Source: an uncultured Nitrososphaeria archaeon | GTDB taxonomy: Archaea > Thermoproteota > Nitrososphaeria_A > Caldarchaeales > Wolframiiraptoraceae | Length of the DNA: 64,000 nucleotides | NCBI GenBank assembly: GCA_964655015.1 | Contig: CAZZKR010000025.1 | Location: 10,064-74,063, forward strand | Reading direction: 5' to 3' | Shown: one piece after another, positions 1 to 64,000 of the stretch | Position numbering within the stretch: the first letter of the stretch is position 1 | Layout: every line of letters begins with the position of its first letter | Position numbers and translations under genes: made by a program | The notes under the pieces: model-generated | What the model was told of the DNA's origin: nothing | Database searches by the model: none | The model's input: only the letters and a program-made list of their open reading frames with translations

Positions 1-748
1 CAGGGAGTTTATTAAGGACTCAAACGTCGCTAACGCGCCTATAATACCTGTATCTGGCCAGCATAACATAGGCATAGACGTCTTACTTTATGCAATCCAG
101 AAATACATTCCTACACCCAAAAGAAACTTGGACTTGCCATTTATGATGCCGATATTAAGGTCGTTTGATGTGAACTATCCGGGGATGCGTGCGGAGGAGC
201 TTAAGGGAGGAGTCATAGGCGGTTCGATAACTCAGGGAAAGGTGCGTGTGGGTGATGAGATAGAGATAGCGCCAGGTCTACCAAAGAACCCAGATAAACC
301 TCAAGGAGACTACGAACCTCTATACACTAGGGTTGTGAATATACGCGCAGGTGGTAGGGATGTCGAAGAAGCAGTAAGCGGAGGCCTCACGGGCATCGAA
401 ACGGAGCTCGACCCGTCGTTAACAAAATCAGATGGATTGACCGGAAATATTGCTGGTAAGCCAGGAACCTTGCCGCCAACGATGCATCACCTACACTTGG
501 AGTACGAACTCTTCAGCAGAGTCGTTGGTCTTGAAGGTAATGTTGAAGTTAAAGCGTTGTCGGAAAAAGAACAACTCGTCATAAATGCTTATTCTGCGGT
601 AGCAAAGGGAATAGTAACAAAAAAGACGGGTACGATGATAGAGTTTGAACTTACAAGACCCGTATGTGTCAATGTAGGCGACAGGGTGACCATAAGTAGA
701 AAGATAGGTGCCAGTTGGAGATTAATAGGTTATGGCATAGTGAGATAA
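1..748 (+). CDS. eif2g: Translation initiation factor aIF2 gamma subunit, C-terminal part (5' end lies outside window)
   Basis: Frame is open from nt 2; the upstream translation ...APIIPVSGQHNIGIDVLLYAIQKYIPTPKRN... continues into the 128..748 ORF (domains II/III of the EF-Tu-like aIF2gamma fold). No start codon in window. Confidence 0.8.
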   Translation, partial: REFIKDSNVANAPIIPVSGQHNIGIDVLLYAIQKYIPTPKRNLDLPFMMPILRSFDVNYPGMRAEELKGGVIGGSITQGKVRVGDEIEIAPGLPKNPDKPQGDYEPLYTRVVNIRAGGRDVEEAVSGGLTGIETELDPSLTKSDGLTGNIAGKPGTLPPTMHHLHLEYELFSRVVGLEGNVEVKALSEKEQLVINAYSAVAKGIVTKKTGTMIEFELTRPVCVNVGDRVTISRKIGASWRLIGYGIVR

Positions 749-1146
749 TCTACGCCTTGAGAGCGCTTGTTGATACGAGTTTTTTAATGAGGGTGGCAGA
801 ATTGGGTACAGATCTACTTGCGAGGGTTGAAGAAAAGCTGAACACGAAGATCGTCCCCGTCGTGATATCTAATGTCGTCGAAGAACTCAGGTCTCTTGCA
901 AAGGGTAAAGGTGTAAAGGCCAAAAGGGCAGGTCTAGCACTCGTCTTTTGTGAGATATTAGAACAATTAGATATGAATGTAAATGAAGAAGATGCGGATC
1001 TTGCCCTACTTAGAGTAGCTAAGGTATTAGGATTGCCTGTATTGACGTCGGATAGCGGTTTAAAGAAGATCCTGAGAGATGCCGGTGTCTGCACAATATA
1101 CGTCAACAAAAAAGGAGAAGTAAGGGTAGAGGGCTTCATACCCTGA
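715..1146 (+). CDS. PIN-domain protein (conserved neighbour of the rpoE operon)
   Basis: 143 aa with a ...RALVDTSFL... N-terminal PIN signature and acidic residues. Overlaps the aIF2gamma 3' end by 34 nt; the true start may be an internal Met. Confidence 0.55.
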   Translation: MEINRLWHSEIIYALRALVDTSFLMRVAELGTDLLARVEEKLNTKIVPVVISNVVEELRSLAKGKGVKAKRAGLALVFCEILEQLDMNVNEEDADLALLRVAKVLGLPVLTSDSGLKKILRDAGVCTIYVNKKGEVRVEGFIP

Positions 1147-1219
1147 AAAGTATATATTAAGCCAAGTGGAAAATGGCGTAACGAGTTAGTTTAATCAATG
1201 GTAACAGGGTGTCCAAGAG

Positions 1220-1801
1220 TTGTTCATGTTATTTGAGATTGAGGAGGCAATAGGTATCCCTCCAAAAGAATTTCACAAACCGTTGAAAGAAGTTGCTATG
1301 CAACAGTTGAAGAACTTATACGAAGGCATAATAGATGAAGAGCTCGGATACGTCATAGCGATAGTTGACGTTGATGTTGAACCAATTGGTTACCTCTTGC
1401 CTCGAGATGGTTCAACGTATCACAAGTATAGGCTAAAGCTTCTTACATATCTGCCGAAGGTCCAAGAAGTTGTCGAGGGGGAAATAGTTGAACTTACAGA
1501 TTTTGGTGCCTTTGTAAGGATAGGACCTGTGGACGCCTTACTGCATATATCTCAAATAATGGACGATTATTTAGATTATGATGAAAAACACTCTATACTA
1601 ACCGGGAAGAAAACCGGGAAAAAACTGATCGTAGGCGATAGTGTTAGGGCTAGAATAGTTGCGGTCTCTTTGACAAGTGGTGCTTCAGGCAAAATAGGTA
1701 TAACGACTAGACAACCGTTTTTGGGTAAGATTGAATGGATAAAGGAAGAAACAAAAAAGTTAAAGGGGTCTGAGAGTAAAGTTGAAACAAGCATCAGTTA
1801 G
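1220..1801 (+). CDS. rpoE: DNA-directed RNA polymerase subunit E (Rpo7/E')
   Basis: 193 aa with an Rpb7-like N-terminal domain followed by an S1 domain (…GEIVELTDFGAFVRIGPVDALLHISQ…). Canonical position before spt4. Confidence 0.85.
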   Translation: MFMLFEIEEAIGIPPKEFHKPLKEVAMQQLKNLYEGIIDEELGYVIAIVDVDVEPIGYLLPRDGSTYHKYRLKLLTYLPKVQEVVEGEIVELTDFGAFVRIGPVDALLHISQIMDDYLDYDEKHSILTGKKTGKKLIVGDSVRARIVAVSLTSGASGKIGITTRQPFLGKIEWIKEETKKLKGSESKVETSIS

Positions 1802-1982
1802 AGAAAGAGTATGTAGGAATTGTAAAAGAATAGTGTCTGGTGACACATGCGATTTATGCGGATCTACAAATCTTGCCTCGACATACCAAGGTCTTCTAAT
1901 CATCATAAAACCGGAGCTTTCAGAGATAGCAGCGCTTCTAAATATTAAAAAAGAAGGTTATTATGCGGTTAAAATCAAATGA
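1782..1982 (+). CDS. spt4: Transcription elongation factor Spt4 / RNAP subunit E''
   Basis: 66 aa zinc ribbon, CRNCKRIV…CDLCGS. Overlaps the rpoE end, the typical rpoE'-rpoE'' arrangement. Confidence 0.8.
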   Translation: MKQASVRERVCRNCKRIVSGDTCDLCGSTNLASTYQGLLIIIKPELSEIAALLNIKKEGYYAVKIK

Positions 1983-2898
1983 GATTGTGAAACATCGTTT
2001 TCAAGGACATTCAAGGATGCTTGCCTTGCGACGCACTTCTTTGAGAGAATTCTTAAAATCAAGGTTCACAAACGTCGATCCAAGTACTCTTCCAAAGAAA
2101 GCGAAGATTATAGGACATGTGGCGCTCGTAAGATTTCAAGATGAAGAAATAGATCCGAAAGAGTTAGGTAAAGCCATCCTCGAATTTTATCCGACGGTAA
2201 AGACGGTTTTAAGGTTGCGCGGCATCGTTGGCAAGCTAAGACAGCCGGTTGTAGAATTTATTTATGGTGACCCGAATACCGAAACAATTTACAAAGAATA
2301 CGGATACAAGTTTATGCTCGATGTATCGAAGTTGATGCTATGTCTAGGAAATAGTTACGAACGTCTTAGGACAGCAAAGTCCGTTAGGTCTGGAGAGGTG
2401 GTGGTTGATATGTTCGCTGGCATAGGTCAGTTTTCAATACCTTGCGCCGTGATCTCAAGACCTTCTAAAGTCTATGCCATAGAAATTAATGAGGAGGCTT
2501 ACAGGTATCTTAAAATAAACACCGTGCTTAACAACGTTGAGTATGTTGTGGAACCTATGCTTGGTGACTGTAAAGAATTGACCCCAACGCTTGGTCGCAT
2601 AGCAGACAGAATCATAATGGGTTTTTTTGGGGGAACGATAGAAGCCCTACCGGCCGCTCTGAAAGCTGTTAAACCTGAAGGTACTGTGATTCATTTTCAT
2701 GAACTCGTGAGAAGGGGGAATGGAAAAGATGAGCTATGGAAGGAGATAAGTGAACTGTGTCACCGTCTAGGCTATACAAGCACACTAATAGGTTTAAGGA
2801 TTGTAAAATCTTACTCTGCAACAAAGGAACATGTGGTTATAGATTTCAAAGTGAGGCCTTCTTGTGATTTATCGGCAGTAACTTCTAATGTTGCGTAA
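1963..2898 (+). CDS. trm5: tRNA (guanine37-N1)-methyltransferase Trm5/Taw2 family (Met-10+ like)
   Basis: 311 aa with an SAM-MTase motif (VVDMFAGIGQFSIP) and the Trm5 D1-D2-MTase architecture. Confidence 0.75.
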   Translation: MRLKSNEIVKHRFQGHSRMLALRRTSLREFLKSRFTNVDPSTLPKKAKIIGHVALVRFQDEEIDPKELGKAILEFYPTVKTVLRLRGIVGKLRQPVVEFIYGDPNTETIYKEYGYKFMLDVSKLMLCLGNSYERLRTAKSVRSGEVVVDMFAGIGQFSIPCAVISRPSKVYAIEINEEAYRYLKINTVLNNVEYVVEPMLGDCKELTPTLGRIADRIIMGFFGGTIEALPAALKAVKPEGTVIHFHELVRRGNGKDELWKEISELCHRLGYTSTLIGLRIVKSYSATKEHVVIDFKVRPSCDLSAVTSNVA

Positions 2899-2906
2899 AA
2901 CTTTAA

Positions 2907-3518
2907 TTGAGAATTGATGGGCGCTTATGTATGGAAATAGTAATCGAGGAACTTGCAAAATCCATCGTCGCACTCTTTATCATAGTTGATCCTATCGGAA
3001 ACGTACCAATATTCATGGGTTTAACCAGTAATATGAGTCGGGAAGAAAGACGTAAAACATTCGAGACGGCTATAATCATCTCTTTCGTTCTACTTAATCT
3101 CTTTGCATTAGCCGGTCAAAGCATCCTCTCAATATTTAATATATCCATTCACAGCTTCAAGATAGCGGGAGGTCTTTTACTATTCATAATCTCAATGAAA
3201 ATACTCCTTCATGGTATGTGGGAGGAAAAACACCTGTCCAGCAGAAGTATAGGTGTCGTACCTATCGCATTCCCTTTGCTGGTTGGGCCTGGTGCTATAA
3301 CTCTAACGATAGTTAACATCCAAACGGCCGGTGTTCTTGTGACCGTAATATCTGTTATAATTGTTTTGCTCATAACTTGGTTGATACTCAGGGCTATAGA
3401 ACCCATAAATAGCTTCCTAGGCGAGACGGGATCTGTCGTTATTTCAAGGTTGATGGCGGTCTTTATAGCGGCAATAGCGATCGAATTCATCGCAAGCGGG
3501 GTTAGATTTATGCTCTAG
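2907..3518 (+). CDS. MarC-family (UPF0056) integral membrane protein
   Basis: 203 aa, multi-TM, with a MarC-like N-terminus (…IVDPIGNVPIFMGLT…). Confidence 0.7.
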   Translation: MRIDGRLCMEIVIEELAKSIVALFIIVDPIGNVPIFMGLTSNMSREERRKTFETAIIISFVLLNLFALAGQSILSIFNISIHSFKIAGGLLLFIISMKILLHGMWEEKHLSSRSIGVVPIAFPLLVGPGAITLTIVNIQTAGVLVTVISVIIVLLITWLILRAIEPINSFLGETGSVVISRLMAVFIAAIAIEFIASGVRFML

Positions 3519-3566
3519 AAGGGTGCCGTGCCTATAACTTGATTAGTAACCTTAAAGTAAAATTAA

Positions 3567-4688
3567 TTGAGCGTACCCGTGAGACGCCTATTCGCAACAC
3601 CGATATGGCAGAACCGAGAGGTTAGGGAGAGGCTTAAGTGGTATTACAGCGTTATGAGTGATTTAAAGCCCGCAAAGTTTCTTATCGCAAAAAGGATACC
3701 CTGTGAAATAAGCATAGAGCGTAGCTCAGACGAGAGGCTTTGGGAAGAGCATGAAAAGCTCAGCAAAACCTTTAACGAAATTTTAAACGATATAAAGAAT
3801 AATAAGATGTTATTTGATGAATTAAAACCGGTGACTGTAAGCTACATCGACCTGAAGATTGAGATTGCTAAGAGGATGCTAAAAAGTTGCCATTTCTGCG
3901 AGTGGAAGTGTAAAGTGAATAGATATGAAAGCAAAAAGCTCGGCAGCTGTAGGGTTGATAGTAAATCCAGAATCTCCACATGGTTCCATCATTTTGGAGA
4001 AGAACCACCTTTAGTAGGCTATGGTGGTTCAGGAACTATATTCTTCGCGGGTTGCACCTTTAGATGCGTCTTTTGTCAGAATTGGGATATATCACAAGAC
4101 CCCCTAAATGGTGTGGAGGTTGATGGAAAGAGATTGGCCCTCATAATGAAAGAGTTGAGAACTACTGGTGCGTTAAATATCAACTTCGTAGGTGGCGAGC
4201 CTACACCAAACCTTCATACAATACTTGAAGGCATGAAGTATCTTGAGACAAACGTGCCGATGCTCTGGAACAGTAACATGTACATGTCTTTAGAAAGTAT
4301 GAGGCTTTTGGTCGACGTCATAGATATATGGTTACCGGACTTCAAATATGGAAACGACAATTGTGCAATTAGGCTATCAAAAGTTCCACGTTACTTCGAA
4401 GTCGTAGCAAGGAACCATAAGATAGCGCATGATTATGGTGACATGATAATCAGACACCTTGTGTTGCCAAACCATCTGGATTGTTGCACTAAACCTGTAC
4501 TAAAGTGGATATCCGAGAATTGTCCTAGAGCCCTAGTAAATATAATGGAGCAGTATAGGCCTGAGTACATAGTCGCCGAAAGATCTGAAGAGTATCCAGA
4601 TATAGCGCGTAGGCCAACATATCAAGAGATGGAGGAAGCATACGCATTTGCCGACTCTTTAAACATCATCTACAAACCTGTATCCTAA
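3567..4688 (+). CDS. Radical SAM protein, PflX-like (pyruvate formate-lyase activase homologue)
   Basis: 373 aa with a CTFRCVFCQNW radical-SAM cysteine motif, preceded by a Cys-rich segment CHFCEWKC…GSCRVD. Confidence 0.75.
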   Translation: MSVPVRRLFATPIWQNREVRERLKWYYSVMSDLKPAKFLIAKRIPCEISIERSSDERLWEEHEKLSKTFNEILNDIKNNKMLFDELKPVTVSYIDLKIEIAKRMLKSCHFCEWKCKVNRYESKKLGSCRVDSKSRISTWFHHFGEEPPLVGYGGSGTIFFAGCTFRCVFCQNWDISQDPLNGVEVDGKRLALIMKELRTTGALNINFVGGEPTPNLHTILEGMKYLETNVPMLWNSNMYMSLESMRLLVDVIDIWLPDFKYGNDNCAIRLSKVPRYFEVVARNHKIAHDYGDMIIRHLVLPNHLDCCTKPVLKWISENCPRALVNIMEQYRPEYIVAERSEEYPDIARRPTYQEMEEAYAFADSLNIIYKPVS

Positions 4689-4692
4689 ATGG

Positions 4693-5808
4693 TTAGGGTG
4701 GTGCGATACTGAGGAGGTGCACGTTCCCTAGATTAACGTTTTTCAAATATTTCTTTGCAGCCGCGACGCATTTTCTTACTTGAGAGATTGGGGTTATCGT
4801 TAGATCACGCATCATATACTCTGGATGAAAGATTAACAGGCTATAGGGTATGTTTTCATCATGTTCTGATATGAACTTAGCAATGTTCTCCACTTCATTT
4901 TCATCAACATAACCAGGAACTAAGAGTGTGGTAGCCGTAAGTACGGGCAACTCTTTCCTTTCTGTATAAAACTCGTTAAACAGCATGCTAAAGTTTTTGT
5001 AAGCCCTGTCGTTTTTAACACCACTTAGTGCCAGGCTAAGTGTAGGGTCAAACGCCTTCAGGTCAAACTTTATGTTTCCGCCGCTAATGAATGCTATCTC
5101 ACCACACCTTTTAACTAAATATTCATTGCCGCAGCCGTTCCACTCGAAGCATATTCTCATAACCCTACTTTCCTTTATTGATTCCAGAACTTTCCGCGAA
5201 GCATTTATCGCGAAAGGTAAGTGCGGTTCCGGAGAACCTCCGAAGAAGCACCAACATGTTATCTTATCGTTTTTCAGTGTAACACTGAGTAGCTCCTCCA
5301 CAGTAACTTGTGGCGAAGTGTTTATTTCTTTATGACTCCAATTTTGACAAAATAGACAATCAAAGTTGCATCCGTAGAAGAATATCGCCAAGTTATAGTA
5401 TCCATATTCAGGACCACTTCTACATGCATACTTTGGATACCCAGAACCTGTACCAGCAGGACAGAACCAAGCGGAGCAACAGTTTGTTACATGCGGGTCA
5501 AGATAGTAATGTAATGGTGCTTTTTCGGGTGTAGAGAGTGAAACGAGCCTTCCTCCCACATTACGCCTAATACCGCAGAAACCCTGTTCACCATCTTCCA
5601 ACGTACATTCATTAGCACATATCGTGCATTTTAACCCCCTGCCCTTAGGTGGCTTTGGGGGCAAGTTGTACGCCGTTCTTGCACTAGCGTGCTTCTGTAT
5701 TATGATTGGTAAAACTTCATTCGGTTTACTCCTTATACACCCAATACATACACCAATGCTGTTTGAAATTGTGTTTGAGGTGTTGCCGCAAAGTAGACAT
5801 TTTGCCAT
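4693..5808 (-). CDS. Radical SAM enzyme, AmmeMemoRadiSam/PflA-like family
   Basis: 371 aa with a GCNFDCLFCQNW motif. The N-terminal CTICANEC…GFCGIRRNVGGRLVSL segment is typical of this family. Convergent with the paralog at 3567..4688. Confidence 0.75.
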   Translation of the reverse strand: MAKCLLCGNTSNTISNSIGVCIGCIRSKPNEVLPIIIQKHASARTAYNLPPKPPKGRGLKCTICANECTLEDGEQGFCGIRRNVGGRLVSLSTPEKAPLHYYLDPHVTNCCSAWFCPAGTGSGYPKYACRSGPEYGYYNLAIFFYGCNFDCLFCQNWSHKEINTSPQVTVEELLSVTLKNDKITCWCFFGGSPEPHLPFAINASRKVLESIKESRVMRICFEWNGCGNEYLVKRCGEIAFISGGNIKFDLKAFDPTLSLALSGVKNDRAYKNFSMLFNEFYTERKELPVLTATTLLVPGYVDENEVENIAKFISEHDENIPYSLLIFHPEYMMRDLTITPISQVRKCVAAAKKYLKNVNLGNVHLLSIAPP

Positions 5809-5955
5809 ACTCAGCTCTTAAGAGTATTGCGTAACCTTTAACTTTTAACCCTAAAGAAAGTTAAAAGTGCCGAACTTAGGGCTCGAATTGTTACCGGCTA
5901 TTCAATAATCAAAGGTTTTTTAATCGTTTAATCATAGCTTCAGACAAAAATAAAA

Positions 5956-7419
5956 GTGGCGTGGGGGCTGAGCATAACGAATGATACTAACAAGAAGAAG
6001 ATACTGAGCGTTGTATCCGTAACAACTATGGCCTCCTTTATGACTGGGTTGAACGCTAGGCTGGCAGCAGTCGGTTTTCCAGTGATCGTTCATGAATTAA
6101 ACTGCGGCATCGACGAGGTCATTTGGATAATACAGGGTTTCATGATAGGGTCGACGATAATCCAGTTAATTGTCGGAAGTTTAGCGGATATCTATGGTAG
6201 AGTCAGGCTCTTCAACATCGGTCTACTGATCTTCTCGTTAGGTGGTCTCGGCTCTGGTTTAGCTATTAATGCTCCACTATTAACAATCTTCAGAGTAGTC
6301 CAAGGTATAGGTGCTGCATTCTTAATGACTTTGAGTATAACGATACTGACTGATAACATTCCTAAGAACATGCTGGGAACGTGGTTTGGGATAAACCAGA
6401 TTGCATGGAGAGCTGGCGCGATTATCGGTTTAACGTTTAGCGGCATAATCATAGATTACTTGGGATGGAGATGGGTATATTTGATCAACTTCCCGATAGG
6501 AATCGTAGTTTACGTGTGGAGCTTGAAGAGTTTAAAGGAAACTTACAGACCAGCCGGCAATCGTTGTTTAGATTGGGCTGGTTTCATACTATTCACACTC
6601 TTCATGATGTTCTTAGCATCTTCGTTAACAATGATGATGAACATTAAAAATTGGGGATATTTGGTGACCATTTTCTTCCTACTTTCTGCTATATCATTAA
6701 TACTTTTCATAATTCATGAGAACAAAAGCAAGTGCAGGGCTCTTGACTTATCAATCTTTAAAATACAGCAATTTTCAACCGGAATAACGGCTCAATTTTT
6801 GTATGCGATAGGTTTCGGATCTTTTATAACGTTGTTAGTAATATTTATTGAAGTCGTAAGGGGTTATTCTGCCTCGTTAACTGGTTTCCTATTAACACCA
6901 TTCGAGCTATCATTTCTAATTTTCGGTATTGTGGGTGGGAGGTTATCAGATAACTTTGGTTTTGCTCCAGTAGCAACGACGGGGCTTTTAATGGCTTCAT
7001 TCTCACTTTATATGCTTTCAAGATTAGGGATGAATGTAAGTCTAGAACATCTGATGATATGCGTTTTTCTTTTCGGGATAGGTGCGGGTCTCTTCATCGC
7101 TCCAAATACAAGTAGTATAATGACTTCAACTCCTCCAGAGAAAAGGGGCGTAGCATCTGCTATTAGGACGTTTTCTTTTAACATTGGTTTTCTCGTCAGT
7201 TTAAACATTGCTATGTTATCATTGGTGGGTTCCACATCTTATGAAATCGCAACAAAGTTAATAATATCAGAGGGACGTGTGGAAAATTTGAGCGATGTAC
7301 CTTTGGAAAAAGTTTACATGGGCATATCAAACTCTTTTTTGATGATGGCGATAATTATGATGATTGCTTTATTGCTATCTGCCTATCAGCTCAAAACCAG
7401 CGCATCTAAACAAAAGTGA
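5956..7419 (+). CDS. MFS transporter
   Basis: 487 aa, about 14 predicted TM helices, with an MFS N-terminal signature region. GTG start. Confidence 0.7.
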   Translation: MAWGLSITNDTNKKKILSVVSVTTMASFMTGLNARLAAVGFPVIVHELNCGIDEVIWIIQGFMIGSTIIQLIVGSLADIYGRVRLFNIGLLIFSLGGLGSGLAINAPLLTIFRVVQGIGAAFLMTLSITILTDNIPKNMLGTWFGINQIAWRAGAIIGLTFSGIIIDYLGWRWVYLINFPIGIVVYVWSLKSLKETYRPAGNRCLDWAGFILFTLFMMFLASSLTMMMNIKNWGYLVTIFFLLSAISLILFIIHENKSKCRALDLSIFKIQQFSTGITAQFLYAIGFGSFITLLVIFIEVVRGYSASLTGFLLTPFELSFLIFGIVGGRLSDNFGFAPVATTGLLMASFSLYMLSRLGMNVSLEHLMICVFLFGIGAGLFIAPNTSSIMTSTPPEKRGVASAIRTFSFNIGFLVSLNIAMLSLVGSTSYEIATKLIISEGRVENLSDVPLEKVYMGISNSFLMMAIIMMIALLLSAYQLKTSASKQK

Positions 7420-7427
7420 TGAAAAAG

Positions 7428-7513
7428 CGCCGGGGCTGGGATTCGAACCCAGGCGACCCTTATCGGGTCACAGGCTCTCAAGGCCTGCGCCTTGTCCGCT
7501 AGGCTACCCCGGC
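7428..7513 (-). tRNA. tRNA-Ser (anticodon UGA), 86 nt with a long variable arm
   Basis: The reverse complement reads GCCGGGG-TA-GCCTAGCGGACAAGGC-G-CAGGC-CTTGAGA-GCCTG-TGACCCGATAAGGGTCGC-CTGGGTTCGAATCCCAG-CCCCGGC-G. It has a 7-bp acceptor stem, a TTCGAATCC T-loop and anticodon TGA. The 18-nt variable arm is typical of Ser. No CCA is encoded. Confidence 0.85.
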
Positions 7514-7535
7514 AATATTTTTCCAAAATTATACT

Positions 7536-8587
7536 CTAAATCGAATCATTAAAATTTTTACTGCCCTTTTTCCAGACAGAAGGATAAGTGCCCCTATCCA
7601 TAATAACTCTATCAGTATCTACTGCTATCCCTTTAGTAGAGTCTAAGATTTCTTCGGTACTCATCTGCGCCTTACCAAGGGCAACCAGCTCGCCTTTTAG
7701 CGTCATGATTGCCACTTCGTCACCGCGTTTTATCCCCTCGTCAAGCTTAGATATGCCAACTACCGCTAGGTCGGCTCCATGACATATGGCATCAACGGCT
7801 GAATCTAATACATAGACTTTCGGTAAAAATCTGACAGCAGTCTCCACCGGCTGAACGACCTTCCTCAAAGTACGTTCTTCGCCATTTTCTTTATAAAGCT
7901 TGACAGCCTCGTACACATCTAATAACGTGACTGAACATCCCTCATCATAGGGTCCCGCCCTTGTCCTTCTAAGTTCTTGCATATGTGCTCCGCATCCTAG
8001 GTATAGCCCTATATCGTAACAATACTTTCTTATGTAAGTTCCACCAGAGCAAGCTATCCTCATCAGGACGTCCCTGCCGTTTCGTTCGATTATTTCTGCC
8101 GAATATATTGTCCTTATCCTAGGCTTTCTTGCAACGGACGACCTTACCGGTGGTATCTGGTATATCTGCCCAGTAAAGAGTTTTATTGCTTCAAAGAGTT
8201 TTTCGTCAGAAACATCATCATGTAACCTCATAAGACAGATGTATTCTTTCCCAGTTTGCATTATAGTCCTAGCACATTTTGTAGAGTCTTCTAAAAGTAT
8301 TGGTAACACACCAGAAACGGCCGGATGTCCCCAGGCTTAAAGCCTCCTAGGGTCCCGCCATGACCAGCCCGCTCGACACCCAACAAATCTTTTATTTTTG
8401 AAGATACCTCGTGACTTGTAGGCCCCCTTGGTTTATCGAGGTTAATGACGCCTAACCTTAAGTACATCCTGAGAGGCCTCTCATAGGGATTGTATCCATA
8501 CTTCGGGTCTGTTTCAGCTTCAAGCCTCACCACTACCTTTCTTTCATGTTGCCAGGGTGGGACGATTCCCCCAACAGCACTATTCAA
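7536..8587 (-). CDS. cbf5: H/ACA RNP pseudouridine synthase Cbf5, interrupted by a 20-nt intron: join(8587..8347, 8326..7536), about 343 aa
   Basis: Two adjacent ORFs (8291..8587 and 7536..8309) encode the N- and C-parts of Cbf5 (TruB catalytic domain plus PUA domain). Removing 8327..8346 restores [18 protein letters not shown]. Confidence 0.75.
8327..8346 (-). other. Putative archaeal mRNA (bulge-helix-bulge type) intron in cbf5
   Basis: On the minus sense the 20-nt GAGGCTTTAAGCCTGGGGAC separates CCCTAG and ATCCGG. Excising it restores frame and the conserved TLDP motif. It has an internal hairpin GGCT-TTA-AGCC. cbf5 introns are known in Crenarchaeota. Confidence 0.55.
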
Positions 8588-8861
8588 ACTTAACCTTCGC
8601 CTCCTCTTTCATAAAATCCACAAGTCCGGATTCCTGTATGGTTTTTAGTATCTCTTCATCCGATGCGTTCTCCTTTATGTTCAGTTTATATGGCGTAAAA
8701 GCTAGATGTGAAACGTTCACTTTTCTACGTCTGACACCGGTCAAACTTTTCGGCCCTGTCACTACGACAAAATTTTTATCAACAACGCTGACGATCACAC
8801 ATTTTTGTCCAGCCTCCCTACCCGCTATCTTGAAGCATATCCTTCCAATCTCAGCCTTCAT
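8580..8861 (-). CDS. rpl14e: 50S ribosomal protein L14e
   Basis: 93 aa with a KOW-like L14e signature (…[19 protein letters not shown]…). Confidence 0.8.
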
Positions 8862-9067
8862 GTTCTTTCACCGATTTTTTCACGGTAAATGGCTAAGTTA
8901 AATACATTATTATCGTCTAGTGGATAACTTTTCCCCTATACTTTAAGCTCGGAGATTTTTCAAAAAGTTAAGTTGCAGTACGAATTGAACGGAGATACTT
9001 GCAATAATTTAATAAGCAAGATGCAGCTTGTTATAGCCACGATTACTTATAGGGTGGGGCTTTAAGT

Positions 9068-9556
9068 TTGAAGGTGGTGGCGGTTCTTGGACATAAAAAA
9101 TCCGGGAAGACCAGGCTCGCAACTATGTTGATAAGGGCTCTAAAAGAAATGAATTATAAGGTTGCCAGTGCCAAGCACGTTCACCATGCAGACTTCAGTA
9201 TCGACCACCCAGAGAAAGATAGTTGGAAGCATAGGGAGGCCGGGGCGAATCCTATTATAATAGTATCTCCTAGAGAGGTCGCGATTATGCTAAGGGGTAA
9301 AAATATCGAGACATTATCAGACTTGGTCAAGATGGCTGGCGATTCTGACGTTCTGGTATTAGAAGGATTCTATGGACTACTTAGGGAAGGTGATGACGCC
9401 ATAAAAATAACTTTAGTAAGAAATGCAGAAGAGTTAAACACAATGAAGGGTGAAATAATGGCCACGTTTGAGAATCTGAATGAGGAAGGTGTCTATAGGC
9501 TTCCAGAAGAGTTCTCACAACTCTTCAAACTAATCCTAGATAAAATATCTTGTTAA
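9068..9556 (+). CDS. mobB: Molybdopterin-guanine dinucleotide biosynthesis protein MobB-like P-loop NTPase
   Basis: 162 aa with a Walker A motif (GHKKSGKT) and MobB fold. Confidence 0.65.
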   Translation: MKVVAVLGHKKSGKTRLATMLIRALKEMNYKVASAKHVHHADFSIDHPEKDSWKHREAGANPIIIVSPREVAIMLRGKNIETLSDLVKMAGDSDVLVLEGFYGLLREGDDAIKITLVRNAEELNTMKGEIMATFENLNEEGVYRLPEEFSQLFKLILDKISC

Positions 9557-9719
9557 TATGTTGCGAAAGTACATGAGTGGTGTTTGTCGTAACAGTTAGG
9601 CGTTGATTTCCGACTTCTGCTGATGATTAGGTGCTTTTATGCTTGGGTAAGTTTCATTGCTATAAAATCTCCCCGATCTAACACCCAAGATTATTAATCA
9701 GAACAACAAACTGAAAGGT

Positions 9720-10307
9720 ATGGAAAGTTGCCGCGGAAGAAGGCTAGTAATATGCATTAGCGGTCTTGCAGCTACAGGGAAGAGTACAGTCGCCAGAAAA
9801 CTTGCTAAAGCTTTGAACATTAGATATGTTTCTGGCGGTCAAGCATTAAAACAGCTGGCCATCGAGAGGGGCTATAAGCCAGGAGGTGAAGACTGGTGGG
9901 AAAAGCCAGAGGGTCTTAAGTTTCTTGAAGAAAGGTCGTCAAACCCTGAGTTTGATAAACTCGTTGACGCAAAATTGCTTGAATTAGCATCTGAGGGTGA
10001 TGTTGTGATTGATAGCTGGGTCATGCCTTGGTTGCTGAAAGATGGTTACAAGATATGGCTCAAGGCTAGCGAAGATGAAAGGGCTATGAGGCTTTCGAAG
10101 AGAAGCGGATTACCGGTAGATGTCGCAAAAGAGATATTAAGGAAGCGCGACTCAGAAAGTAAGGATATCTACAACAGATTATATGGAATTTCACTTGAAA
10201 GCGATTTGAGCCCATTCGATGTCGTTTTGGACACGACTGGGATGAACGAAGATGAAGTTTACAAGGTGTTGCTTGCTTTGATTAAGCACCATTATGGACT
10301 GGATTAA
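9720..10307 (+). CDS. cmk: Cytidylate kinase (archaeal type)
   Basis: 195 aa with a P-loop (GLAATGKST) and similarity to archaeal CMP kinase. Confidence 0.8.
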   Translation: MESCRGRRLVICISGLAATGKSTVARKLAKALNIRYVSGGQALKQLAIERGYKPGGEDWWEKPEGLKFLEERSSNPEFDKLVDAKLLELASEGDVVIDSWVMPWLLKDGYKIWLKASEDERAMRLSKRSGLPVDVAKEILRKRDSESKDIYNRLYGISLESDLSPFDVVLDTTGMNEDEVYKVLLALIKHHYGLD

Positions 10308-10373
10308 ACCTTAACCTTTTCCTGACGGGATAATGTGGCAAGAATAAACTATCGAAGGACACTTTTATTCGAT

Positions 10374-13300
10374 TTAACTTTCAATGAAGCTTTCCAATGA
10401 AACCTGTCTTATAGCTGAAGATGTTTCATCCCGAGCTGTAAACGTGCTTCGAACGTTTTCTATTACTATGACAATCCTCTCCTTGAGGTATGGGGTACGT
10501 ATGTATTTAGATAACGTGTACTCTAACAAATCAACGTATTTCTCGATAGCACCGCGGAAAACCGTTTGTATTAAATTAGAGCCGCATTTATTACATTGAG
10601 CATTTAATGGAAGCCGCCTGAACTTGGTATTGCATTTTTTACATCTGAAACTTTGAATGAAAAATGCTTTCATGTTACCAGCAACGTCCGGAAGTATGTG
10701 CGATGATATGATATTCTCGACAACTTTTTCTATATTAACAGAGGATAGTTTTTCTGTTAACCTAATTTGGTCCACAACTTTTTCAAACATCGACCTACTC
10801 TGTTTATAAGCGGAAACCACGTTGGCGATGATGTTATGTGTTCGATGCGTAAATCCAAATCCACCGTACTGTTCAGTTGATCCAAGCTTCAACTTTATGG
10901 TCGCGATTAAGTTTGATAACTTAGCGGACGGTTCCCTCTTTTCTGCCAACTTATACAACTCTAATGGGTATACGTAGGCGACGTCTAAGTTATGCGCCTG
11001 TTCGTCAACCTCATCCGGATAAACTATCGGGGTTATCAGTAAAGGAGCATCCATCTTTCCGCCGATTCTATCGGGCAGGTATAGCCTAGAGAAGTTGATG
11101 AAAACGTCGAGTGGAAGCATTAGGCTATCCTCATCGCCATCACAATCGCGCCTTTTGGATGCATGAAAGAGTGGATGTGCAAAACATACATCACAATCCG
11201 TGAAACCAATAATCCTTCCTATCGTCGCCACGTAGGTGTGCGGGGAAAGCGATGCGACTAGCCTGCCAATCAGATCCTCGGGTTTATTGCACATATAATA
11301 AGGCTGCATACCAGCGAGCTTTTCCAGAAGTTCATCTATAAACCTGGAGACTTTAATGAGATGTTCAGCAGCCTTTCTGGGTATTATTAAATCTTGGGGC
11401 TTCAGCTCACATATCTGGTCAGCACTTACCAATGGTTCCCCTTTGATATCGTGCGTGTAGCCCAAACTTCTTAAAACGCTAACATCCGTTGAAATTTGAC
11501 GCGGCGTAAAATGAGTAAGTGGTGCATTCGTCACATCGAACCTAATAGTCCCATCTTTGTAAACGGAGAGACCGTATTTAGCCCTAAGAATACCTTTCGC
11601 AACATCTTCCGGGATTTTAATTCTACTTGTAAGTGCTCGAACTCCTTTAATCTTTGCAGGCATTTCGATAGATAATCGCTGACATTCTTGCAAAAATTCT
11701 GTCCTAACGTCCAGAGAAAACTTCTCTGTGTATGAAATCTTTCCTCCGCATTTTTCACAGTTTTTAATTTCGATATTATAATTTTTTTGCGAACATTTTG
11801 TGCATATGCCTAATGGTTTTCTTTTTGTACCGCAATTTTCGCAAACTACTTTCCAACCTATGGAACCGCATTTTGGACACTCTAGCCGGGCGGTTTCCAC
11901 GAATACCTTCTCTCCAGATTTGACGATGTTTGCTATATCTCTCGAAGCACCCCCTTTAAGACCTATCGGGAATAGTATGTGCACAGGCGGTTCCATCATC
12001 CTCATACCTGCCTTCTCCGGCCTGCCCATCCTTGCACCTAGAAACGTTCCGCTCTTTCTTCTCAGGTTTATGCCCGAAATTACGGATATTGCCTCTAGAG
12101 TATCGTTGATGGTATTCGGTATTTTCCTTGGTTGTGCCAGAAGTGCTAAGAGCACTCTGTAAGTTGATATATCAAGAACCATGTGTGTCCCATCAACTCT
12201 ATATTCGAGTAAGATCTTGATCAATATATCACGTATCGTTTCCGTGAATGGTAACCAAACCTTTCCGTTGTGGATTTTGCATTGCGTCTTAGATTTCTCT
12301 AACCAATCTCTTAACATCACCAACTCTTTTATGCTGATATTCTCCCAAAAACAACAGTAAGACGGATGAAGCGGAACTTTGAGCTTGAAGCTTAGCCTTA
12401 AAGCCTCCCTATCCGTTGGTTTGAAGATAAGAGGATCTTCTACCAAAAGTTTAAGGCGTCCAGGATTCATATCCAACATTCTTGCGACTTTTTCAATTCC
12501 ACCAGCCATTGTTATTTCCTTCTTTAACTCCAGTGCCCACCACTCTTCACAATAGCCGACCGGTCTAAGCTCAACGTTGTTCTCTATACAATCTCCGAAC
12601 GATATCAGGATGTCGCCGAGAAAAAGAATCTTTACGATTTTGTTTTTTACCTCCGCATAAGTTAGATCGTTATCAACCTTTACGACAGACCCATCATCAA
12701 GCAATACTCTCGGTGGCTCTATCGTGTCAACTGGCATGGCAACGCCGCCTTTTCCAGGATAATCAAGCTTTAATTGTGTGCCTGTTGCTATGTACCCCTC
12801 AAGTACTTTCATGGTCATAGGGTGCACACCGACGGCCGCCATGCCGGTGTTGTATGAACGGCCATACCTTAACCTAAATCCACCAAAAACATCCGGCAAG
12901 GAAAAAACTGGTCTACCCCCTATGACTTCGTTCAGATAACTTTCTTCAGCCGAACTCGCCGAGTGAATTTTGCTGAACTCCTCAGCAACCTCCTGTAACC
13001 ATTCCCATCCAGACAAACCGAGCATCTCGACGAGCTTAAGCGCCTTCCTCGCCCTTCCGATTATCCCGTCATTTACAACCCTAAGGGCGCCACCCCTTAA
13101 GTAGTTCGTCTCAACCCTAGGTAGATTCCTATAGGATGGTGCTAGAATATTGTCCGTAGGAATACCTGTAATCTCTATTGGTATGTTTCTTAACGCTTTT
13201 TCTACCAAGTGATCCGGAACATTATACTGAAACCTGCTGACCATGCGCACATAGGTCCTAAGCTCTTCTTTGAATCGCTTAATCTCCTCCTCAGTGGGCT

Positions 13301-13820
13301 TATACCTGTCTAGGTTTAACAATCTTCTGATATAATCCGCCAGTATGACGGTCGCTGTAAGCTCGGTTCCACCAGCCGCCCTTATAGGACCCGCAAAATA
13401 AACTGCTAAGTAGCTTGAACCATCTGGGTTCTTTTTGATCTTCACATCCGCAATCCCCTCGCTCGGTGCAGCGGTTATACAGGGCGGCGTCATGACAGCG
13501 AGTGCGGTACAGAGTGCCTGCTTGATAGCGACCTCTTCTTTTAGTTTTCCTATCGAACTATATATGATATCTTCTGCCAACTTAAACGCTAGACGCTCCC
13601 TTGAAAGCTTGTTTTTTAGAAACCTTATCTTCTCGGCGATACCTTGTGGACCGACAAGTAACTCGACCCTCTCAGCCATATCTTCTGCGATTATTGTCTC
13701 GACTTTATCGACAACTGTGCCTAACTTTTTCCTTACCTCAGATGCTATCCTATATTCTTCCTTGACCTTTTCCACTATCTGAGCATAATATTCAGCGAAC
13801 TCAGGCGGTATTCTGTACAA
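10374..13820 (-). CDS. polC: DNA polymerase II (PolD) large subunit DP2
   Basis: 1148 aa with a catalytic DCDGDED motif and Zn-binding Cys clusters (CPKCGS…CENCG; CKKCNTKF…CNKCGS). Size and architecture match DP2. DP1 is not adjacent. Confidence 0.75.
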   Translation of the reverse strand: MYRIPPEFAEYYAQIVEKVKEEYRIASEVRKKLGTVVDKVETIIAEDMAERVELLVGPQGIAEKIRFLKNKLSRERLAFKLAEDIIYSSIGKLKEEVAIKQALCTALAVMTPPCITAAPSEGIADVKIKKNPDGSSYLAVYFAGPIRAAGGTELTATVILADYIRRLLNLDRYKPTEEEIKRFKEELRTYVRMVSRFQYNVPDHLVEKALRNIPIEITGIPTDNILAPSYRNLPRVETNYLRGGALRVVNDGIIGRARKALKLVEMLGLSGWEWLQEVAEEFSKIHSASSAEESYLNEVIGGRPVFSLPDVFGGFRLRYGRSYNTGMAAVGVHPMTMKVLEGYIATGTQLKLDYPGKGGVAMPVDTIEPPRVLLDDGSVVKVDNDLTYAEVKNKIVKILFLGDILISFGDCIENNVELRPVGYCEEWWALELKKEITMAGGIEKVARMLDMNPGRLKLLVEDPLIFKPTDREALRLSFKLKVPLHPSYCCFWENISIKELVMLRDWLEKSKTQCKIHNGKVWLPFTETIRDILIKILLEYRVDGTHMVLDISTYRVLLALLAQPRKIPNTINDTLEAISVISGINLRRKSGTFLGARMGRPEKAGMRMMEPPVHILFPIGLKGGASRDIANIVKSGEKVFVETARLECPKCGSIGWKVVCENCGTKRKPLGICTKCSQKNYNIEIKNCEKCGGKISYTEKFSLDVRTEFLQECQRLSIEMPAKIKGVRALTSRIKIPEDVAKGILRAKYGLSVYKDGTIRFDVTNAPLTHFTPRQISTDVSVLRSLGYTHDIKGEPLVSADQICELKPQDLIIPRKAAEHLIKVSRFIDELLEKLAGMQPYYMCNKPEDLIGRLVASLSPHTYVATIGRIIGFTDCDVCFAHPLFHASKRRDCDGDEDSLMLPLDVFINFSRLYLPDRIGGKMDAPLLITPIVYPDEVDEQAHNLDVAYVYPLELYKLAEKREPSAKLSNLIATIKLKLGSTEQYGGFGFTHRTHNIIANVVSAYKQSRSMFEKVVDQIRLTEKLSSVNIEKVVENIISSHILPDVAGNMKAFFIQSFRCKKCNTKFRRLPLNAQCNKCGSNLIQTVFRGAIEKYVDLLEYTLSKYIRTPYLKERIVIVIENVRSTFTARDETSSAIRQVSLESFIES

Positions 13821-13882
13821 GTCAGGAACTTCTCTAGCTACAGCTAATTATATCTATTCAAAGGACATCAATGCTTATCATG

Positions 13883-14725
13883 TCACGGAATTGGGGGTAG
13901 TGTCTTTTTTGGCCATGGTCTCGAGGCAGCCCCCTCTTTTGCGGCTTGTATGATCTTCGACAGCAATTCAGCATTCTTGCTTTTTTCAACTACGTTTCCT
14001 GTGACTATTACATCAGCACCCGCCTTAGCCACTATATGTGAATGCTCAGGAGAAGTGATGCCGCCACCGACTACGATCGTTATATCGACAACATCCCTGA
14101 CTGCTCTTATAGTCTCAGGTGGTATGTGATTTTGTGCACCAGAGCCCGCCTCAAGGTAAACAAACCTCATCCCAAGGTATTGAGCAGCTAGAGCGTATCC
14201 GGCAGCAACTTCTCCTTTGTTAAGTGGAAGTGGAAGTACTCTCCCTATGGCGGAGACCGCTGTATCTGAACCGAAAACCAGATAGCCCATGGGTATGGCC
14301 TCAAGGGCGTACTTCTTAACCAAGAACGATCCTTGCATCTGCGCACCAATAATGTAGTACCAATCAGTCGAATTCAATAATGACATGAACCATATGGCAT
14401 CAGCATACTTGCTGATTGCATTGACGTTATTGGGAAAAAGTATTACGGGTATGGAGACGTTTTCTTTTATCATTCTAACGCATTCGTCTAGAGCTGTTTG
14501 TGATTGGAATATAGAGCCACCAACCATTATGGCACCGGTACCTTGTTCCTCGCACATCTTTGCACATTTGGCTATGTCTTGCGGAGAAAAGTTTTCTGGA
14601 TCAAGTAACGTCATATGTATACAACCATTCTTTCCTATCTCGTCAAGTATGTAGCGCTCAACTCTGCCCAGTTTTAACATTTTCGACACCTTTAGTAACG
14701 AGATCGTACCATGCCGCATACGCAT
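13883..14725 (-). CDS. Geranylgeranylglyceryl phosphate synthase (GGGPS, long form)
   Basis: 280 aa, PcrB/GGGPS TIM-barrel family (…GAIMVGGS…VVGGGITSPEH…). The true start may be the internal Met (MLKLGRVE). Confidence 0.75.
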   Translation of the reverse strand: MRMRHGTISLLKVSKMLKLGRVERYILDEIGKNGCIHMTLLDPENFSPQDIAKCAKMCEEQGTGAIMVGGSIFQSQTALDECVRMIKENVSIPVILFPNNVNAISKYADAIWFMSLLNSTDWYYIIGAQMQGSFLVKKYALEAIPMGYLVFGSDTAVSAIGRVLPLPLNKGEVAAGYALAAQYLGMRFVYLEAGSGAQNHIPPETIRAVRDVVDITIVVGGGITSPEHSHIVAKAGADVIVTGNVVEKSKNAELLSKIIQAAKEGAASRPWPKKTLPPIP

Positions 14726-14915
14726 CTACAGGAGTATAGGATGGGTACCAAGGTACTTCTCTCGATACTTTGCAGAATCCACAAGTAACTCTAGCAACAT
14801 CTGAACCTTTCTCATGCACCACTGATACGGCTTCATGATTGCACAATGGACAGATGAAGATTGACGGTGGCGGCTTAACGGTCTTTCGTATTATCTTCCT
14901 CCTTTTCCTTCCCAA
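14658..14915 (-). CDS. elf1: Transcription elongation factor Elf1-like zinc-finger protein
   Basis: 85 aa with a basic N-terminus (MGRKRRK) and a CPLCNHE…C..C zinc finger typical of Elf1. Overlaps the GGGPS start. Confidence 0.7.
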   Translation of the reverse strand: MGRKRRKIIRKTVKPPPSIFICPLCNHEAVSVVHEKGSDVARVTCGFCKVSREVPWYPSYTPVDAYAAWYDLVTKGVENVKTGQS

Positions 14916-15062
14916 CTTCCATCCATAATGTTCGACACCATTTTTCTATAAAAACTCTTATTTCCAATTGGCACGGGCAGACCTAATAACTTTGACTCAG
15001 TGTCTTACCCTAAATAAATGTTGATCAAAGACTAAATATGTGTCAATAGATGTTTTTATGAA

Positions 15063-15719
15063 TTGAAAAAGGTGAGGAAGTCTAGAAAACACAGGATAAC
15101 TATCGGTCTTCTTATATCCGACTTTAGAACAGCCCACAATATAATATCTGAGGCTAAGAGGAGAGGCATAGAGGTGTTGTCTGTAAGTAGCCTCGCTGAG
15201 TTGCCCCTTACCGCAAAGGTGATTATAACCAGTAAAAAGGAAGATCCCAAGCTCCCCATCCCCGCTCTTTTTGTGGAGGAGTTACCTTCCTGCAAGGCCC
15301 TCCTAGATAGGGCATACGAAATAGCCTTTGGGAAAGATTGTCCAAAATTCGTGACGGTCTCTATAGATCCTGGTGAGAAAAGAACTGGTTGTGCCTTCTT
15401 TGCTGAAGACATGCTGCTCAGAACCTCGACTTATTCTGACAGAGATCGCCTCTTTGAGGATATTGAGGAGTTCTTTAATGCACATAAAAGTTGTAAGAAG
15501 TATATAATAATCGGAAAAGGAGCGGGTGACCTCTCCCATGCCCTAGAAAAGGACCTCTGTGATAGGTTTCTGGGGGCTGGACAGGTTGAGGTAATGACAG
15601 TATCAGAAAATAGCTCGAATCGAAAGAATGTTTTTATTCCTGCACATCCATCTGATGAAAGCGCGGCTCTCATGCTCTTCATCAAAGTTAGAGGAAAGCT
15701 AGTGCTGTCCGGGAGGTGA
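15063..15719 (+). CDS. Hypothetical protein with a possible RNase H-like (YqgF/RuvC-like) motif
   Basis: 218 aa. The segment VSIDPGEKRTGCAFF resembles the first catalytic strand of the YqgF/RuvC fold. TTG/GTG start. Located immediately upstream of clp1. Confidence 0.35.
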   Translation: MKKVRKSRKHRITIGLLISDFRTAHNIISEAKRRGIEVLSVSSLAELPLTAKVIITSKKEDPKLPIPALFVEELPSCKALLDRAYEIAFGKDCPKFVTVSIDPGEKRTGCAFFAEDMLLRTSTYSDRDRLFEDIEEFFNAHKSCKKYIIIGKGAGDLSHALEKDLCDRFLGAGQVEVMTVSENSSNRKNVFIPAHPSDESAALMLFIKVRGKLVLSGR

Positions 15720-15726
15720 AGGTTTT

Positions 15727-16908
15727 ATGAACATAGGAGCCGGCAAGACTTTGGTCATTAAAGGTCCTGCATCTGTAAAGTTACTATCAGGCTCTGGAAA
15801 AGTCTTCGGGTATACATTAACTCAGAAAAAGCCGCTCTTCGTAAGAGATTCAAGAGCGCTACCGATATTCACGGATGTAGGTATGGAGGTTGAGCTAAAC
15901 CTAGGAGAAGGTTCGTCCTTCGAGATCGTAGACCGAGACACTGTACCAGACGATTGGAAGACTCTGGTATCTCAAACTATTAAGAACCATAAGAAGATTG
16001 TGGTGATGGGAGGGACAGATTCAGGGAAAACATCGTTGACCACTTTTATCATAAACTCTTTATTGGGCGAAGGTAAAAGGACATGCTTAGTAGACTTAGA
16101 CTTAGGTCAATCAAATATATGTCCCCCCACTACTGTGGGGTCTGTTCTAACGACAAAACAAGTCCCAGACGTTTACCAACTTAAGGCAGATTTTATCGTA
16201 CCTGTCGGCTTCACATCACCTTCATTTGCAAAGGAGTATCATCTCAAAAAAACTAGCGAACTCCTGAGTTACACAATCAATGAAGAAGTTTACGCAGTTA
16301 TCGATTGTGATGGTTGGATAGAAGGTAAGGATGCGACGGAACATAAGATTAACCTCCTTAACGTAATTAGGCCCTCGCTGGTGGTATTCCTTGAAAAATC
16401 ACAAGAAAAAGTTGAAAGTTACTGTAGGGATATCGGCATAGAGTGCGCCGTTGTAAGTAAGTCAGAATACGTGCACAAGCGAGATCATGAAGCACGCAAA
16501 AGGCTTAGAGAAAGTTCGTTCAGGAGGTACTTGAAAGACGGCTCAATAAAGACTATACCGCTTTCTTGGCTTAATCTTTCAACAATACCTGCTGAGGCGC
16601 ATAATGTAACAATTAATCCTTTACAATACGTAAAGTCGCTGATAGAAGCTTACAATGCGCAATCCGCAAATGTGCCGCCGCTGGACGTCGAATCGCTTTC
16701 AAAAAATAAGATGGGTGTCCTTTCATACATGTATGATGCTGATGGGCGGTGTTTAGGTATAGGGTTAGTAAGCGATATAGATAGTAAGCGAAATACTATT
16801 AAAATATACTCAAAGGTTGAAACAATTCCCAAGAAACTCGTTATAGGTTGCATGCTGTTATCTTATCATGGTGACGAACTATTTGTTTGGACAACGCAAC
16901 ATATTTAA
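15727..16908 (+). CDS. clp1: Polynucleotide 5'-kinase Clp1/Grc3 homologue
   Basis: 393 aa with a P-loop (GGTDSGKTSLTTF) in the central domain. N- and C-terminal domains are Clp1-like. Confidence 0.7.
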   Translation: MNIGAGKTLVIKGPASVKLLSGSGKVFGYTLTQKKPLFVRDSRALPIFTDVGMEVELNLGEGSSFEIVDRDTVPDDWKTLVSQTIKNHKKIVVMGGTDSGKTSLTTFIINSLLGEGKRTCLVDLDLGQSNICPPTTVGSVLTTKQVPDVYQLKADFIVPVGFTSPSFAKEYHLKKTSELLSYTINEEVYAVIDCDGWIEGKDATEHKINLLNVIRPSLVVFLEKSQEKVESYCRDIGIECAVVSKSEYVHKRDHEARKRLRESSFRRYLKDGSIKTIPLSWLNLSTIPAEAHNVTINPLQYVKSLIEAYNAQSANVPPLDVESLSKNKMGVLSYMYDADGRCLGIGLVSDIDSKRNTIKIYSKVETIPKKLVIGCMLLSYHGDELFVWTTQHI

Positions 16909-17471
16909 TCTAATTCTAAAAGCCTCGCTGCTTGTTTCGTTGCAAGCAGCCTAGCACTTTCTGGTGGTAAGGTGACGATATCATATTGTCTAAAAGGTCC
17001 ATAGTTCTTCATGTCTTCGCATACAATCTTTGGGAACGTTTGCATGAAACAAACTATTCTGTACTTTGCTAATCTCTCTTCAATTTTTGGAATTCTGAGC
17101 TCATACGCAATCGAGTTTATTCGTTTCCTATATTCATAAATTAACTTAGAAAGTTCTTCAACAAAACGTCTCTCCACACCTAAAAGGTTCTCGAGTTGCT
17201 CACCTTTAAGTAGGGCATGGATGATCTTTCTAAACCTTATTTCAAATAATGAGGATAATAATTTCTTGACAACGTCCAGCTCAGCATGTTTGACTAATGT
17301 TGATATTGCTTTTTTATCAGATACTTTCAGTTGTTGCCTTACCGAAGATGCGTAAGCATACAATTTGGTCTCAAAATCTTGCGGGATTAATGCGAGGTTT
17401 TCTTGCTCCCTCTCTTTAAGCCACACGTTCATAAGTTCGTCATAAAAACCTTCTACTGTTCCCTCCGACAT
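16905..17471 (-). CDS. gins51: GINS complex subunit Gins51-like
   Basis: 188 aa, helical A-domain plus a C-terminal B-domain (…YGPFRQYDIVTLPPESARLLATKQAARLL…). Co-oriented immediately downstream of priS, a common archaeal pairing. Confidence 0.55.
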   Translation of the reverse strand: MSEGTVEGFYDELMNVWLKEREQENLALIPQDFETKLYAYASSVRQQLKVSDKKAISTLVKHAELDVVKKLLSSLFEIRFRKIIHALLKGEQLENLLGVERRFVEELSKLIYEYRKRINSIAYELRIPKIEERLAKYRIVCFMQTFPKIVCEDMKNYGPFRQYDIVTLPPESARLLATKQAARLLELD

Positions 17472-17510
17472 CCCACTAATATTATGACATCCCGCTCTTA
17501 AACTGTTACC

Positions 17511-18674
17511 CTATTGTGTGAGGGTCGCGATACCTTTACAAAGTAACAGGACGGCCAAGCAAGTCGGTATCTTTACGCCCTCGTTTTTATAAGGTCCATA
17601 CCATTCCCCACATATGCGGATTTTTGGCATGTAGATTACGTGTACCCTACACGGCTCATCAGGCATTACGACGGTATCCACAAATGGGTTAAACTGCTCT
17701 AAAGCGTCAGGCTCAAGTCTTTTTGCCAGAAAGCCCGTCTTTCCGTTAAGAGTGTTAGCAAGTCTTAGAAGCCGATGAATGTCTGTCGTAACGATTGTGT
17801 CTATCAAACTTCTTTCTTCTTCCACGGCCAACGTTACGATTGCTTTTATGACATTGGGCTTTAGGGTCTCCCATTTAGGCGAGACCAGCCAAGACGTCAA
17901 CAACGAATCCTTAATCTGTAACAATTTATTATACTCCCTGTTCCCGATCAGCTTTCTCAGTCTCTCAGCGATGTGTGGCTTATTAAGGTCTTTAATAACC
18001 TCGAAGGTCCCCCTTGCCAACCTGCCCCTCCATGAACCATCTGTATACTCAAGCGTAGCTGAAGGATAGCGCCTTTTGCCTGTGGGTAATCCATAAAGGT
18101 TAGGGTCAAGACCGTTTCCGAGGATGTAGTCAGTAATCTCCTTTCTTGACACTTGATCCAATGTAAAAAGTTTCTCGTCATTTACTATTACATGGAAACC
18201 CCTGTTCCCTGAGAAATTCACCAAAATCTTCGAATAGGGTATACCGAAATCCATCTCAAGGAAGTCCAAAAGTTTGTAAACTTCCCCTTTTGCCGCCTCT
18301 ATACAGTTTTCGCAAACCCAGTCGGTACGCTTAACTTTCATGCTGCCACAATTATTACACTGCTCTGACTCAGGCGGTAGCGTGCTCTTACAATCTTCGC
18401 ATATCGAAAAATCATGCTTTTCTTTACATGGAAGGTTTAGATGGTCGGCATCTATGTCGAATATAAGCTCCGCACCCAACCACACCTTTTCTTCCATGGG
18501 GGCCTGAGGATATTGGTAATGGGCTGCTGAATGGTACATGTGTAAAGGTGTTACTTTTTTTATTAACTCAAATAGCTCGGATGAGTTTTTTAACGATATG
18601 TGTCTTATCATGATTTTTTGTCCAAAGGTGAAATAACCAAATTCTCTCCTCTCAATCATGTGAGGTACGTACAC
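17511..18674 (-). CDS. priS: DNA primase small (catalytic) subunit PriS
   Basis: 387 aa with the catalytic ELIFDIDADH motif and zinc knuckle cysteines (CEDCKS…CNNCGS…CENC). Confidence 0.85.
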   Translation of the reverse strand: MYVPHMIERREFGYFTFGQKIMIRHISLKNSSELFELIKKVTPLHMYHSAAHYQYPQAPMEEKVWLGAELIFDIDADHLNLPCKEKHDFSICEDCKSTLPPESEQCNNCGSMKVKRTDWVCENCIEAAKGEVYKLLDFLEMDFGIPYSKILVNFSGNRGFHVIVNDEKLFTLDQVSRKEITDYILGNGLDPNLYGLPTGKRRYPSATLEYTDGSWRGRLARGTFEVIKDLNKPHIAERLRKLIGNREYNKLLQIKDSLLTSWLVSPKWETLKPNVIKAIVTLAVEEERSLIDTIVTTDIHRLLRLANTLNGKTGFLAKRLEPDALEQFNPFVDTVVMPDEPCRVHVIYMPKIRICGEWYGPYKNEGVKIPTCLAVLLLCKGIATLTQ

Positions 18675-18915
18675 ATTCTCTGCATTTTTTGTATAATATT
18701 CGCTAAACAGCGTCTGGACATATTCCGCGTCCTTGTTCGTTAGGAAACTCAGGCTTTCTCACCACGAGTCTTTACTGTATATGTTAACACTAAGAATAAC
18801 ACGAACAAAATTAGCCAGTAGATGTTTAGCCTCACTTGGTCGAGGAATACTTCCAGCGACATGGTGTTCTCATAAAAGGTTATCCTAACGTAAAAGCTTT
18901 TTCCAAAATAATGTG

Positions 18916-19215
18916 CTATTGAGCGACTTGTACTTCCTGTGTAGTCCATAAATCGTACGCAAAGTTCATTAGAGCGCCCCTTACGCAAGAGGCACAAACA
19001 TTGCCTCCATAAATCCTTGAAACGGTCCTCTCACTTTTTGATGTCTTTGAAGGACTTTCGACCCGAATGCCGTGCAAAGGCTTGCCGCATATGCCGCAAC
19101 GAGGTGCCCCGGGCCTTTCATCAAAGTAGTGGATAACAACTCTCCCGCCAGGTGTTCTAACTTTCTTTCTTTTCCTACTTCTTGTCCTGAGCGCTCTTCT
19201 CGGCAAGACCACCAC
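18916..19215 (-). CDS. rpl34e: 50S ribosomal protein L34e
   Basis: 99 aa; RSRKRKKVRTPGGRVVIHY and CGICGKPL match L34e. Confidence 0.8.
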   Translation of the reverse strand: MVVLPRRALRTRSRKRKKVRTPGGRVVIHYFDERPGAPRCGICGKPLHGIRVESPSKTSKSERTVSRIYGGNVCASCVRGALMNFAYDLWTTQEVQVAQ

Positions 19216-19669
19216 CCGCCATAGTTAGACCGAATGCTTTGGACAGAGGTAAACTTGCCGCAAAGAATGCTAAAATATACCATCCATAAAAAGTTAACGC
19301 GCCTTCTTGGCTTATAAGAGGTATAAAGAAGTCGCCAGGTAGGGAGATTTCGACATCACCGAAATACATCGCCGTACCCCAGTATGCACCCAGAAAAAGC
19401 GCCATGCTGATTATCATTACTGTAAAATTCTTCTTCATAACGTCAAGCTCTACCTTCTTTATGTAATCCATGCGTTTCTCTAACCTCTGAAGGGTTTTTT
19501 GGTCGCCTCGCCTTTTCGCCCTCATGAGTTCTTGCCTGAATAGGTTTGCCTCCCTCATCTTTTCCATGTCTTGTTTTTTAATTATGGCCCTTCTGATGAA
19601 ATTTGTTAGAGAAATGGTTGCTGCCGCTATGGCTATTATAAACAACATAGAAAAGACATTCGCATCCAT
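19175..19669 (-). CDS. DUF106/EMC3-TMCO1-like membrane insertase-family protein
   Basis: 164 aa with 3 TM helices and a central coiled coil. Canonical position downstream of secY in archaea. Confidence 0.65.
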   Translation of the reverse strand: MDANVFSMLFIIAIAAATISLTNFIRRAIIKKQDMEKMREANLFRQELMRAKRRGDQKTLQRLEKRMDYIKKVELDVMKKNFTVMIISMALFLGAYWGTAMYFGDVEISLPGDFFIPLISQEGALTFYGWYILAFFAASLPLSKAFGLTMAGGGLAEKSAQDKK

Positions 19670-21093
19670 TAGGTCTCACCGAGTAGCCTGCCTAGTGCTG
19701 GATACATTTCTGCAACCCTCTCCCTAACCAAGAGTTGATAATACTGGTATGTAATTCCTACTAATAGGAGAAGCCCAGTACCAGTCCCGAAGGCATTAGT
19801 ATAGTCCGCGACACCTGCTATAAGCCCTACGAGTATTGCACCTAATATCGTAACTGTAGAGATATACTTTCCTATTATTTTTTCTATAACTTCGGGCGAC
19901 CTCCTGAATCCAGGAACCTGCATACCTGCGCGAACCAGCTGTTCTGCGACTTTCGAGGGACTTAACCCTCCTACGTTTACCCAAAATTTGGCAAACAGTA
20001 CGCAGAAAACAATAAGCAACCCAGCATACACGATGCCCCTAATAGGGTCTTGCAATAAGCCTGCAACGGAACCTGGCGAAGTCATGTAATAGGCTAATCC
20101 GCCCGTAGGCACTATTTGACCTCCTTCGGTTCTTTCGAATGTGCCTAAAAAGTTCAAAAAGACATTACTCCCGTCTTGGTTATAGCTATTCCATAAAATT
20201 GATGACAAATAGTAAATGTTGCCAAATATCATGCTAGCAAATATCACAGGTATAACCGAGACGTATAGCAACTTTACCGGATACTTTGCTTTAAACCCTG
20301 AGAACTTAGCGTAAGATAACGGTATCTCGACTTCAACAGCATTGAGATATATTAACACTAAGATTATGACGATCGTCGTCAGAAGACCCATGAGGTCCGG
20401 CATATTATGGGCACGCACGAGTACTGGGGATATCCCTCCTCCTGAGAATATTGACTGAAACGTCGCCAATATGACTCCCTGATAAAGTCCATCCGGAGAC
20501 ACAATCATCGGTGAGAATAACCTGATCATTATGTCTTGCGCAACGCCGACCGCTATGAATAAGCTTATACCGCTACCAAGTCCCCAACCTCTTTGTATCA
20601 ACTCGTCAAGCATTATTATAATGAACGTGGCCGCGATTAGCTGAATGAATACCAATATAGCTTGAGTCACCGTTATTGTACCAAATATTCCGCCTATGCT
20701 AAATGCAAGTGCTTGAATGGCGGCAATCACGAGTGATAGGATCTTACTTGCAGACGTGAAAAGTGCCCTATCTTCGGGTTTACTCAAATCCAATTTTATT
20801 ATTTCTGCTCCGACCAACAACTGGAGAAGTATACCTGCCGTGACTATAGGTCCAATGCCAAGCGTGGTCAGAGTTCCAGTTTTTTGGGCGAAAACCACAT
20901 GGAGTATGAAGATACTTTCAGTAACTTGAGTCCTTGGTATGCCATAAAGGTACACTTCCCCCATAATGAGGTATATGAGCATAACCAGAGCTGTCCATAC
21001 GAGTTTTTCAGCTAGGCTGATTCTTCTCTTTGGTCTGACCACTTCTGGCATAAGCCGGCTTACGCTTTCAATGACCCTTCTCGCTGCCGACAA
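19669..21093 (-). CDS. secY: Preprotein translocase subunit SecY
   Basis: 474 aa, 10 TM helices, SecY signatures. The true start is possibly the internal Met (MPEVVRP). Confidence 0.85.
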   Translation of the reverse strand: MSAARRVIESVSRLMPEVVRPKRRISLAEKLVWTALVMLIYLIMGEVYLYGIPRTQVTESIFILHVVFAQKTGTLTTLGIGPIVTAGILLQLLVGAEIIKLDLSKPEDRALFTSASKILSLVIAAIQALAFSIGGIFGTITVTQAILVFIQLIAATFIIIMLDELIQRGWGLGSGISLFIAVGVAQDIMIRLFSPMIVSPDGLYQGVILATFQSIFSGGGISPVLVRAHNMPDLMGLLTTIVIILVLIYLNAVEVEIPLSYAKFSGFKAKYPVKLLYVSVIPVIFASMIFGNIYYLSSILWNSYNQDGSNVFLNFLGTFERTEGGQIVPTGGLAYYMTSPGSVAGLLQDPIRGIVYAGLLIVFCVLFAKFWVNVGGLSPSKVAEQLVRAGMQVPGFRRSPEVIEKIIGKYISTVTILGAILVGLIAGVADYTNAFGTGTGLLLLVGITYQYYQLLVRERVAEMYPALGRLLGET

Positions 21094-21109
21094 TTACTCC
21101 ACGTCCGCC

Positions 21110-21574
21110 TTATCCTATTAAAGCAGTCAGTTCTTCAGGTTTTATAATTTTGCCCCCAGCATCAGATATTTTTTTACTTGCCTGTTCGGTCCATCTCTCC
21201 ACGACAACCAATAGCGGCTTATAAACGTCGCCACCACCTAAGAGTTTTTCTATGCCTATGGACTTAAGATTGACGAGTAGCATGTTGTCCACTCTTTGCG
21301 CATTTTCACTTTTTTCAAGCGTCTCGGCCAATTCAGAGAGCTGCTTTAGGTTAATGGCCCTGTAAACTTTCCTATTTGGTCTGAAGAATCCGTGCTTGCC
21401 GAAGTAGTCGGGTGCGTATTTCAAAATCCAAGTCCATTTGTGTTTATGACTTCCAGCCATACCCCTGCCTCCTTTGGAGCCTTTCTTTCTATGCTGCCCT
21501 ATCTGCCCCCAGCCGCACGTCCTCGAACCCCTTAGCTTTCTTATCTTTCTTAACCTTGTTGGCAAAGTTCCCAC
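21110..21574 (-). CDS. rpl15: 50S ribosomal protein L15 (uL15)
   Basis: 154 aa; RKLRGSRTCGWG…KGGRGMAGSHKHKW matches L15P. Confidence 0.8.
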   Translation of the reverse strand: MGTLPTRLRKIRKLRGSRTCGWGQIGQHRKKGSKGGRGMAGSHKHKWTWILKYAPDYFGKHGFFRPNRKVYRAINLKQLSELAETLEKSENAQRVDNMLLVNLKSIGIEKLLGGGDVYKPLLVVVERWTEQASKKISDAGGKIIKPEELTALIG

Positions 21575-21689
21575 CCATTTACTTACGTGTATCCACGGTC
21601 TTCTTTGACCGGGAAGATATATAGTTTATACTTTTCGCTCTATACCATTCGTGCCGTCTTTGGTGGACGGAAGGCATAACAGCCGGTGT

Positions 21690-23630
21690 TCAGGATGCCT
21701 GCATCTTCTTCTTTATGTAGGGTAGGAGACCGCCGGCCAGCAACACTTCTTTTTGCTTCTCGATGAGGCTATATGTCGTGACAAACTCTATGCCCTTGGT
21801 CTTGTTTATGATTTTTATCGGCTCACCTTTCCTTACGGCCTCCGCTAATTTTGGGATTTCTAACTCATCACCAGTGTCTATTTTATCGTAGTCTGCCGGA
21901 TTCTTGAACGTCAGCGGGATTATTCCAAAATTGATCAAGTTTTCTTTATGTATTCTAGCCAGAGATTTTGCTATCACTGCCTTAACGCCTAAGTATGCGG
22001 GCGCAATTGCCGCATGTTCTCTCGAAGAACCTTGGCCGTAGTTTTCTCCACCTACGATCACGCCAGCCTTAACGGTCCTTGCTCTCTCGTAGAACGTGGG
22101 GTCTATCCTGCTGAATGTGTACTTAGATATTTCAGGTATGTTTGATCTGAGCGGCAGAATCTTTGCACCCGCTGGAAGTATGTCATCGGTGCTTATGTTG
22201 TCGCCGAGCTTTATTAAAACCTTGGCGGTCAGCGACTCCGCCAGAGGTTCCTTCACCGGCACCTCCTTTATGTTCGGCCCCTTTATCACCTCGACAGCCT
22301 CGGGCGTTGGTGACGGAGGAATAATCATGTTGTCGTTTATTAAGAAGCGGTCGGGTTCCTCGACGTACGTTACGTTGATATCCGATTCTCTCGGATCTGC
22401 GAATTCTCCCTTCAGAGCTATGTAGGTCGCGACCAGCGGGTTGGTCAGGTAAACGCTGGCCTCGAGCGTTCCCGACCTGCCCTTAAAGTTCCTGTTAAAC
22501 GACCTGACCGATACACCATTATAAGGTGGTGCTTGACCCATGCCAATGCAAGGACCGCACGCCACCTCGAGAATCCTTGCACCAGCCGCTATCATATCAG
22601 CTAACGCGCCTTCCCTAGCCAGCATCTCGTAAACCTGCTTAGAGCCTGGTGAGATTGTCATGCTCACATTCGGCGCGACCGTTCTTCCCTTAAGTATCTG
22701 GGCTACGGCTTTCATCACTTGATATGATGAGTTTGTGCAACTTCCGATACACACTTGATCCACCTTTATGCCCTTAAGCTCGCTTATTTTCACAACATTG
22801 TCGGGCTGGTGCGGCTTAGCGACATAAGGCTCTAACTCGCTTAAGTTCACAGTAATTGTATCTGCATATTCTGCATCGGGGTCCGGACTTAGCTCCCTCC
22901 ACACCTCCCCTCTATTTTGAGCCTCAAGATAATGCTTCGTCCTCATGTCTGAGGGAAATATTGAGGTCGTTAAACCTAGTTCAGCTCCAAAGTTAGCGAT
23001 GGTTGCTCTTTCTGTTACTGTGAGAGTCTTAACACCCGGGCCGACGTATTCAAATATCTTTCCGACACCACCCTTGACCGTAAACCTTCTCAACAGCTCA
23101 AACACGACATCCATAGCCGTAACCCAAGGCCTCTTCAGCTCACCCTCAAGGACAACCTTGACGATTTCAGGTACTTTGAACTCGTAAGGCTCTCCCGCCA
23201 TGGCTGCGGCAACCTCCAGACCGCCGACACCTATTGCAAGCATGCCCATGCCGCCAGCTGTCGGCGTATGGCTATCAGAACCGAGTAGCACTTGCCCGGG
23301 GGCAGCGAATCTTTCTAAATGTACTTGATGACAGATGCCGTTTCCCGGTCTAGAATAGTATATGCCGTACTTCGCCGCTGCTGTCCTTAAGAATACGTGG
23401 TCGTCAGCGTTTAGGTTATCGATCTGGAGTATGTTGTGGTCAACATAAACCACTGCGAGCGGAACCTTTACACGCGGAACACCCATGGCCTCGAACTCTA
23501 ACATGGCCATTGTACCAGTCGCATCTTGCATTAACACTTGGTCTACCTTTATAGAAACAACCTCACCGGGCTCGGGCTTTCCGCTCACAAGGTGCTCCTT
23601 TATTATCTTCTGGGTCATCGTTAGACCCAT
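21690..23630 (-). CDS. Aconitase-family hydro-lyase (large catalytic domains plus C-terminal swivel domain)
   Basis: 646 aa with aconitase-family motifs CIGSCTNSS and SFNRNFKGRSGT. Cluster-ligand cysteines are present. Confidence 0.7.
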   Translation of the reverse strand: MGLTMTQKIIKEHLVSGKPEPGEVVSIKVDQVLMQDATGTMAMLEFEAMGVPRVKVPLAVVYVDHNILQIDNLNADDHVFLRTAAAKYGIYYSRPGNGICHQVHLERFAAPGQVLLGSDSHTPTAGGMGMLAIGVGGLEVAAAMAGEPYEFKVPEIVKVVLEGELKRPWVTAMDVVFELLRRFTVKGGVGKIFEYVGPGVKTLTVTERATIANFGAELGLTTSIFPSDMRTKHYLEAQNRGEVWRELSPDPDAEYADTITVNLSELEPYVAKPHQPDNVVKISELKGIKVDQVCIGSCTNSSYQVMKAVAQILKGRTVAPNVSMTISPGSKQVYEMLAREGALADMIAAGARILEVACGPCIGMGQAPPYNGVSVRSFNRNFKGRSGTLEASVYLTNPLVATYIALKGEFADPRESDINVTYVEEPDRFLINDNMIIPPSPTPEAVEVIKGPNIKEVPVKEPLAESLTAKVLIKLGDNISTDDILPAGAKILPLRSNIPEISKYTFSRIDPTFYERARTVKAGVIVGGENYGQGSSREHAAIAPAYLGVKAVIAKSLARIHKENLINFGIIPLTFKNPADYDKIDTGDELEIPKLAEAVRKGEPIKIINKTKGIEFVTTYSLIEKQKEVLLAGGLLPYIKKKMQAS

Positions 23631-23860
23631 ATAGATAACCTACATTACGCTTTCAAAAATCACATATTTAAAGTTTGCCGGAACTTTTTTTCTTTTTTGA
23701 ACCATGGTACTAGGGACGTAGTGTACCACTGCAATTAGTTCAGCACGGCGGAAAAATTTTCTGAGGATGCCAAACTAATTCTTGGCACACCCAGCGTTCA
23801 TGCATCGCCATAATTAATAAGGAACGAATTAATTCTTCCATAGCAAGTGGTCGGGGTAGG

Positions 23861-24775
23861 ATGGGTGCAAGAAGCATAGTTCTGAGGTCACTCATGATTG
23901 CCATAATAGTAGGCCTCTTAGCCACAATCGCGTGGCTTTTATGGAGTATAGGTATAATTCCGCCCTCCGTCCCCCTCAACATCGTTTATACACTCCTAGC
24001 GGTCGTAGGCATCGTTTTGATAGTTTACAGCATAAGCGGCCCAATCCTCAAAAGTCTCTTGCCCAAGTATGGACGTAAGGCTTACACAATAATGAACGTC
24101 ATTAAGGTCTTCGCCTATATAATAGCTGGTATAGTTCTTCTCACATCGTTAGGGGTAAGCCCTGAGGTAGCTCTCGCAGGAGGAACGTTTTCCGGATTAA
24201 TCATCGGTCTGGCCGTACAGCCTGTACTTAGCAACTTCTTCGCCGGCCTTATAGTGTTGCTTACGGGTTACGTGAAGCCCGGAGATGATATTAGGCTTAT
24301 GACACCTGAGATACCGTACCAATGGGCATTCTTGCCCGGTTACAAGTATTTCTCGCCTGACTATATATTCGTCGGCTATAGGGGCAGAATTGTCGAGGTC
24401 GGTCTACTTTACACCCTGATGATATCGGATAGCGGCATACAATTGAAAATCCCGAACAGGATAATATTCAACGCAACGATCGTTAATTATACGCCTGAAA
24501 CTCAGCTAGAAAGGATGCTGCAGGTTCGTTACGAATTTAAGGTGGAATATGACCCCGATTTGGTTCTTGAGAGGGTTAGGAATGCGCTAAGCGACATGGA
24601 GGGGATAGAGGAAATAACGATTAACGAGCAAAGTGATAAAGAATACTATATCGTTCAGATCCGGTTCTTCGCACCTATGGATAGGGATTGGAGAGCGATA
24701 AAGTCCGAGGTATTGAAGAGACTTATAAAAGTTCACAGGGAACTCAAGCTTGTTGAAAAACCTGCAAGTGGATGA
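23861..24775 (+). CDS. mscS: Small-conductance mechanosensitive channel (MscS family)
   Basis: 304 aa with 3 N-terminal TM helices, then a beta-domain (…GLAVQPVLSNFFAGLIVLLTGYVKPGDDI…). Confidence 0.7.
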   Translation: MGARSIVLRSLMIAIIVGLLATIAWLLWSIGIIPPSVPLNIVYTLLAVVGIVLIVYSISGPILKSLLPKYGRKAYTIMNVIKVFAYIIAGIVLLTSLGVSPEVALAGGTFSGLIIGLAVQPVLSNFFAGLIVLLTGYVKPGDDIRLMTPEIPYQWAFLPGYKYFSPDYIFVGYRGRIVEVGLLYTLMISDSGIQLKIPNRIIFNATIVNYTPETQLERMLQVRYEFKVEYDPDLVLERVRNALSDMEGIEEITINEQSDKEYYIVQIRFFAPMDRDWRAIKSEVLKRLIKVHRELKLVEKPASG

Positions 24776-24832
24776 ACTTGGGTTTAAAAGATAAAAAGCA
24801 CAACCTCCCCATGATGTTGGTCAGAGATAGAC

Positions 24833-26206
24833 ATGCCCGTGCTTCCTATAGATTCTGAAAGATACGGTAGCAAAGAAATGAAAGAAATCTTCGAAGAGAG
24901 TAGCAGAGTTAAGTACATACTCGCGGTCGAGGCAGCAGTTGCGGAAGCTCAAGCAGAGCTAGGAATCATACCGGCGGATGCTGGCAGGGAGATAGCGTCG
25001 AAGGCCAACATAAGCTACGTAACCCTAGAAAAGTGCAAGGAGGTCGAGAAGAAAATAGGTCATGAGCCCGCAAACATCGTGGAAGTTTTAGTTGACGTAT
25101 GTGAAGAACACGCAAAGCCGTGGGTTCATTATGGGCTGACGAGTAACGACCTCTTGGATACCGCTACGTCCCTACAGATAAGGGATGCTATGAAAATAAT
25201 TGAGAGTAGAATGCGCGAGCTTACAATTCTGTTGGCTGAGATGGCGCAGCAGTATGCTGACCTGCCTGCGGTCGGGAGAACCCATGGGCAACACGCAAGC
25301 ATAATATCTTTCGGTCTGAAATTTGCTGTCTGGGCCTCTGAAATGCTGAGACATTTTGATAGACTCAACCAAATACTTGAAAGGGTATTGGTATGCAAAA
25401 CATTGGGCGTAGTTGGTACAGGTTCTGTCATGGGCGAGAAGGCACTCGAGGTCCAAAGGCGGGTCGCAGAAAAGCTTGCCTTGAAGCCTATCGATGCTGC
25501 AACACAGGTCGTTCCTAGGGAGCTTCATGCAGAGGTCGTCTTCTTCGCCGCAATCCTCGCATCCACCTTGGATAGGATTGCCACGGAGATAAGGAACTTG
25601 CAAAGGACGGAAATAGGCGAGGTTGAGGAACCATTCAGGCCAGGGCAGGTTGGGAGCTCGGCAGTCCCCGTTAAAAGAAATCCCATAAGGTCCGAAAAAG
25701 TCTCCTCGATAGCGCGTTTACTAAGGCCCTTAGTTCAGGTTGCCCTTGATAACATACCGCTGTGGCATGAGAGGGATTTGAGTAACTCGGCGAATGAGCG
25801 ATTCATAATTCCCATGAGTCTCATTTTACTCGACGAAGCTCTCAGAACCATGACGGAGGTAATAAAGGGGCTTAAGGTTAATGAGAAAGCCATAATAGCT
25901 AACATCCAAAAGACCGGCGGAAGGATATTTTCCGAATTTATACTGGATTTGCTTTTGAAAAGGGGCTTTCCTAGAATTAGCGCTTACAGAATCGTTCAGA
26001 AAGCATCGGAGATAACTGATGTGCCCTTTATTGATGCCCTGCTCCAGATTCCGGAAGTTGCGCGTACGTTATCGAGAGAAGAGATAGAAAGTGTTATGAG
26101 ACCAGATGCTTGTTTAGGCGCGTCAAAACTGATAATAACTCAGGTCGTCGATGAAGTGAAAAGAAAACTCTCTACTCCTGGAAGCTCCTTTCCTCAGACG
26201 GCTTAG
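24833..26206 (+). CDS. purB: Adenylosuccinate lyase
   Basis: 457 aa, fumarase/ASL family (…HYGLTSNDLLDTA…GSSAVPVKRNP…). Confidence 0.85.
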   Translation: MPVLPIDSERYGSKEMKEIFEESSRVKYILAVEAAVAEAQAELGIIPADAGREIASKANISYVTLEKCKEVEKKIGHEPANIVEVLVDVCEEHAKPWVHYGLTSNDLLDTATSLQIRDAMKIIESRMRELTILLAEMAQQYADLPAVGRTHGQHASIISFGLKFAVWASEMLRHFDRLNQILERVLVCKTLGVVGTGSVMGEKALEVQRRVAEKLALKPIDAATQVVPRELHAEVVFFAAILASTLDRIATEIRNLQRTEIGEVEEPFRPGQVGSSAVPVKRNPIRSEKVSSIARLLRPLVQVALDNIPLWHERDLSNSANERFIIPMSLILLDEALRTMTEVIKGLKVNEKAIIANIQKTGGRIFSEFILDLLLKRGFPRISAYRIVQKASEITDVPFIDALLQIPEVARTLSREEIESVMRPDACLGASKLIITQVVDEVKRKLSTPGSSFPQTA

Positions 26207-26430
26207 CTTCCAGCACCCTCAGCCTATAGTTGTTTCTGTTCCTGATTCTCGGTATTGGGCTACGTCTTGGTTTGGCCTCCAGCTTCGGCGTTTGGGACCT
26301 TACCTTCCCAGCCTTAGTCACGGACCCGTGGCTCGGCATCTCGAATTCCCAAGATTCTTTACTCACTCGTCCATTTATACCTTATGACAACAGCTATATC
26401 CTAATGCATGAGGATTTATCATGAATCAAA

Positions 26431-27624
26431 ATGGCTGTGGCGCGTATCGTGGCAAGCCCGTTGGGCATAGTGGCCTTAGATGGTGATAAAATTGTAGGCT
26501 TTCGCAGTTATGGCAATGACCTGAACGAAGCCGCAAAAGTTTACTCAAACTTACAGAACGGCGTACTCCCCCCTAACATAAATGAGCTACTCAAGGAGTT
26601 ATCGGATAAGGGCTACTCTTCGCTGACAGTTGAGGACCCAAAGCTTTTCGAATCGCTAAGTAAACTGACGGAAGGTGCTGCCTTGACCGTCGAATACATG
26701 GAACCGGAGCCTATAGACCTAGAGTCTCTATTCCTGAAGAATGGACTCGTCAGTAGCCGTGAGGAGTACGAGCAGAAGGTAAAGATGGTTTGCGATGCGG
26801 TTCTAGCGCTCAGCCTCAGAGCCGCCATAAGTAGAAGGGATGTACTCATTATACCTGCCGTGCACGCTCATGAGAACATCGAGAAGCAGATAAACACGAT
26901 CTACATGGGTTGTAGAGAGTGGTACGGTATACACTTCCCCGAGCTAAACGACTTGATCGACGATCCCGAAGATTATCTAAAAATCGTAACAAAAATAGGC
27001 TTAAGGGATAGGATGGATGAAGAGAGTCTCTCAAAGGTCATCCCGGGTCATAAAAGGTTAAAGGATATACTCATAGCAAAGGAAAAGTCCGTGGGTGCTA
27101 ACTTACTAGAACAGGATGAAGAGTACATAAAAAGATTTGCTGAGGAGGGTCTAAGGTTAATACAGCTTAGGAGGGATTTAGAAAATTATATCAAGTCACT
27201 CATGAGCCTTGAAGCACCAAACTTAGCAGCAATAGCGGGACCAATACTCGGGTCCAAGCTGCTGGCGCTGGCAGGAGGTCTAGAGAAGCTTGCAAGAATG
27301 CCTGCGAGCACAATACAAGTACTCGGTGCCGAAAAGGCACTTTTCCGTTTCCTTAAAACTGGCAGGGGCGCACCAAAGCACGGGCTGATATTCCAGCACC
27401 CATACGTACACACATCGCCTAAATGGCAGAGGGGAAAGATAGCTAGAGCGCTCGCGGCTAAAATATCCATAGCCGCACGTATAGACTATTTCTCACGCGA
27501 GGATAGAAGTGCCGAACTTAGGAAGGCGTTGGAAGAAAGGATAAAAGAGATAAAAACAAAATACGCAGAACCTCCTAAACGTGAGAAGAAGGTGAAAAAG
27601 CTCAAGGGTCCCCGAAAGGGTTAA
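26431..27624 (+). CDS. nop5: C/D box sRNP protein Nop5 (Nop56/58 homologue)
   Basis: 397 aa with an N-terminal domain, coiled coil, a Nop domain and a KK-rich tail. Immediately upstream of fibrillarin. Confidence 0.85.
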   Translation: MAVARIVASPLGIVALDGDKIVGFRSYGNDLNEAAKVYSNLQNGVLPPNINELLKELSDKGYSSLTVEDPKLFESLSKLTEGAALTVEYMEPEPIDLESLFLKNGLVSSREEYEQKVKMVCDAVLALSLRAAISRRDVLIIPAVHAHENIEKQINTIYMGCREWYGIHFPELNDLIDDPEDYLKIVTKIGLRDRMDEESLSKVIPGHKRLKDILIAKEKSVGANLLEQDEEYIKRFAEEGLRLIQLRRDLENYIKSLMSLEAPNLAAIAGPILGSKLLALAGGLEKLARMPASTIQVLGAEKALFRFLKTGRGAPKHGLIFQHPYVHTSPKWQRGKIARALAAKISIAARIDYFSREDRSAELRKALEERIKEIKTKYAEPPKREKKVKKLKGPRKG

Positions 27625-27636
27625 AGGATCTTTTGG

Positions 27637-28344
27637 GTGGTTGTAATGTTAAGTGTTGAAAAGCATGATAGGTTCGACGGTGTGTATTGGGTTTACTCGG
27701 ATGATGAAAAGACACTTGCGACTAGGAGTTTGGATAAGGGCTTTAGGGTCTATGGTGAAAGGTTATTCAGAATAGGTGATGAGGAGTATCGAGAATGGAT
27801 TCCTTACAGGAGCAAGCTCGCGGCGGCGATCCTCTCTGGCATCAAGGAGATAGGTATCAGGTTAGGATCTAGGGTGCTGTACTTAGGTGTCGCATCTGGG
27901 ACGACGGCAAGTCACGTCTCTGACATAATTGGTGAGAAAGGCATGCTCTATGGTGTTGATTTCGCGCCGATCGTCTTGGCCCAGTTTAAGCGCAACGTTG
28001 CTGATAGGAGGAAGAACGTCGTCGCGATATACGCAGACGCTAGGTTCCCTACGACCTACAAATCCATTGTCGGTCAGGTGGACTTCATCTACTGCGACAT
28101 CGCCCAGCCGGAGCAGGCCAAGATACTTGCTGAAAATGCTAGGCTCATGCTAAAGGGTGACGGCTTAGCCATGATAGCGATAAAGGCAAGAAGTATCGAT
28201 AGCGTTGAGGAGCCCAGCAAAGTTTACAAGCAAGAGATTGCTGTGTTAGAGAGTAGAGGCTTCATCGTTCTCGAAAAAGTTGACTTAGGAAAGTATGAGC
28301 AAGATCACATTATGGTCTTAGCGAGGTACTCGTCGAGAAGGTAA
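27637..28344 (+). CDS. flpA: Fibrillarin (rRNA/tRNA 2'-O-methyltransferase)
   Basis: 235 aa with fibrillarin motifs (…VLYLGVASGTTASHVSDI…). Confidence 0.85.
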   Translation: MVVMLSVEKHDRFDGVYWVYSDDEKTLATRSLDKGFRVYGERLFRIGDEEYREWIPYRSKLAAAILSGIKEIGIRLGSRVLYLGVASGTTASHVSDIIGEKGMLYGVDFAPIVLAQFKRNVADRRKNVVAIYADARFPTTYKSIVGQVDFIYCDIAQPEQAKILAENARLMLKGDGLAMIAIKARSIDSVEEPSKVYKQEIAVLESRGFIVLEKVDLGKYEQDHIMVLARYSSRR

Positions 28345-28353
28345 AAATAAAAA

Positions 28354-29010
28354 ATGATAATCTGCGGTATAGACGAGGCCGGTAGGGGCTCGGTAATCGG
28401 ACCTTTGGTAGTATTGGGAATTTCGATTCATGAGAAAGACATCCCCTCGCTCAGGGAGATAGGTGTTAGGGATTCAAAAAGCCTGAGTAGGAAAGCGAGG
28501 GAGGAGCTTTACCAAAAAATACTGAGCTTGAACGTTAACGTTTACGAGGTTGTCGTGGACGCTGCTGAGGTGGACAGGTATCTAAAAAAGAGGTCCGGAC
28601 TCGGCATAAACGTGCTGGAGGCAAGTGCAACGGTCAAAATCATCAAAAACCTCAGACCAGAAGTGGTGTACATAGACTCTCCGGACATAAAACCTTCCAG
28701 GTACGCAGAAAGGATTTTGGCGATGCTAGACTACTCTCCCCGTATAATATGCGAGCACAAGGCGGACTCCCGCTATGAGGTTGTGTCCGCTGCCTCTATC
28801 CTCGCGAAAGTGAAGAGGGACACCATACTGGCCAAGCTATCCGAGCTCTATGGAGATTTAGGTTCCGGATACTCCTCGGACAGGAGGACTGTCGACTTCC
28901 TAAGCAGATGCTTAAGGGATAAAGGTGAAGTCCCTTCATGCGTGAGGAGAGGGTGGAAGACCGTCGATAAACTCCTACAAGCGAGGTTGGATAATTTTGA
29001 GGAGGGATAG
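28354..29010 (+). CDS. rnhB: Ribonuclease HII
   Basis: 218 aa with the N-terminal motif GIDEAGRGSVIGPLVV. Confidence 0.85.
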   Translation: MIICGIDEAGRGSVIGPLVVLGISIHEKDIPSLREIGVRDSKSLSRKAREELYQKILSLNVNVYEVVVDAAEVDRYLKKRSGLGINVLEASATVKIIKNLRPEVVYIDSPDIKPSRYAERILAMLDYSPRIICEHKADSRYEVVSAASILAKVKRDTILAKLSELYGDLGSGYSSDRRTVDFLSRCLRDKGEVPSCVRRGWKTVDKLLQARLDNFEEG

Positions 29011-29013
29011 GTT

Positions 29014-29571
29014 ATGGACGACGAAAGATTATTTGTGCTTACGGGAGCCCCGGGAAGCGGTAAGACGACCGTGGTATTGAGACTCGTTGATATTTTGAAG
29101 CAGATGGGAGTCAGTGTGGGAGGGATGTACACGAGGGAGGTTAGGTCTTCTGGGAGTAGGGTAGGATTTGAGATAGTGGATGTTGCAACAGGCAAGGTTG
29201 GTGTGCTGGCTTCGGTAGGTCATGGGTCAGGACCTAGGGTCGGCAAGTATTCGGTCAACCTGAAGGATTTAGAGGAGGTCGGTGTCAAGGCGATAGAATC
29301 AGCCAACCAATACGATGTGGTAGTCGTGGACGAAGTCGGACCGATGGAACTGAAGAGTCATAAGTTTAAGGAGGCCGTGAGGAAGCTTTTGACGAGAGAT
29401 AAGCCGATAGTTCTTACGATTCACTACAGAGCGAGCGATGAGTTGCTCGAGGAGATAAGGAAGCTCGTGGGCGGAAAGAGTATAGTGGTAACCTTCGAGA
29501 ATCGGGATAGGTTGCCCATGGAGCTCGCAAAAAGGATTAAGGGCATACTGGGAGGTGTCGGGATTGGATGA
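29014..29571 (+). CDS. Nucleoside-triphosphatase THEP1 family
   Basis: 185 aa with Walker A (GAPGSGKTT), a …VDEVGPMEL Walker B region, and the THEP1/COG1618 architecture. Confidence 0.7.
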   Translation: MDDERLFVLTGAPGSGKTTVVLRLVDILKQMGVSVGGMYTREVRSSGSRVGFEIVDVATGKVGVLASVGHGSGPRVGKYSVNLKDLEEVGVKAIESANQYDVVVVDEVGPMELKSHKFKEAVRKLLTRDKPIVLTIHYRASDELLEEIRKLVGGKSIVVTFENRDRLPMELAKRIKGILGGVGIG

Positions 29572-30754
29572 GAATGCATTAGAATTTCCGACAAGGGTTT
29601 ACGAGGAAGGGAAGGTTAAGTTCTTAGCTCCAGCCCTTAAAGAAGGTTGGGAAAAAGCCGTCTCGCCGAGCGGCATGCCCGTCTTCTTCAACCCGCACTC
29701 TAAGTTATCACGCGATATGGCCGTTCTGATGGTTGGGGCATATTTTGATAGGAAGGGTATAAGGGTTTGCGAGCCCTTGGCTGGTTGCGGCGTTAGGGGC
29801 ATAAGGATCGCCGTTGAGACAGGGATTGTCTCAAAACTTGTTCTGAATGACATAAACAGGTTTGCCTATTCTTTGATGAAGAAGAACGTAGAAGCAGCCG
29901 GCCTAGCCGAGATAACCGAAGTTTACAACCTCGACGCGAACGCACTCCTTGCAACACATTCCACCGGGAAGCTTAGGTTTGACTACGTGGATGTGGACCC
30001 CGCAGGCTCACCTGCGCCTTTTCTCGAGAACGCAATACGTTCCTGCCAAAGCGGGGGTTTGCTCGGCGTTACGGCGACGGACTTAGCACCGCTTTGCGGA
30101 ACGAACCCCCTTTCATGCATAAGGAAATATGACGCGGTACCCTATGCGTCGCCATACTCAAAGGAAACGGCCGCGAGAATCTTGTTGGGCTTTGTGGCAA
30201 GAACCGCGGCTAGGATTGGAATGAGTATCTCACCAATTTTGACATTCTACAGGAGGCATTACATAAGGACGTTCGTGAGACTAAATTACGGCAAGACCCT
30301 GGCTAAGGAATCGCTCAAGAATGTCGGATGGATGTACGAGTGCAAATCGTGCGGTAGTGTTCAATGGTCGAGTTACGTCGAACCCATTAAGCTATGCGAA
30401 GTTTGTAGCTCCGTCCCGCGAGTTTTCGGTCCATTATGGCTTGGAGAGTTGGCCTCGAAAGACCTCGTCCTAAAGGCATTGGGGATGGCATACGAGGCCG
30501 ACATGAAGGAGGCCTACAGCTTGCTAAGAAAGATTTCAGAAGAAATCCAGACAATCCCATTCTATTACAGGGTTGACGAAATTGGTAAGAGGCTTAAGTC
30601 AAGAGCACCAAAACCCGCTAGCATCGTGGATGAGCTCCGATCCATTGGCTTCAACGCATCGTTAACACACTTTGATGGACAAGGCTTTAAGACCGACGCT
30701 CCGCGTGAAGTCGTTGAACGGGTGTTTTCCGAGCTTACATCCTCAAAAACTTAG
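29555..30754 (+). CDS. trm1: tRNA (guanine26-N2)-dimethyltransferase Trm1
   Basis: 399 aa; Trm1 N-terminal signature (FFNPHSKLSRDMAV…LAGCGVRGIR) and a C-terminal Cys cluster. Confidence 0.8.
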   Translation: MSGLDENALEFPTRVYEEGKVKFLAPALKEGWEKAVSPSGMPVFFNPHSKLSRDMAVLMVGAYFDRKGIRVCEPLAGCGVRGIRIAVETGIVSKLVLNDINRFAYSLMKKNVEAAGLAEITEVYNLDANALLATHSTGKLRFDYVDVDPAGSPAPFLENAIRSCQSGGLLGVTATDLAPLCGTNPLSCIRKYDAVPYASPYSKETAARILLGFVARTAARIGMSISPILTFYRRHYIRTFVRLNYGKTLAKESLKNVGWMYECKSCGSVQWSSYVEPIKLCEVCSSVPRVFGPLWLGELASKDLVLKALGMAYEADMKEAYSLLRKISEEIQTIPFYYRVDEIGKRLKSRAPKPASIVDELRSIGFNASLTHFDGQGFKTDAPREVVERVFSELTSSKT

Positions 30755-30799
30755 CCAGTAAGAACAAAGTCCTTAAAGCTTAACCTCATGTTGCATACT

Positions 30800-31399
30800 T
30801 TATTTCTTATCCAATGCCAATAGAAATATCTCAGAACTGTGTTTTCTCGTAGCTGTTGGGACAACCCGCTTAACTTTTTGAAAGATAAGGCGCAACCTGT
30901 CTTCAATGCTTTTTACCTCGGGGCTTTCAAAAAGTTTCAGATAGATACCGCCGCCCTTGCGGACTAGCTCACTTGTTATCCTTAATGCAGCTTCAACAAG
31001 CTCAAGTTGTCTCGGTATGTCAACCTCCCTAATTCCTGTCAAGTTCGACGCCAAATCTGATATCAACTTATCAGCAAGCTCGCCCCTCAAAGCCTCCTTT
31101 ATCTTTTTTGTTACTTCAGGATCTAAAACGTCTGAGGTTATGTTTATAACATTATCCGCGATCTTAAAATTCTGGGGTTTCACATCTACGGCGATGACAA
31201 GCCCTCGCGGGCCAACGTACTTAGCCGCTAATTGCGCCATACCCCCTGGTGCCGAACCTAAGATTATGACTTTGTCACCCGGTTTTAGAAAGCCATACCT
31301 CCTCTGTACATACTGGAGCTTAAAGGCAGCTCTTGAAAATAGCCCAAGCTTTTTTGCTAGCGTAGTGTAGTAATCTCTAGAAGGATGTTTTCTAAGCAT
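30800..31399 (-). CDS. rrmJ: Ribosomal RNA large subunit 2'-O-methyltransferase RrmJ/FtsJ
   Basis: 199 aa; SRAAFKL…LGSAPGGM motifs are typical of FtsJ. Confidence 0.8.
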   Translation of the reverse strand: MLRKHPSRDYYTTLAKKLGLFSRAAFKLQYVQRRYGFLKPGDKVIILGSAPGGMAQLAAKYVGPRGLVIAVDVKPQNFKIADNVINITSDVLDPEVTKKIKEALRGELADKLISDLASNLTGIREVDIPRQLELVEAALRITSELVRKGGGIYLKLFESPEVKSIEDRLRLIFQKVKRVVPTATRKHSSEIFLLALDKK

Positions 31400-31402
31400 G
31401 TG

Positions 31403-31783
31403 TTAGACCTGGCTGGACGTGTTAGTATGTTGTCCCATTATCCACTCTTCTAACTGCACACACGTACAAGGTGTTATCATCTTATCCAAGCCGCATGTGT
31501 TTTCATGTGGACATGATGGACATGGAGCACCTTTGATGGGCTCAATGCTCAGCTGTCTTATCAGTGGAACTAACCTTCTGGTCCACCTATCGTTCGCGAA
31601 CTCCTTAACCCGCTTTACTATCCCTTTCTTTTCTAACTTTATAGCTATCCTAGACCCTTCCCTGCTTGTAACACCTAGCTTATGCCAAAGCTCGGATTGA
31701 AGTATGCCTTTATCTTCATATTTCAGTAGAAGTTTTATTGCCCGCTCCTCAAGTTTTGTCATTTTCATCTGCATACTTATCAC
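31403..31783 (-). CDS. Winged-helix protein with a C-terminal Cys cluster, possible TFE-beta-like factor
   Basis: 126 aa. The N-terminal wHTH is followed by CPSCPHENTCG…PCTC, consistent with a TFEbeta/RPC34-like WH plus FeS domain. Adjacent to tfb. Confidence 0.4.
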   Translation of the reverse strand: MISMQMKMTKLEERAIKLLLKYEDKGILQSELWHKLGVTSREGSRIAIKLEKKGIVKRVKEFANDRWTRRLVPLIRQLSIEPIKGAPCPSCPHENTCGLDKMITPCTCVQLEEWIMGQHTNTSSQV

Positions 31784-31867
31784 ACCGTAATTGAATAACG
31801 TATCCGATTAGTTTTTTATTCCTAAGATTGCCTTGTTTACAAATATTTTGTTGGCAATATTTAAACA

Positions 31868-32806
31868 CTATTCTGTTTCCAGCTCGATACGTATTCTAAT
31901 ATTTGTTAGCAACTCTTTATATCTATTCCTGATGGTTACTTCTGTTACCCTTGCGACCTCAGCAACCTCTCGTTGTGTTAACTTGTACCCCATAAGCATC
32001 GCCGCTAGATACGTTGCGGCTGCCGCCAGACCCACGGGGCCTCTACCGTCTATCAAGCCACACGCTCTCGCATGCTCTAGCAATTCAACCGCCAATCTCT
32101 CAACATCGCCCTTAACCTTGAAGTTATTAACAAACCTTGAAACGTACAGCTTGGTATCCGGTGAAGGTGGTGCTATGTTTAACTTGCTGATGAGAAATCT
32201 ATAACATTTTGTTATCTCTTTTTTGTTCAAATTCAATGCCGCAGCTATCTCGCTTAACATCCTTGGGATGCCGCACTGCTTACAGGCTAAATAAACGGCG
32301 GCCGCTGCCGTATTTCTTATAGATCTACCGCGCATAACGCTTGTCCTTACTACTTTTCTGTATATGAGGCTCGCAGTTTCCATGATGTTTGTGGGTAGAC
32401 CTAGCTTCAGACATATCGCCGCAATTTCCGATAGACCTCTAATGGAACTTCTTGCGGTACCATTCATTAACGTCATTTTATCGCATCGCTTAATAGCAGA
32501 TAATGTTTCGACTTGTATATCCGAAACGTCCGTGCCTTTTGTATCCTTCCATCCTATCTTGGTCGAGAGACCCATATCATACATAACTAAAGTTACCGGA
32601 GCGCCGACTCGTACCCTTTTTCCATCTCTATCTTGGTCGAAGCTCCTCCATTCAGGCCCTAAGTCGGCCGTAACGTTAACTATAACGTAACCGCAATCCA
32701 CGCAAACTACTTCTCCGCTGAGCTTATCAAACAACAGATTTGAACTACCACACTCAGGACATTTTGTTACCGTTTCGTCATGTATAATTCGCGACAAAAG
32801 TCTCAC
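31868..32806 (-). CDS. tfb: Transcription initiation factor TFB
   Basis: 312 aa with an N-terminal Zn ribbon (CPECGS…CVDCG), B-reader and two cyclin folds. Confidence 0.9.
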   Translation of the reverse strand: MRLLSRIIHDETVTKCPECGSSNLLFDKLSGEVVCVDCGYVIVNVTADLGPEWRSFDQDRDGKRVRVGAPVTLVMYDMGLSTKIGWKDTKGTDVSDIQVETLSAIKRCDKMTLMNGTARSSIRGLSEIAAICLKLGLPTNIMETASLIYRKVVRTSVMRGRSIRNTAAAAVYLACKQCGIPRMLSEIAAALNLNKKEITKCYRFLISKLNIAPPSPDTKLYVSRFVNNFKVKGDVERLAVELLEHARACGLIDGRGPVGLAAAATYLAAMLMGYKLTQREVAEVARVTEVTIRNRYKELLTNIRIRIELETE

Positions 32807-33042
32807 TCCATGATGTAAAATTTTGAACCTTGTGGATACTTCTTATCTGTTGTAAGCTTTATGGCCACAAAATGCGAGTTAACTGGCCCAAAAATGTTGG
32901 TTACATAACCAACATCGTTAAGCTCCTCATCATAGGCTTTAACCCCCAGTCTCGGAACAGCTTTCCCCTTCAATACGGCCTCATTACCTACATTATGAAG
33001 TAGGATGCCCAAAAATACGGGCCCGCGTTTCAGCTTAGACAT
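32803..33042 (-). CDS. gar1: H/ACA RNP protein Gar1
   Basis: 79 aa Gar1 beta-barrel (…LGVKAYDEELNDVGYVTNIFGPVNSHFVAIK…). Confidence 0.7.
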   Translation of the reverse strand: MSKLKRGPVFLGILLHNVGNEAVLKGKAVPRLGVKAYDEELNDVGYVTNIFGPVNSHFVAIKLTTDKKYPQGSKFYIME

Positions 33043-33078
33043 GATTAATATCTATAATTGGTTACATTTAAGATTTTA

Positions 33079-33384
33079 TCACGCTTTTGTTTCTTGCCTC
33101 AATAATTCCTGTGCTAAGGCTTTGATGACGGACTGTTTGTTTAATGGTTTATCTGGCCTAACTATGAGCCTTCCGGTTTTTTTCCAATGCGTTTTAGGAT
33201 GAGCAGCAACCTCAACTTTGACGTACCATCCGAGCCTTTGAGCAGCCTTACTCAATTTTTCGACAGTGGGCAGTCTCGATGAAAGTGGTAATGGCACCCT
33301 CCTACCCTCGCTCCGGCTCAGCGTTCTGTCAAAGTATGTGGGCCATATTATGAACCCTTCACGTTTAATCATGTAAAGTATCAC
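33079..33384 (-). CDS. srp19: Signal recognition particle protein SRP19
   Basis: 101 aa; IIWPTYFD…SRSEGRRVP matches the SRP19 family. Confidence 0.75.
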   Translation of the reverse strand: MILYMIKREGFIIWPTYFDRTLSRSEGRRVPLPLSSRLPTVEKLSKAAQRLGWYVKVEVAAHPKTHWKKTGRLIVRPDKPLNKQSVIKALAQELLRQETKA

Positions 33385-33407
33385 TCTTTGTAGAATTTAT
33401 GCCAAGG

Positions 33408-33800
33408 CTAACCAGCAGGGGCGATAAGAACTGCGTTTAGAACACCATCCCTGCCAGGTCTTGAAGTAATCTTCGCATCCCCGAGCGGCGTTTCAACTAT
33501 TGCGCCCTTTGTGATTATGCCCCTTCTTTCATAATCCTTATTGGAAGGGTTAGATTTAACCCGGATTATTGTGGTCCTTTCGACCCTTTTTGTGATCGGG
33601 TTGTAAACGTTTACCATATTGTCGGAAACCACTGCTACCTTAATCCCTCCACCAAAAGCATCTTTAATATCTATTTTTCTATCGCCTACCACAGTCAGCC
33701 TCGGCTCTCCTCCACGCTCATACCTCCTCTTCTTCCTGTATGGAATCCTCTTACCGCCAGTCGGTTTTCGTTTATGTATGTCAGTATGCCACTGTACCAT
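33408..33800 (-). CDS. rps8e: 30S ribosomal protein S8e
   Basis: 130 aa with a basic N-terminus (HKRKPTGGK) and the S8e signature. Confidence 0.85.
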   Translation of the reverse strand: MVQWHTDIHKRKPTGGKRIPYRKKRRYERGGEPRLTVVGDRKIDIKDAFGGGIKVAVVSDNMVNVYNPITKRVERTTIIRVKSNPSNKDYERRGIITKGAIVETPLGDAKITSRPGRDGVLNAVLIAPAG

Positions 33801-33830
33801 AGCAACTCCTTTTTAAATGAAAGGAGCTTT

Positions 33831-34376
33831 TTAACTTTTATTGGGGTCCTTCCCCAGCAACCCCTCTATGTACTTCCTTATTTCTTGGGGGTTGTTCTTG
33901 ATGTTGAAATAGTCTGCAAACAGTTGGGTAGTCCTAAGTAGGAGCGTTCTACCGGATTTTTCTGCCTCAACCAATCCCTTTTCGATTAGCTGTTTAACGT
34001 GTTTGTATGCCTCCTTTCCCCTGGCTGCCGCCAGAACCGCTTGACTTACCGGCTGATGGTATGCTATAAACGACAACGTTTTAAGTAGAGCTGTACTCAA
34101 AAGTGGTTTCTTCACATACTTCCTGACTATCTCTGAATATTCAGGTGCTAGGCACAGAAAGTACCTCTCACCCTCCAATTTTTTAATCCTAAAAGGATGG
34201 TTAGAGTTTTCGTATTCGGTAGATATTTCGTTTATGATCTCTCTGATTGTGCTTTTTGAAGTTGTGCCCACAGCATTCATGAGTTTTTGCAACTCAACAG
34301 GTTTGTCGGATGCATAAAGTAGCGACTCAATAACTGCCTTCATCCAAGCCTTTCTTTTTTCATCCATGCGTCTCAC
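33831..34376 (-). CDS. scpB: Segregation and condensation protein B (ScpB)
   Basis: 181 aa with tandem winged helices (…LSFIAYHQPVSQAVLAAARG…). Downstream of scpA/smc. Confidence 0.75.
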   Translation of the reverse strand: MRRMDEKRKAWMKAVIESLLYASDKPVELQKLMNAVGTTSKSTIREIINEISTEYENSNHPFRIKKLEGERYFLCLAPEYSEIVRKYVKKPLLSTALLKTLSFIAYHQPVSQAVLAAARGKEAYKHVKQLIEKGLVEAEKSGRTLLLRTTQLFADYFNIKNNPQEIRKYIEGLLGKDPNKS

Positions 34377-34896
34377 CTAAGGATATCAGAACTTTCCCAT
34401 CATCATTTTCAATTATCGTTATCATGCCCCTTGATGCAATAAATAGGAGCAGTATAAAACGTCTTACCGCCTCTAACCTATCAACACCGCTCATGATTTC
34501 CTCTAAAGTTACGATTCCTTTACTTTCCAGAACGCCTTTTATAAAATTGTAGAACTCCTCCACTCTTTCCTCGATCTTTATGATGAAGTCCTCGATGTTC
34601 AGCTGCTGTTGTTCGATATTGTCTTGCTTACGCTGTGGTTGCGGCTCGGAGAGAACACGCTTTAGAGCATCAATTAGCTCAAGTATTGTGGTCGTCACGA
34701 ATTCACCCCTTAATGGCGGAAATATCGGGGGTGGTACAAAGTATTCTTGCTTTTGTTTTATGACAGGTACTTCATCTGCATCGAGTAGTCTCTCTGTCTT
34801 CATTCTATGCAAAGTTGCAGCGGAATATACAGCAATCCCTGATGAAATAAAATCAAACAATTCTTTTCTCTTTAGAACCGTGGCTAAAGAGCTCAA
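34360..34896 (-). CDS. scpA: Segregation and condensation protein A (ScpA kleisin); real start probably further upstream, toward about 34990
   Basis: The C-terminal winged helix (…RLEAVRRFILLLFIASRGMITIIEND…) matches ScpA. The track ORF begins at a TTG. The frame remains open upstream to a stop at about 35035, overlapping the smc 3' end. Confidence 0.6.
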   Translation of the reverse strand: MSSLATVLKRKELFDFISSGIAVYSAATLHRMKTERLLDADEVPVIKQKQEYFVPPPIFPPLRGEFVTTTILELIDALKRVLSEPQPQRKQDNIEQQQLNIEDFIIKIEERVEEFYNFIKGVLESKGIVTLEEIMSGVDRLEAVRRFILLLFIASRGMITIIENDDGKVLISLGETHG

Positions 34897-34999
34897 TAAT
34901 TCTCTTAAGTTAATCTCCCAAACTCTTAGCTTATCCCAGTTTGTGACATCGAAGAGTACGCGCCACGGAGATCTAATCCATTGAATTTTTTCCTCTACG

Positions 35000-37900
35000 T
35001 CAGCCAGCCTTGACCCCCTCCAGTTTTGTCCTAATTATCTTAGATTCGCCCCTGTCCATATAAACGCCGATGAGCTGATCAGCTTTTTCGGCCAGCACGT
35101 CTTTGAGGCTTATGACTATTATCTGCGTCTTTTCTGACATCTCCTTCAGTAACTCGGCTAATGCGACCGTGTAGGCTACGTCCATGTGGGCATCTATTTC
35201 GTCAAAAATGTAAAAGTCAGCAGGTGTGAGGCCCTGTAGTGCCATCAGGAGCGATACAGCCGCGACAGACCTCTCGCCTCCACTAACGCTTCTCAAAGAA
35301 CGCTGGGGCTTTCCAGGAAACTGTACTACAACCTCAACACCCGAATCGCTCGGTTTTGTCTCATCAACAAGCCTAAGCCAAGCCACACCCTTCGTAAGTC
35401 TGTTAAAGTATGCCGCAAACTTTTCGGAAACCTTTTCCATCGTTGTGAAGAAAGCTCTTAATTTCTCTCCTTCTACCATCTTTATAAAGTTGATTATCTC
35501 TTGCCTCTCTAACTCTAACTCGCTTATTCTGACGGATCTGAGTTTGTAGTTTCCAATTAAAGCCTCGTACTGTTCTGGAGCCAGCTGATTTACAAAGGAG
35601 AGCTCATCTCTTTCCGCCTCTAATGCCACGAGCATCTGCTCTCTAAGCGTAGGCTCGAGTGTCAACAACTCCGTAGCATCAACATCGCCAAGTTCAGATA
35701 GTTTTCCCATCACCATTTGAAGCTGGGATTCTAATTTCACACTCTCAAGCCTGGCTTCTTGCTGCTCCGACCATAACCCTTTTAACTTTTCAGATATCTT
35801 GTTTTCCTCTTCAGCTTGCATGGATATTGTCTGTCTTAATTCATCCCTAATCTTAATCAGCTCCTTATGTTTTATCGACAGGTTTTCAATCTCTTGGTCC
35901 AGCTTACGGAGTTCACTTTCCAATAAAGTTAAACTAGATTCGAGCTCTGATCTTAGTTTTTTCTCCTCGTCCACCCTTAGCTTGCTGGCCTCCAAAGAGC
36001 GGTTAAGTGACTCGACCTCTGATCTATATCGGTTTATCAAGTTTAGGATTTTCCTTTTTGAATCCTCTAAACTTTTAAGAGAGGTGAATCTCTCCGCTAA
36101 CTGTATCTTCAACTCTGTGTATTTCGACTCTAGGATTTTTAGTTTTGATGAAGCCAGTTCAAAATCTTCCTCTATCTTTAGTTTTTTCTCCTCGTCAACC
36201 GGTTCTGTGCTAACAATTTCAGATAACCTTTCCTTGATATTCTCTTCTTCTTTGGCTAGAGTCTCCATCCTTTCGTCTATCCTCTTCTCCCTAGCCATCA
36301 ATTGCGAAAGTGTTTCTTCCAATAATTTACGCTCGGCATTGAGCGATTTAATATCTGCATTCAGGGAAGAAAGCTTTGCTTGTTGCTTCTGGACCTCGAT
36401 TTTTACAAACTCTGCCTTTTTTACAACCTCATCGCGTCTTAACCTTACTTCATTCAGCTTAAGTTTTATGTTTCCAAGATAGGATTCAAGATATTCTAGC
36501 TCATCACGTAACATTCTTGTTTTGCTTCTCTCATCACTAACAACCTTAACAAAACCGCCGGGATAGCAAATTATTCCTTTATCCAAAATTACTAGTTTGC
36601 CTTGCATTGCCTTTTTGCACGCCTCCTCGAAATCATTAGAAAATTCTACATTGTCCCTAACCCATGCTCGAAATTTTTCTAAATCGTCGCAATTTGTTTT
36701 GTCTAGATTGCCGTTTAACGTTAATAACTTACACTCAAAATCAAGAGAGGCGAACATTTCAGATAACAACCGTGTCACAGCATAGTTATCCGTCACGATC
36801 GCATTTGTCCACTCGTTGAGGACTACGTCGAGCTTTTCATCGAGTTCAGGCAGAGATTTGACAAGACTACCCAACGTCCCAACAACACCATCCACAAATT
36901 TCTCGGCCAACAGCTTAGCAAAATCTTCAAATTTCTTTGACGCCTCATCTTCAGGCCGAGTCGCTAATCGTATCTTTAACTCTGTTATAAGGGCCTCGGT
37001 CTTGTTAATAACGTCGTCTGCACGCGCGATGACCTCCGAGTAACGTCCAATCAAGGACATGTAACCGCTTAACTCTTGGTTAAGCTTCGCTACCTCTTCT
37101 TCTGTTATGCGTACCTCGGAAAGCAGGTTTTCAAGCTCCTTGTCAACCTCAGCAATTTTGTTCGTAATCTTTGAGAGCTCTCTGCATATGTCCTCTTTTT
37201 CCTTCATTAGTTGCTCTTTACTGTTCTTAATGTTTTCGAGCCTTAAGTATGCTTCGGACCGTGCCCTTTCCTCCTTAATCTTTGATAATTTGACTTCATT
37301 TAACTTCTTCTCAAGTTCTTTAACAACACTCCTCAGTCCGTTTACTTCATCAGACATCTTTGCAACTTCTTTCTCCAGTTGTTCCTTATCATTCGAACAT
37401 TCCCTAATCTTTAGCTCAAGTTCACTAAGCTCCTGTTCAGAAAGCGATATCGCCGACTCGAGCTCGGCAATCTTTTGTTGTATGTGCGCAGACTCCTTCT
37501 CCAAAATTCCTACACGATTTTCAGAATCCCTTATATCGAGTCTTAACTTCATGATTTTTTCGAACACTTCCTGTCGCTCTTTTACGAATTTTGATAATTT
37601 CTGTTCTATCTCAGATATTTCGTTCTCCGTTGCTTGTAAGTTAGATTTAAGCTCCGCAAGCCTTGCTGATACTTCTTGTTTTGCCCCCTCTAATATGCGA
37701 ACCTGTTCAGTTATATTATCGATTTTTGATTGTACAGTCCTAAGGACTTCGGAGATTTTTTCCATCTCCAGTCTATATTGAAGAGTTTTGAGTTTGGCAA
37801 TTTCTGCCTCTACGGCCTTCTTCCTGAGATACTGGTTCCTCTCTTTCTCGAGCTGCTTAACTCTCGTTCTAACTTCAGCGGTGCTGGCCTTAGCAATTTC

Positions 37901-38464
37901 CAAGTTCTTGTCGGCCAGCGCAAGTTGCTCTTCCGCCTCGGCTTTTTTCCTATTGTACTCCGCTATTCCCGCAACCTCTTCTATCAATTTACGCATATCG
38001 TCAGGATTCATTTCAGCCAGGTTCAATATCGCGCCTTGGGGTAGTATGTTAAAGCCTGAAGGTCTTATGTTAGCGGCTGAAAGTAACGTTAACAATTCTC
38101 CCCTCGATGCCGATCTTCCATTTATGTAATATTCACTTTCGCCGCTTTGGTAAATCTTCCTAGTAATCGTAACCTCATCCGTTTCTATCGGTAGCGCTTT
38201 TTCCGAGTTGTCTAAAGTTATTGATACTTTGGCGTATGCTGCTTTTCCTCTACTATCTTCATGAACTAATTCGGAGAGTCTGCCCACTCTTAAAGCATGC
38301 GGACTCAGCTCGCCCGTTACAAACCTAATAGCATCAAGCAAATTAGACTTGCCGCCACCATTTGGGCCGGTAATTACGACCAGACCTTTGACTAGCTCAA
38401 CCGTAGCCTTCCTTTGACCAAAGGACTTGAACGCATGAAGTGATAATTTTTTAATGTAAACCAT
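35000..38464 (-). CDS. smc: Chromosome segregation protein SMC
   Basis: 1154 aa with N-terminal Walker A (GPNGGGKSN), long coiled coils, a hinge, and C-terminal signature plus Walker B (…SGGERSVAAVSLLMAL…FYIFDEIDAHMD). Confidence 0.9.
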   Translation of the reverse strand: MVYIKKLSLHAFKSFGQRKATVELVKGLVVITGPNGGGKSNLLDAIRFVTGELSPHALRVGRLSELVHEDSRGKAAYAKVSITLDNSEKALPIETDEVTITRKIYQSGESEYYINGRSASRGELLTLLSAANIRPSGFNILPQGAILNLAEMNPDDMRKLIEEVAGIAEYNRKKAEAEEQLALADKNLEIAKASTAEVRTRVKQLEKERNQYLRKKAVEAEIAKLKTLQYRLEMEKISEVLRTVQSKIDNITEQVRILEGAKQEVSARLAELKSNLQATENEISEIEQKLSKFVKERQEVFEKIMKLRLDIRDSENRVGILEKESAHIQQKIAELESAISLSEQELSELELKIRECSNDKEQLEKEVAKMSDEVNGLRSVVKELEKKLNEVKLSKIKEERARSEAYLRLENIKNSKEQLMKEKEDICRELSKITNKIAEVDKELENLLSEVRITEEEVAKLNQELSGYMSLIGRYSEVIARADDVINKTEALITELKIRLATRPEDEASKKFEDFAKLLAEKFVDGVVGTLGSLVKSLPELDEKLDVVLNEWTNAIVTDNYAVTRLLSEMFASLDFECKLLTLNGNLDKTNCDDLEKFRAWVRDNVEFSNDFEEACKKAMQGKLVILDKGIICYPGGFVKVVSDERSKTRMLRDELEYLESYLGNIKLKLNEVRLRRDEVVKKAEFVKIEVQKQQAKLSSLNADIKSLNAERKLLEETLSQLMAREKRIDERMETLAKEEENIKERLSEIVSTEPVDEEKKLKIEEDFELASSKLKILESKYTELKIQLAERFTSLKSLEDSKRKILNLINRYRSEVESLNRSLEASKLRVDEEKKLRSELESSLTLLESELRKLDQEIENLSIKHKELIKIRDELRQTISMQAEEENKISEKLKGLWSEQQEARLESVKLESQLQMVMGKLSELGDVDATELLTLEPTLREQMLVALEAERDELSFVNQLAPEQYEALIGNYKLRSVRISELELERQEIINFIKMVEGEKLRAFFTTMEKVSEKFAAYFNRLTKGVAWLRLVDETKPSDSGVEVVVQFPGKPQRSLRSVSGGERSVAAVSLLMALQGLTPADFYIFDEIDAHMDVAYTVALAELLKEMSEKTQIIVISLKDVLAEKADQLIGVYMDRGESKIIRTKLEGVKAG

Positions 38465-38665
38465 CCCACGCGCCCTACGGCCTCTTTAACCTCTTTGATT
38501 GGACGGGCAATATTTGTTTATACTGTTGGAAGAGAGGGCGCATATCACAGCACCACAATCGCGTCTTACTGGTATAATATGCTACCCTGGCAAATTCTGA
38601 AGTTTAAAGGTTATATTAGCCGTTTCGCTCTTTTCCGCTTAGGTTAAAGGGTAGCTGGTGTATAA

Positions 38666-39733
38666 ATGGAGAGAATAAAACGCCTTTTAGATCTGATGGA
38701 AGGGAGGGCTTTCAGCGCGTATTTGCTGACGTTACCCGAAAATCTTTACTATTTTATAGGATTTAAGGGCGAGGGCGCGGCCGTAATAATGTCTGACGGC
38801 TCCGTCAGACTTTATACGTTACCTCTTTACTACGAGTTGGCTGTCCAGCAGGTAATACCGAGTGTTGAGGTGATTAAAACAAAGAGCTATGACATGTTCA
38901 AAGAAGAGCTCGCGGATGAGTTGGGTAAGCTGGTCGGGGATGTTGGGTTCGACTACATGGACGCCGAATCCTTCTGGAAGTTATCGTCAAAGTTGAGGTT
39001 TCTACATTTAATTCCGTCATCCGATCTTGTTTGGAAGTTAAGGTCCATAAAAGATGAAAAGGAAATTGAGAAGATAGCAAAAGCAGCGGCAATATCTGAT
39101 GTAGGTATGGAAATCGCTTCCGATTTAATATCGCCAGGTGTGACTGAACAGGATGTGAAGGCAGAACTAACAGAGGAGCTACTAAGATGTGGTGCGGATA
39201 GAGTCGCATTTGACATAATAGTGGCCTCCGGTACAAAGTCGTCTTTACCTCATGGTGGTCCGGGTAATAGACAACTTCAGGCCGGCGACGTTGTTGTTAT
39301 AGACTTGGGTGCATCAGTAAGCGAGTATTCGGCAGATGTAACGAGAACGTTTTTTGTAGGAGATAAAGTACAGGACAAAATTGAGAAGGTTTACAAATTG
39401 GTCGAGGAGGCTAAAAATTTAGCTGAGGAGCATATGATGGCATGGGTCTCAGCTTCGTCCGTTGATAGGGTTGCGAGACAGTTTATAGAAAATGCTGGGT
39501 TTGTTGAGTATTTTGTCCATAGCTTGGGACACGGCATAGGGTTAAGCGTTCACGAGCCGCCAAGAATATCACCTAATAGCAAAGACCTGCTCGCTGAAAA
39601 CATGGTTGTGACATGCGAGCCTGGTGTGTATATTCCAGGACAATACGGTATAAGACTTGAAGATACTTTGGTAATCAAGAAGGATAGTGCTGTACGGTTA
39701 TCTAAGGCACCGTTTAATCCCTATACACATTAA
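38666..39733 (+). CDS. pepQ: Xaa-Pro aminopeptidase/prolidase (M24B family)
   Basis: 355 aa with creatinase N-domain and a pita-bread fold bearing metal ligands (…HSLGHGIGLSVHE…). Confidence 0.8.
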   Translation: MERIKRLLDLMEGRAFSAYLLTLPENLYYFIGFKGEGAAVIMSDGSVRLYTLPLYYELAVQQVIPSVEVIKTKSYDMFKEELADELGKLVGDVGFDYMDAESFWKLSSKLRFLHLIPSSDLVWKLRSIKDEKEIEKIAKAAAISDVGMEIASDLISPGVTEQDVKAELTEELLRCGADRVAFDIIVASGTKSSLPHGGPGNRQLQAGDVVVIDLGASVSEYSADVTRTFFVGDKVQDKIEKVYKLVEEAKNLAEEHMMAWVSASSVDRVARQFIENAGFVEYFVHSLGHGIGLSVHEPPRISPNSKDLLAENMVVTCEPGVYIPGQYGIRLEDTLVIKKDSAVRLSKAPFNPYTH

Positions 39734-40512
39734 ACTCCAAATCTACGATTACGTTGTTGGTATGTTCTGATACTTCGTAGAAAATCTATTTTTCTGAATT
39801 CTGGCCAGAAGACATCAAGAAAAACGAGCTCACTGTATGCGGACTGCCACAATAGAAAATTACTTATTCTCTCCTCACCAGACGTCCTGATTACCAAGTC
39901 GGGATCAGAGTTTGGTATGCCGGATGTGTACAAATTTGACTCGATGATTTTTTCGTCAATTTCATCAATAGAAAGTTTCCCTTCTTTCACCATGAGTGCC
40001 ACTTTCTTTGCGGCATCAACTATTTCAGCTCTTCCGCCATAGGCTACTGCGATATTCAGGAAATGATTGTTATACTCTTTGGTTACTTCCTCTAGAGTCT
40101 CGAGTGCCCTTCTGACGTCGTCTGGTATGAGATGTCTTCTACCGATTATCGTGACCTTTACACGATTGTTATGTATCCTAGGATCATTCACAAGCCTTTC
40201 CGCGCGTTCCTTTATCAACTTGAATATTTCTGATAGTTCCTCTTGGCTCCTCCTCAAATTTTCAGTAGAAAGAACGTAAAGTGTCACTGTCTGGATCTTT
40301 AGCTCAATGCACCATTCAAGAACCCTCTCTGCGACATCCGCTCCAATTTTGTGCCCATAACTATAATCAAAACCTTTACTCCTAGCCCAGCGCCTGTTCC
40401 CGTCCAAGATTAACGCTACGTGCTTTGGTATGGGGCCATTCTTAATGCTATTCGTTAACCACAATTCATATAACCAATAAGCACCAAACAGCTTCAGCAA
40501 TCTCTGAATCAT
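39730..40512 (-). CDS. uppS: Di-trans,poly-cis polyprenyl diphosphate synthase (UppS family cis-prenyltransferase)
   Basis: 260 aa with the HVALILDGNRRWA and …ERISNFLLWQSAYSEL… motifs. Confidence 0.85.
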   Translation of the reverse strand: MIQRLLKLFGAYWLYELWLTNSIKNGPIPKHVALILDGNRRWARSKGFDYSYGHKIGADVAERVLEWCIELKIQTVTLYVLSTENLRRSQEELSEIFKLIKERAERLVNDPRIHNNRVKVTIIGRRHLIPDDVRRALETLEEVTKEYNNHFLNIAVAYGGRAEIVDAAKKVALMVKEGKLSIDEIDEKIIESNLYTSGIPNSDPDLVIRTSGEERISNFLLWQSAYSELVFLDVFWPEFRKIDFLRSIRTYQQRNRRFGV

Positions 40513-40521
40513 GCGACCCCC

Positions 40522-41700
40522 TCACTTTGTTTTCTTAAAGTATGGCGCGTATACTTTTCTCAAGTATCTTGTAACTATGAATGTTATCGTTAGAGCCGGT
40601 ATACCTAAAAGTCCTATCGTAAGTAGCATTACCACATGAGGACCAAACGTCATAGCAGATGTGTCCAAAAGTACCAATCCGACCCTTTTCAAGAGCGCCC
40701 ATAACCATATCAGTGTAACGGTTGCTTGAACGGTTCTCCAGAATTTTACGTTCTTTAAAATTATGTAGTATATAGCATACGTAAGGGCCATGACTAATAG
40801 GCTTACAAAAATTAGGTCTATGCCCCCAAGCAGGAATTGACCTGCAAGTGTGGGCAACATTCCTAACCAGTAATAAAAGTCTTCAGAGATTGATGGCAAT
40901 TGTGCATTTTTTGGTAATGCTGAAGACGCGCCAATGTAGCCCGAATAAATGCCTATGAGTAAAATAATCAGCGATGAAATTATGCCGAAGATTCTCAGCT
41001 GCATCAAAGGATGAGAAGATATGAACTTTGATAACGTTCTGAACTTTGCTGCTACCGAACTATCGATCCCAAAACCTCTGATGAATAATGCTATGCCCAG
41101 AATCACTAAAAGTATTGGTAGATTCATCAAACCAAGAGCGTAGAGGGTGCCTATGAAAACTAGCAATATGCCTGGTATTCCTAGAATAACTTTAGAATAT
41201 CTGATGTCGAATATCGCCATCTTTAGGTACCTTCCGAATAGGAGCCATGTATGCTCGATACTCTCGCTTTGTTTGACTACAACTTTCTTGACAGAAATTA
41301 TAGGCAATTTCGATGAAATGATTGGGGAGACGAGTTGATCAGTAACACCATCGCTAACAAAGATGCAGGCAGATGAGGGAAAGTTTTTTAAAACCTCATC
41401 TAACTCGCGCCTTATTTTTTCATCAGACCAGTAACCGCCCTCTTCGCTACCAGCTATGGTCGCAATTTCGACATTCTCTTTTCCATACTTGCTAGCAAGT
41501 TCGTCGTACAGTTTAATGGCACCAAACATGGCATTCGCGTCGGACTCCTCTGGATCCGCCAAGGCAAGGCTTTTTGCTGCCTCTAGATTGCTCTCTTTCC
41601 CCACGATGGGTGTTTTTATACCCGTCTTCTTACCAACATCATTGTCCCTATCAACTACAAGAATTAGGAGCTTCTCTTGTCTTTTTTCCGAATTTTCCAT
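40522..41700 (-). CDS. DUF373-family membrane protein
   Basis: 392 aa with a soluble N-terminal domain and multiple TM helices. Conserved archaeal neighbour of uppS. Confidence 0.5.
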   Translation of the reverse strand: MENSEKRQEKLLILVVDRDNDVGKKTGIKTPIVGKESNLEAAKSLALADPEESDANAMFGAIKLYDELASKYGKENVEIATIAGSEEGGYWSDEKIRRELDEVLKNFPSSACIFVSDGVTDQLVSPIISSKLPIISVKKVVVKQSESIEHTWLLFGRYLKMAIFDIRYSKVILGIPGILLVFIGTLYALGLMNLPILLVILGIALFIRGFGIDSSVAAKFRTLSKFISSHPLMQLRIFGIISSLIILLIGIYSGYIGASSALPKNAQLPSISEDFYYWLGMLPTLAGQFLLGGIDLIFVSLLVMALTYAIYYIILKNVKFWRTVQATVTLIWLWALLKRVGLVLLDTSAMTFGPHVVMLLTIGLLGIPALTITFIVTRYLRKVYAPYFKKTK

Positions 41701-41790
41701 GCTATTTTTCCGTTACAATTATTTCCACTCAGTCTAATATAACGTTAACCATTCTAAAAACATTGGAATACGTTATCCGTCCTTCGCATT

Positions 41791-42684
41791 CTAAAGTTTA
41801 AACTCCTCATCGTTCTCAAGCAAAAGTTTCAATTCTTGGAATGTTACGCTCTTACCTTTTAATAGCCTCTGTTTTACCTCAGAAATAACGCGCTTTTTAG
41901 CCTCTTCTTCTTTCCGTTTCACCGTATTGTCCATGGTGGTCTTTAACTGTTCCATCAACAATGTCAACTTAGATTGGAATAATATTCGCTCAGCCTCAGC
42001 CCTGCTAAGTCTCTCCTTTATCTCCATGTAATCTTTACACTTCTCCTCGTACTTTTTCTTCAAATTCTCGTATTCTTCTTTCATTCTGCTAATTTCTTCG
42101 CTAATGTCTTCCAACATGCTTTTTGTTGTATTCAACTCGTTTCCTATCGAATTAATTTTATCATTCTGAGCGTTAATGCTCGCGATGAGGCTTTCCCGTT
42201 TTTTAATCAATATTGCAACCTCCTCTAACTTTTTGGACTCAAGGAAAAGCCTTCTTTCTTCGCTCGGTTTTAGTATCGAAGTATGTATTGTCCACTCTAT
42301 GTTTTTGATCTTCTCATTTATTTCATCTATGCTAACATCGCTCTTTGGATATCTTACGTCGTTTTCGATACTCTTCAGTTGTTTGATAAGCTCACTTCTC
42401 GAAGCGTAGCATGCCTTCAACTCAGACTTCAGTTTCTTATACTCTTCCAAAAGCTTCTTCTTTTCATTTAACTTTTCTTGAAGCTTCTGCCTCACCTCTT
42501 TTTTCTGCTCGCGGAGAGAATCTAGCGCTCTTGATGCCTCGCTGAACATGGCCTCGATTTGCTTTATTACACCGCTTAACTCCCTGACTTTCTCCTTTAG
42601 TTGCTCGACTTCCGTATCTTCGTATGCCATTGTTCTCTCTCCTTTGAAAGTTTTAGGATTATATAAGCCTCTACGTTTTGACAT
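41791..42684 (-). CDS. Archaeal coiled-coil protein (COG1340-like)
   Basis: 297 aa, almost entirely heptad-repeat coiled coil. Adjacent to the GPN-loop GTPase. Confidence 0.5.
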   Translation of the reverse strand: MSKRRGLYNPKTFKGERTMAYEDTEVEQLKEKVRELSGVIKQIEAMFSEASRALDSLREQKKEVRQKLQEKLNEKKKLLEEYKKLKSELKACYASRSELIKQLKSIENDVRYPKSDVSIDEINEKIKNIEWTIHTSILKPSEERRLFLESKKLEEVAILIKKRESLIASINAQNDKINSIGNELNTTKSMLEDISEEISRMKEEYENLKKKYEEKCKDYMEIKERLSRAEAERILFQSKLTLLMEQLKTTMDNTVKRKEEEAKKRVISEVKQRLLKGKSVTFQELKLLLENDEEFKL

Positions 42685-42725
42685 TGATGTAAATGTTTAA
42701 AACGCTTGACAAATGCAAATACTTT

Positions 42726-43496
42726 CTACCTAAGCTCTAACTCGCCCTCGCTAAATATCCTTGTGAGAGCACCATGAAGTTCAACAAGGCCACTCATATT
42801 AAGGGCTGACACGGGTATTATGGGAATAAAACTACTCACGTCGAACACGGCTTTTGCAACATCCCTCGCGAGTAGCATTTGAGCTCCTTTAAGTTTATTC
42901 TCCAGATCTAGCAAGAATGCTTCATCCGATTCAGCCCATCTGAGTATCCTATTTACGTATTTTTTTGGTATAGCATCAACTTTTGATAATGCCATAACGA
43001 GAGGCATGCCGAAGCTTAGGTATATCGATACGGAAAGGAATATGCTTGCGGCGAAGTTTTTCGGATTAATGCAGAACATTGGGTCCAGAAGGAACAGCAT
43101 CGCTTTGGAACCGTCAGTAAGGCTTTTGGCGATTATTTTTCCCTCTTTCCTGAATGCGAAGAGTTCAAGCTGACCCGGCGTATCAACGAGCACATAATCA
43201 ACGTTGAACGAATTAACTTCTTCTCTTAGTTCCTCTATATGTCTAGCAATCTCTCTTACAGATGCTATTAGTGCTGCATTCGGTCCGAGTCTTCGGGTTA
43301 CCATTATCCTTTCATAGTCGACCATCTCTCTTACATCCACGTCAGGCTCGTAGGGCAGAACTGTTGCCGCAGGGTCTAGGTTAACCGTTATGGTCGACTG
43401 CTCTTGGTCACGAAGCCACTCGCTAAATGACCCGGTCAGGGTCGATTTACCAGATCCTGCAGTTCCTGTTATAAATAGAGTGTACATAATTTCCAC
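42726..43496 (-). CDS. GPN-loop GTPase
   Basis: 256 aa with a P-loop (GTAGSGKST) and a GPN motif variant (GPNAA); …LVDTPGQLELF…. Confidence 0.8.
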   Translation of the reverse strand: MEIMYTLFITGTAGSGKSTLTGSFSEWLRDQEQSTITVNLDPAATVLPYEPDVDVREMVDYERIMVTRRLGPNAALIASVREIARHIEELREEVNSFNVDYVLVDTPGQLELFAFRKEGKIIAKSLTDGSKAMLFLLDPMFCINPKNFAASIFLSVSIYLSFGMPLVMALSKVDAIPKKYVNRILRWAESDEAFLLDLENKLKGAQMLLARDVAKAVFDVSSFIPIIPVSALNMSGLVELHGALTRIFSEGELELR

Positions 43497-43550
43497 TTCT
43501 CAATTATTTATTTTTACGTTAACTTATATGCATAACTTAACTCGTGGGGT

Positions 43551-44699
43551 TTATTCGGCTCTAAGTGCCTGTACTGGGTCTAGCCTTGCCGCTCTTAAAG
43601 CTGGATATATGCCAGAGAGAAGACCTACGACGACGGCAAACAAAAAACTACCTGCTAGCGTTGTCAGCGTTATCCTAGGCTGGTATAACACCGGATTTCC
43701 GCTCATTCCAATCAGGAAAGACGAAAACATCCCCCCGAGTGACATAGCTAACAAGCTTCCTAGAACCATGCCGAGTAAGCCCCCTATTATGCCTATTAAT
43801 GTTGACTCTGCTAGGAAAATTTTTGCAACATCCTTTTGAGAAAAGCCCAAGGCCCTAAGTATGCCTATTTCCTTTGTCCTCTCCATAACGGTCATGAACA
43901 TAGTGTTCATAATACCTACACCAGCGACTACTAGCGCTATACTGGACACCACTAGGAGGAATATCGTGAAGTTATTGAGTATTGTCTTCACCTGCCTTAC
44001 TATCGTTAAGGGGCTAATCAAGTCCGCATCTTTTCCGTAGATGTTGTTCAAGGCTTCGATGGTAGGTTCGACAAAATCCGTAGATTCTACAATCACCACG
44101 ATGCTAGGATAACTCGTAGACTTGAAAATACTGCGCGCCTGCGGTATGGTTATCATGATGCTTTTATCGACGTCAAGATATGGGGTCGAACCGAACTTCT
44201 TGTATATCGCTCCGACGATAAAGGACCTCGTGACGCGTTGCCCTTCAACTGTAAGTTCTAGTGTCACGCTACTGTATAGGGGTATGTTCTTACCTAACTC
44301 TCCGGGTGGGAATGCAACATCGTATCCTATAGCTACCGTTGCCATGTCGTTCGGTGATAGATCTTCACCTTGATAGATTTCCAAATCGGGTAATATTTGA
44401 TATGTCAAGGTCGGATCCAGACCTATTATGGAAACTGTTTGCTCGAAGCCACCGCCTATAAGCTTGCCCCGAGAAAGATAGAACGGGCTGACAGCCTTAA
44501 CCCCTGGTAAGTTTGCGAGCAACATGACATCGGTATCCGTCAGCTTTAGGGTCTCTCTCGGACCAGCCCGGGCAGATACCGTTCCGGAGGGTGTTACGAA
44601 TATATTGTTGACACCTATCTTCGAGAGAACGTCATCTATTAAGACGTTTAGACCTTCGGTGTTCGATACTAGGGATATTATTAATGCAGTTCCTATCAT
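43551..44699 (-). CDS. ABC transporter permease (FtsX/MacB-like)
   Basis: 382 aa. An N-terminal TM helix and a large extracytoplasmic domain are followed by a C-terminal 3-TM FtsX domain. Confidence 0.75.
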   Translation of the reverse strand: MIGTALIISLVSNTEGLNVLIDDVLSKIGVNNIFVTPSGTVSARAGPRETLKLTDTDVMLLANLPGVKAVSPFYLSRGKLIGGGFEQTVSIIGLDPTLTYQILPDLEIYQGEDLSPNDMATVAIGYDVAFPPGELGKNIPLYSSVTLELTVEGQRVTRSFIVGAIYKKFGSTPYLDVDKSIMITIPQARSIFKSTSYPSIVVIVESTDFVEPTIEALNNIYGKDADLISPLTIVRQVKTILNNFTIFLLVVSSIALVVAGVGIMNTMFMTVMERTKEIGILRALGFSQKDVAKIFLAESTLIGIIGGLLGMVLGSLLAMSLGGMFSSFLIGMSGNPVLYQPRITLTTLAGSFLFAVVVGLLSGIYPALRAARLDPVQALRAE

Positions 44700-44740
44700 T
44701 ATGCCTACGACGGTCAGAACAGTCCTTACCCTGCGAGTCC

Positions 44741-46768
44741 TTAAGCCGCCGAAGGCGTACCAGACTGTATCAACGATTTTCGTCTCCTTCTCCCCCCTAT
44801 CTTTATTGCTGATACGACAGAAGCTACGGCAGCTATAGCTATTAAGACGGCGGCTGTATACCAGACACTATCGGTCAGAACAATGCCTGTTTTTTCTTGA
44901 GGTTGCGGCCAGCTACTCGTGATTACCACATCATACACAAACGTTTTCGAAAAGTTGTTCCTTAACGTATCTTTGTATTCGACTAAGATTTTTACCGGTA
45001 TAACACCGGGTGTGAGGTTTCCTACGACGACTATTGGTAGATTAAACATCAAAGGAGCATTTGGATTCACATCCCCGAGATAAACGGACCTAAGCGGACG
45101 TATAACGTTATTACCATCAACCAACAAAATTCTCGTAAAGAATGCCGGTTCATTCCCTTCATTTAACAACCTTCCAACAATGTATGGTTGTTTATTTATG
45201 ACCTCAAAGTTTAAGTCCTGAAGTTTTAAGTCTATTATGCCCTTAACATAGTATCCAAGCTTGTAACTTTCTGTTTTTGTTATGCCCTGCCAATCTATAT
45301 ACTCGACATTCACGTTTATGTACGTCGAGTATCCAACGGTGGATAGTTTTTCAAAAGTCTGCTCCGAGACAAAGATCAGAACGTTTAACTCAATTTCCTC
45401 GTCTGGACGTATTTCTTTGAAATATTCTCTGGCGCCCTCCAGCAGGGTTAACCAACTAGCTGTGGATTCCAAAGTTATCGACACATCTCTTAATGTGTAT
45501 GGTTTCAGGTTCTTCACAAGTATGCTCACGTTGTTTATAGAACCAGATGTTAAGTACGCCTCCGATGTTATCTTGAACGCTTTAGAAAGTGGTTGGTCCG
45601 CAACCCTTATGCCTATTGTTCTGATCACTTCATATGAATTGTTGTAAATATCGCGATAGGATAGTTTCAATGAAAGCAAGAAAGATTTGCCAGAGGCCAT
45701 CTGACTGGCGAATAACTCGAAGTCCATTATTTGCTCCTCTCCGGGTTTTAACTCGTTCAAACTCCACCTGCCAGTTTTTCCAACAAATGTAAGAAATGCA
45801 GGTGTACTCTGCGGAAGTGTTAGCTCAGCTTCTACAGAGTAAGCAGGCTCTGTCCCCTCGTTCCGAATAACCATTTTTAGCTGATTTACCGTCGTAGGTG
45901 ATAGTAAATCGTTATCAAGTGTCACTTCGATCCTTATCCTCTCAGTTATATATGTGCCTATGCGAAACATAGCGTTATGTTGAAGTCTCTTTTGCTGTCC
46001 ATACGAGTCCAAGTATGTGATATCTATCGGTATGCGTAAGGCTTTGTTTGCAGCATAGCTTTCTATTTGTAGCAGTATGGGCAACATCACATCGGTACCT
46101 GGCGGTATTCTACTAAATTGCCAGGAGCGTTTTGTATCAATTAAGGTCACACCTGGTATGTCCGGGTCTCCTAATGAAATCATTACGTTATACATGTCCG
46201 CGGTACCATCATTAGAGATTATGATCTTGACTTCGTTTGACATGCCCGGTATCAAAGATTTGTATTCCGTCTTGACCGAAGCTAAGCTCTTTCCAGTGAC
46301 TCTTATATCAAAGTAAACATACGATGAGGACATGACAAGGTCTTTTTCATCCTCGTCATAGTACTTGTAGTATACGACTGCATATGCTTTGTAGAGGCCG
46401 GGTTTTATCTCGTCAGATATATCGATGAGGTAGTGAAGTGTAAAGGATCTTCCGCTTGGTACAGGATCTACATAGACGGCCTCGCGGGTAAATCTGGACT
46501 TCGTTAAAGAATCTTCAAACCCCTCAGGGAGGACGAGATAACCTCTTACACCTATAATTTGTTCTTTTCTTGCATTAACCATCTGTAAAGTCAATGGTAC
46601 GTTTTTGTCACCTGCGTCAACTTCGATCTTGTTGCTTGGGTCGCCCCAGAACGCATCCACGGCTATTATGTTTTCTGAATGCACGCTTACCAAATTTATA
46701 AGTGCAAGCACAAATGTTATTGAGAATAACATTAAAATGATCTTATGGTTTTTCATAAACCATCCCAT
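44741..46768 (-). CDS. Large extracytoplasmic protein with an N-terminal signal/anchor and a C-terminal TM anchor (COG1361/S-layer-like)
   Basis: 675 aa with a hydrophobic N-terminus, beta-rich repeats, and a C-terminal hydrophobic helix plus RRRRK tail. Encoded between the ABC ATPase and permease. Confidence 0.5.
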   Translation of the reverse strand: MGWFMKNHKIILMLFSITFVLALINLVSVHSENIIAVDAFWGDPSNKIEVDAGDKNVPLTLQMVNARKEQIIGVRGYLVLPEGFEDSLTKSRFTREAVYVDPVPSGRSFTLHYLIDISDEIKPGLYKAYAVVYYKYYDEDEKDLVMSSSYVYFDIRVTGKSLASVKTEYKSLIPGMSNEVKIIISNDGTADMYNVMISLGDPDIPGVTLIDTKRSWQFSRIPPGTDVMLPILLQIESYAANKALRIPIDITYLDSYGQQKRLQHNAMFRIGTYITERIRIEVTLDNDLLSPTTVNQLKMVIRNEGTEPAYSVEAELTLPQSTPAFLTFVGKTGRWSLNELKPGEEQIMDFELFASQMASGKSFLLSLKLSYRDIYNNSYEVIRTIGIRVADQPLSKAFKITSEAYLTSGSINNVSILVKNLKPYTLRDVSITLESTASWLTLLEGAREYFKEIRPDEEIELNVLIFVSEQTFEKLSTVGYSTYINVNVEYIDWQGITKTESYKLGYYVKGIIDLKLQDLNFEVINKQPYIVGRLLNEGNEPAFFTRILLVDGNNVIRPLRSVYLGDVNPNAPLMFNLPIVVVGNLTPGVIPVKILVEYKDTLRNNFSKTFVYDVVITSSWPQPQEKTGIVLTDSVWYTAAVLIAIAAVASVVSAIKIGGRRRRKSLIQSGTPSAA

Positions 46769-47432
46769 CCCTCAGCCTGATTATTCGATCAGCGGATTCC
46801 GCTATCTCCATGTTATGGGTTACCACAACAACCGTGGACCCATGCCTTTTATTTATGTCTTTTATTACGTTTATAACACCCTCTGCAGACTTTGAGTCAA
46901 GATTGCCAGTAGGCTCATCGCATAGCAGAATTTTCGGGTTGGTTACTATAGCTCTTGCTATAGCTACACGTTGCTGCTCGCCTCCACTCAGCTCCGTAGG
47001 TTTATTGTTATACTTTGATGCTAGCCCAACTAGGTCGAGCGCCCTTATCGCTAACTTCTCTCTTTCGTCTGGAGGAACACCCCTTAGCATTAAAGGGAGT
47101 TCTACATTTTGTTTGGCGGTTAATCTGGGGATTAGGTTGTATGCTTGAAATACAAAACCTACGGTTCTGTTCCTTAGCACGCTTAGTTCAGCATCATTTA
47201 ACATAGAAATGTCTACGCCGTCTATGAAGACTTTGCCTTTAGTCGGTCTATCCAAAGCGCCAGCTATGTGAAGTAAGGTAGATTTCCCGCTACCACTCGG
47301 TCCAACAACCGCGACGAACTCGCCGCTTTCAATATATAATGTGACGCCTCGTAGTGCTGGAAACTCTATGTTACCCATTCGGTAAATCTTCCAGACATCC
47401 TCAAACCTGATGGTATATCCTTTCGTAGCCAT
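46743..47432 (-). CDS. ABC transporter ATP-binding protein (MacB/LolD type)
   Basis: 229 aa with Walker A (GPSGSGKST), signature (LSGGEQQRVAIARA) and Walker B (ILLCDEPTGNLD). Confidence 0.85.
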   Translation of the reverse strand: MATKGYTIRFEDVWKIYRMGNIEFPALRGVTLYIESGEFVAVVGPSGSGKSTLLHIAGALDRPTKGKVFIDGVDISMLNDAELSVLRNRTVGFVFQAYNLIPRLTAKQNVELPLMLRGVPPDEREKLAIRALDLVGLASKYNNKPTELSGGEQQRVAIARAIVTNPKILLCDEPTGNLDSKSAEGVINVIKDINKRHGSTVVVVTHNMEIAESADRIIRLRDGMVYEKP

Positions 47433-47486
47433 ATTCCGTTAAAATATGTGACGATAACAATATAAAGGTATGCGGCGCTATAAAAA

Positions 47487-48437
47487 ATGGCCATGGTTAC
47501 AATAGATGAAGATAAGATAACTTCCATTGTAGAAAAAGTTATGCCTTCTGTGGTAAACGTTAGCACGATCCACTTCCTTCAAGTCTCTCCTTTTGAAATT
47601 GCGCCTGTAAGTGGTGTAGGTTCAGGAATAGTGTTTGATTCAGACGGGTACATTATAACCAATGCGCATGTAGTCGAAGCGGCTCAAAGAATAAACGTTA
47701 CACTATACAACGGCGAGGTCCTGAGCGGTGAGGTTATCGGCAAAGATATCATGACTGATGTTGCTCTCATAAAGGTTGATAGAAAAGGCCTACAGGCGGC
47801 TAGGTTAGGAGATTCTTCGAAACTTAAAGTTGGACAATTCGTCATAGCTATCGGGAACCCGTTTGGTTTGGCAGGCGGTCCTACAGTAACTATGGGTGTA
47901 ATCAGCGCGCTAAACAGAAACATACAGACGCGCTTTGGTTTGATGGAGGGTCTCGTTCAGACAGATGCCGCTATAAATCCGGGAAATAGCGGGGGCCCCT
48001 TGATAAACTTAGCGGGCGAAGTTATAGCGATTACAACAGCCATAATACCGTTTGCCCAGGGCATTGGATTCGCAATACCAATAAATACCGTGAAAAAAGT
48101 GGCCGAGGACATCATTACAGTAGGTTACGTTAGAAGACCGTGGCTCGGCATAGTGGGCATATCTCTTAATCCTACGACGTCAACATACTATAACTTTCCA
48201 GTTGATGAAGGTGTTCTGGTCTATAGGGTTGCACCGAATAGTCCAGCCCACTTGGCCGGTATAAGAGAAGGTGACATAATAGTCGCGATAGATGGTGAAA
48301 ACGTGAATTCCATCGAGACGCTAAAAAAGATAATTGAATCAAAAAAAGTTGGAGCTGAGATAGAGGTAAGCATAGTCAGGGGCCTGAGCTTGACTAAGAC
48401 AAAAGTTAGGCTTTTAGCCTTAAGACCTTCGGAGTAA
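47487..48437 (+). CDS. htrA: HtrA/DegP-family serine protease with a PDZ domain
   Basis: 316 aa with the trypsin-like triad context (…TNAHVV…D…GNSGGPL) and a C-terminal PDZ. Confidence 0.8.
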   Translation: MAMVTIDEDKITSIVEKVMPSVVNVSTIHFLQVSPFEIAPVSGVGSGIVFDSDGYIITNAHVVEAAQRINVTLYNGEVLSGEVIGKDIMTDVALIKVDRKGLQAARLGDSSKLKVGQFVIAIGNPFGLAGGPTVTMGVISALNRNIQTRFGLMEGLVQTDAAINPGNSGGPLINLAGEVIAITTAIIPFAQGIGFAIPINTVKKVAEDIITVGYVRRPWLGIVGISLNPTTSTYYNFPVDEGVLVYRVAPNSPAHLAGIREGDIIVAIDGENVNSIETLKKIIESKKVGAEIEVSIVRGLSLTKTKVRLLALRPSE

Positions 48438-48452
48438 GTTGGTGATTCCATC

Positions 48453-49748
48453 ATGGAACTTTACGAGCTTAGGACGCAAAAATCGCGAATTCTTCATGAT
48501 GAAGCGAGAAAGTTCTTGCCTGGGGGCGTTACTTATGCAATAAAGTACTGGGAACCGTATCCGATTTATGTCTCCAGAGCTAAAGGTAGCAGGATATGGG
48601 ATGTTGATGGAAACGAATATTTAGATTTCTGGATGGGACACGCAGCGATCATAATGGGACATGCGTATGAGCCAGTCATCAGGGCAGCGAAAGAACAGCT
48701 TGAGCTGGGTGCCCATCTTGGTTTCTGCCATGAGTGGGAGATAAAGTTAGCAGAAATTGTGACGAAGATGGTGCCAAGCGTAAGGTTATTCAGAGCCACA
48801 AACAGCGGTACCGAGGCAAACATGTATGCCATTAGGCTTGCTAGGGCTTACACGGGGAAAAGCAAGATAGCAAAGTTTGAAGGACACTGGCACGGTGGTT
48901 ACGACGCTCTACATAAGGCTGTTAACCCACCGCTAGACAAACCAGCATCATTGGGTTTAACGGACTGTGTTATGAATGATACGATAGTTTTGCCATTCAA
49001 CGACCTCGATGGTGTGAGGCAGAAGGTAAAAGGTGAAAATCTTGCATGTATAATTCTAGAACCTGTTATGGGATCCAACGGCATGATACCTGCCGATAGA
49101 GAATTCCTTAAAGGGCTCAGAGAACTTTGCGACGAGCTTGACATCCTTTTGATATTCGATGAAGTAATAACGGGCTTTAGGTTGGCCAAGGGTGGTGCGC
49201 AGGAGTACTACGGCGTATTGGCAGATATTACTACGTTCGGTAAGGTCCTCGGTGGGGGCATATTTCCTGCTGGTGGGTTTGGAGGTAGAGAGGATATCAT
49301 GGAATTACTCGATCAGACAAAAAGGAAGCATTATGAGATGTCGTTTCACGGTGGAACCTATGCTGGGAATCCGCTTACGGCCAGGGCAGGTTACACGTTG
49401 TTAAGCGAGCTGATAAAGGGCGATGCGTATCCAAAGATAAACGCACTTGGTGAGAAAGCCAGAAAAGGGTTGGAGGACGTTTTCAGCAGACATAAGGTAA
49501 GTGCTCATGTTACTGGCGTAGGGTCTCTATTTGCAGTTCACTTCACAAAAGAAAAACCAAGAGACATTAGGAGCGCAATAGGTGATACCAAACTCGCAAA
49601 AGATTGCTTTTACTTTATGCTTAACAACAACATTTTATGCATGAAACCTAGCAAGCAGGTGTTTGCCCCCTCAGTGGCGCATTCTGAGGAAGATATAGAA
49701 CGCTTGCTCTCGGTTATGGAGGAGTTTTTAAGGCAAGTACCGATTTAA
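48453..49748 (+). CDS. hemL: Class-III aminotransferase, glutamate-1-semialdehyde 2,1-aminomutase-like
   Basis: 431 aa PLP fold; SGTEAN…FDEVITGFR…, with a Lys in the GKVLGGG region. Confidence 0.65.
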   Translation: MELYELRTQKSRILHDEARKFLPGGVTYAIKYWEPYPIYVSRAKGSRIWDVDGNEYLDFWMGHAAIIMGHAYEPVIRAAKEQLELGAHLGFCHEWEIKLAEIVTKMVPSVRLFRATNSGTEANMYAIRLARAYTGKSKIAKFEGHWHGGYDALHKAVNPPLDKPASLGLTDCVMNDTIVLPFNDLDGVRQKVKGENLACIILEPVMGSNGMIPADREFLKGLRELCDELDILLIFDEVITGFRLAKGGAQEYYGVLADITTFGKVLGGGIFPAGGFGGREDIMELLDQTKRKHYEMSFHGGTYAGNPLTARAGYTLLSELIKGDAYPKINALGEKARKGLEDVFSRHKVSAHVTGVGSLFAVHFTKEKPRDIRSAIGDTKLAKDCFYFMLNNNILCMKPSKQVFAPSVAHSEEDIERLLSVMEEFLRQVPI

Positions 49749-50137
49749 CAGGCCTGCCAACTCTCTGGTATAATGCTGGCTATGTCTTTTATCTCTCTTA
49801 TACCAATCTTTCTCACTATTGATAATTTTCTCATATATGATACGTCGACTTCTTTCATGCGGCCCGACAGGTTGACAACTACTCTTCTAGCGATGCTTGC
49901 CCCTTCAGAATCCAGATCAGTCAGCACTATTAACTTAGCCGTACTGTTGTTCTCAGCCCAGCTTAGCAGGGCCCTTATGGAAGTGTACTTAAGTATTGTA
50001 CCTTTTATGCCCAGTCTTTTAAGGCATTCTTCGTCACGCTTGCCCTCGACTAATATGACTGCCCCTGACTCGCTTTCAGCCCTTAAGTCGCTAACAATTT
50101 TAAGTACTTTCTCAGTTAGTTCTTGATCTCGTTGCAT
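49745..50137 (-). CDS. Small Toprim-domain protein
   Basis: 130 aa with the Toprim acidic motifs (ILVEGKRDE and LTDLDSEG). Confidence 0.65.
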   Translation of the reverse strand: MQRDQELTEKVLKIVSDLRAESESGAVILVEGKRDEECLKRLGIKGTILKYTSIRALLSWAENNSTAKLIVLTDLDSEGASIARRVVVNLSGRMKEVDVSYMRKLSIVRKIGIREIKDIASIIPESWQAC

Positions 50138-50324
50138 CTAAATTTCCCCACTACCCTTGGACTAAAAAATCTTTTTTTGAAAAGTTTGGTACGTTTTTCC
50201 GATGGAGATAGTCATTTTATGAGATTTTATTTGACAAAAATCGCTCATGGGTACCTCTTATGAATATACAGCCGTATTAATAACGGATTTCTGATACCTT
50301 CATTTTTACCTTGCTCCAAGTAAA

Positions 50325-50332
50325 GGAGGTGG
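50325..50332 (+). promoter_or_regulatory. Shine-Dalgarno-like GGAGGTGG upstream of the RHH gene
   Basis: AAGGAGGTGG lies about 7-8 nt upstream of the GTG at 50340. Confidence 0.5.
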
Positions 50333-50339
50333 ATAATAG

Positions 50340-50486
50340 GTGAAGGTCGTAACCGTTCACCTTCCAGAGGTTTACCTCGACGTGATAGACGAGCTTGTAA
50401 GAAGAAAGCTTTACCCCAACAGGGCTGAGGCAATAAGAACGGCAGTTAGAGATTTCATAATGGAGGAGATGCCGGCAAGTGAGTGA
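50340..50486 (+). CDS. Ribbon-helix-helix (CopG/CdrS-like) protein, 48 aa, translationally coupled to ftsZ
   Basis: Not in the ORF track. The GTG-initiated VKVVTVHLPEVYLDVIDELVRRKLYPNRAEAIRTAVRDFIMEEMPASE has an RHH beta-strand-helix-helix pattern. Its stop overlaps the ftsZ GTG start by 8 nt. Confidence 0.6.
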   Translation: MKVVTVHLPEVYLDVIDELVRRKLYPNRAEAIRTAVRDFIMEEMPASE

Positions 50487-51630
50487 GATTATGCTCCCTG
50501 GTTCTAATGATGTTGAAAGAGTTGACGGGATTCGTATAAAGCTAGTCGGTATAGGTGGTGCTGGCTGTAACACGATCAGCCGACTGGCATCACAGGGATT
50601 GAATGGTGTTGTAACGATCGCTGCAAACACTGACGTACAACATCTAGAGATGATTAGAGCTCATCACAAAATCGTGCTTGGAAAAAACACGACAAGGTTT
50701 AGGGGCTCTGGCGGAGACCCGGAAAAAGGTAGGATAGCAACCGAAGAATGCGAGGACGAATTTAGAAATTTGCTCAGCGACGCCGACATAGTTTTTGTGA
50801 TGGCAGGCTTGGGCGGTGGCACTGGTACTGGAGGTGCGCCTGTGATTGCTTCGATAGCAAAAGAGTTAGGGGCTATAGTTATCAGCGTAGCGACCTTGCC
50901 TTTCAAATTCGAAGGTAATGTTCGAAAGAGAATAGCAATACAAGGATTGCAAAGGCTAAAAGAAGTATGCAACACCGTGGTGCTAATAGATAACAATAAG
51001 TTGCTCGATTTCTATCCACAGTATGAGTTAAGGACTGCCTTCTCATTGGTTGACGATGTCATAAACAATATGATGCTTAGTATAACCGAGTCGATAGTGA
51101 AACCGAGCTTGATAAACATAGACTACGCAGATTTCAAAGCACTTGTTGAAAGGGGTAACTTGGCATCTTTAGGTATAGGCAGATCCTCGTCACCAAACAG
51201 GGCTGAAGAAGCCACTTTCAATGCCTTGCAATCACCGCTACTCGACATAACCTACGATAAGCTGTCGGGCGCAATAGTACACGTCACAGGTGGTGAAGAT
51301 ATGAAGCTGAGCGAAGCTGCAAGACCAGCAGAGATAATATCGGAGCTAATGGGCATGGACACTCTTGTAATATGGGGCGCGAGGATCGATAACTATTATG
51401 CTTCGAGCATACAGGTATCGTTAATACTCACGGGGCTTAGTGACAAATTCAGCAGCAGTGCTGAAATTGATGCTGTAAACTTACCAAAAACGAATGAGGA
51501 ATTCAAAATCCCACAACCTGCCGTCCCTGCTCAACCCACTGTCGACAATGAGTTAGAATATGAGTTAGAAAGAATAGTGGCCGAGCTCGGAATTAGAAGA
51601 CTTTCAATAGAAAATGCACACGCACACTGA
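50479..51630 (+). CDS. ftsZ: Cell division GTPase FtsZ
   Basis: 383 aa with tubulin/FtsZ signatures (GIGGAGCNTISRL and GGGTGTGGAPVIA), a T7-loop region and a C-terminal tail. Confidence 0.85.
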   Translation: MSEIMLPGSNDVERVDGIRIKLVGIGGAGCNTISRLASQGLNGVVTIAANTDVQHLEMIRAHHKIVLGKNTTRFRGSGGDPEKGRIATEECEDEFRNLLSDADIVFVMAGLGGGTGTGGAPVIASIAKELGAIVISVATLPFKFEGNVRKRIAIQGLQRLKEVCNTVVLIDNNKLLDFYPQYELRTAFSLVDDVINNMMLSITESIVKPSLINIDYADFKALVERGNLASLGIGRSSSPNRAEEATFNALQSPLLDITYDKLSGAIVHVTGGEDMKLSEAARPAEIISELMGMDTLVIWGARIDNYYASSIQVSLILTGLSDKFSSSAEIDAVNLPKTNEEFKIPQPAVPAQPTVDNELEYELERIVAELGIRRLSIENAHAH

Positions 51631-51661
51631 TCCAACTTTCAGACTTCCCTAATTTTATTTT

Positions 51662-53218
51662 TTATGCTAAACCAAGTTTTGCCATTTGTTTTGATATTTC
51701 GCCGTCAGTTACTTTTCTGAATAATGGCTCTGGTTTGTTAATTTTATGTTGCGGTTTAATTGGTATTCTGAACTCTTCCCATCTTACAGTTTCTGGAGTT
51801 AAGTTTAGGTTCATCATATTCATGAGTTTATGGGCTGTAAAAGGCAGATACGGTACCATAAGGACACAAAGTACCTTAACTACTTGCATCGCCGTGTATA
51901 TTGCTCTAGGCGCATTCTCCGCTACACTCCATGGCTTCATGTCATTCAAGTATCTATTCCCTAGCTGGGCTAGCTCCAGAATAATCTTTAAGCCAGACTT
52001 AAAACGACAGTTCTCCACTCTATTCTTAAACATGGCAGCTAATCTTTCCATATTTTCCAAAAGTTCTTTATCTTGTGACTCAAGCGCACCCGGATCAGGA
52101 ACTGCGCCCCCAAACTTTGTATGAACGAATAGCAACACTCTATGAATGAAGTTACCTAGTGTCGCTACGAGTTCATTGTTTATTTTTGCTTGGAAATCCT
52201 TCCACTTAAAGTCAGAGTCCTTAGTTTCGGGAGCTATTATCGCGGCGTAGTACCTAATTAGATCAGGCTCATAATTTTCAAGCATTTCATGGAGCCAAAT
52301 TACCCAACCTCTACTTGTTGAAAGTTTTTGCCCCTCTAGGTTCACGAACTCATTCACGACAACGTTATAGGGCAGAATGTAGTCACCATGCGCTATAAGT
52401 ATGGCTGGAAACAGGATTGTGTGAAAGAAAAGGTTGTCCTTTCCTATAAAACAGTAAAGCCTCGTCTCTGGATCTAACCAAAACTTTTTCCATGCATCCG
52501 GCTGTCCAACTTGTATGCTCCAGTCTTTAGTTGCTGATATGTAGCCCAGCAGATTTTCAACCCAGTTGTAAAGTACTTGTCCCTCTGCTCCGGGGAAGGG
52601 CGCGGGTGGTCCCCAATCATAATCCCTTGTTATGTCTTTGTCCTTTAGCCCCTCCTTCTCCAACCAAGATATGGTCTTATTATAGGTCGATTTTCTCCAG
52701 AACTTCTTAGGTTTCACATAATTAAGTACTTCCTGTGTCAAAGCAGACAGTTTTAGAAAGTAATGGTCCTTTTCCACAACTATTGGTTTGCCACCGCACA
52801 AGGTACAAACAGGGTCTATCAGCTCAATCGCCTCATACCAGCTTGCACACACCTCGCAAGCCTCACCATATTGGTCAGGCGCTCCACAGACTGGACATGT
52901 GCCCTTTACGAATCTATCAGGCAACACTTTTTCATCCTTTGGGCAATACCATTGCTTTATTCTTTTCTTGTAAATGTAACCTTTTTCCCACAATCTACTG
53001 TAAAACTCGTGCACTGTGTCGTAATGGATTTTTTTAGAAGTTCTGGAGAATATGTCGAAACTTATCCCAAGCTTGGCGAAGGTGTCTCTTTGAATTGGAT
53101 AAAACATATCACACAGCTGTTGCGGGGTCATGCCCTTTCTCATGGCTTCAAGCACAATGCTTGAGGCGTTTTCATCGGTTCCGCATACGAACAAGACCTC
53201 GTGCCCGAGCATCCTCAT
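51662..53218 (-). CDS. metG: Methionyl-tRNA synthetase. The track ORF starts at an internal ATG; the conserved N-terminus including the HIGH motif is encoded in-frame upstream to about 53341 without a start codon
   Basis: 518 aa with Zn knuckles (CPVCGAP…CEVC), KMSKS-region homologues and the anticodon-binding domain. The upstream in-frame translation reads …VLRILVTAALPYSYAPRHFGHLSGAYLPADIFARFMRMLGHEV…. Confidence 0.8.
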   Translation of the reverse strand: MRMLGHEVLFVCGTDENASSIVLEAMRKGMTPQQLCDMFYPIQRDTFAKLGISFDIFSRTSKKIHYDTVHEFYSRLWEKGYIYKKRIKQWYCPKDEKVLPDRFVKGTCPVCGAPDQYGEACEVCASWYEAIELIDPVCTLCGGKPIVVEKDHYFLKLSALTQEVLNYVKPKKFWRKSTYNKTISWLEKEGLKDKDITRDYDWGPPAPFPGAEGQVLYNWVENLLGYISATKDWSIQVGQPDAWKKFWLDPETRLYCFIGKDNLFFHTILFPAILIAHGDYILPYNVVVNEFVNLEGQKLSTSRGWVIWLHEMLENYEPDLIRYYAAIIAPETKDSDFKWKDFQAKINNELVATLGNFIHRVLLFVHTKFGGAVPDPGALESQDKELLENMERLAAMFKNRVENCRFKSGLKIILELAQLGNRYLNDMKPWSVAENAPRAIYTAMQVVKVLCVLMVPYLPFTAHKLMNMMNLNLTPETVRWEEFRIPIKPQHKINKPEPLFRKVTDGEISKQMAKLGLA

Positions 53219-53430
53219 GAATCGTGCAAATATATCGGCTGGAAGATACGCTCCACTAAGATGACCGAAGTGTCTCGGCGCATAGGAGTATGGTAAAGCG
53301 GCCGTTACTAGGATCCTTAGGACCCAACACCCTCCTGTTACATCCTAGAAAAGGTTTATTTAAACAAATCGTCAAATCGGCACGAACAAAAGCTATATTA
53401 TCAGCAGGGTTCCTCTAATTTTAACAAATC

Positions 53431-55287
53431 ATGAAGCTACTGATATTACATACGGACTTTGTCGAGTATGAGCCAGTGATGAGGGAAAGTAGGGTATTCG
53501 AAGAGGCAGAGATGGGACGTAGAAGACTTGAGGATATAATCTTAGTTCTTACGGCTGTGGAAGAAGGGGATGATGAGGCTGCGGTAGATAAAGCCGTGAG
53601 CGAGTTGAAGGAGTATTCATCAAAGGTTGGCAACAGGCGCATACTCATATACCCATACGCCCATCTTAGCAATAAACTCGCAACGCCGGAAAAAGCGTTG
53701 GAAATCATTCGCATGTTTAGGGGAAAATGTGAGACAGAAGGGATGGAGGTTTATACCTCGCCGTTCGGCTGGACCAAAGCTCTTTCTCTATCAGTTAAGG
53801 GACATCCTTTGGCTGAGCAGTTCAGATCAATAACGTCGGGAGTAGCTGATACTGTTTACATCCCAAAAGCCCTGATTATGGAAGAGAAGATAAGGTCGTA
53901 CTGGTACATATTGACGCCGGATGGGGAATTAATTCCAGTAGAATCCTTTGACTTTTCAGGGCATGAGGGCCTGAGAGCGCTCGCAGCATACGAAATGGCA
54001 AAATCAAGAGCAGTCTTACAGGCACCACCTCACGTCGATTTAATGAAGAAGCTAGAGATTGCGGATTACGAGCCAGGAAGCGACCTTGGTAACATGAGGT
54101 GGCCAGCTAAAGGGAGACTGATAAAATCCCTCATCGAGCAGTATGTGACTGAAAAAGTCATAGAGTATGGCGGAATGGAGATAGAGACGCCCATAATGTA
54201 TGATCTAAAGCATCCATGCTTAGAGAGTTATCTGAACAGGTTTCCTGCCAGACAATACATAGTAAAGTCCGATGATAAGGAATTCTTCTTAAGGTTCGCT
54301 GCATGTTTCGGTCAGTTCCTTCTAGCACATGACATGCAGATATCTTACAAACAACTTCCTGTTAGGCTGTATGAGTTAACGAGATATAGCTTCAGGAGGG
54401 AGAAAAGCGGTGAGCTAGTTGGTTTAAAGAGATTGAGGGCATTTACGATGCCCGACGTTCATGCGTTATGTGCTGATATTCAGCAGGCCAAAGAGGAAAT
54501 GTTACGCAGGCTTGAGTTATCGATAAATGTTTTGGAAGGTATCGGCTTAAATAAAGACGATTATGAGATGGCAATTAGGTTCACAAAAGATTTCTACGAA
54601 TCTAACAAGGAATTCGTGACAGAGTTGGTAAAGAGGTTTGGAAAGCCAGCATTGGTTGAGATGTGGGAAGAGAGATTCTTCTACTTCGTTCTGAAATGGG
54701 AATTTAACTTTATTGATAATTTAGGAAAGGCATCTGCTCTTTCTACGGACCAGATAGACGTCGAGAATGCAGAGCGTTACGATATAACGTATGTTGATCA
54801 ATTTGGAAACAAAAAACACCCGATAATTTTACACTGTTCACCAAGCGGTGCCATAGAGAGGGTTATCTATGCTCTCTTAGAGAAAGCTTACAAGGTTTAC
54901 AAGGAAGGTGGCAAGCCTATGCTGCCAGTTTGGTTATCGCCAACGCAAGTCAGGCTGATACCGGTATCCGACATCTTTGTGGAAGACTGCGTAATGCTGA
55001 GTGAAAGGTTAGAAAATGAGCAGATAAGAGTTGATGTGGATGATAGGTTGGAGACCGTTGAGAAGAAAGTTCGAGATGCGGAGACAGAGTGGGTTCCCTA
55101 CGTAATAGTTTTTGGAAAAAGGGAGAAAGAGTCCAACGTATTTTCCGTGAGGGTTAGAGAATCAGGTAGCATAAAGCAGATGACACTCGAGGAACTGATT
55201 AAGGAGATACGGTCAAAAAACTTTGGAAGACCTTATAAAAAGCTCAGCCTACCTAGACTGTTGTCTAAGAGACCGAGCTTTAGATGA
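53431..55287 (+). CDS. thrS: Threonyl-tRNA synthetase (archaeal type with N-terminal editing domain)
   Basis: 618 aa. An archaeal editing domain at the N-terminus is followed by a class II core and an anticodon-binding domain. Confidence 0.85.
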   Translation: MKLLILHTDFVEYEPVMRESRVFEEAEMGRRRLEDIILVLTAVEEGDDEAAVDKAVSELKEYSSKVGNRRILIYPYAHLSNKLATPEKALEIIRMFRGKCETEGMEVYTSPFGWTKALSLSVKGHPLAEQFRSITSGVADTVYIPKALIMEEKIRSYWYILTPDGELIPVESFDFSGHEGLRALAAYEMAKSRAVLQAPPHVDLMKKLEIADYEPGSDLGNMRWPAKGRLIKSLIEQYVTEKVIEYGGMEIETPIMYDLKHPCLESYLNRFPARQYIVKSDDKEFFLRFAACFGQFLLAHDMQISYKQLPVRLYELTRYSFRREKSGELVGLKRLRAFTMPDVHALCADIQQAKEEMLRRLELSINVLEGIGLNKDDYEMAIRFTKDFYESNKEFVTELVKRFGKPALVEMWEERFFYFVLKWEFNFIDNLGKASALSTDQIDVENAERYDITYVDQFGNKKHPIILHCSPSGAIERVIYALLEKAYKVYKEGGKPMLPVWLSPTQVRLIPVSDIFVEDCVMLSERLENEQIRVDVDDRLETVEKKVRDAETEWVPYVIVFGKREKESNVFSVRVRESGSIKQMTLEELIKEIRSKNFGRPYKKLSLPRLLSKRPSFR

Positions 55288-55508
55288 GTTGCCCCTCGCG
55301 AAGTTGCATACACTCAGTATACTTTTACATAAAATTTTGCATCAAGCAAATTTTATATACCAGATTTTGTATTTCCCACACCTAAGCGTGGAGGGTCTTG
55401 GCCGAAGAGGTTGGTCAAGTTCATCATACCGTTTACATTCTTCTTTAGCTTTAGTATTATATCTAGGCCAAAACCCTCTCTACGGCGTGTGAAGGTTGGT
55501 GTTAATTT

Positions 55509-56474
55509 ATGGTCAAAATAAAGTTTGCTATACCAAAAGGTTCGCTTGAAAAGAACACGTTCGAGTTACTAGAGAAGGCTATGTATAGGGTGCGCGGCCA
55601 GGATAGGACGTATAGGCCTGTTGTTGACGATCCAGAAATCGAACTTAAAATACTAAGACCCCAGGAGATTCCAATATTCGTTGCCGAAGGTTCCCAGGAT
55701 TTGGGTATAACTGGTGTCGACTGGATACGCGAGACCAATGCAGATGTCGAGGTGTTGATGGACTTAGAGTACGGTAGGGTTAAACTCGTCGTGGCTCTTC
55801 CTGAAAGTATGAACTTTAACTCATTGCCTGAGCTGTTTGAACATCACTGGAAAGAGGGCAAGATCGTGAGGATATCTACCGAATACTTGAACATAGCAGC
55901 ACAACACGTAAAAAGTTATGATGTGTACAAGAAGTGGTTTAAGGATGAGGAACCTCTTGTCATAACGCCTTGGTGGAAAAGGGGAACGAATCGCTTTGTG
56001 AGCATTTTCCTTTCGTTTGGTGCTACAGAAGCGAAGCCACCTGAAGATGCGGATGCTATAATCGATATTATCGAGACTGGCAGAACACTTGAGCAGAACA
56101 ACTTAAGACCAGTAGAGGTGATACTCGAATCATCAGCTGTTTTGATAGCGAACAAAAAGTCCTTAAACATGCCAGAGAAGCGCGAAAAGATACTGGACGT
56201 CATGACTATGCTGAAGGGTGTGATCGATGGTGGAAAGAAATTACATATATTCGTCAATGTAAAGGAGGAGAACCTCGAGCAACTTCTCAACAGTCTTCCA
56301 GCCTTGAAGAAACCCACGATAAGTCCACTGTCTGCTAAAGGTTGGTACTCAGTAAATACTATAGTCGATAAACAGCAATTCCTTAAATTATTGCCGACCC
56401 TAAGAAGGTTGGCTCAAGGACTCGTCGTTCACGAGCCCCAGTTAATACTCCCGCTAGAAGATATTCCGCGCTGA
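55509..56474 (+). CDS. hisG: ATP phosphoribosyltransferase
   Basis: 321 aa with periplasmic-binding-like fold motifs of HisG (…IFVAEGSQDLGITGVDWI…). First gene of the his cluster. Confidence 0.75.
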   Translation: MVKIKFAIPKGSLEKNTFELLEKAMYRVRGQDRTYRPVVDDPEIELKILRPQEIPIFVAEGSQDLGITGVDWIRETNADVEVLMDLEYGRVKLVVALPESMNFNSLPELFEHHWKEGKIVRISTEYLNIAAQHVKSYDVYKKWFKDEEPLVITPWWKRGTNRFVSIFLSFGATEAKPPEDADAIIDIIETGRTLEQNNLRPVEVILESSAVLIANKKSLNMPEKREKILDVMTMLKGVIDGGKKLHIFVNVKEENLEQLLNSLPALKKPTISPLSAKGWYSVNTIVDKQQFLKLLPTLRRLAQGLVVHEPQLILPLEDIPR

Positions 56475-56480
56475 CGTGAA

Positions 56481-57587
56481 ATGTGTATGAAAAGAATGAA
56501 CACCAGAACTTGGTTAAGGAATAGGCTGAATAGATTAAGTATGCTTGAGCCATATACGTTTCCTGAGCTGTGGAACAGTAGTATTGGATATTCTGAACCG
56601 TTGATAAAGCTCGATGCGAATGAAAATTATTTCATCCCAAAAGAGCTCATCTCGAGAGCGTTGCAGGAGGCAGTTTCTGAAGTAGACCTTAGATTCTATC
56701 CAGTAGCTGAGTACAGGCAGCTTACGGAGGCGCTTGCGGAAAGGCTGAATGTACCTCCTGAGTACATCGTGCTTGGAAGCGGTAGCAGTCAACTTATTGA
56801 CGCTATAATTTACTCTTTTGCAAAGCGAGATGGCAAAGTAATTTCACTAAAACCGTCCTTCTCGTTATATCGCATGAGGGCGAGGGTGCATGATGCTAAG
56901 TTTGTTGAAGTGCCGCTAAATGACGATTTTTCGATGAATAATGAGAGCGTACTTAAAGTTGCTGGGAATTCGGGCGTGATCTTCATATGTTCGCCAAATA
57001 ATCCCACCGGTAACCAGTTTTCGCAAAAATCTGTACTCGATGTGGTGGAGTCTTTTCCGGGACTTGTTGTTGTTGATGAGGCTTATGCAGACTTCGCGGA
57101 TTTTTCGCTCATAACAAAGGTTTTAGATTATCATAACTTAGCGGTTCTCAGAAGTTTCTCAAAGACCTACGGTCTTGCAGGCGGAAGGCTAGGCTACTTA
57201 GTAGCAAATGCTGAGTTGGCAGAACTCTTGAGGAGTAGAGTGCTCCGACCGTACAGCGTTTCTAGCGTTACGCTTAAGACCGCTCTAAAGCTACTTGAGA
57301 AATATGATACAATACTACAGTGTATTGAAAAGTTAAAAGAAGAAAGGAGGATATTCTATCAAAAATTAAATAGCTTAAACGATGTCAAAGCTTTTGACTC
57401 TAAAGCCAACTTTGTGTTTGTTAACATATTGAACGACGATGGTTCATTAGGAGATAAACTTGCGTCGCGAAGAATTTACATACGAAAGGTTGGCAAAATT
57501 TTTACCGAGGGTTTCGCTTATAGGATAACTGTGGGTTTGCCAGAAATGAATAATGTTTTGATTGAGGAGTTGAAGATGCTAATATGA
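56481..57587 (+). CDS. hisC: Histidinol-phosphate aminotransferase
   Basis: 368 aa, PLP class I/II; LDANENYF…, SPNNPTG… and SFSKTYGLAGGRLGY. Confidence 0.85.
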   Translation: MCMKRMNTRTWLRNRLNRLSMLEPYTFPELWNSSIGYSEPLIKLDANENYFIPKELISRALQEAVSEVDLRFYPVAEYRQLTEALAERLNVPPEYIVLGSGSSQLIDAIIYSFAKRDGKVISLKPSFSLYRMRARVHDAKFVEVPLNDDFSMNNESVLKVAGNSGVIFICSPNNPTGNQFSQKSVLDVVESFPGLVVVDEAYADFADFSLITKVLDYHNLAVLRSFSKTYGLAGGRLGYLVANAELAELLRSRVLRPYSVSSVTLKTALKLLEKYDTILQCIEKLKEERRIFYQKLNSLNDVKAFDSKANFVFVNILNDDGSLGDKLASRRIYIRKVGKIFTEGFAYRITVGLPEMNNVLIEELKMLI

Positions 57588-58786
57588 GCGAATCGGCTTA
57601 TAGTGCTCTGGAGATCAACGGACGGCACGTCAAGATAAAAGAAGGCATTAAAGAATCTTTAGCAAACGTTGACGCTATAATATTTGACTGCGATGGGGTA
57701 CTCATAGACATTAGAGACTCATACAATAAAGCTATACACAAAACAGTAGAGTACATTTTTTCAATAATGCCGGTTGACGTCGACGGGCCGATAACGACGG
57801 ATACTCAGATTGACGCTCTTAGAATGTGCGGTGGTTTTAACAACGATTGGGATACGACATATGTGTTGAGTGAGTGGACGTTTTTGAACATGCCCAAAGA
57901 ATGTGTTAAGTATTTTTCAGATGCAATGAGTAACTTAGAAGTGAGCAGCTCGTTAACTGATATGATAAATTTCTTATCGAATAGCTTCAGGAAAAATAGA
58001 TGTAAGATGTCGCTTCAAGAACATCGGGACAAGTTTATAGAAATGCTCCGCAAACTCATGAAGAGTAAAACTTACCTCGACCGATATGATATCGACACCA
58101 TAATGGATATGATTGCTGCCGAAAAGGAACTCACAAACGAACTCCGCCAATTTAGGAAGTTTCTGGGCTATCCGGGAAACTTCGGAGAATGTCTTTTAGT
58201 AACGGTCTTTGATGAGCTTTTCTACGGCGCAGAGGGTGTGGAGGCAGTATACAACACAAAACCGTTTTTCTTTAACGGTCCCGGCCTCTTCCAGAATGAG
58301 AAGCCATTAATTAAGGAGGAGACTTTAATAAAACTGCAGAAAATAGTCGGCCATTCCAGAATGACGATTGCTTCCGGTAGAGATAGGTGGTCGGCGAAGA
58401 AAGTCTTAGGAAAGTTGTTTGAATATTTCAACCAAGAGGCAGCCGTGTTCTTGGCTGATGAGGTTCGTCTCATAGGTCAGGAGGCTCAGAAGGTGGGGAA
58501 ACCAGATCCATATTCTCTATTTAAGGCAGCATCTTACTTGCTACCTAAGGGAAATGTCTTGTACGTTGGCGACTCTGCAGAAGATTTGCTGACGACGAAA
58601 AATGCTAACAAACCAATGAAGAGGTTTATATTCGCTGGCATATACGCGAGTAGTGATGCACCGAACCTAAAGATTGAGCATTTTATGGAAAGGGGTGCAG
58701 ACATCATAATACCTAGTGTGAATGAGCTTCCAGAACTTCTCATGTATGCTAAGGAGGGACAGACATGGAAAGAAGGGCGACTGTAG
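57584..58786 (+). CDS. HAD-superfamily hydrolase embedded in the his operon (candidate histidinol-phosphatase)
   Basis: 400 aa with HAD motif I (IIFDCDGVLID), a large cap insertion and C-terminal motifs (…VGDSAEDL…). Overlaps the hisC end and the hisB start. Confidence 0.5.
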   Translation: MSESAYSALEINGRHVKIKEGIKESLANVDAIIFDCDGVLIDIRDSYNKAIHKTVEYIFSIMPVDVDGPITTDTQIDALRMCGGFNNDWDTTYVLSEWTFLNMPKECVKYFSDAMSNLEVSSSLTDMINFLSNSFRKNRCKMSLQEHRDKFIEMLRKLMKSKTYLDRYDIDTIMDMIAAEKELTNELRQFRKFLGYPGNFGECLLVTVFDELFYGAEGVEAVYNTKPFFFNGPGLFQNEKPLIKEETLIKLQKIVGHSRMTIASGRDRWSAKKVLGKLFEYFNQEAAVFLADEVRLIGQEAQKVGKPDPYSLFKAASYLLPKGNVLYVGDSAEDLLTTKNANKPMKRFIFAGIYASSDAPNLKIEHFMERGADIIIPSVNELPELLMYAKEGQTWKEGRL

Positions 58787-59340
58787 AAAGAAGGACGTTG
58801 GAATCAAACATTTTTGTGGATGTGTTATTGGATGGGCAGGGCACCGCAAAATCCAAGACCGGTATAAAATTCCTTGACCATATGATAGCGACGCTGGCAA
58901 CACATAGTATGATGGATGTGGTCGTGGAGGCGACGGGCGACCTTACACATCATGTCGTTGAGGATGTGGCCTTAACACTTGGTTCAGCTATCTCAAAAGC
59001 GCTAGGTAATAGAGAAGGCATCAAAAGATTTGGTTACGCTATCATAGCCATGGATGATGCCTTAGCAGTGGTGAGTATTGACTTGGTCAAAAGACCGTAC
59101 GCCATCGTGAAGCTCAAGATAGATGGTCTGCAAATTGAGGATGTTGCAAAAGAGGACATTTATCACTTTTTTAGGTCGCTTGCATTCTCGCTTGAGGCTA
59201 CGATGCACGTGCTAGTGCTTTATGGCGAAAACGATCATCATAAAGTTGAGGCGGCTACAAAAGCTTTGGCAATATCCTTAAGACAAGCCATATCGTTTGA
59301 TGAAAGAAGAAGACAAGCTAGTGCGAAGGGAACGCTTTGA
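58765..59340 (+). CDS. hisB: Imidazoleglycerol-phosphate dehydratase
   Basis: 191 aa with IGPD motifs (…GIKFLDHMIATLATHS…HHVVEDVA…). Confidence 0.85.
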   Translation: MERRATVERRTLESNIFVDVLLDGQGTAKSKTGIKFLDHMIATLATHSMMDVVVEATGDLTHHVVEDVALTLGSAISKALGNREGIKRFGYAIIAMDDALAVVSIDLVKRPYAIVKLKIDGLQIEDVAKEDIYHFFRSLAFSLEATMHVLVLYGENDHHKVEAATKALAISLRQAISFDERRRQASAKGTL

Positions 59341-59933
59341 GGATAGTTATATTAGATTATGGTGTGGGGAACCTCTACAACATAAAGCATAGCTTGGTTA
59401 GGCTCGGTGCTAATCCGGAGATATCATCCGAGATAAAAACACCGTTAGATGCTCTAGTATTGCCCGGTGTTGGTAATTTCGTTGTAGCATCTAAAATAAT
59501 TAAAAGCAAAAAACAAATACTTGAGGAGTTGAAGGAATCTGGTCTACCTATCTTAGGTATTTGCTTGGGCATGCAATTATTTTTTGAATTTAGCGAGGAG
59601 GGAAACGGTCAAGGACTCTGCTTCTTGGAAGGCAGGATCGTTAGATTTCCAAAAAACGTTAAAACACCGCAAATAGGTTGGAATACTGTAAAGGTGAAAT
59701 CCTATCATGAAATCGTTGACGGTTTACGTGACGAATTTTGGGCATACTTCATACATTCATATTATCCGCAGCCAAAGATCACATCAACAATAATGGCTGA
59801 GACAGAGTATTTCATAAGATTTCCTTCGATTGTAGCAAAGGGAAATATCGTTGGAACACAATTCCATCCGGAGAAATCTTCGGTTGATGGTTTCAATATA
59901 TTGAGGAATTTCCTTAGAATGTGTAGGGTGTGA
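59337..59933 (+). CDS. hisH: Imidazole glycerol phosphate synthase, glutamine amidotransferase subunit HisH
   Basis: 198 aa class I GATase; GICLGMQ catalytic Cys, and His/Glu near the C-terminus (QFHPEKS). Confidence 0.85.
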   Translation: MRIVILDYGVGNLYNIKHSLVRLGANPEISSEIKTPLDALVLPGVGNFVVASKIIKSKKQILEELKESGLPILGICLGMQLFFEFSEEGNGQGLCFLEGRIVRFPKNVKTPQIGWNTVKVKSYHEIVDGLRDEFWAYFIHSYYPQPKITSTIMAETEYFIRFPSIVAKGNIVGTQFHPEKSSVDGFNILRNFLRMCRV

Positions 59934-60658
59934 GAGCGATGGAAGTATGGGCATCTGTCGACATAATCTCGGGTAAGGTGGTTCGACTTGTTAGAGGTGA
60001 CCCAAACCAATCCATAGTTTATAGTGATGACCCAATTTTCGTGGCGAGAAGGTGGGCACGATTGGGGTTTGATGGCATACACATCGTTGACCTTGATGCT
60101 GCCTTGGGTAAGGGCAACAATTTTGAGCACATTAAAAAAATTGCTGAGAGTGTTAGCTTACCTATACAGGTTGGTGGTGGGATACGCAACGTTGAAACTG
60201 TGTGTAATTATATGAGTGTGGGCATCAGCAAGTTCGTACTCGGTACTGTGGTTTTTAAGAAACCAGACGTTTTTAATGAAATGTTAAAAAAGTTTGGGCC
60301 GGAAAGGTTCGTCGTTGCCTTAGATTTTAAAGGTGATAATGTCGTTGTTGAAGGTTGGAGGAGCGACACGGGTACAAAAGTTTTAGACGCGATACTTCAG
60401 CTGATGAATAAAGGTATTAGATCTTTCTTATTAACAGATGTCGAGAGGGATGGAACATTGTTGGGCCCGAGCCTAAAAACTATAATGGAAGCTACGAATG
60501 TGAAAGGTGTCTCGATTTACGCTGCTGGTGGGATCTCTTCTATCGATGATGTAGTTACTCTCGGCAAGCTGGGCGTTAGGGGCGTAATACTCGGAAGGTC
60601 CATATATGAAGGAATGATTAACATAGAAGATCTGCTATCCATAGCAAGGGGGCTTTAG
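59930..60658 (+). CDS. hisA: ProFAR isomerase HisA
   Basis: 242 aa TIM barrel; …IHIVDLDAA…GGGIR…. Confidence 0.85.
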
Positions 60659-60659
60659 C

Positions 60660-61424
60660 GTGTTAGCAAAACGAATAATACCGTGTCTCGATATGGATCA
60701 TGGAAGAGTGTTAAAGGGCAGGAAGTTCGTTGAACTCAAGGATGTAGGGGACCCTGTAGAGCTTGCCCTTAAATACAGAGATGATGGAGCGGACGAGCTC
60801 GTATTATTGGACATAACAGCATCCGTTGAAAAAAGAAGAATACTGTTGGATGTAGTTAGAAGGGTTGCTGAAGTGCTTGACATACCATTTACCGTAGGTG
60901 GTGGCATAAGGACCGTTGAGGATGCGCATGATATTTTAACTAACGGTGGCGATAGGGTGGCTGTGAATACTGCTGCTGTGGAGAATCCAGAATTTATAAG
61001 AAAGCTCTCAGAAATTTATGGTAGCCAATGCGTCGTCGTAGCTATAGATGCCAAAAGGGTCTATACTAAAGACGGTCTATGGTTTGAAGTCTATACATAT
61101 GGTGGTAGGAAACCTACCGGTATTGACGCGGTTGAATGGGCAAAAAGGGTTGAGGAGTTGGGAGCTGGTGAGATTTTGCTAACATCGATTGATAGAGACG
61201 GCACAAAAGATGGTTACGACCTTGAGTTGATACGCGCAATATCGAGCAACGTATCGATACCTGTAATCGCAAGCGGTGGGTGTGGAAGGCCTGAGCACTT
61301 CCTCGAGGCTTTCAAGGCTGGCGCTGATGCTGCCCTTGCGGCCTCTATATTTCATTATGATGAATATCCAATCCCCGTTGTGAAGAGATACCTTAAGGAG
61401 AGAGGGGTGCATGTGAGGCTATGA
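60660..61424 (+). CDS. hisF: Imidazole glycerol phosphate synthase cyclase subunit HisF
   Basis: 254 aa; RIIPCLDM…, …VGGGIRT… and …[13 protein letters not shown]…. Confidence 0.9.
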
Positions 61425-61753
61425 AGCATGTAAGGGTTGATGAATTGAACTTTGAGAAATCCGGAGGACTCATTCCTGTAGTAGCATACGACAGAAGAAC
61501 AAATGAGGTTTTAATGCTTGCCTATGCTAACAAGGAAGCGATCGAGAAAACGCTCACGTCTGGCTATGCACATTACTTTAGCAGATCAAGAAATAGGATA
61601 TGGATGAAGGGTGAGACATCTGGTAACGTGCAAAGGGTCCTTGAAGTTCTGGTCGATTGCGATAATGACTCGTTAATCTACGTAGTCGAGCAGGAAGGCG
61701 TTGCATGTCACACCGGACATAGGACGTGTTTCTTTAGAAAGCTCGTCCTCTAA
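61421..61753 (+). CDS. hisI: Phosphoribosyl-AMP cyclohydrolase HisI
   Basis: 110 aa; …[16 protein letters not shown]…DCDND…ACHTG… matches HisI. Confidence 0.85.
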
Positions 61754-61845
61754 ACACGTTCAGGTCTTTTAAGTTAAATATTATGCGCGACATTATCGCA
61801 AAAAGTTTTATCCTTGATGTTACGATGTAACTGACTGGATAAATT

Positions 61846-63120
61846 ATGCGCAAACGTATGGAAGGTTTCCCGACACTCGTTAGCTTTAAAGAAAGTAGAC
61901 GTAAACTGGCCGAGGTTATCAAATATCGCATACTCGAAACAGTTGAAGTTGCGTTAGAGGATGCCTTGAATATGGTGTGCGCAGAGGACATATTTGCGCC
62001 TATCGATTTGCCTGAGTTTGACAGAAGTGCCGTTGATGGTTATGCGGTTGTAGCGGAAGATACATTTGGCTCATCTCCAAACAATCCTGTTGAATTAAAA
62101 CTCATAGGTAAAGTTCACGCAGGAATGAAACCCTCAGACATGCCGAAGGTCAATAGAGGAGAGGCTGTCGAGATATACACAGGTGCGCGTTTACCAGAAG
62201 GCGCTAATGCAGTCGTTATGGTTGAACATACGAACAAATTAGGCGACTCCATCGAGGTGTTGTATCCTGTTTCACCGTACCAAAACGTGTCAAAGAAGGG
62301 CGAGGATTACAAAAAAGGCGAATTAGTAATTAAGAAGGGAACGATGATAAGACCATGGCATATTGCTGCACTCGCTGCGTTGAACATTCCAAAAGTAAAA
62401 GTATTGCGGAAGCCAAGATTTGCTGTCTTATCAACTGGTAGCGAGTTGGTTGAAGTAGGTTCAGAACTTAAGGAAGGTAACGTCGTGAACAGCTCAAAAC
62501 CTATGCTCAAGAGTCTTCTAAAAGAACTTGGTTGTGAGGTATTGGACTTAGGAACTATCCCTGATGACCTAGAGAAAATAAAGGAATCCATAAAGGAAGG
62601 ATTGAGGGTAGCTGACGCCGTTATAATTACTGGAGGTACAAGCGTCGGTGAGCTGGATCTCGTCCCTGAAGCGATTAACTCTTTGGGCAAACCCGGCCTC
62701 GTGGTTCACGGTATAATGATGAGACCAGCAAAGCCTACTGGTTTCGGCGTAATAGATAACAAACCGGTTTTCATATTATCTGGCCTGCCTGTGGCCGCAT
62801 TGGTAGGTTTTCAGAATTTTATAAAACCTTCAATTCAAATGATACTCGGGTTGCCCGAAGAACCAAAAATTACGGTGAGAGGAAGGTTGACCAGAAGGGT
62901 CGCCAACCCGCATGGCGTAAGGTCCTTCGTTAGGGTCAGGGTTATGAGAAAAGATGATGCTTATTATATCGAGCCACTCATGCTCACCGGCTCGGGGCTT
63001 ATTTCAACACTTACTAAAGCTAATGGTATGTTAACGATTCCAGAAGATGTCGAGGGCTATGATGAAGGTGAAGAGGTCGAGGTCGAATTATTCCAACCGA
63101 TAGAGACAATCATAGGGTGA
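61846..63120 (+). CDS. moeA: Molybdopterin molybdenumtransferase MoeA
   Basis: 424 aa with the MoeA N-domain (…FDRSAVDGYAV…), a MoCF-binding domain (…TGGTSVG…) and a C-terminal domain. Confidence 0.85.
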   Translation: MRKRMEGFPTLVSFKESRRKLAEVIKYRILETVEVALEDALNMVCAEDIFAPIDLPEFDRSAVDGYAVVAEDTFGSSPNNPVELKLIGKVHAGMKPSDMPKVNRGEAVEIYTGARLPEGANAVVMVEHTNKLGDSIEVLYPVSPYQNVSKKGEDYKKGELVIKKGTMIRPWHIAALAALNIPKVKVLRKPRFAVLSTGSELVEVGSELKEGNVVNSSKPMLKSLLKELGCEVLDLGTIPDDLEKIKESIKEGLRVADAVIITGGTSVGELDLVPEAINSLGKPGLVVHGIMMRPAKPTGFGVIDNKPVFILSGLPVAALVGFQNFIKPSIQMILGLPEEPKITVRGRLTRRVANPHGVRSFVRVRVMRKDDAYYIEPLMLTGSGLISTLTKANGMLTIPEDVEGYDEGEEVEVELFQPIETIIG

Positions 63121-63125
63121 TTATT

Positions 63126-64000
63126 ATGGCGTTAATATTTCATAGAATGGTTTCTGTCGAAGATGCTTTAAAACTTGTCGAAGAGAGTCTTGGAGGCATA
63201 AGGCCTCTTGGTGTAGAAGAGGTAAATTTACTTGAAGCGCTTGGACGTGTTCTTGCCGAAGATGTATACGCAAAAGTAGATTCGCCACCTTTTGATAGGT
63301 CTACTGTGGATGGTTATGCAGTCGATGCAAAAGATGTTTACGGTGCTAGTGAATCAGAACCTGTATGTTTAACAATATCTGGAAAGTCTGAAGTCGGTTC
63401 CGTACCTACGGCTGAGGCTGGTGGTGGGTGTTGTGTGGAGACCGCCACGGGCGCCCCTCTACCTAGAGGTGCGAACGCTGTAGTCATGGTGGAATATACC
63501 AAACGTGTGGATAATAAAGTCTATGTGTATAGGTCTGTGGCTCCTGGAGAAAACGTCTCCCAAACTGGATCGGATATAACTGCGGGTGACGTTGTGATAA
63601 GAAAGGGCAAGGTAATCTTACCGAGCGATATTGCCATATTGGCAGCAATGGGTTACAAATCTATTAAAGTTTATCGTAAACCAAGAATTGCAGTCTTCTC
63701 TACTGGTAGCGAGCTTGTTGAGCCGGGCCAACCCCTATTCCAAGGAAAAGTCTACGACGTAAATGGTTATGCACTAACAGCCATGTTAAAGGAGATCGGT
63801 GCTGATGTCGATTTCCTCGGAATATTGCCTGATGATTATCAAGTGATAAAGCAAAATATAGCGCAGGCGCTTCAGCAGTACGACGTCGTAGTAACGTCTG
63901 GAAGTACATCTGCAGGATTTGGTGATGCGATATACAAAGTCTTCGCGGAGCATGGAGCCGTTGTCGTTCACGGTCTCAAGCTGAGACCTGGCAAACCGAC
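63126..64000 (+). CDS. moeA: Second MoeA paralog (3' end outside window)
   Basis: Not in the ORF track because it runs off the window. The ATG at 63126 opens MALIFHRMVSVEDALKLV…FDRSTVDGYAV…STGSELVEPG…TSGSTSAGFGD. This is paralogous to the upstream moeA. Confidence 0.8.
   Translation, partial: MALIFHRMVSVEDALKLVEESLGGIRPLGVEEVNLLEALGRVLAEDVYAKVDSPPFDRSTVDGYAVDAKDVYGASESEPVCLTISGKSEVGSVPTAEAGGGCCVETATGAPLPRGANAVVMVEYTKRVDNKVYVYRSVAPGENVSQTGSDITAGDVVIRKGKVILPSDIAILAAMGYKSIKVYRKPRIAVFSTGSELVEPGQPLFQGKVYDVNGYALTAMLKEIGADVDFLGILPDDYQVIKQNIAQALQQYDVVVTSGSTSAGFGDAIYKVFAEHGAVVVHGLKLRPGKP

Follow-up and report, generated by a model that had tools for sequence, protein, structure and literature searches.

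Archaeal tRNA and rRNA introns with a bulge-helix-bulge (BHB) fold are processed by EndA and RtcB, and the tRNA-splicing machinery is universal in Archaea. Among protein-coding genes of this domain, cbf5 with its intron is the textbook case of splicing and was long the only one; Watanabe 2002 and Yoshinari 2006 reportedly deal with this cbf5 pre-mRNA intron of Crenarchaeota. It interrupts the catalytic Asp codon after its first base, is 16-44 bp long (20 bp in Acidianus ambivalens and A. infernus) and is cut in each BHB bulge after the second residue (PMC2738675). cDNA and endonuclease (EndA) assays confirm splicing in several crenarchaeal species (PMC2738675), and it has been proposed before that the intron has a negative regulatory function. 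The survey of Yokobori 2009 found it only in Desulfurococcales and Sulfolobales (e.g. Aeropyrum pernix, Sulfolobus/Saccharolobus), with no intron in Cenarchaeum, Nitrosopumilus, Korarchaeum or Thermoproteales (PMC2738675). A paper of 2020 states that the cbf5 mRNA intron of crenarchaeota is the only additional archaeal BHB intron reported (PMC7714728), and a 2025 paper on archaeal splicing endonucleases cites Watanabe 2002, Yoshinari 2006 and Yokobori 2009.

We examined a 64-kb stretch of DNA from a hot-spring archaeon (the window) in which an initial annotation had suspected that cbf5 is interrupted by a BHB mRNA intron of the type known from Crenarchaeota. The type assignment stands, and we put the probability at about 0.9 that the 20 nt at 8346..8327 are a spliced BHB intron of the cbf5 pre-mRNA (Table 1). 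With slashes at the predicted splice sites, the minus-strand junction reads ...GGT CAT GGC GGG ACC CTA G / GAGGCTTTAAGCCTGGGGAC / AT CCG GCC GTT TCT GGT GTG TTA CCA.

Table 1. Features of the cbf5 locus and of the predicted splicing motif, in window coordinates. Nucleotide numbers such as G22 refer to the folded 80-nt RNA, window:8297-8376(-).
Feature	Position	Strand	Remarks
cbf5 exon 1	8347..8587	minus	encodes DKCLD and the start of TruB_N; ends ...GHGGTL + G
cbf5 putative start	TTG 8587	minus	overlaps end of L14e gene
cbf5 alternative starts	GTG 8533, GTG 8530, ATG 8467	minus	
Putative cbf5 intron, 20 nt	8327..8346	minus	GAGGCUUUAAGCCUGGGGAC; single occurrence in window
cbf5 exon 2	7536..8326	minus	begins AT, then CCG GCC GTT...; rest of TruB_N, TruB_C_2, PUA
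cbf5 stop codon	7538..7536	minus	
TAG of unspliced message	8291..8293	minus	18 codons past 5' splice site
Upstream gene, L14e-like	8580..8861	minus	Pfam: KOW motif only
tRNA-Ser(UGA)	7427..7513	minus	without intron; 22 nt downstream of cbf5 stop
Whole predicted hBHBh' motif in pre-mRNA	8317..8361	minus	RNA folding and covariation
Outer helix	8355..8353 with 8325..8323	minus	G22-C54, G23-C53, A24-U52
Extended outer helix	8361..8357 with 8321..8317	minus	5 more pairs past G.G mismatch
Central 4-bp helix CCCU/GGGG	8352..8349 with 8332..8329	minus	C25-G48, C26-G47, C27-G46, U28-G45
5' bulge A29 G30/G31 (AGG)	8348..8346	minus	predicted cut between 8347 and 8346
Inner hairpin	8345..8341 with 8337..8333	minus	A32-U44, G33-C43, G34-C42, C35-G41, U36-A40
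Inner hairpin loop	8340..8338	minus	
3' bulge A49 C50/A51 (ACA)	8328..8326	minus	predicted cut between 8327 and 8326

The window is syntenic with Ca. Terraquivivens yellowstonensis and shares 87.6% nucleotide identity with it over 7 kb; three further relatives are 81-85% identical to the window. By these similarities we assign the window to Ca. Terraquivivens, which NCBI taxonomy lists under Wolframiiraptoraceae, Nitrososphaerota. That group corresponds to the Caldarchaeales, formerly 'Aigarchaeota' (PMC9246946). The suggestion that the host lies outside the classical Crenarchaeota is thus borne out. Of the two genes it cited, PolD DP2 lies at 10377..13820 (Pfam), and an FtsZ-like ORF, recognised by sequence motif only, at about 50479..51630.

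The N-terminal sequence of the gene upstream of cbf5 led us to read it as ribosomal protein L14e. An overlap of 8 nt between this gene and the putative cbf5 start makes it probable that the two form one transcription unit; the same gene order is also seen in L081 and L162-L165. The tRNA gene on the other side of cbf5 is the sole Rfam match in the window at the gathering threshold, and no Rfam family corresponds to the cbf5 intron. Group I and group II introns contain a catalytic RNA core of hundreds of nucleotides, and a self-splicing intron of either kind was rejected, as the insert has only 20 nt and no Rfam match. The insert contains no ORF. Further copies of it with at most 3 mismatches, sought throughout the window as a test of mobility, were not found.

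The break in the cbf5 frame is real. We enumerated all deletions with lengths of 2 mod 3, from 2 to 119 nt, that start between 8291 and 8400. An open frame is left by 2672 of these deletions, and exactly one of them, 8327..8346, gives the TLD/LDP context, in agreement with the earlier claim that the 20-nt deletion is unique. The last base of exon 1 (G) is the first base of the catalytic Asp codon, which the insert physically splits as G/AT. In the unspliced message the exon-1 frame continues for 18 more codons to the TAG at 8293..8291, resulting in a 98-aa peptide that lacks the catalytic Asp. Nor is the catalytic Asp present in the largest downstream ORF, which starts at GTG 8309. A two-polypeptide enzyme was rejected on the ground that this residue is in neither part.

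In contrast, the spliced product, 343 aa in length, aligns over residues 11-338 with Cbf5 of Pyrococcus furiosus (2hvy_A, E = 1e-114). The product matches 2hvy_A in every residue of the AGHGGTLDP and VSGVLP blocks, and 1 residue between them differs. Pfam recognises DKCLD, TruB_N, TruB_C_2 and PUA in this product, with TruB_N complete (profile positions 1-149 of 149). Of this profile, only positions 71-149 are matched by the exon-2 ORF on its own, and the exon-1 ORF has DKCLD only (E = 2e-20). Together the alignment and the Pfam matches show that the host gene of the intron is cbf5, which encodes the H/ACA pseudouridine synthase.

Automatic gene callers see two ORFs at this locus. All members of the 90%-identity protein cluster (19 of 19) are shortened to 231-257 aa, a separate DKCLD ORF of 82-98 aa is also reported for this clade, and all close relatives in the protein collection are exon-2-only gene calls. 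A full-length (spliced-type) homologue of more than 85% identity, sought in the protein collection as a proxy for a transcript, was not found. Thus, a conserved housekeeping gene is mis-annotated, either truncated or split, in all public gene calls that we inspected for the clade.

Split gene calls are also what a gene-killing frameshift insertion (a pseudogene) or a sequencing or assembly error would produce. However, the window's exact exon-2 product is found on 16 contigs of the public collection, and the 4 loci returned of these contigs, each independently assembled (JGI 3300000082, record GBSSSed77C; JGI 3300009598; ENA ERZ27289263; ENA ERZ27245611), have an identical 80-nt junction. Over 3.7 kb, 3-6 mismatches separate each of these contigs from the window. 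Because the junction is identical in four independent assemblies, an assembly artefact as the source of the 20 nt, the alternative named in the initial annotation, is excluded. Furthermore, both exons have stayed open and conserved in species whose DNA identity is only 81-88%, the structure of the insert is kept with compensatory changes over 72 distinct variants (described below), and no second cbf5 copy is seen in the window. A dead gene or a sequence error is hence a very improbable source of the split frame.

We folded 80 nt around the junction, as had been proposed for this site. The initial annotation, from folding by hand, held that a strict hBHBh' motif, cut two nucleotides into each bulge, does not fit the exon borders, and that the insert is 'either a relaxed BHB or something else'. 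This proved wrong on both counts. A strict hBHBh' fits the RNA exactly, at -33.5 kcal/mol; in it two 3-nt bulges on opposite strands flank a 4-bp helix, and the cuts predicted after the second nucleotide of each bulge coincide with the borders defined by the protein, 8347/8346 and 8327/8326. The outer closing helix has 3 bp (G-C, G-C, A-U) and 5 more past a G.G mismatch; the inner one has 4-5 bp. The GGCT-TTA-AGCC hairpin noticed earlier in the insert is real and constitutes the intron-internal helix of this motif.

The unconstrained energy minimum is -33.9 kcal/mol, 0.4 below the BHB fold. At this optimum the 5' bulge AGG pairs with CCU of the inner hairpin, giving a 10-bp helix and no 5' bulge. 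The splicing-competent BHB is therefore predicted to be a near-isoenergetic alternative and not the optimum, alike at 37 to 85 °C. A strict BHB scan of the window returned 217 matches among ~1.4e7 position/length combinations, compared with 171-226 in random sequence; a BHB-like motif alone carries no significance, since its frequency is no higher than in random sequence. The chance that such a motif coincides with the one protein-defined junction is ~1.6e-5 per position/length combination (217 in 1.4e7). The whole-window scan, strict and relaxed, revealed no second protein-coding intron. Its 12 best candidates for fusing two long ORFs were ordinary neighbouring genes, e.g. aIF2-gamma-like/next gene, RNase HII-like/NTPase and protease/aminotransferase, these identities being read from the sequence alone.

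With the crenarchaeal cbf5 intron the insert shares the host gene, the size class (20 nt here, 16-44 bp there) and the insertion point; comparison of the positions, as suggested earlier, gives an identical site in the catalytic Asp codon, G/AT. A Sulfolobales-like locus (L086) reads AG/A GCCCUAAAAGGGC GGGG UA/A and the window, with the same architecture, AG/G AGGCUUUAAGCCU GGGG AC/A. The differences are the host, which belongs here to Caldarchaeales (Nitrososphaerota) and in the published cases to Desulfurococcales or Sulfolobales; the splicing, which is experimentally validated in crenarchaeal cbf5 and predicted here; and the strict hBHBh' of the window, most published crenarchaeal cases being unconventional (relaxed) BHB motifs (PMC2738675). 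Likewise, archaeal tRNA and rRNA BHB introns have the same succession of 3-nt bulge, 4-bp helix and 3-nt bulge with the same predicted cuts, and short tRNA introns are of similar size. Unlike tRNA and rRNA introns, the cbf5 intron lies in a protein frame, so that splicing would decide both the reading frame and the catalytic codon, and unlike tRNA introns it has no tRNA body to aid recognition. In Haloferax volcanii, HVO_1309 carries a BHB intron in its 5' UTR, and this mRNA is cut by the splicing endonuclease (PMC7714728); that intron sits in the untranslated region of a euryarchaeal gene, whereas the one described here interrupts a codon.

We examined whether relatives carry an intron at the same site in two sets of loci. 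The first comprised the best 80 loci, with one genome per species. Four of them (L001, L005, L007 and L008) carry the same 20-nt intron and differ in the loop only (UUUAA, UUAAA, UUUGA). Ca. Pelearchaeum (L022) has a 22-nt intron at this site, and 21 Bathyarchaeia genomes have introns of 18-39 nt at the same G/../AY site. The intron is absent from the other 54 loci, which include Wolframiiraptor, ten other Nitrososphaeria/'Aigarchaeota', Methanomethylicia, Odinarchaeota and many Euryarchaeota. L081, a more distant relative from a sequencing-run assembly (76% protein identity), has an intron of 18 nt whose hairpin differs, and L161 has a 14-nt intron at the same site.

For the second set we scanned metagenomes with crenarchaeal Cbf5 sequences, taken from the PMC2738675 supplement, as bait. 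Since the bait covers a region ~80 nt downstream of the intron, the sample is unbiased by intron frame. The bait alignment (A2) was copied from supplementary text read by machine and is not free of errors; it was used as bait only, and our conclusions come from the retrieved DNA. An intron occupies the same site in 51 of the 74 classifiable loci, many of them on hot-spring contigs. Among these loci, the Sulfolobales-like ones (59-69% identical to S. acidocaldarius) have introns of 19-32 nt, in line with the published sizes. Together the two sets provide 72 distinct junctions with homologous introns of 14-39 nt, and phase and position are identical in every lineage. An apparent rule that all Bathyarchaeia introns are multiples of three was discarded, as it is an artefact that appears when loci are ranked with a tblastn query across the junction; with a downstream query, lengths leaving a remainder of 0, 1 and 2 after division by three number 10, 16 and 17, respectively.

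All four pairs of the central helix form in each of the 72 distinct junctions. The helix occurs as CCCU/GGGG, CUCU/GGAG, CUCU/AGAG, CCUU/AAGG and other types, so that a synonymous change in the exon-1 Thr or Leu codon is met by a matching change in the intron. In an alignment of 27 sequences (A1), 93.9% of cells are paired, compared with 51-57% when the partners are slid by one column. Double-sided changes are found at 6 pairs, with CG<->UA swaps at two pairs of the central helix and double changes at all four pairs of the inner helix. The covariation score of 0.412 exceeds the 0.195 of shuffled alignments and was reached by none of 500 shuffles. RNAalifold, given no structure, independently arrives at the two bulges and at the central and inner helices; its outer helix is shifted by one base and leaves an A unpaired, and the canonical register is more stable for the window's own sequence. 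An outer helix of at least 3 bp in the canonical register is formed in 36 of the 72 homologous junctions. The rest are relaxed, as published for Crenarchaeota.

These data also bear on whether the ribosome itself could bypass or shift frame over the insert with no RNA splicing, a recoding of the kind seen in phage T4 gene 60. Such a hop would suit a gap that is short, has a stable hairpin and is soon followed by the end of unspliced translation, as is the case here. However, with the Asp codon split as G/AT no hop between matching codons recreates TLDP, and a GGA-to-GGG hop would give ...GD followed by IRPF, out of frame. Moreover, the inserts of 14-39 nt in all three phases have only the BHB geometry in common, 54 of the 72 contain an in-frame stop, and cDNA of the crenarchaeal homologues lacks the insert (PMC2738675). 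We consider ribosome bypass barely credible at this locus.

RNA splicing would proceed as follows. cbf5 would be transcribed, probably together with the upstream L14e-like gene, and exon and intron bases of the pre-mRNA would fold into the canonical hBHBh'. The tRNA-splicing endonuclease EndA would cut after the second nucleotide of each 3-nt bulge, and an RtcB-type ligase would join the exons, recreating the GAU codon of the catalytic Asp. Only the spliced message would give active full-length Cbf5; the unspliced one would give the 98-aa fragment. We infer EndA cleavage and RtcB ligation, on the basis of the validated homologues and the universal archaeal tRNA-splicing machinery, as well as any regulatory role. 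Caldiarchaeum subterraneum, a related member of the Caldarchaeales, reportedly encodes a splicing endonuclease of the heterotetrameric type, together with many BHB tRNA introns (PMC3082918). Because the window motif is strict, any EndA type should accept it. A screen of 10 mid-sized ORFs of the window yielded no EndA and no RtcB gene.

In the open-access literature we found no cbf5 intron linked with Aigarchaeota, Caldarchaeales, Thaumarchaeota or Bathyarchaeota, and earlier reports are possible; likewise, neither the description of Wolframiiraptoraceae nor that literature mentions a cbf5 intron outside Crenarchaeota. We treat the restriction to Desulfurococcales and Sulfolobales in 2009 as a reflection of the sampling at that time and not of the mechanism, and the present locus as an extension of the range. 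The mechanism is a known one, and its taxonomic range is clearly extended to Caldarchaeales. Since the same codon phase is found in Caldarchaeales and in most sampled Bathyarchaeia, either the origin of the intron lies well below the Desulfurococcales/Sulfolobales ancestor inferred in 2009, or the codon is a recurrent intron site. Both possibilities bear on how archaeal gene introns arise and persist.

We built a rough neighbour-joining tree from 200 exon-2 residues of one protein, without support values. In this tree the intron-bearing L161, Pelearchaeum, L081 and Terraquivivens are placed around one intron-less clade (Wolframiiraptor and others), and Bathyarchaeia are mostly intron-bearing, with a few intron-less subclades. 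The distribution looks like deep ancestry with repeated loss. A spliced BHB intron could also have arisen here independently, as an analogue and not a homologue of the crenarchaeal one, with the exon sequence GGN-ACN-CUN-G/AY-CCN acting as a site where introns preferentially land or are retained. Exon bases fixed by the conserved G-T-L-D-P codons make up half of the central helix and all of the outer helix, and the site is in this sense pre-adapted. The inner hairpins differ (AGGCU/AGCCU here, GCCC/GGGC in Sulfolobales-like loci), and the distribution is patchy, with Wolframiiraptor and many Nitrososphaeria lacking the intron. On the other hand, the identity of phase and position extends to all lineages, the intron-bearing lines of Caldarchaeales branch round a single intron-less clade, which loss fits better, and we know of no insertion mechanism for mini-introns of the cbf5 type. 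Independent gain is therefore a possible origin, though an unlikely one.

We tentatively suggest, at somewhat less than even odds, that the intron in the Asp codon is ancient across Thermoproteota (TACK), has been repeatedly lost, and is maintained by selection as a splicing-dependent on-switch. Such an ancient intron would span Sulfolobales, Desulfurococcales, Bathyarchaeia, Caldarchaeales and a relative of Methanomethylicia. As the intron shifts the frame or has an in-frame stop, no full-length protein would be made without EndA and RtcB. If the on-switch is real, the output of Cbf5 would be coupled to the RNA-splicing capacity of the cell, and the cell could never make a catalytically dead Cbf5 with a dominant-negative effect.

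Stops within the introns were counted in all frames. In the exon-1 frame 54 of the 72 distinct introns carry a stop, compared with 13 in each other frame, and so does every one of the 34 introns with a length divisible by three. The 18 introns without an internal stop, including that of the window, all shift the frame. As every intron has a stop or a frameshift, the unspliced mRNA never encodes a full-length protein. We infer from the stops that selection acts against full-length Cbf5 whose active site is disrupted, a protein that could compete for H/ACA RNP partners; the in-frame-stop rule suggests a testable selective logic for the retention of the intron. The stop is usually a UAA that lies in the loop of the hairpin and is codon three when counting starts from the split Asp codon.

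We examined the reading frame of exon 1 through the intron at the catalytic Asp codon of cbf5, taking the loci L001-L161 together with the window intron (8327..8346). Among the 72 distinct introns of this set, 54 harbor a stop codon when read in frame with exon 1, compared with 13 in each of the other two frames. All introns whose length is a multiple of 3, and which thus preserve the frame, carry an in-frame stop (34/34); this is usually UAA, placed in the hairpin loop as the third codon. The 18 distinct introns that have no in-frame stop all shift the frame.

The same Asp-codon position is occupied by an 18-39-nt bulge-helix-bulge (BHB) intron in 21 Bathyarchaeia species genomes among the best 80 loci (L016, L020, L028-L031, L035, L039, L042, L045, L052, L055, L059, L063, L065, L069, L071, L073, L076, L079 and L080). 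L017 is the only Bathyarchaeia-labelled locus among these 80 from which the intron is absent. The impression that Bathyarchaeia introns all have lengths divisible by 3 was only apparent, being an artefact of ranking.

Introns also occupy this site in metagenome contigs. Contig Ga0105162_1001805 (L161), which encodes a Nitrososphaeria-type cbf5 as judged by its PAVSGVLP signature, bears a mini-intron of 14 nt, AGGUAAUCGAGGAG, directly upstream of the match at 1201, whereas the published minimum for cbf5 introns is 16 bp. Its inner helix is reduced to 2 bp and its outer helix spans 12 bp. Four further contigs display introns of 20-24 nt at this position; cbf5 of one (L110) groups beside Methanomethylicia, and those of the others (L111, L119 and L127) belong to a clade marked by the AHAGTLDPKVSGILP signature.

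In the minimum-energy fold of the window intron, the 5' bulge AGG pairs with CCU of the inner hairpin, forming a 10-bp helix that differs from the BHB fold by just 0.4 kcal/mol. This pairing is enabled by an AGG/AGG repeat specific to the Terraquivivens clade. The competing helix might serve as a structural switch, or it might have no meaning.

All public gene calls inspected for the Terraquivivens clade, namely those at window 7536..8587 and in the protein clusters of entries P0048, P0002 and P0053, cut cbf5 into an 82-98-aa DKCLD ORF and an ORF of 231-257 aa. The name 'H/ACA ribonucleoprotein complex subunit 4' is attached to some of these calls, and none of them is full-length. The putative TTG start lies inside the 3' end of the L14e-like gene upstream, with which cbf5 shares 8 nt. 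Since alignments with relatives from outside Terraquivivens begin only at residue 7-10, the true start could instead be GTG 8533 or GTG 8530.

The initial annotation remarked that the host carries PolD and FtsZ. Both fit what is seen here: Pfam confirms the PolD large subunit DP2, and there is an FtsZ-like ORF, recognized solely by its sequence motif.

Features in and around cbf5 and host marker genes (window coordinates)
Feature	Position	Strand	Basis
Competing 10-bp helix	8346..8333	(-)	minimum-energy fold
TTG start/L14e-like gene overlap	8580..8587		
PolD large subunit DP2	10377..13820	(-)	Pfam
FtsZ-like ORF	about 50479..51630	(+)	sequence motif only

Two records carry doubtful titles. JAGTRG010000051.1 (L008) is entitled 'Candidatus Bathyarchaeota', yet its sequence is Terraquivivens-like: its identity to the window is 86% at the protein level and 81% at the DNA level, and the two have the same 20-nt intron. 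JAIWAT010000001.1 (L062), entitled 'Anaerolineales bacterium', nevertheless contains an archaeal cbf5. Judging from these sequences, both labels look wrong, probably reflecting binning errors.

Follow-up and report, generated by a model that had tools for sequence, protein, structure and literature searches.

A cdrS-like ribbon-helix-helix gene overlaps an FtsZ2-type ftsZ in an Aigarchaeon: a probable two-gene cell division operon

A small open reading frame that overlaps the beginning of ftsZ in the DNA of a Caldarchaeales archaeon raises the question of whether it encodes a protein and, if it does, whether this protein is a regulator of cell division linked to its neighbour or a DNA-binding protein that lies there by chance. 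The window (the whole stretch of 64,000 nucleotides that was analysed) had been the subject of a preliminary description, which reported an unannotated frame with a GTG start, its own GGAGG and an 8-nt overlap with ftsZ. Re-reading of the sequence gives the same coordinates and signals (Table 1). The word "unannotated" is correct for the raw window and incorrect for public MAGs, in which the orthologue is listed as a 'ribbon-helix-helix domain-containing protein'.

Table 1. Features of the ribbon-helix-helix (RHH) gene-ftsZ locus, in window positions
Feature	Position	Strand	Description
Conserved element CCGTATTAATAACGG	50272..50286	+	GTATTA core at 50274-50279, 66 nt 5' of the start codon
GGAGG, Shine-Dalgarno-like site of the RHH gene	50325..50329	+	10 nt 5' of the GTG; read from sequence
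cdrS-like gene	50340..50486	+	GTG start, 48 codons; 48-aa single-domain RHH protein, MKVVTVHLPEVYLDVIDELVRRKLYPNRAEAIRTAVRDFIMEEMPASE
Internal GGAGG within the RHH coding sequence	50462..50466	+	12 nt 5' of the ftsZ start; read from sequence
ftsZ, FtsZ2 type	50479..51630	+	383 aa, GGGTGTG signature, C-terminal ...AELGIRRL... tail
T-rich run TTTTATTTTTT	51653..51663	+	23 nt 3' of the ftsZ stop; read from sequence

The shortness of the frame and its GTG start would fit a chance frame or an ftsZ 5' leader from which no protein is made. The relatives used for comparison were five 'Candidatus Terraquivivens' (Aigarchaeota/Caldarchaeales) loci (L001-L005), giving six sequences together with the window. 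Codon changes relative to these five orthologous loci amount to 51 synonymous and 4 non-synonymous ones, which refutes a chance origin. The small ORF is a genuine gene that evolves under strong purifying selection, and the possibility that it makes no protein can practically be dismissed. The same is indicated by the score of the product against Pfam RHH_1 (PF01402; E = 6e-7, 29.6 bits), which lies above the gathering score of 20.5, by a confident structure model and by the size of the family, which comprises 978 cluster representatives at E <= 1e-3.

In the AlphaFold2 model of the 48-aa protein (pLDDT 87.8), residues 1-9 are extended and residues 10-21 and 28-43 are helical. The top Foldseek matches of this model in the PDB are all RHH domains, those of ParD and NikR (TM 0.72-0.79). 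Profile, model and structural matches agree with the CopG-like order of one strand and two helices that had been read from the translation, and together they show that the predicted protein has the RHH fold. Its sequence predicts a DNA-binding transcription regulator.

Across the whole order, the gene is syntenic, occurs as a single copy and hardly varies. Its homologues in Aigarchaeota/Nitrososphaeria MAGs are 70-98% identical, and the RHH protein is more conserved than FtsZ in all the Nitrososphaeria loci that were compared (L001, L005, L029, L030, L008 and L010; in L029, for example, 77% identity for RHH versus 62% for FtsZ). Among curated families, the CdrS model NF058555 (TransRegCdrSHalo) is the best NCBIfam match (E = 1.9e-10). 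The score of 40.6 bits falls far short of the equivalog cut-off of 100 bits of this haloarchaea-specific model; an RHH copy from a haloarchaeal plasmid (L017) also falls below it, with 57.9 bits. NF058555 is the top match for 10 of the 10 family members tested, and it outscores the model of aCcr1, a small RHH protein of Sulfolobales, in each of them.

Many homologues bear the JGI/NCBI names 'antitoxin ParD1/3/4' or 'type II toxin-antitoxin system ParD family antitoxin'. These names, the ParD antitoxins at the top of the structural matches and the occurrence of RHH copies in MGE-like contexts would be explained if the protein were a ParD/CopG antitoxin with a toxin partner, or a repressor of the plasmid type, and lay beside ftsZ by chance. 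We regard this as very unlikely. No ParE or RelE toxin gene is adjacent to the RHH gene in the window or in any chromosomal locus examined, the NCBIfam ParD model scores 12.3 bits against the 40.6 bits of CdrS, and a single-copy, syntenic and near-invariant distribution across an order is unlike that of toxin-antitoxin modules.

Copies of the RHH family are also found on virus- or MGE-like contigs. A search of viral contigs with a single MGE-type RHH query gave no matches, and a search with an alignment query gave two contigs. Two loci (L006 and L012) are probably of viral or MGE origin, and a third (L014) has ORFs that are terminase-like and portal-like by size and position. PHROGs scans of the MGE-like neighbours returned nothing except a MoxR-like ATPase. 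Two haloarchaeal plasmids carry the RHH domain together with FtsZ2: L017 as a pair of genes and L024 as an apparent RHH-FtsZ2 fusion, in which the RHH match is under the Pfam gathering score.

The partner of the small gene in the window contains the Pfam Tubulin and FtsZ_C domains and the stretch GLGGGTGTGGAP, scores 339.1 bits against TIGR00065 (cut-off 295.2) and is 87-95% identical to 'Ca. Terraquivivens' FtsZ. A search with a profile of distant RHH representatives (A3) found only Asgard, Bathyarchaeia and Thermoprotei among its best 120 matches, and H. volcanii FtsZ1/FtsZ2 antibody peptides (bioRxiv 10.1101/2020.06.04.133736), used as queries against the protein database, gave no candidate. 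As these searches yielded no authentic chromosomal haloarchaeal CdrS or FtsZ2 sequence, FtsZ genes on haloarchaeal megaplasmids in PLSDB were taken as substitutes. In a small neighbour-joining tree of few taxa, in which these plasmid-borne references are typed only by terminal peptide motifs, the window FtsZ clusters with the haloarchaeal FtsZ2-type sequences with 95% bootstrap support, and the FtsZ1 clade, which includes M. jannaschii FtsZ1, forms apart from it with 100%. SLINxDYAD and VIWGARI are among the FtsZ2-type motifs common to the window FtsZ and the references, and the tail (E/D)LG(I/V)(K/R) is common to the window FtsZ and its orthologues in L008 and L010. The FtsZ2 type agrees with the listing of Kohtz et al. 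2022 for Caldarchaeales (PMC9723716).

The junction of the two genes suggests that they are expressed together. The TGA stop of the RHH gene occupies 50484-50486, beyond the GTG of ftsZ, and the 8-nt overlap reads GTGAGTGA. An alternative ATG for ftsZ at 50491 is absent from two of the Terraquivivens loci (L004 and L005), and GTGAGTGA is invariant in all six sequences; the GTG is therefore the likelier start. The internal GGAGG stretch is likewise invariant in the six-way alignment and is likely to be where ribosomes bind for the coupled translation of ftsZ. The Shine-Dalgarno stretch of the RHH gene itself, AAGGAGGTGGAT, is the same in five of the six loci and reads AAAGAGG in L003. As the two frames overlap, there is no terminator between them. 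From the RHH gene to the end of ftsZ there is no T-run, and the first one downstream may be an archaeal oligo-T terminator of a two-gene transcript. A small Toprim-domain protein is encoded divergently upstream of the RHH gene, and MetRS is also among the neighbours. Pfam annotation of 30 other ORFs of the window found housekeeping genes only, with no Cdv, SepF or MinD.

The order RHH-ftsZ is kept in L001-L005, L008-L011 and L029/L030. The 8-nt overlap recurs in L001-L005 and in a second Caldarchaeales lineage (L029/L030), where the stop codon differs. Elsewhere in Nitrososphaeria, the genes overlap by 4 nt (L010) or are separated by a 1-nt gap (L008). That the overlap has the same length to the nucleotide across Caldarchaeales speaks for selection to express the two genes together. 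The preliminary description had named two findings as damaging to its proposal, a small ORF lacking conservation in relatives and an FtsZ of the FtsZ1 or CetZ kind; both were checked and neither was found, as the gene is conserved in relatives and its partner groups with FtsZ2-type sequences. With CdrS as the best family, an FtsZ2-type partner and tight coupling that is conserved, the locus is, judged by its sequence, a cdrS-ftsZ-type module, as had been proposed.

By combining these observations, it is possible to describe how the locus might work. We consider it probable that it is a two-gene division operon of an Aigarchaeon (Caldarchaeales), encoding a CdrS-type RHH regulator and a translationally coupled FtsZ2. 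In the most likely mode of action, the 48-aa protein forms a dimer whose N-terminal β-strand KVVTVHL enters the major groove of DNA. It would act on the transcription of division and cell-cycle genes, and probably on its own promoter too. The overlap and the GGAGG inside the first gene suggest that both proteins are made from one mRNA and that translation of ftsZ is coupled to that of the regulator. Transcription as one unit, binding to DNA, the identity of the target genes and an autoregulatory use of the GTATTA element at -66 are all parts of this proposal.

Overlapping, coupled frames are also typical of proteins that form a complex, and RHH proteins act as centromere-binding adaptors in the ParMRC and type Ib partition systems. 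The product could by this token link DNA to FtsZ filaments, as a TubR- or ParR-like centromere binder or a nucleoid-occlusion factor, with translational coupling ensuring a stoichiometric complex; the apparent fusion and the gene pair on the haloarchaeal plasmids would fit such a role. The low score of the RHH match weakens the evidence from the fusion. Haloarchaeal CdrS, moreover, behaves as a transcription factor, with 18 sites mapped by ChIP-seq and effects on the transcriptome (PMC8406309), and in Asgard, Bathyarchaeota and a Thermoprotei MAG members of the family have been retained where ftsZ is not a neighbour. An adaptor function appears quite improbable.

The homologues that lack ftsZ beside them bear on the regulatory role as well. 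Five were examined in Asgard, Bathyarchaeota and a Thermoprotei MAG; they are ~55-65% identical to the window protein, as judged from the alignment by eye, and none is adjacent to ftsZ. In the Thermoprotei locus (L023), the neighbours are metG and AdoHcyase. The role of the family thus does not depend on ftsZ in cis and may extend beyond division. Upstream of the operon, the CCGTATTAATAACGG block varies little among the six Terraquivivens loci, occurs as one exact copy in the window and, with its TATTAATA/GTATTA motif, is a candidate operator and/or the TATA region of the operon promoter. The aCcr1 box is AGTATTA, published as A(T/G)G(A)TA(G)A(T/G)TACN, a palindromic 9-mer ending in TAC (PMC9976892, PMC9976878). 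A GTATTA/TAATAC core, picked a priori with this published motif in mind, is present between -93 and -58 relative to the RHH gene in six of nine lineages (shuffle P = 0.0018). An unbiased test for shared k-mers in eight upstream regions against shuffles was not significant, and the exact 7-mer AGTATTA was not enriched (one of eight lineages tested; L029, added later, has it too). A scan of the window for CCGTATTAATAACGG with up to three mismatches gave 4 matches versus 1.66 expected, which is not significant, and no regulon could be defined.

These data could be taken to point to a member of the aCcr1/CdrS superfamily that regulates the cell cycle or stress responses in general and whose main targets are other than ftsZ, perhaps the ESCRT-type CdvB/C genes, the adjacency to ftsZ being an inherited accident. 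Besides the loci without ftsZ and the box-like element, weak and consistent matches to the aCcr1 model, an alignment with the aCcr1 homologue of SMV3 and the presence of CdvBC in Caldarchaeales (PMC9723716) speak for it. An overlap kept to the nucleotide speaks against an accident of inheritance, and CdrS outscores aCcr1 in every member tested, so that we judge such a regulator unlikely.

The CdrS-type operon proposed here might nevertheless be part of a larger picture, in which one ancient, near-invariant archaeal family of cell-cycle RHH proteins, the 48-aa protein included, links haloarchaeal CdrS and crenarchaeal aCcr1. We offer this tentatively, as a possibility on the doubtful side. Such a family would have started out as a partner of FtsZ2 to which it was translationally coupled, and a palindromic GTATTAC-type operator together with autoregulation would have been kept across TACK and Asgard. 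Where its gene became separated from ftsZ, or where FtsZ disappeared, the family would have lived on as a gene by itself, L023 being perhaps an example. Viruses and mobile elements could have captured it repeatedly to manipulate host division, as with aCcr1 in Sulfolobales. Yang et al. 2023 put forward the idea that a single RHH-based control of division is older than the divergence of the FtsZ-based and ESCRT-based modes. The stronger conservation of RHH than of FtsZ, the ftsZ-free homologues, the aCcr1-box-like element and the copies on virus-like contigs jointly support this idea. Should the linking family exist, Aigarchaeota, which have FtsZ2 and CdvBC, would be the place to examine whether one regulator serves both machineries; the idea is directly testable there, because both are present.

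The preliminary description had found the module unexpected outside Euryarchaeota and had suggested that it either extends cdrS-ftsZ beyond that group or says something about the placement of the organism. The pairing was in fact already known. Darnell et al. 2020 reported that, DPANN excepted, every archaeal clade has representatives in which cdrS and ftsZ2 co-occur (PMC7439475), Pende et al. 2021 that ftsZ2 is frequently next to 'parD' (PMC8178401), and Kohtz et al. 2022 that the Caldarchaeales complement is FtsZ2 plus CdvBC (PMC9723716). No new extension beyond Euryarchaeota can be claimed, nor is the module informative on placement, the organism being simply an Aigarchaeon near 'Ca. Terraquivivens', as its FtsZ indicates. 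Taken alone, the finding adds a further lineage to a known module, cdrS-ftsZ2, and as a re-discovery it is routine. Its chief use is in annotation: the small gene is better named cdrS-like than 'ParD antitoxin' or 'putative nickel-responsive regulator'.

Several named systems can be compared with the pair. The N-terminal RHH domain of NikR is the best solved-structure sequence match (Pyrococcus/E. coli residues about 2-44, E = 6e-4 to 2e-3). The window protein is without the C-terminal nickel-binding (ACT-like) domain (48 aa versus about 135 aa); identity with NikR was rejected because the protein stops at residue 48 and NikR models align over their first ~46 positions only. The 'ftsZ2-parD' synteny (PMC8178401), given there as genomic context without functional interpretation, is most likely the same gene pair under another label; this 'parD' probably corresponds to the RHH family, since JGI and NCBI label members of the family as ParD antitoxins.

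aCcr1 of Sulfolobales and their viruses (NF053762) is a small RHH protein of similar length. Against its model, the family scores 17-26 bits and the window protein 17.1, all below the cut-off of 60; the SMV3 homologue is ~48% identical over 43 residues to a hand-built, family-consensus-like query. Homologues of aCcr1 and members of the window RHH family both occur on virus or MGE contigs, and the GTATTA(C) upstream element resembles the aCcr1 box. aCcr1 represses cdvA and is unlinked to ftsZ, because Sulfolobales have no ftsZ.

The closest counterpart is CdrS-FtsZ2 of Halobacteria (Halobacterium salinarum VNG0194H-VNG0192G; Haloferax volcanii HVO_0582-HVO_0581), where, in both genera, cdrS shares a transcript with ftsZ2 and its product controls division (PMC7439475, PMC8406309). 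The window protein differs from halobacterial CdrS in being 48 aa long and not acidic and in coming from a TACK thermophile; it is only ~34% identical to a CdrS-like protein borne on a haloarchaeal plasmid. There is no cdrL upstream, the neighbour on that side being the divergent Toprim-domain gene, and the lineage, unlike Halobacteria, also carries CdvBC according to the literature (PMC9723716). The two genes either overlap or are 1-3 nt apart, with a 3-nt gap in H. volcanii and the 8-nt overlap in the window pair. The arrangement is the same in both: a small single-domain RHH gene is followed directly, in the same orientation, by an FtsZ2-type gene.

The small ribbon-helix-helix (RHH) ORF upstream of ftsZ in the window ends inside the ftsZ frame, the 8-nt overlap reading GTGAGTGA. 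On re-reading, the preliminary description proved correct in all its coordinates for the ORF, its GGAGG and the overlap. Beyond the T-rich run lies a convergent methionyl-tRNA synthetase gene. The Toprim gene, divergent from the RHH-ftsZ promoter region, belongs to an uncharacterised family distantly like RNase M5.

Features of the RHH-ftsZ locus, of other window regions and of mobile, viral and plasmid sequences
Sequence	Feature	Position	Strand	Basis or source
Window	tRNA-Ser	7427-7513	-	
Window	Cbf5/TruB-like ORF	7536-8309	-	
Window	small Toprim-domain protein, PRK04017 family, 130 aa, divergent upstream neighbour	49745-50137	-	family searches
Window	candidate operator	50272-50286		
Window	GGAGG ahead of RHH ORF	50325-50329	+	sequence reading
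Window	RHH ORF, 48 codons, GTG start	50340-50486	+	sequence reading
Window	internal GGAGG within RHH ORF, 12 nt 5' of ftsZ start	50462-50466	+	sequence reading
Window	ftsZ, 383 aa, GTG start	50479-51630	+	ORF reading
Window	T-rich run 3' of ftsZ	51653-51663		sequence reading
L006	RHH copy	641-805		Thermofilaceae MAG GCA_038863185.1
L007	RHH copy	103-267		Logan contig
L012	RHH copy	3001-3159		L012/L013: JGI 3300038414 / 3300041472
L013	RHH copy	1077-1235		L012/L013: JGI 3300038414 / 3300041472
L014	82-aa RHH	3396-3644		IMGVR_UViG_3300038416_000533 (IMG/VR)
L014	452-aa ORF, terminase-like by size and position only	5474-6832		
L014	486-aa ORF, portal-like by size and position only	7034-8494		
L015	RHH	374-484		
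L017	extra FtsZ2-type gene	2036-3730		Salinibaculum sp. KK48 plasmid NZ_CP129994.1
L018	extra FtsZ2-type gene	2438-3628		Haloarcula sinaiiensis pHsi204
L024	annotated 459-aa FtsZ	1120-2499		Halanaeroarchaeum sulfurireducens plasmid pHSR2-01 (NZ_CP008875.1 25339-26718)

When one genome per species was scanned, five loci encoded an FtsZ with 87-95% identity to that of the window. They come from MAGs of 'Candidatus Terraquivivens' or a MAG related to these, which identifies the window organism, on this sequence evidence, as an Aigarchaeon of the order Caldarchaeales. The gene pair, which the preliminary description took as possibly informative on its placement, says nothing special about it. The small ORF is present in all five. 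In the DNA alignment of the RHH loci the differences are almost confined to third codon positions, with 51 synonymous and 4 non-synonymous changed RHH codons summed over the five comparisons with the window. Judged in this way the ORF is a real gene; it had been called unannotated, but public MAGs already annotate it. Since the GTGAGTGA overlap is invariant among the Terraquivivens-type loci, and the alternative ftsZ ATG start at 50491 is absent from two genomes of that alignment, the GTG is likely to be the ftsZ start.

In a second, more distant Caldarchaeales lineage (L029 and L030), RHH is 77% and FtsZ 62-63% identical to the window proteins. The 8-nt overlap is retained there despite a TAG stop replacing TGA, as are a Toprim-like gene upstream and metG downstream. 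An unannotated 123-aa gene lies where the window has its Toprim gene, the resemblance being one of position. The small ORF thus occurs in close and distant relatives alike, against the possibility, raised in the preliminary description, that it is not conserved. In all the Nitrososphaeria loci that were compared, RHH is better conserved than FtsZ, and it is near-invariant (70-98% identity) across Nitrososphaeria and Thermofilaceae-labelled sequences.

The profile search proposed for the 48-aa protein assigned it to Pfam RHH_1 above the gathering score. Among solved structures, the N-terminal RHH domains of NikR are closest to it in sequence. In its AlphaFold2 model (32 homologues, pLDDT 87.8), residues 1-9 are extended and residues 10-21 and 28-43 form helices; the best Foldseek PDB matches, from ParD antitoxins and NikR, are without exception RHH domains (TM 0.72-0.79). 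The top NCBI curated family is 'transcriptional regulator CdrS' (NF058555, E = 1.9e-10, 40.6 bits), followed by NikR models at ~29 bits and by aCcr1, the Sulfolobales cell-cycle regulator, at 17 bits. CdrS likewise scores best in each of the ten relatives tested, which came from TACK, Asgard, Bathyarchaeota, MGE-like contigs, a tailed virus and a haloarchaeal plasmid. As the score is well below the cut-off of 100, the window protein is not, by this measure, a member of the haloarchaea-specific CdrS equivalog. The database labels 'ParD antitoxin' and 'nickel-responsive regulator' carried by homologues were rejected, because no toxin gene was found near RHH and no NikR C-terminal domain in the RHH protein.

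The partner is a canonical FtsZ (TIGR00065, 339 bits, above cut-off; GGGTGTG signature). The solved structure closest to it in sequence is M. jannaschii FtsZ1, so that a tree was needed to assign its family. The references were FtsZ genes of haloarchaea from large PLSDB replicons, typed by peptides that Liao et al. give (bioRxiv 10.1101/2020.06.04.133736). The Natronorubrum protein (L016) ends in ...DDIDFVD, like the FtsZ1 peptide ...EDIDYVE, and was typed as FtsZ1; the Haloarcula protein (L018), with ...DGFGDPR and ...NGIDVIR like two FtsZ2 peptides, as FtsZ2; and the Salinibaculum protein (L017), with an N-terminal DDFGDP like an FtsZ2 peptide and grouping with L018 at 100% bootstrap, as FtsZ2-like. 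In the neighbour-joining tree (307 columns, 200 bootstraps), an FtsZ1 clade with 100% support unites M. jannaschii FtsZ1, PDB 9V7V and the Natronorubrum protein. Apart from it, a haloarchaeal FtsZ2-type group at 95% takes in the window FtsZ, the orthologous Terraquivivens proteins and two more Nitrososphaeria FtsZs with a linked RHH. The evidence for the FtsZ2 type is good but not final, as the tree is small and distance-based; it agrees with the Caldarchaeales complement of FtsZ2 and CdvBC described by Kohtz et al. 2022 (PMC9723716). None of the 30 annotated window ORFs is a Cdv, SepF or MinD gene.

Because the frames overlap, a ribosome-binding site lies inside the RHH gene and no terminator-like run was found in the window sequence before the end of ftsZ, both genes would be carried on one mRNA and their translation coupled. 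By homology to CdrS, the RHH protein would be expected to form a DNA-binding dimer that regulates division genes. CdrS itself shares a transcript with ftsZ2 and is essential, or at least important, for division; ChIP-seq located it at 18 sites, the ftsZ1 promoter among them (PMC7439475, PMC8406309). With CdrS as best curated family, an FtsZ2-type partner and the 8-nt overlap kept, the 'cdrS-ftsZ-like module' of the preliminary description holds, and the pair is probably a CdrS-type regulator translationally coupled to FtsZ2.

Upstream of the RHH gene, at a distance of 66 nt, lies a conserved block, CCGTATTAATAACGG. Its core, GTATTA, or the complementary sequence occurs between -93 and -58 relative to the RHH start in six of nine independent lineages, as a GTATTA(C)/GTAATAC element: in the window itself, at about -58 in L029, -58 in L022 (Thorarchaeota), -85/-73 in L023 ('Thermoprotei'), -73 in L008 (Nitrososphaeria) and -93 in L021 (Hodarchaeota). 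In L023 the core forms a perfect 8-bp inverted repeat, GTATTACCGCGGTAATAC. Dinucleotide-preserving shuffles reach six of nine with P = 0.0018, and the core is present in 9% of GC-matched windows. The core agrees with the aCcr1 box as published (AGTATTA, or a 9-bp palindrome with TAC at its end), a box that Yang et al. 2023 liken to the CdrS motif. As a candidate operator the element is suggestive only, because the literature guided the choice of motif, promoters rich in AT are permissive, a test for shared k-mers upstream of RHH genes, unbiased by any prior motif, was not significant, and the element may be simply part of the TATA region. The Bathyarchaeota locus L020 has instead an inverted repeat made up of three copies of CGTATTTA.

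RHH precedes ftsZ in two other Nitrososphaeria lineages as well, with a 4-nt overlap in L010/L011 and a 1-nt gap in L008/L009, where metG and AdoHcyase follow. The RHH family extends well beyond this pairing: 978 cluster representatives match at E <= 1e-3, and a profile of distant members matches 6,570 proteins, with named matches in Lokiarchaeota/Promethearchaeota, Thor-, Hermod-, Hod-, Hel-, Freya- and Jordarchaeia, Bathyarchaeia and Thermoprotei. RHH stands alone, away from ftsZ, in all five genomes looked up (L019-L023, RHH at 3001: Freyarchaeum CP147778.1, Bathyarchaeota, Hodarchaeota, Thorarchaeota and 'Thermoprotei' MAG GCA_021162845.1). In L023 it lies near PHP, metG and AdoHcyase, with no ftsZ between RHH and metG/AdoHcyase in that locus. 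As the latter two genes follow RHH-ftsZ in L008, this points to a loss or relocation of ftsZ that left RHH in place. Upstream of RHH, L020 and L023 both have a MiaB-like radical-SAM gene. A multiple alignment joins the window protein with Asgard, Bathyarchaeota and haloarchaeal plasmid copies and with the experimentally studied aCcr1 homologue of SMV3.

Copies with 65-70% identity to the window protein along its whole length occur in L006, L007, L012 and L013, within dense same-strand arrays of small ORFans without family match. Beside them lies a 404-aa MoxR-like AAA ATPase (phrog_1297), joined in L006/L007 by a DUF2201 VWA-like protein; the arrays have the look of a virus or mobile element and not of a chromosome. 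In the IMG/VR contig L014, the first 37 residues of RHH share 59% identity with the window protein, YPNRAEAIR included, and viral capture of a CdrS-like regulator is possible. A further RHH was noted in L015. The plasmid protein L024, FtsZ2-type in the tree, has an N-terminus that aligns with the RHH family (Pfam RHH_1, residues 12-47, 18.7 bits, just under the gathering score), and is apparently a fusion of RHH with FtsZ2; its divergent upstream neighbour is a RelE/ParE toxin gene. On the haloarchaeal megaplasmids, a 111-aa CdrS-like RHH (57.9 bits to the CdrS model) lies 60 nt ahead of the L017 ftsZ, and the L017 and L018 genes could be plasmid-borne division or partition modules.

Elsewhere in the window, the Cbf5/TruB-like ORF, which adjoins the tRNA-Ser gene, matches the TruB_N profile at positions 71-149 only, so that the Cbf5 N-terminal part is missing from this frame, consistent with the split or intron-containing cbf5 mentioned in the preliminary description. 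Replication genes (Gins51, primase small subunit) form a cluster beside a Clp1-like P-loop kinase at 16905-18674 (-) and 15727-16908 (+), an ordinary archaeal housekeeping context.

The pair in the window does not carry the module into a new realm, although the preliminary description had suggested an extension beyond Euryarchaea as one possibility. The pair is already in Darnell et al. and in Pende et al. 2021 (PMC8178401), who found ftsZ2 'frequently with parD'; with Yang et al. and the public MAG annotation, this makes the window module one of a known kind. Mildly new are the conservation of RHH, the bridge to aCcr1, the mobile copies and the apparent L024 fusion. The conservation, the aCcr1 alignment, the mobile copies and the apparent fusion support, without proving, a single ancient RHH division-control family. 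That it bridges CdrS and aCcr1 with a conserved operator and viral capture is a tentative and rather unlikely reading. Control of the aCcr1/CdrS type was proposed by Yang et al. 2023 to be older than the FtsZ/ESCRT split, and the viral aCcr1 homologues of Sulfolobales parallel the mobile and viral RHH copies described here.
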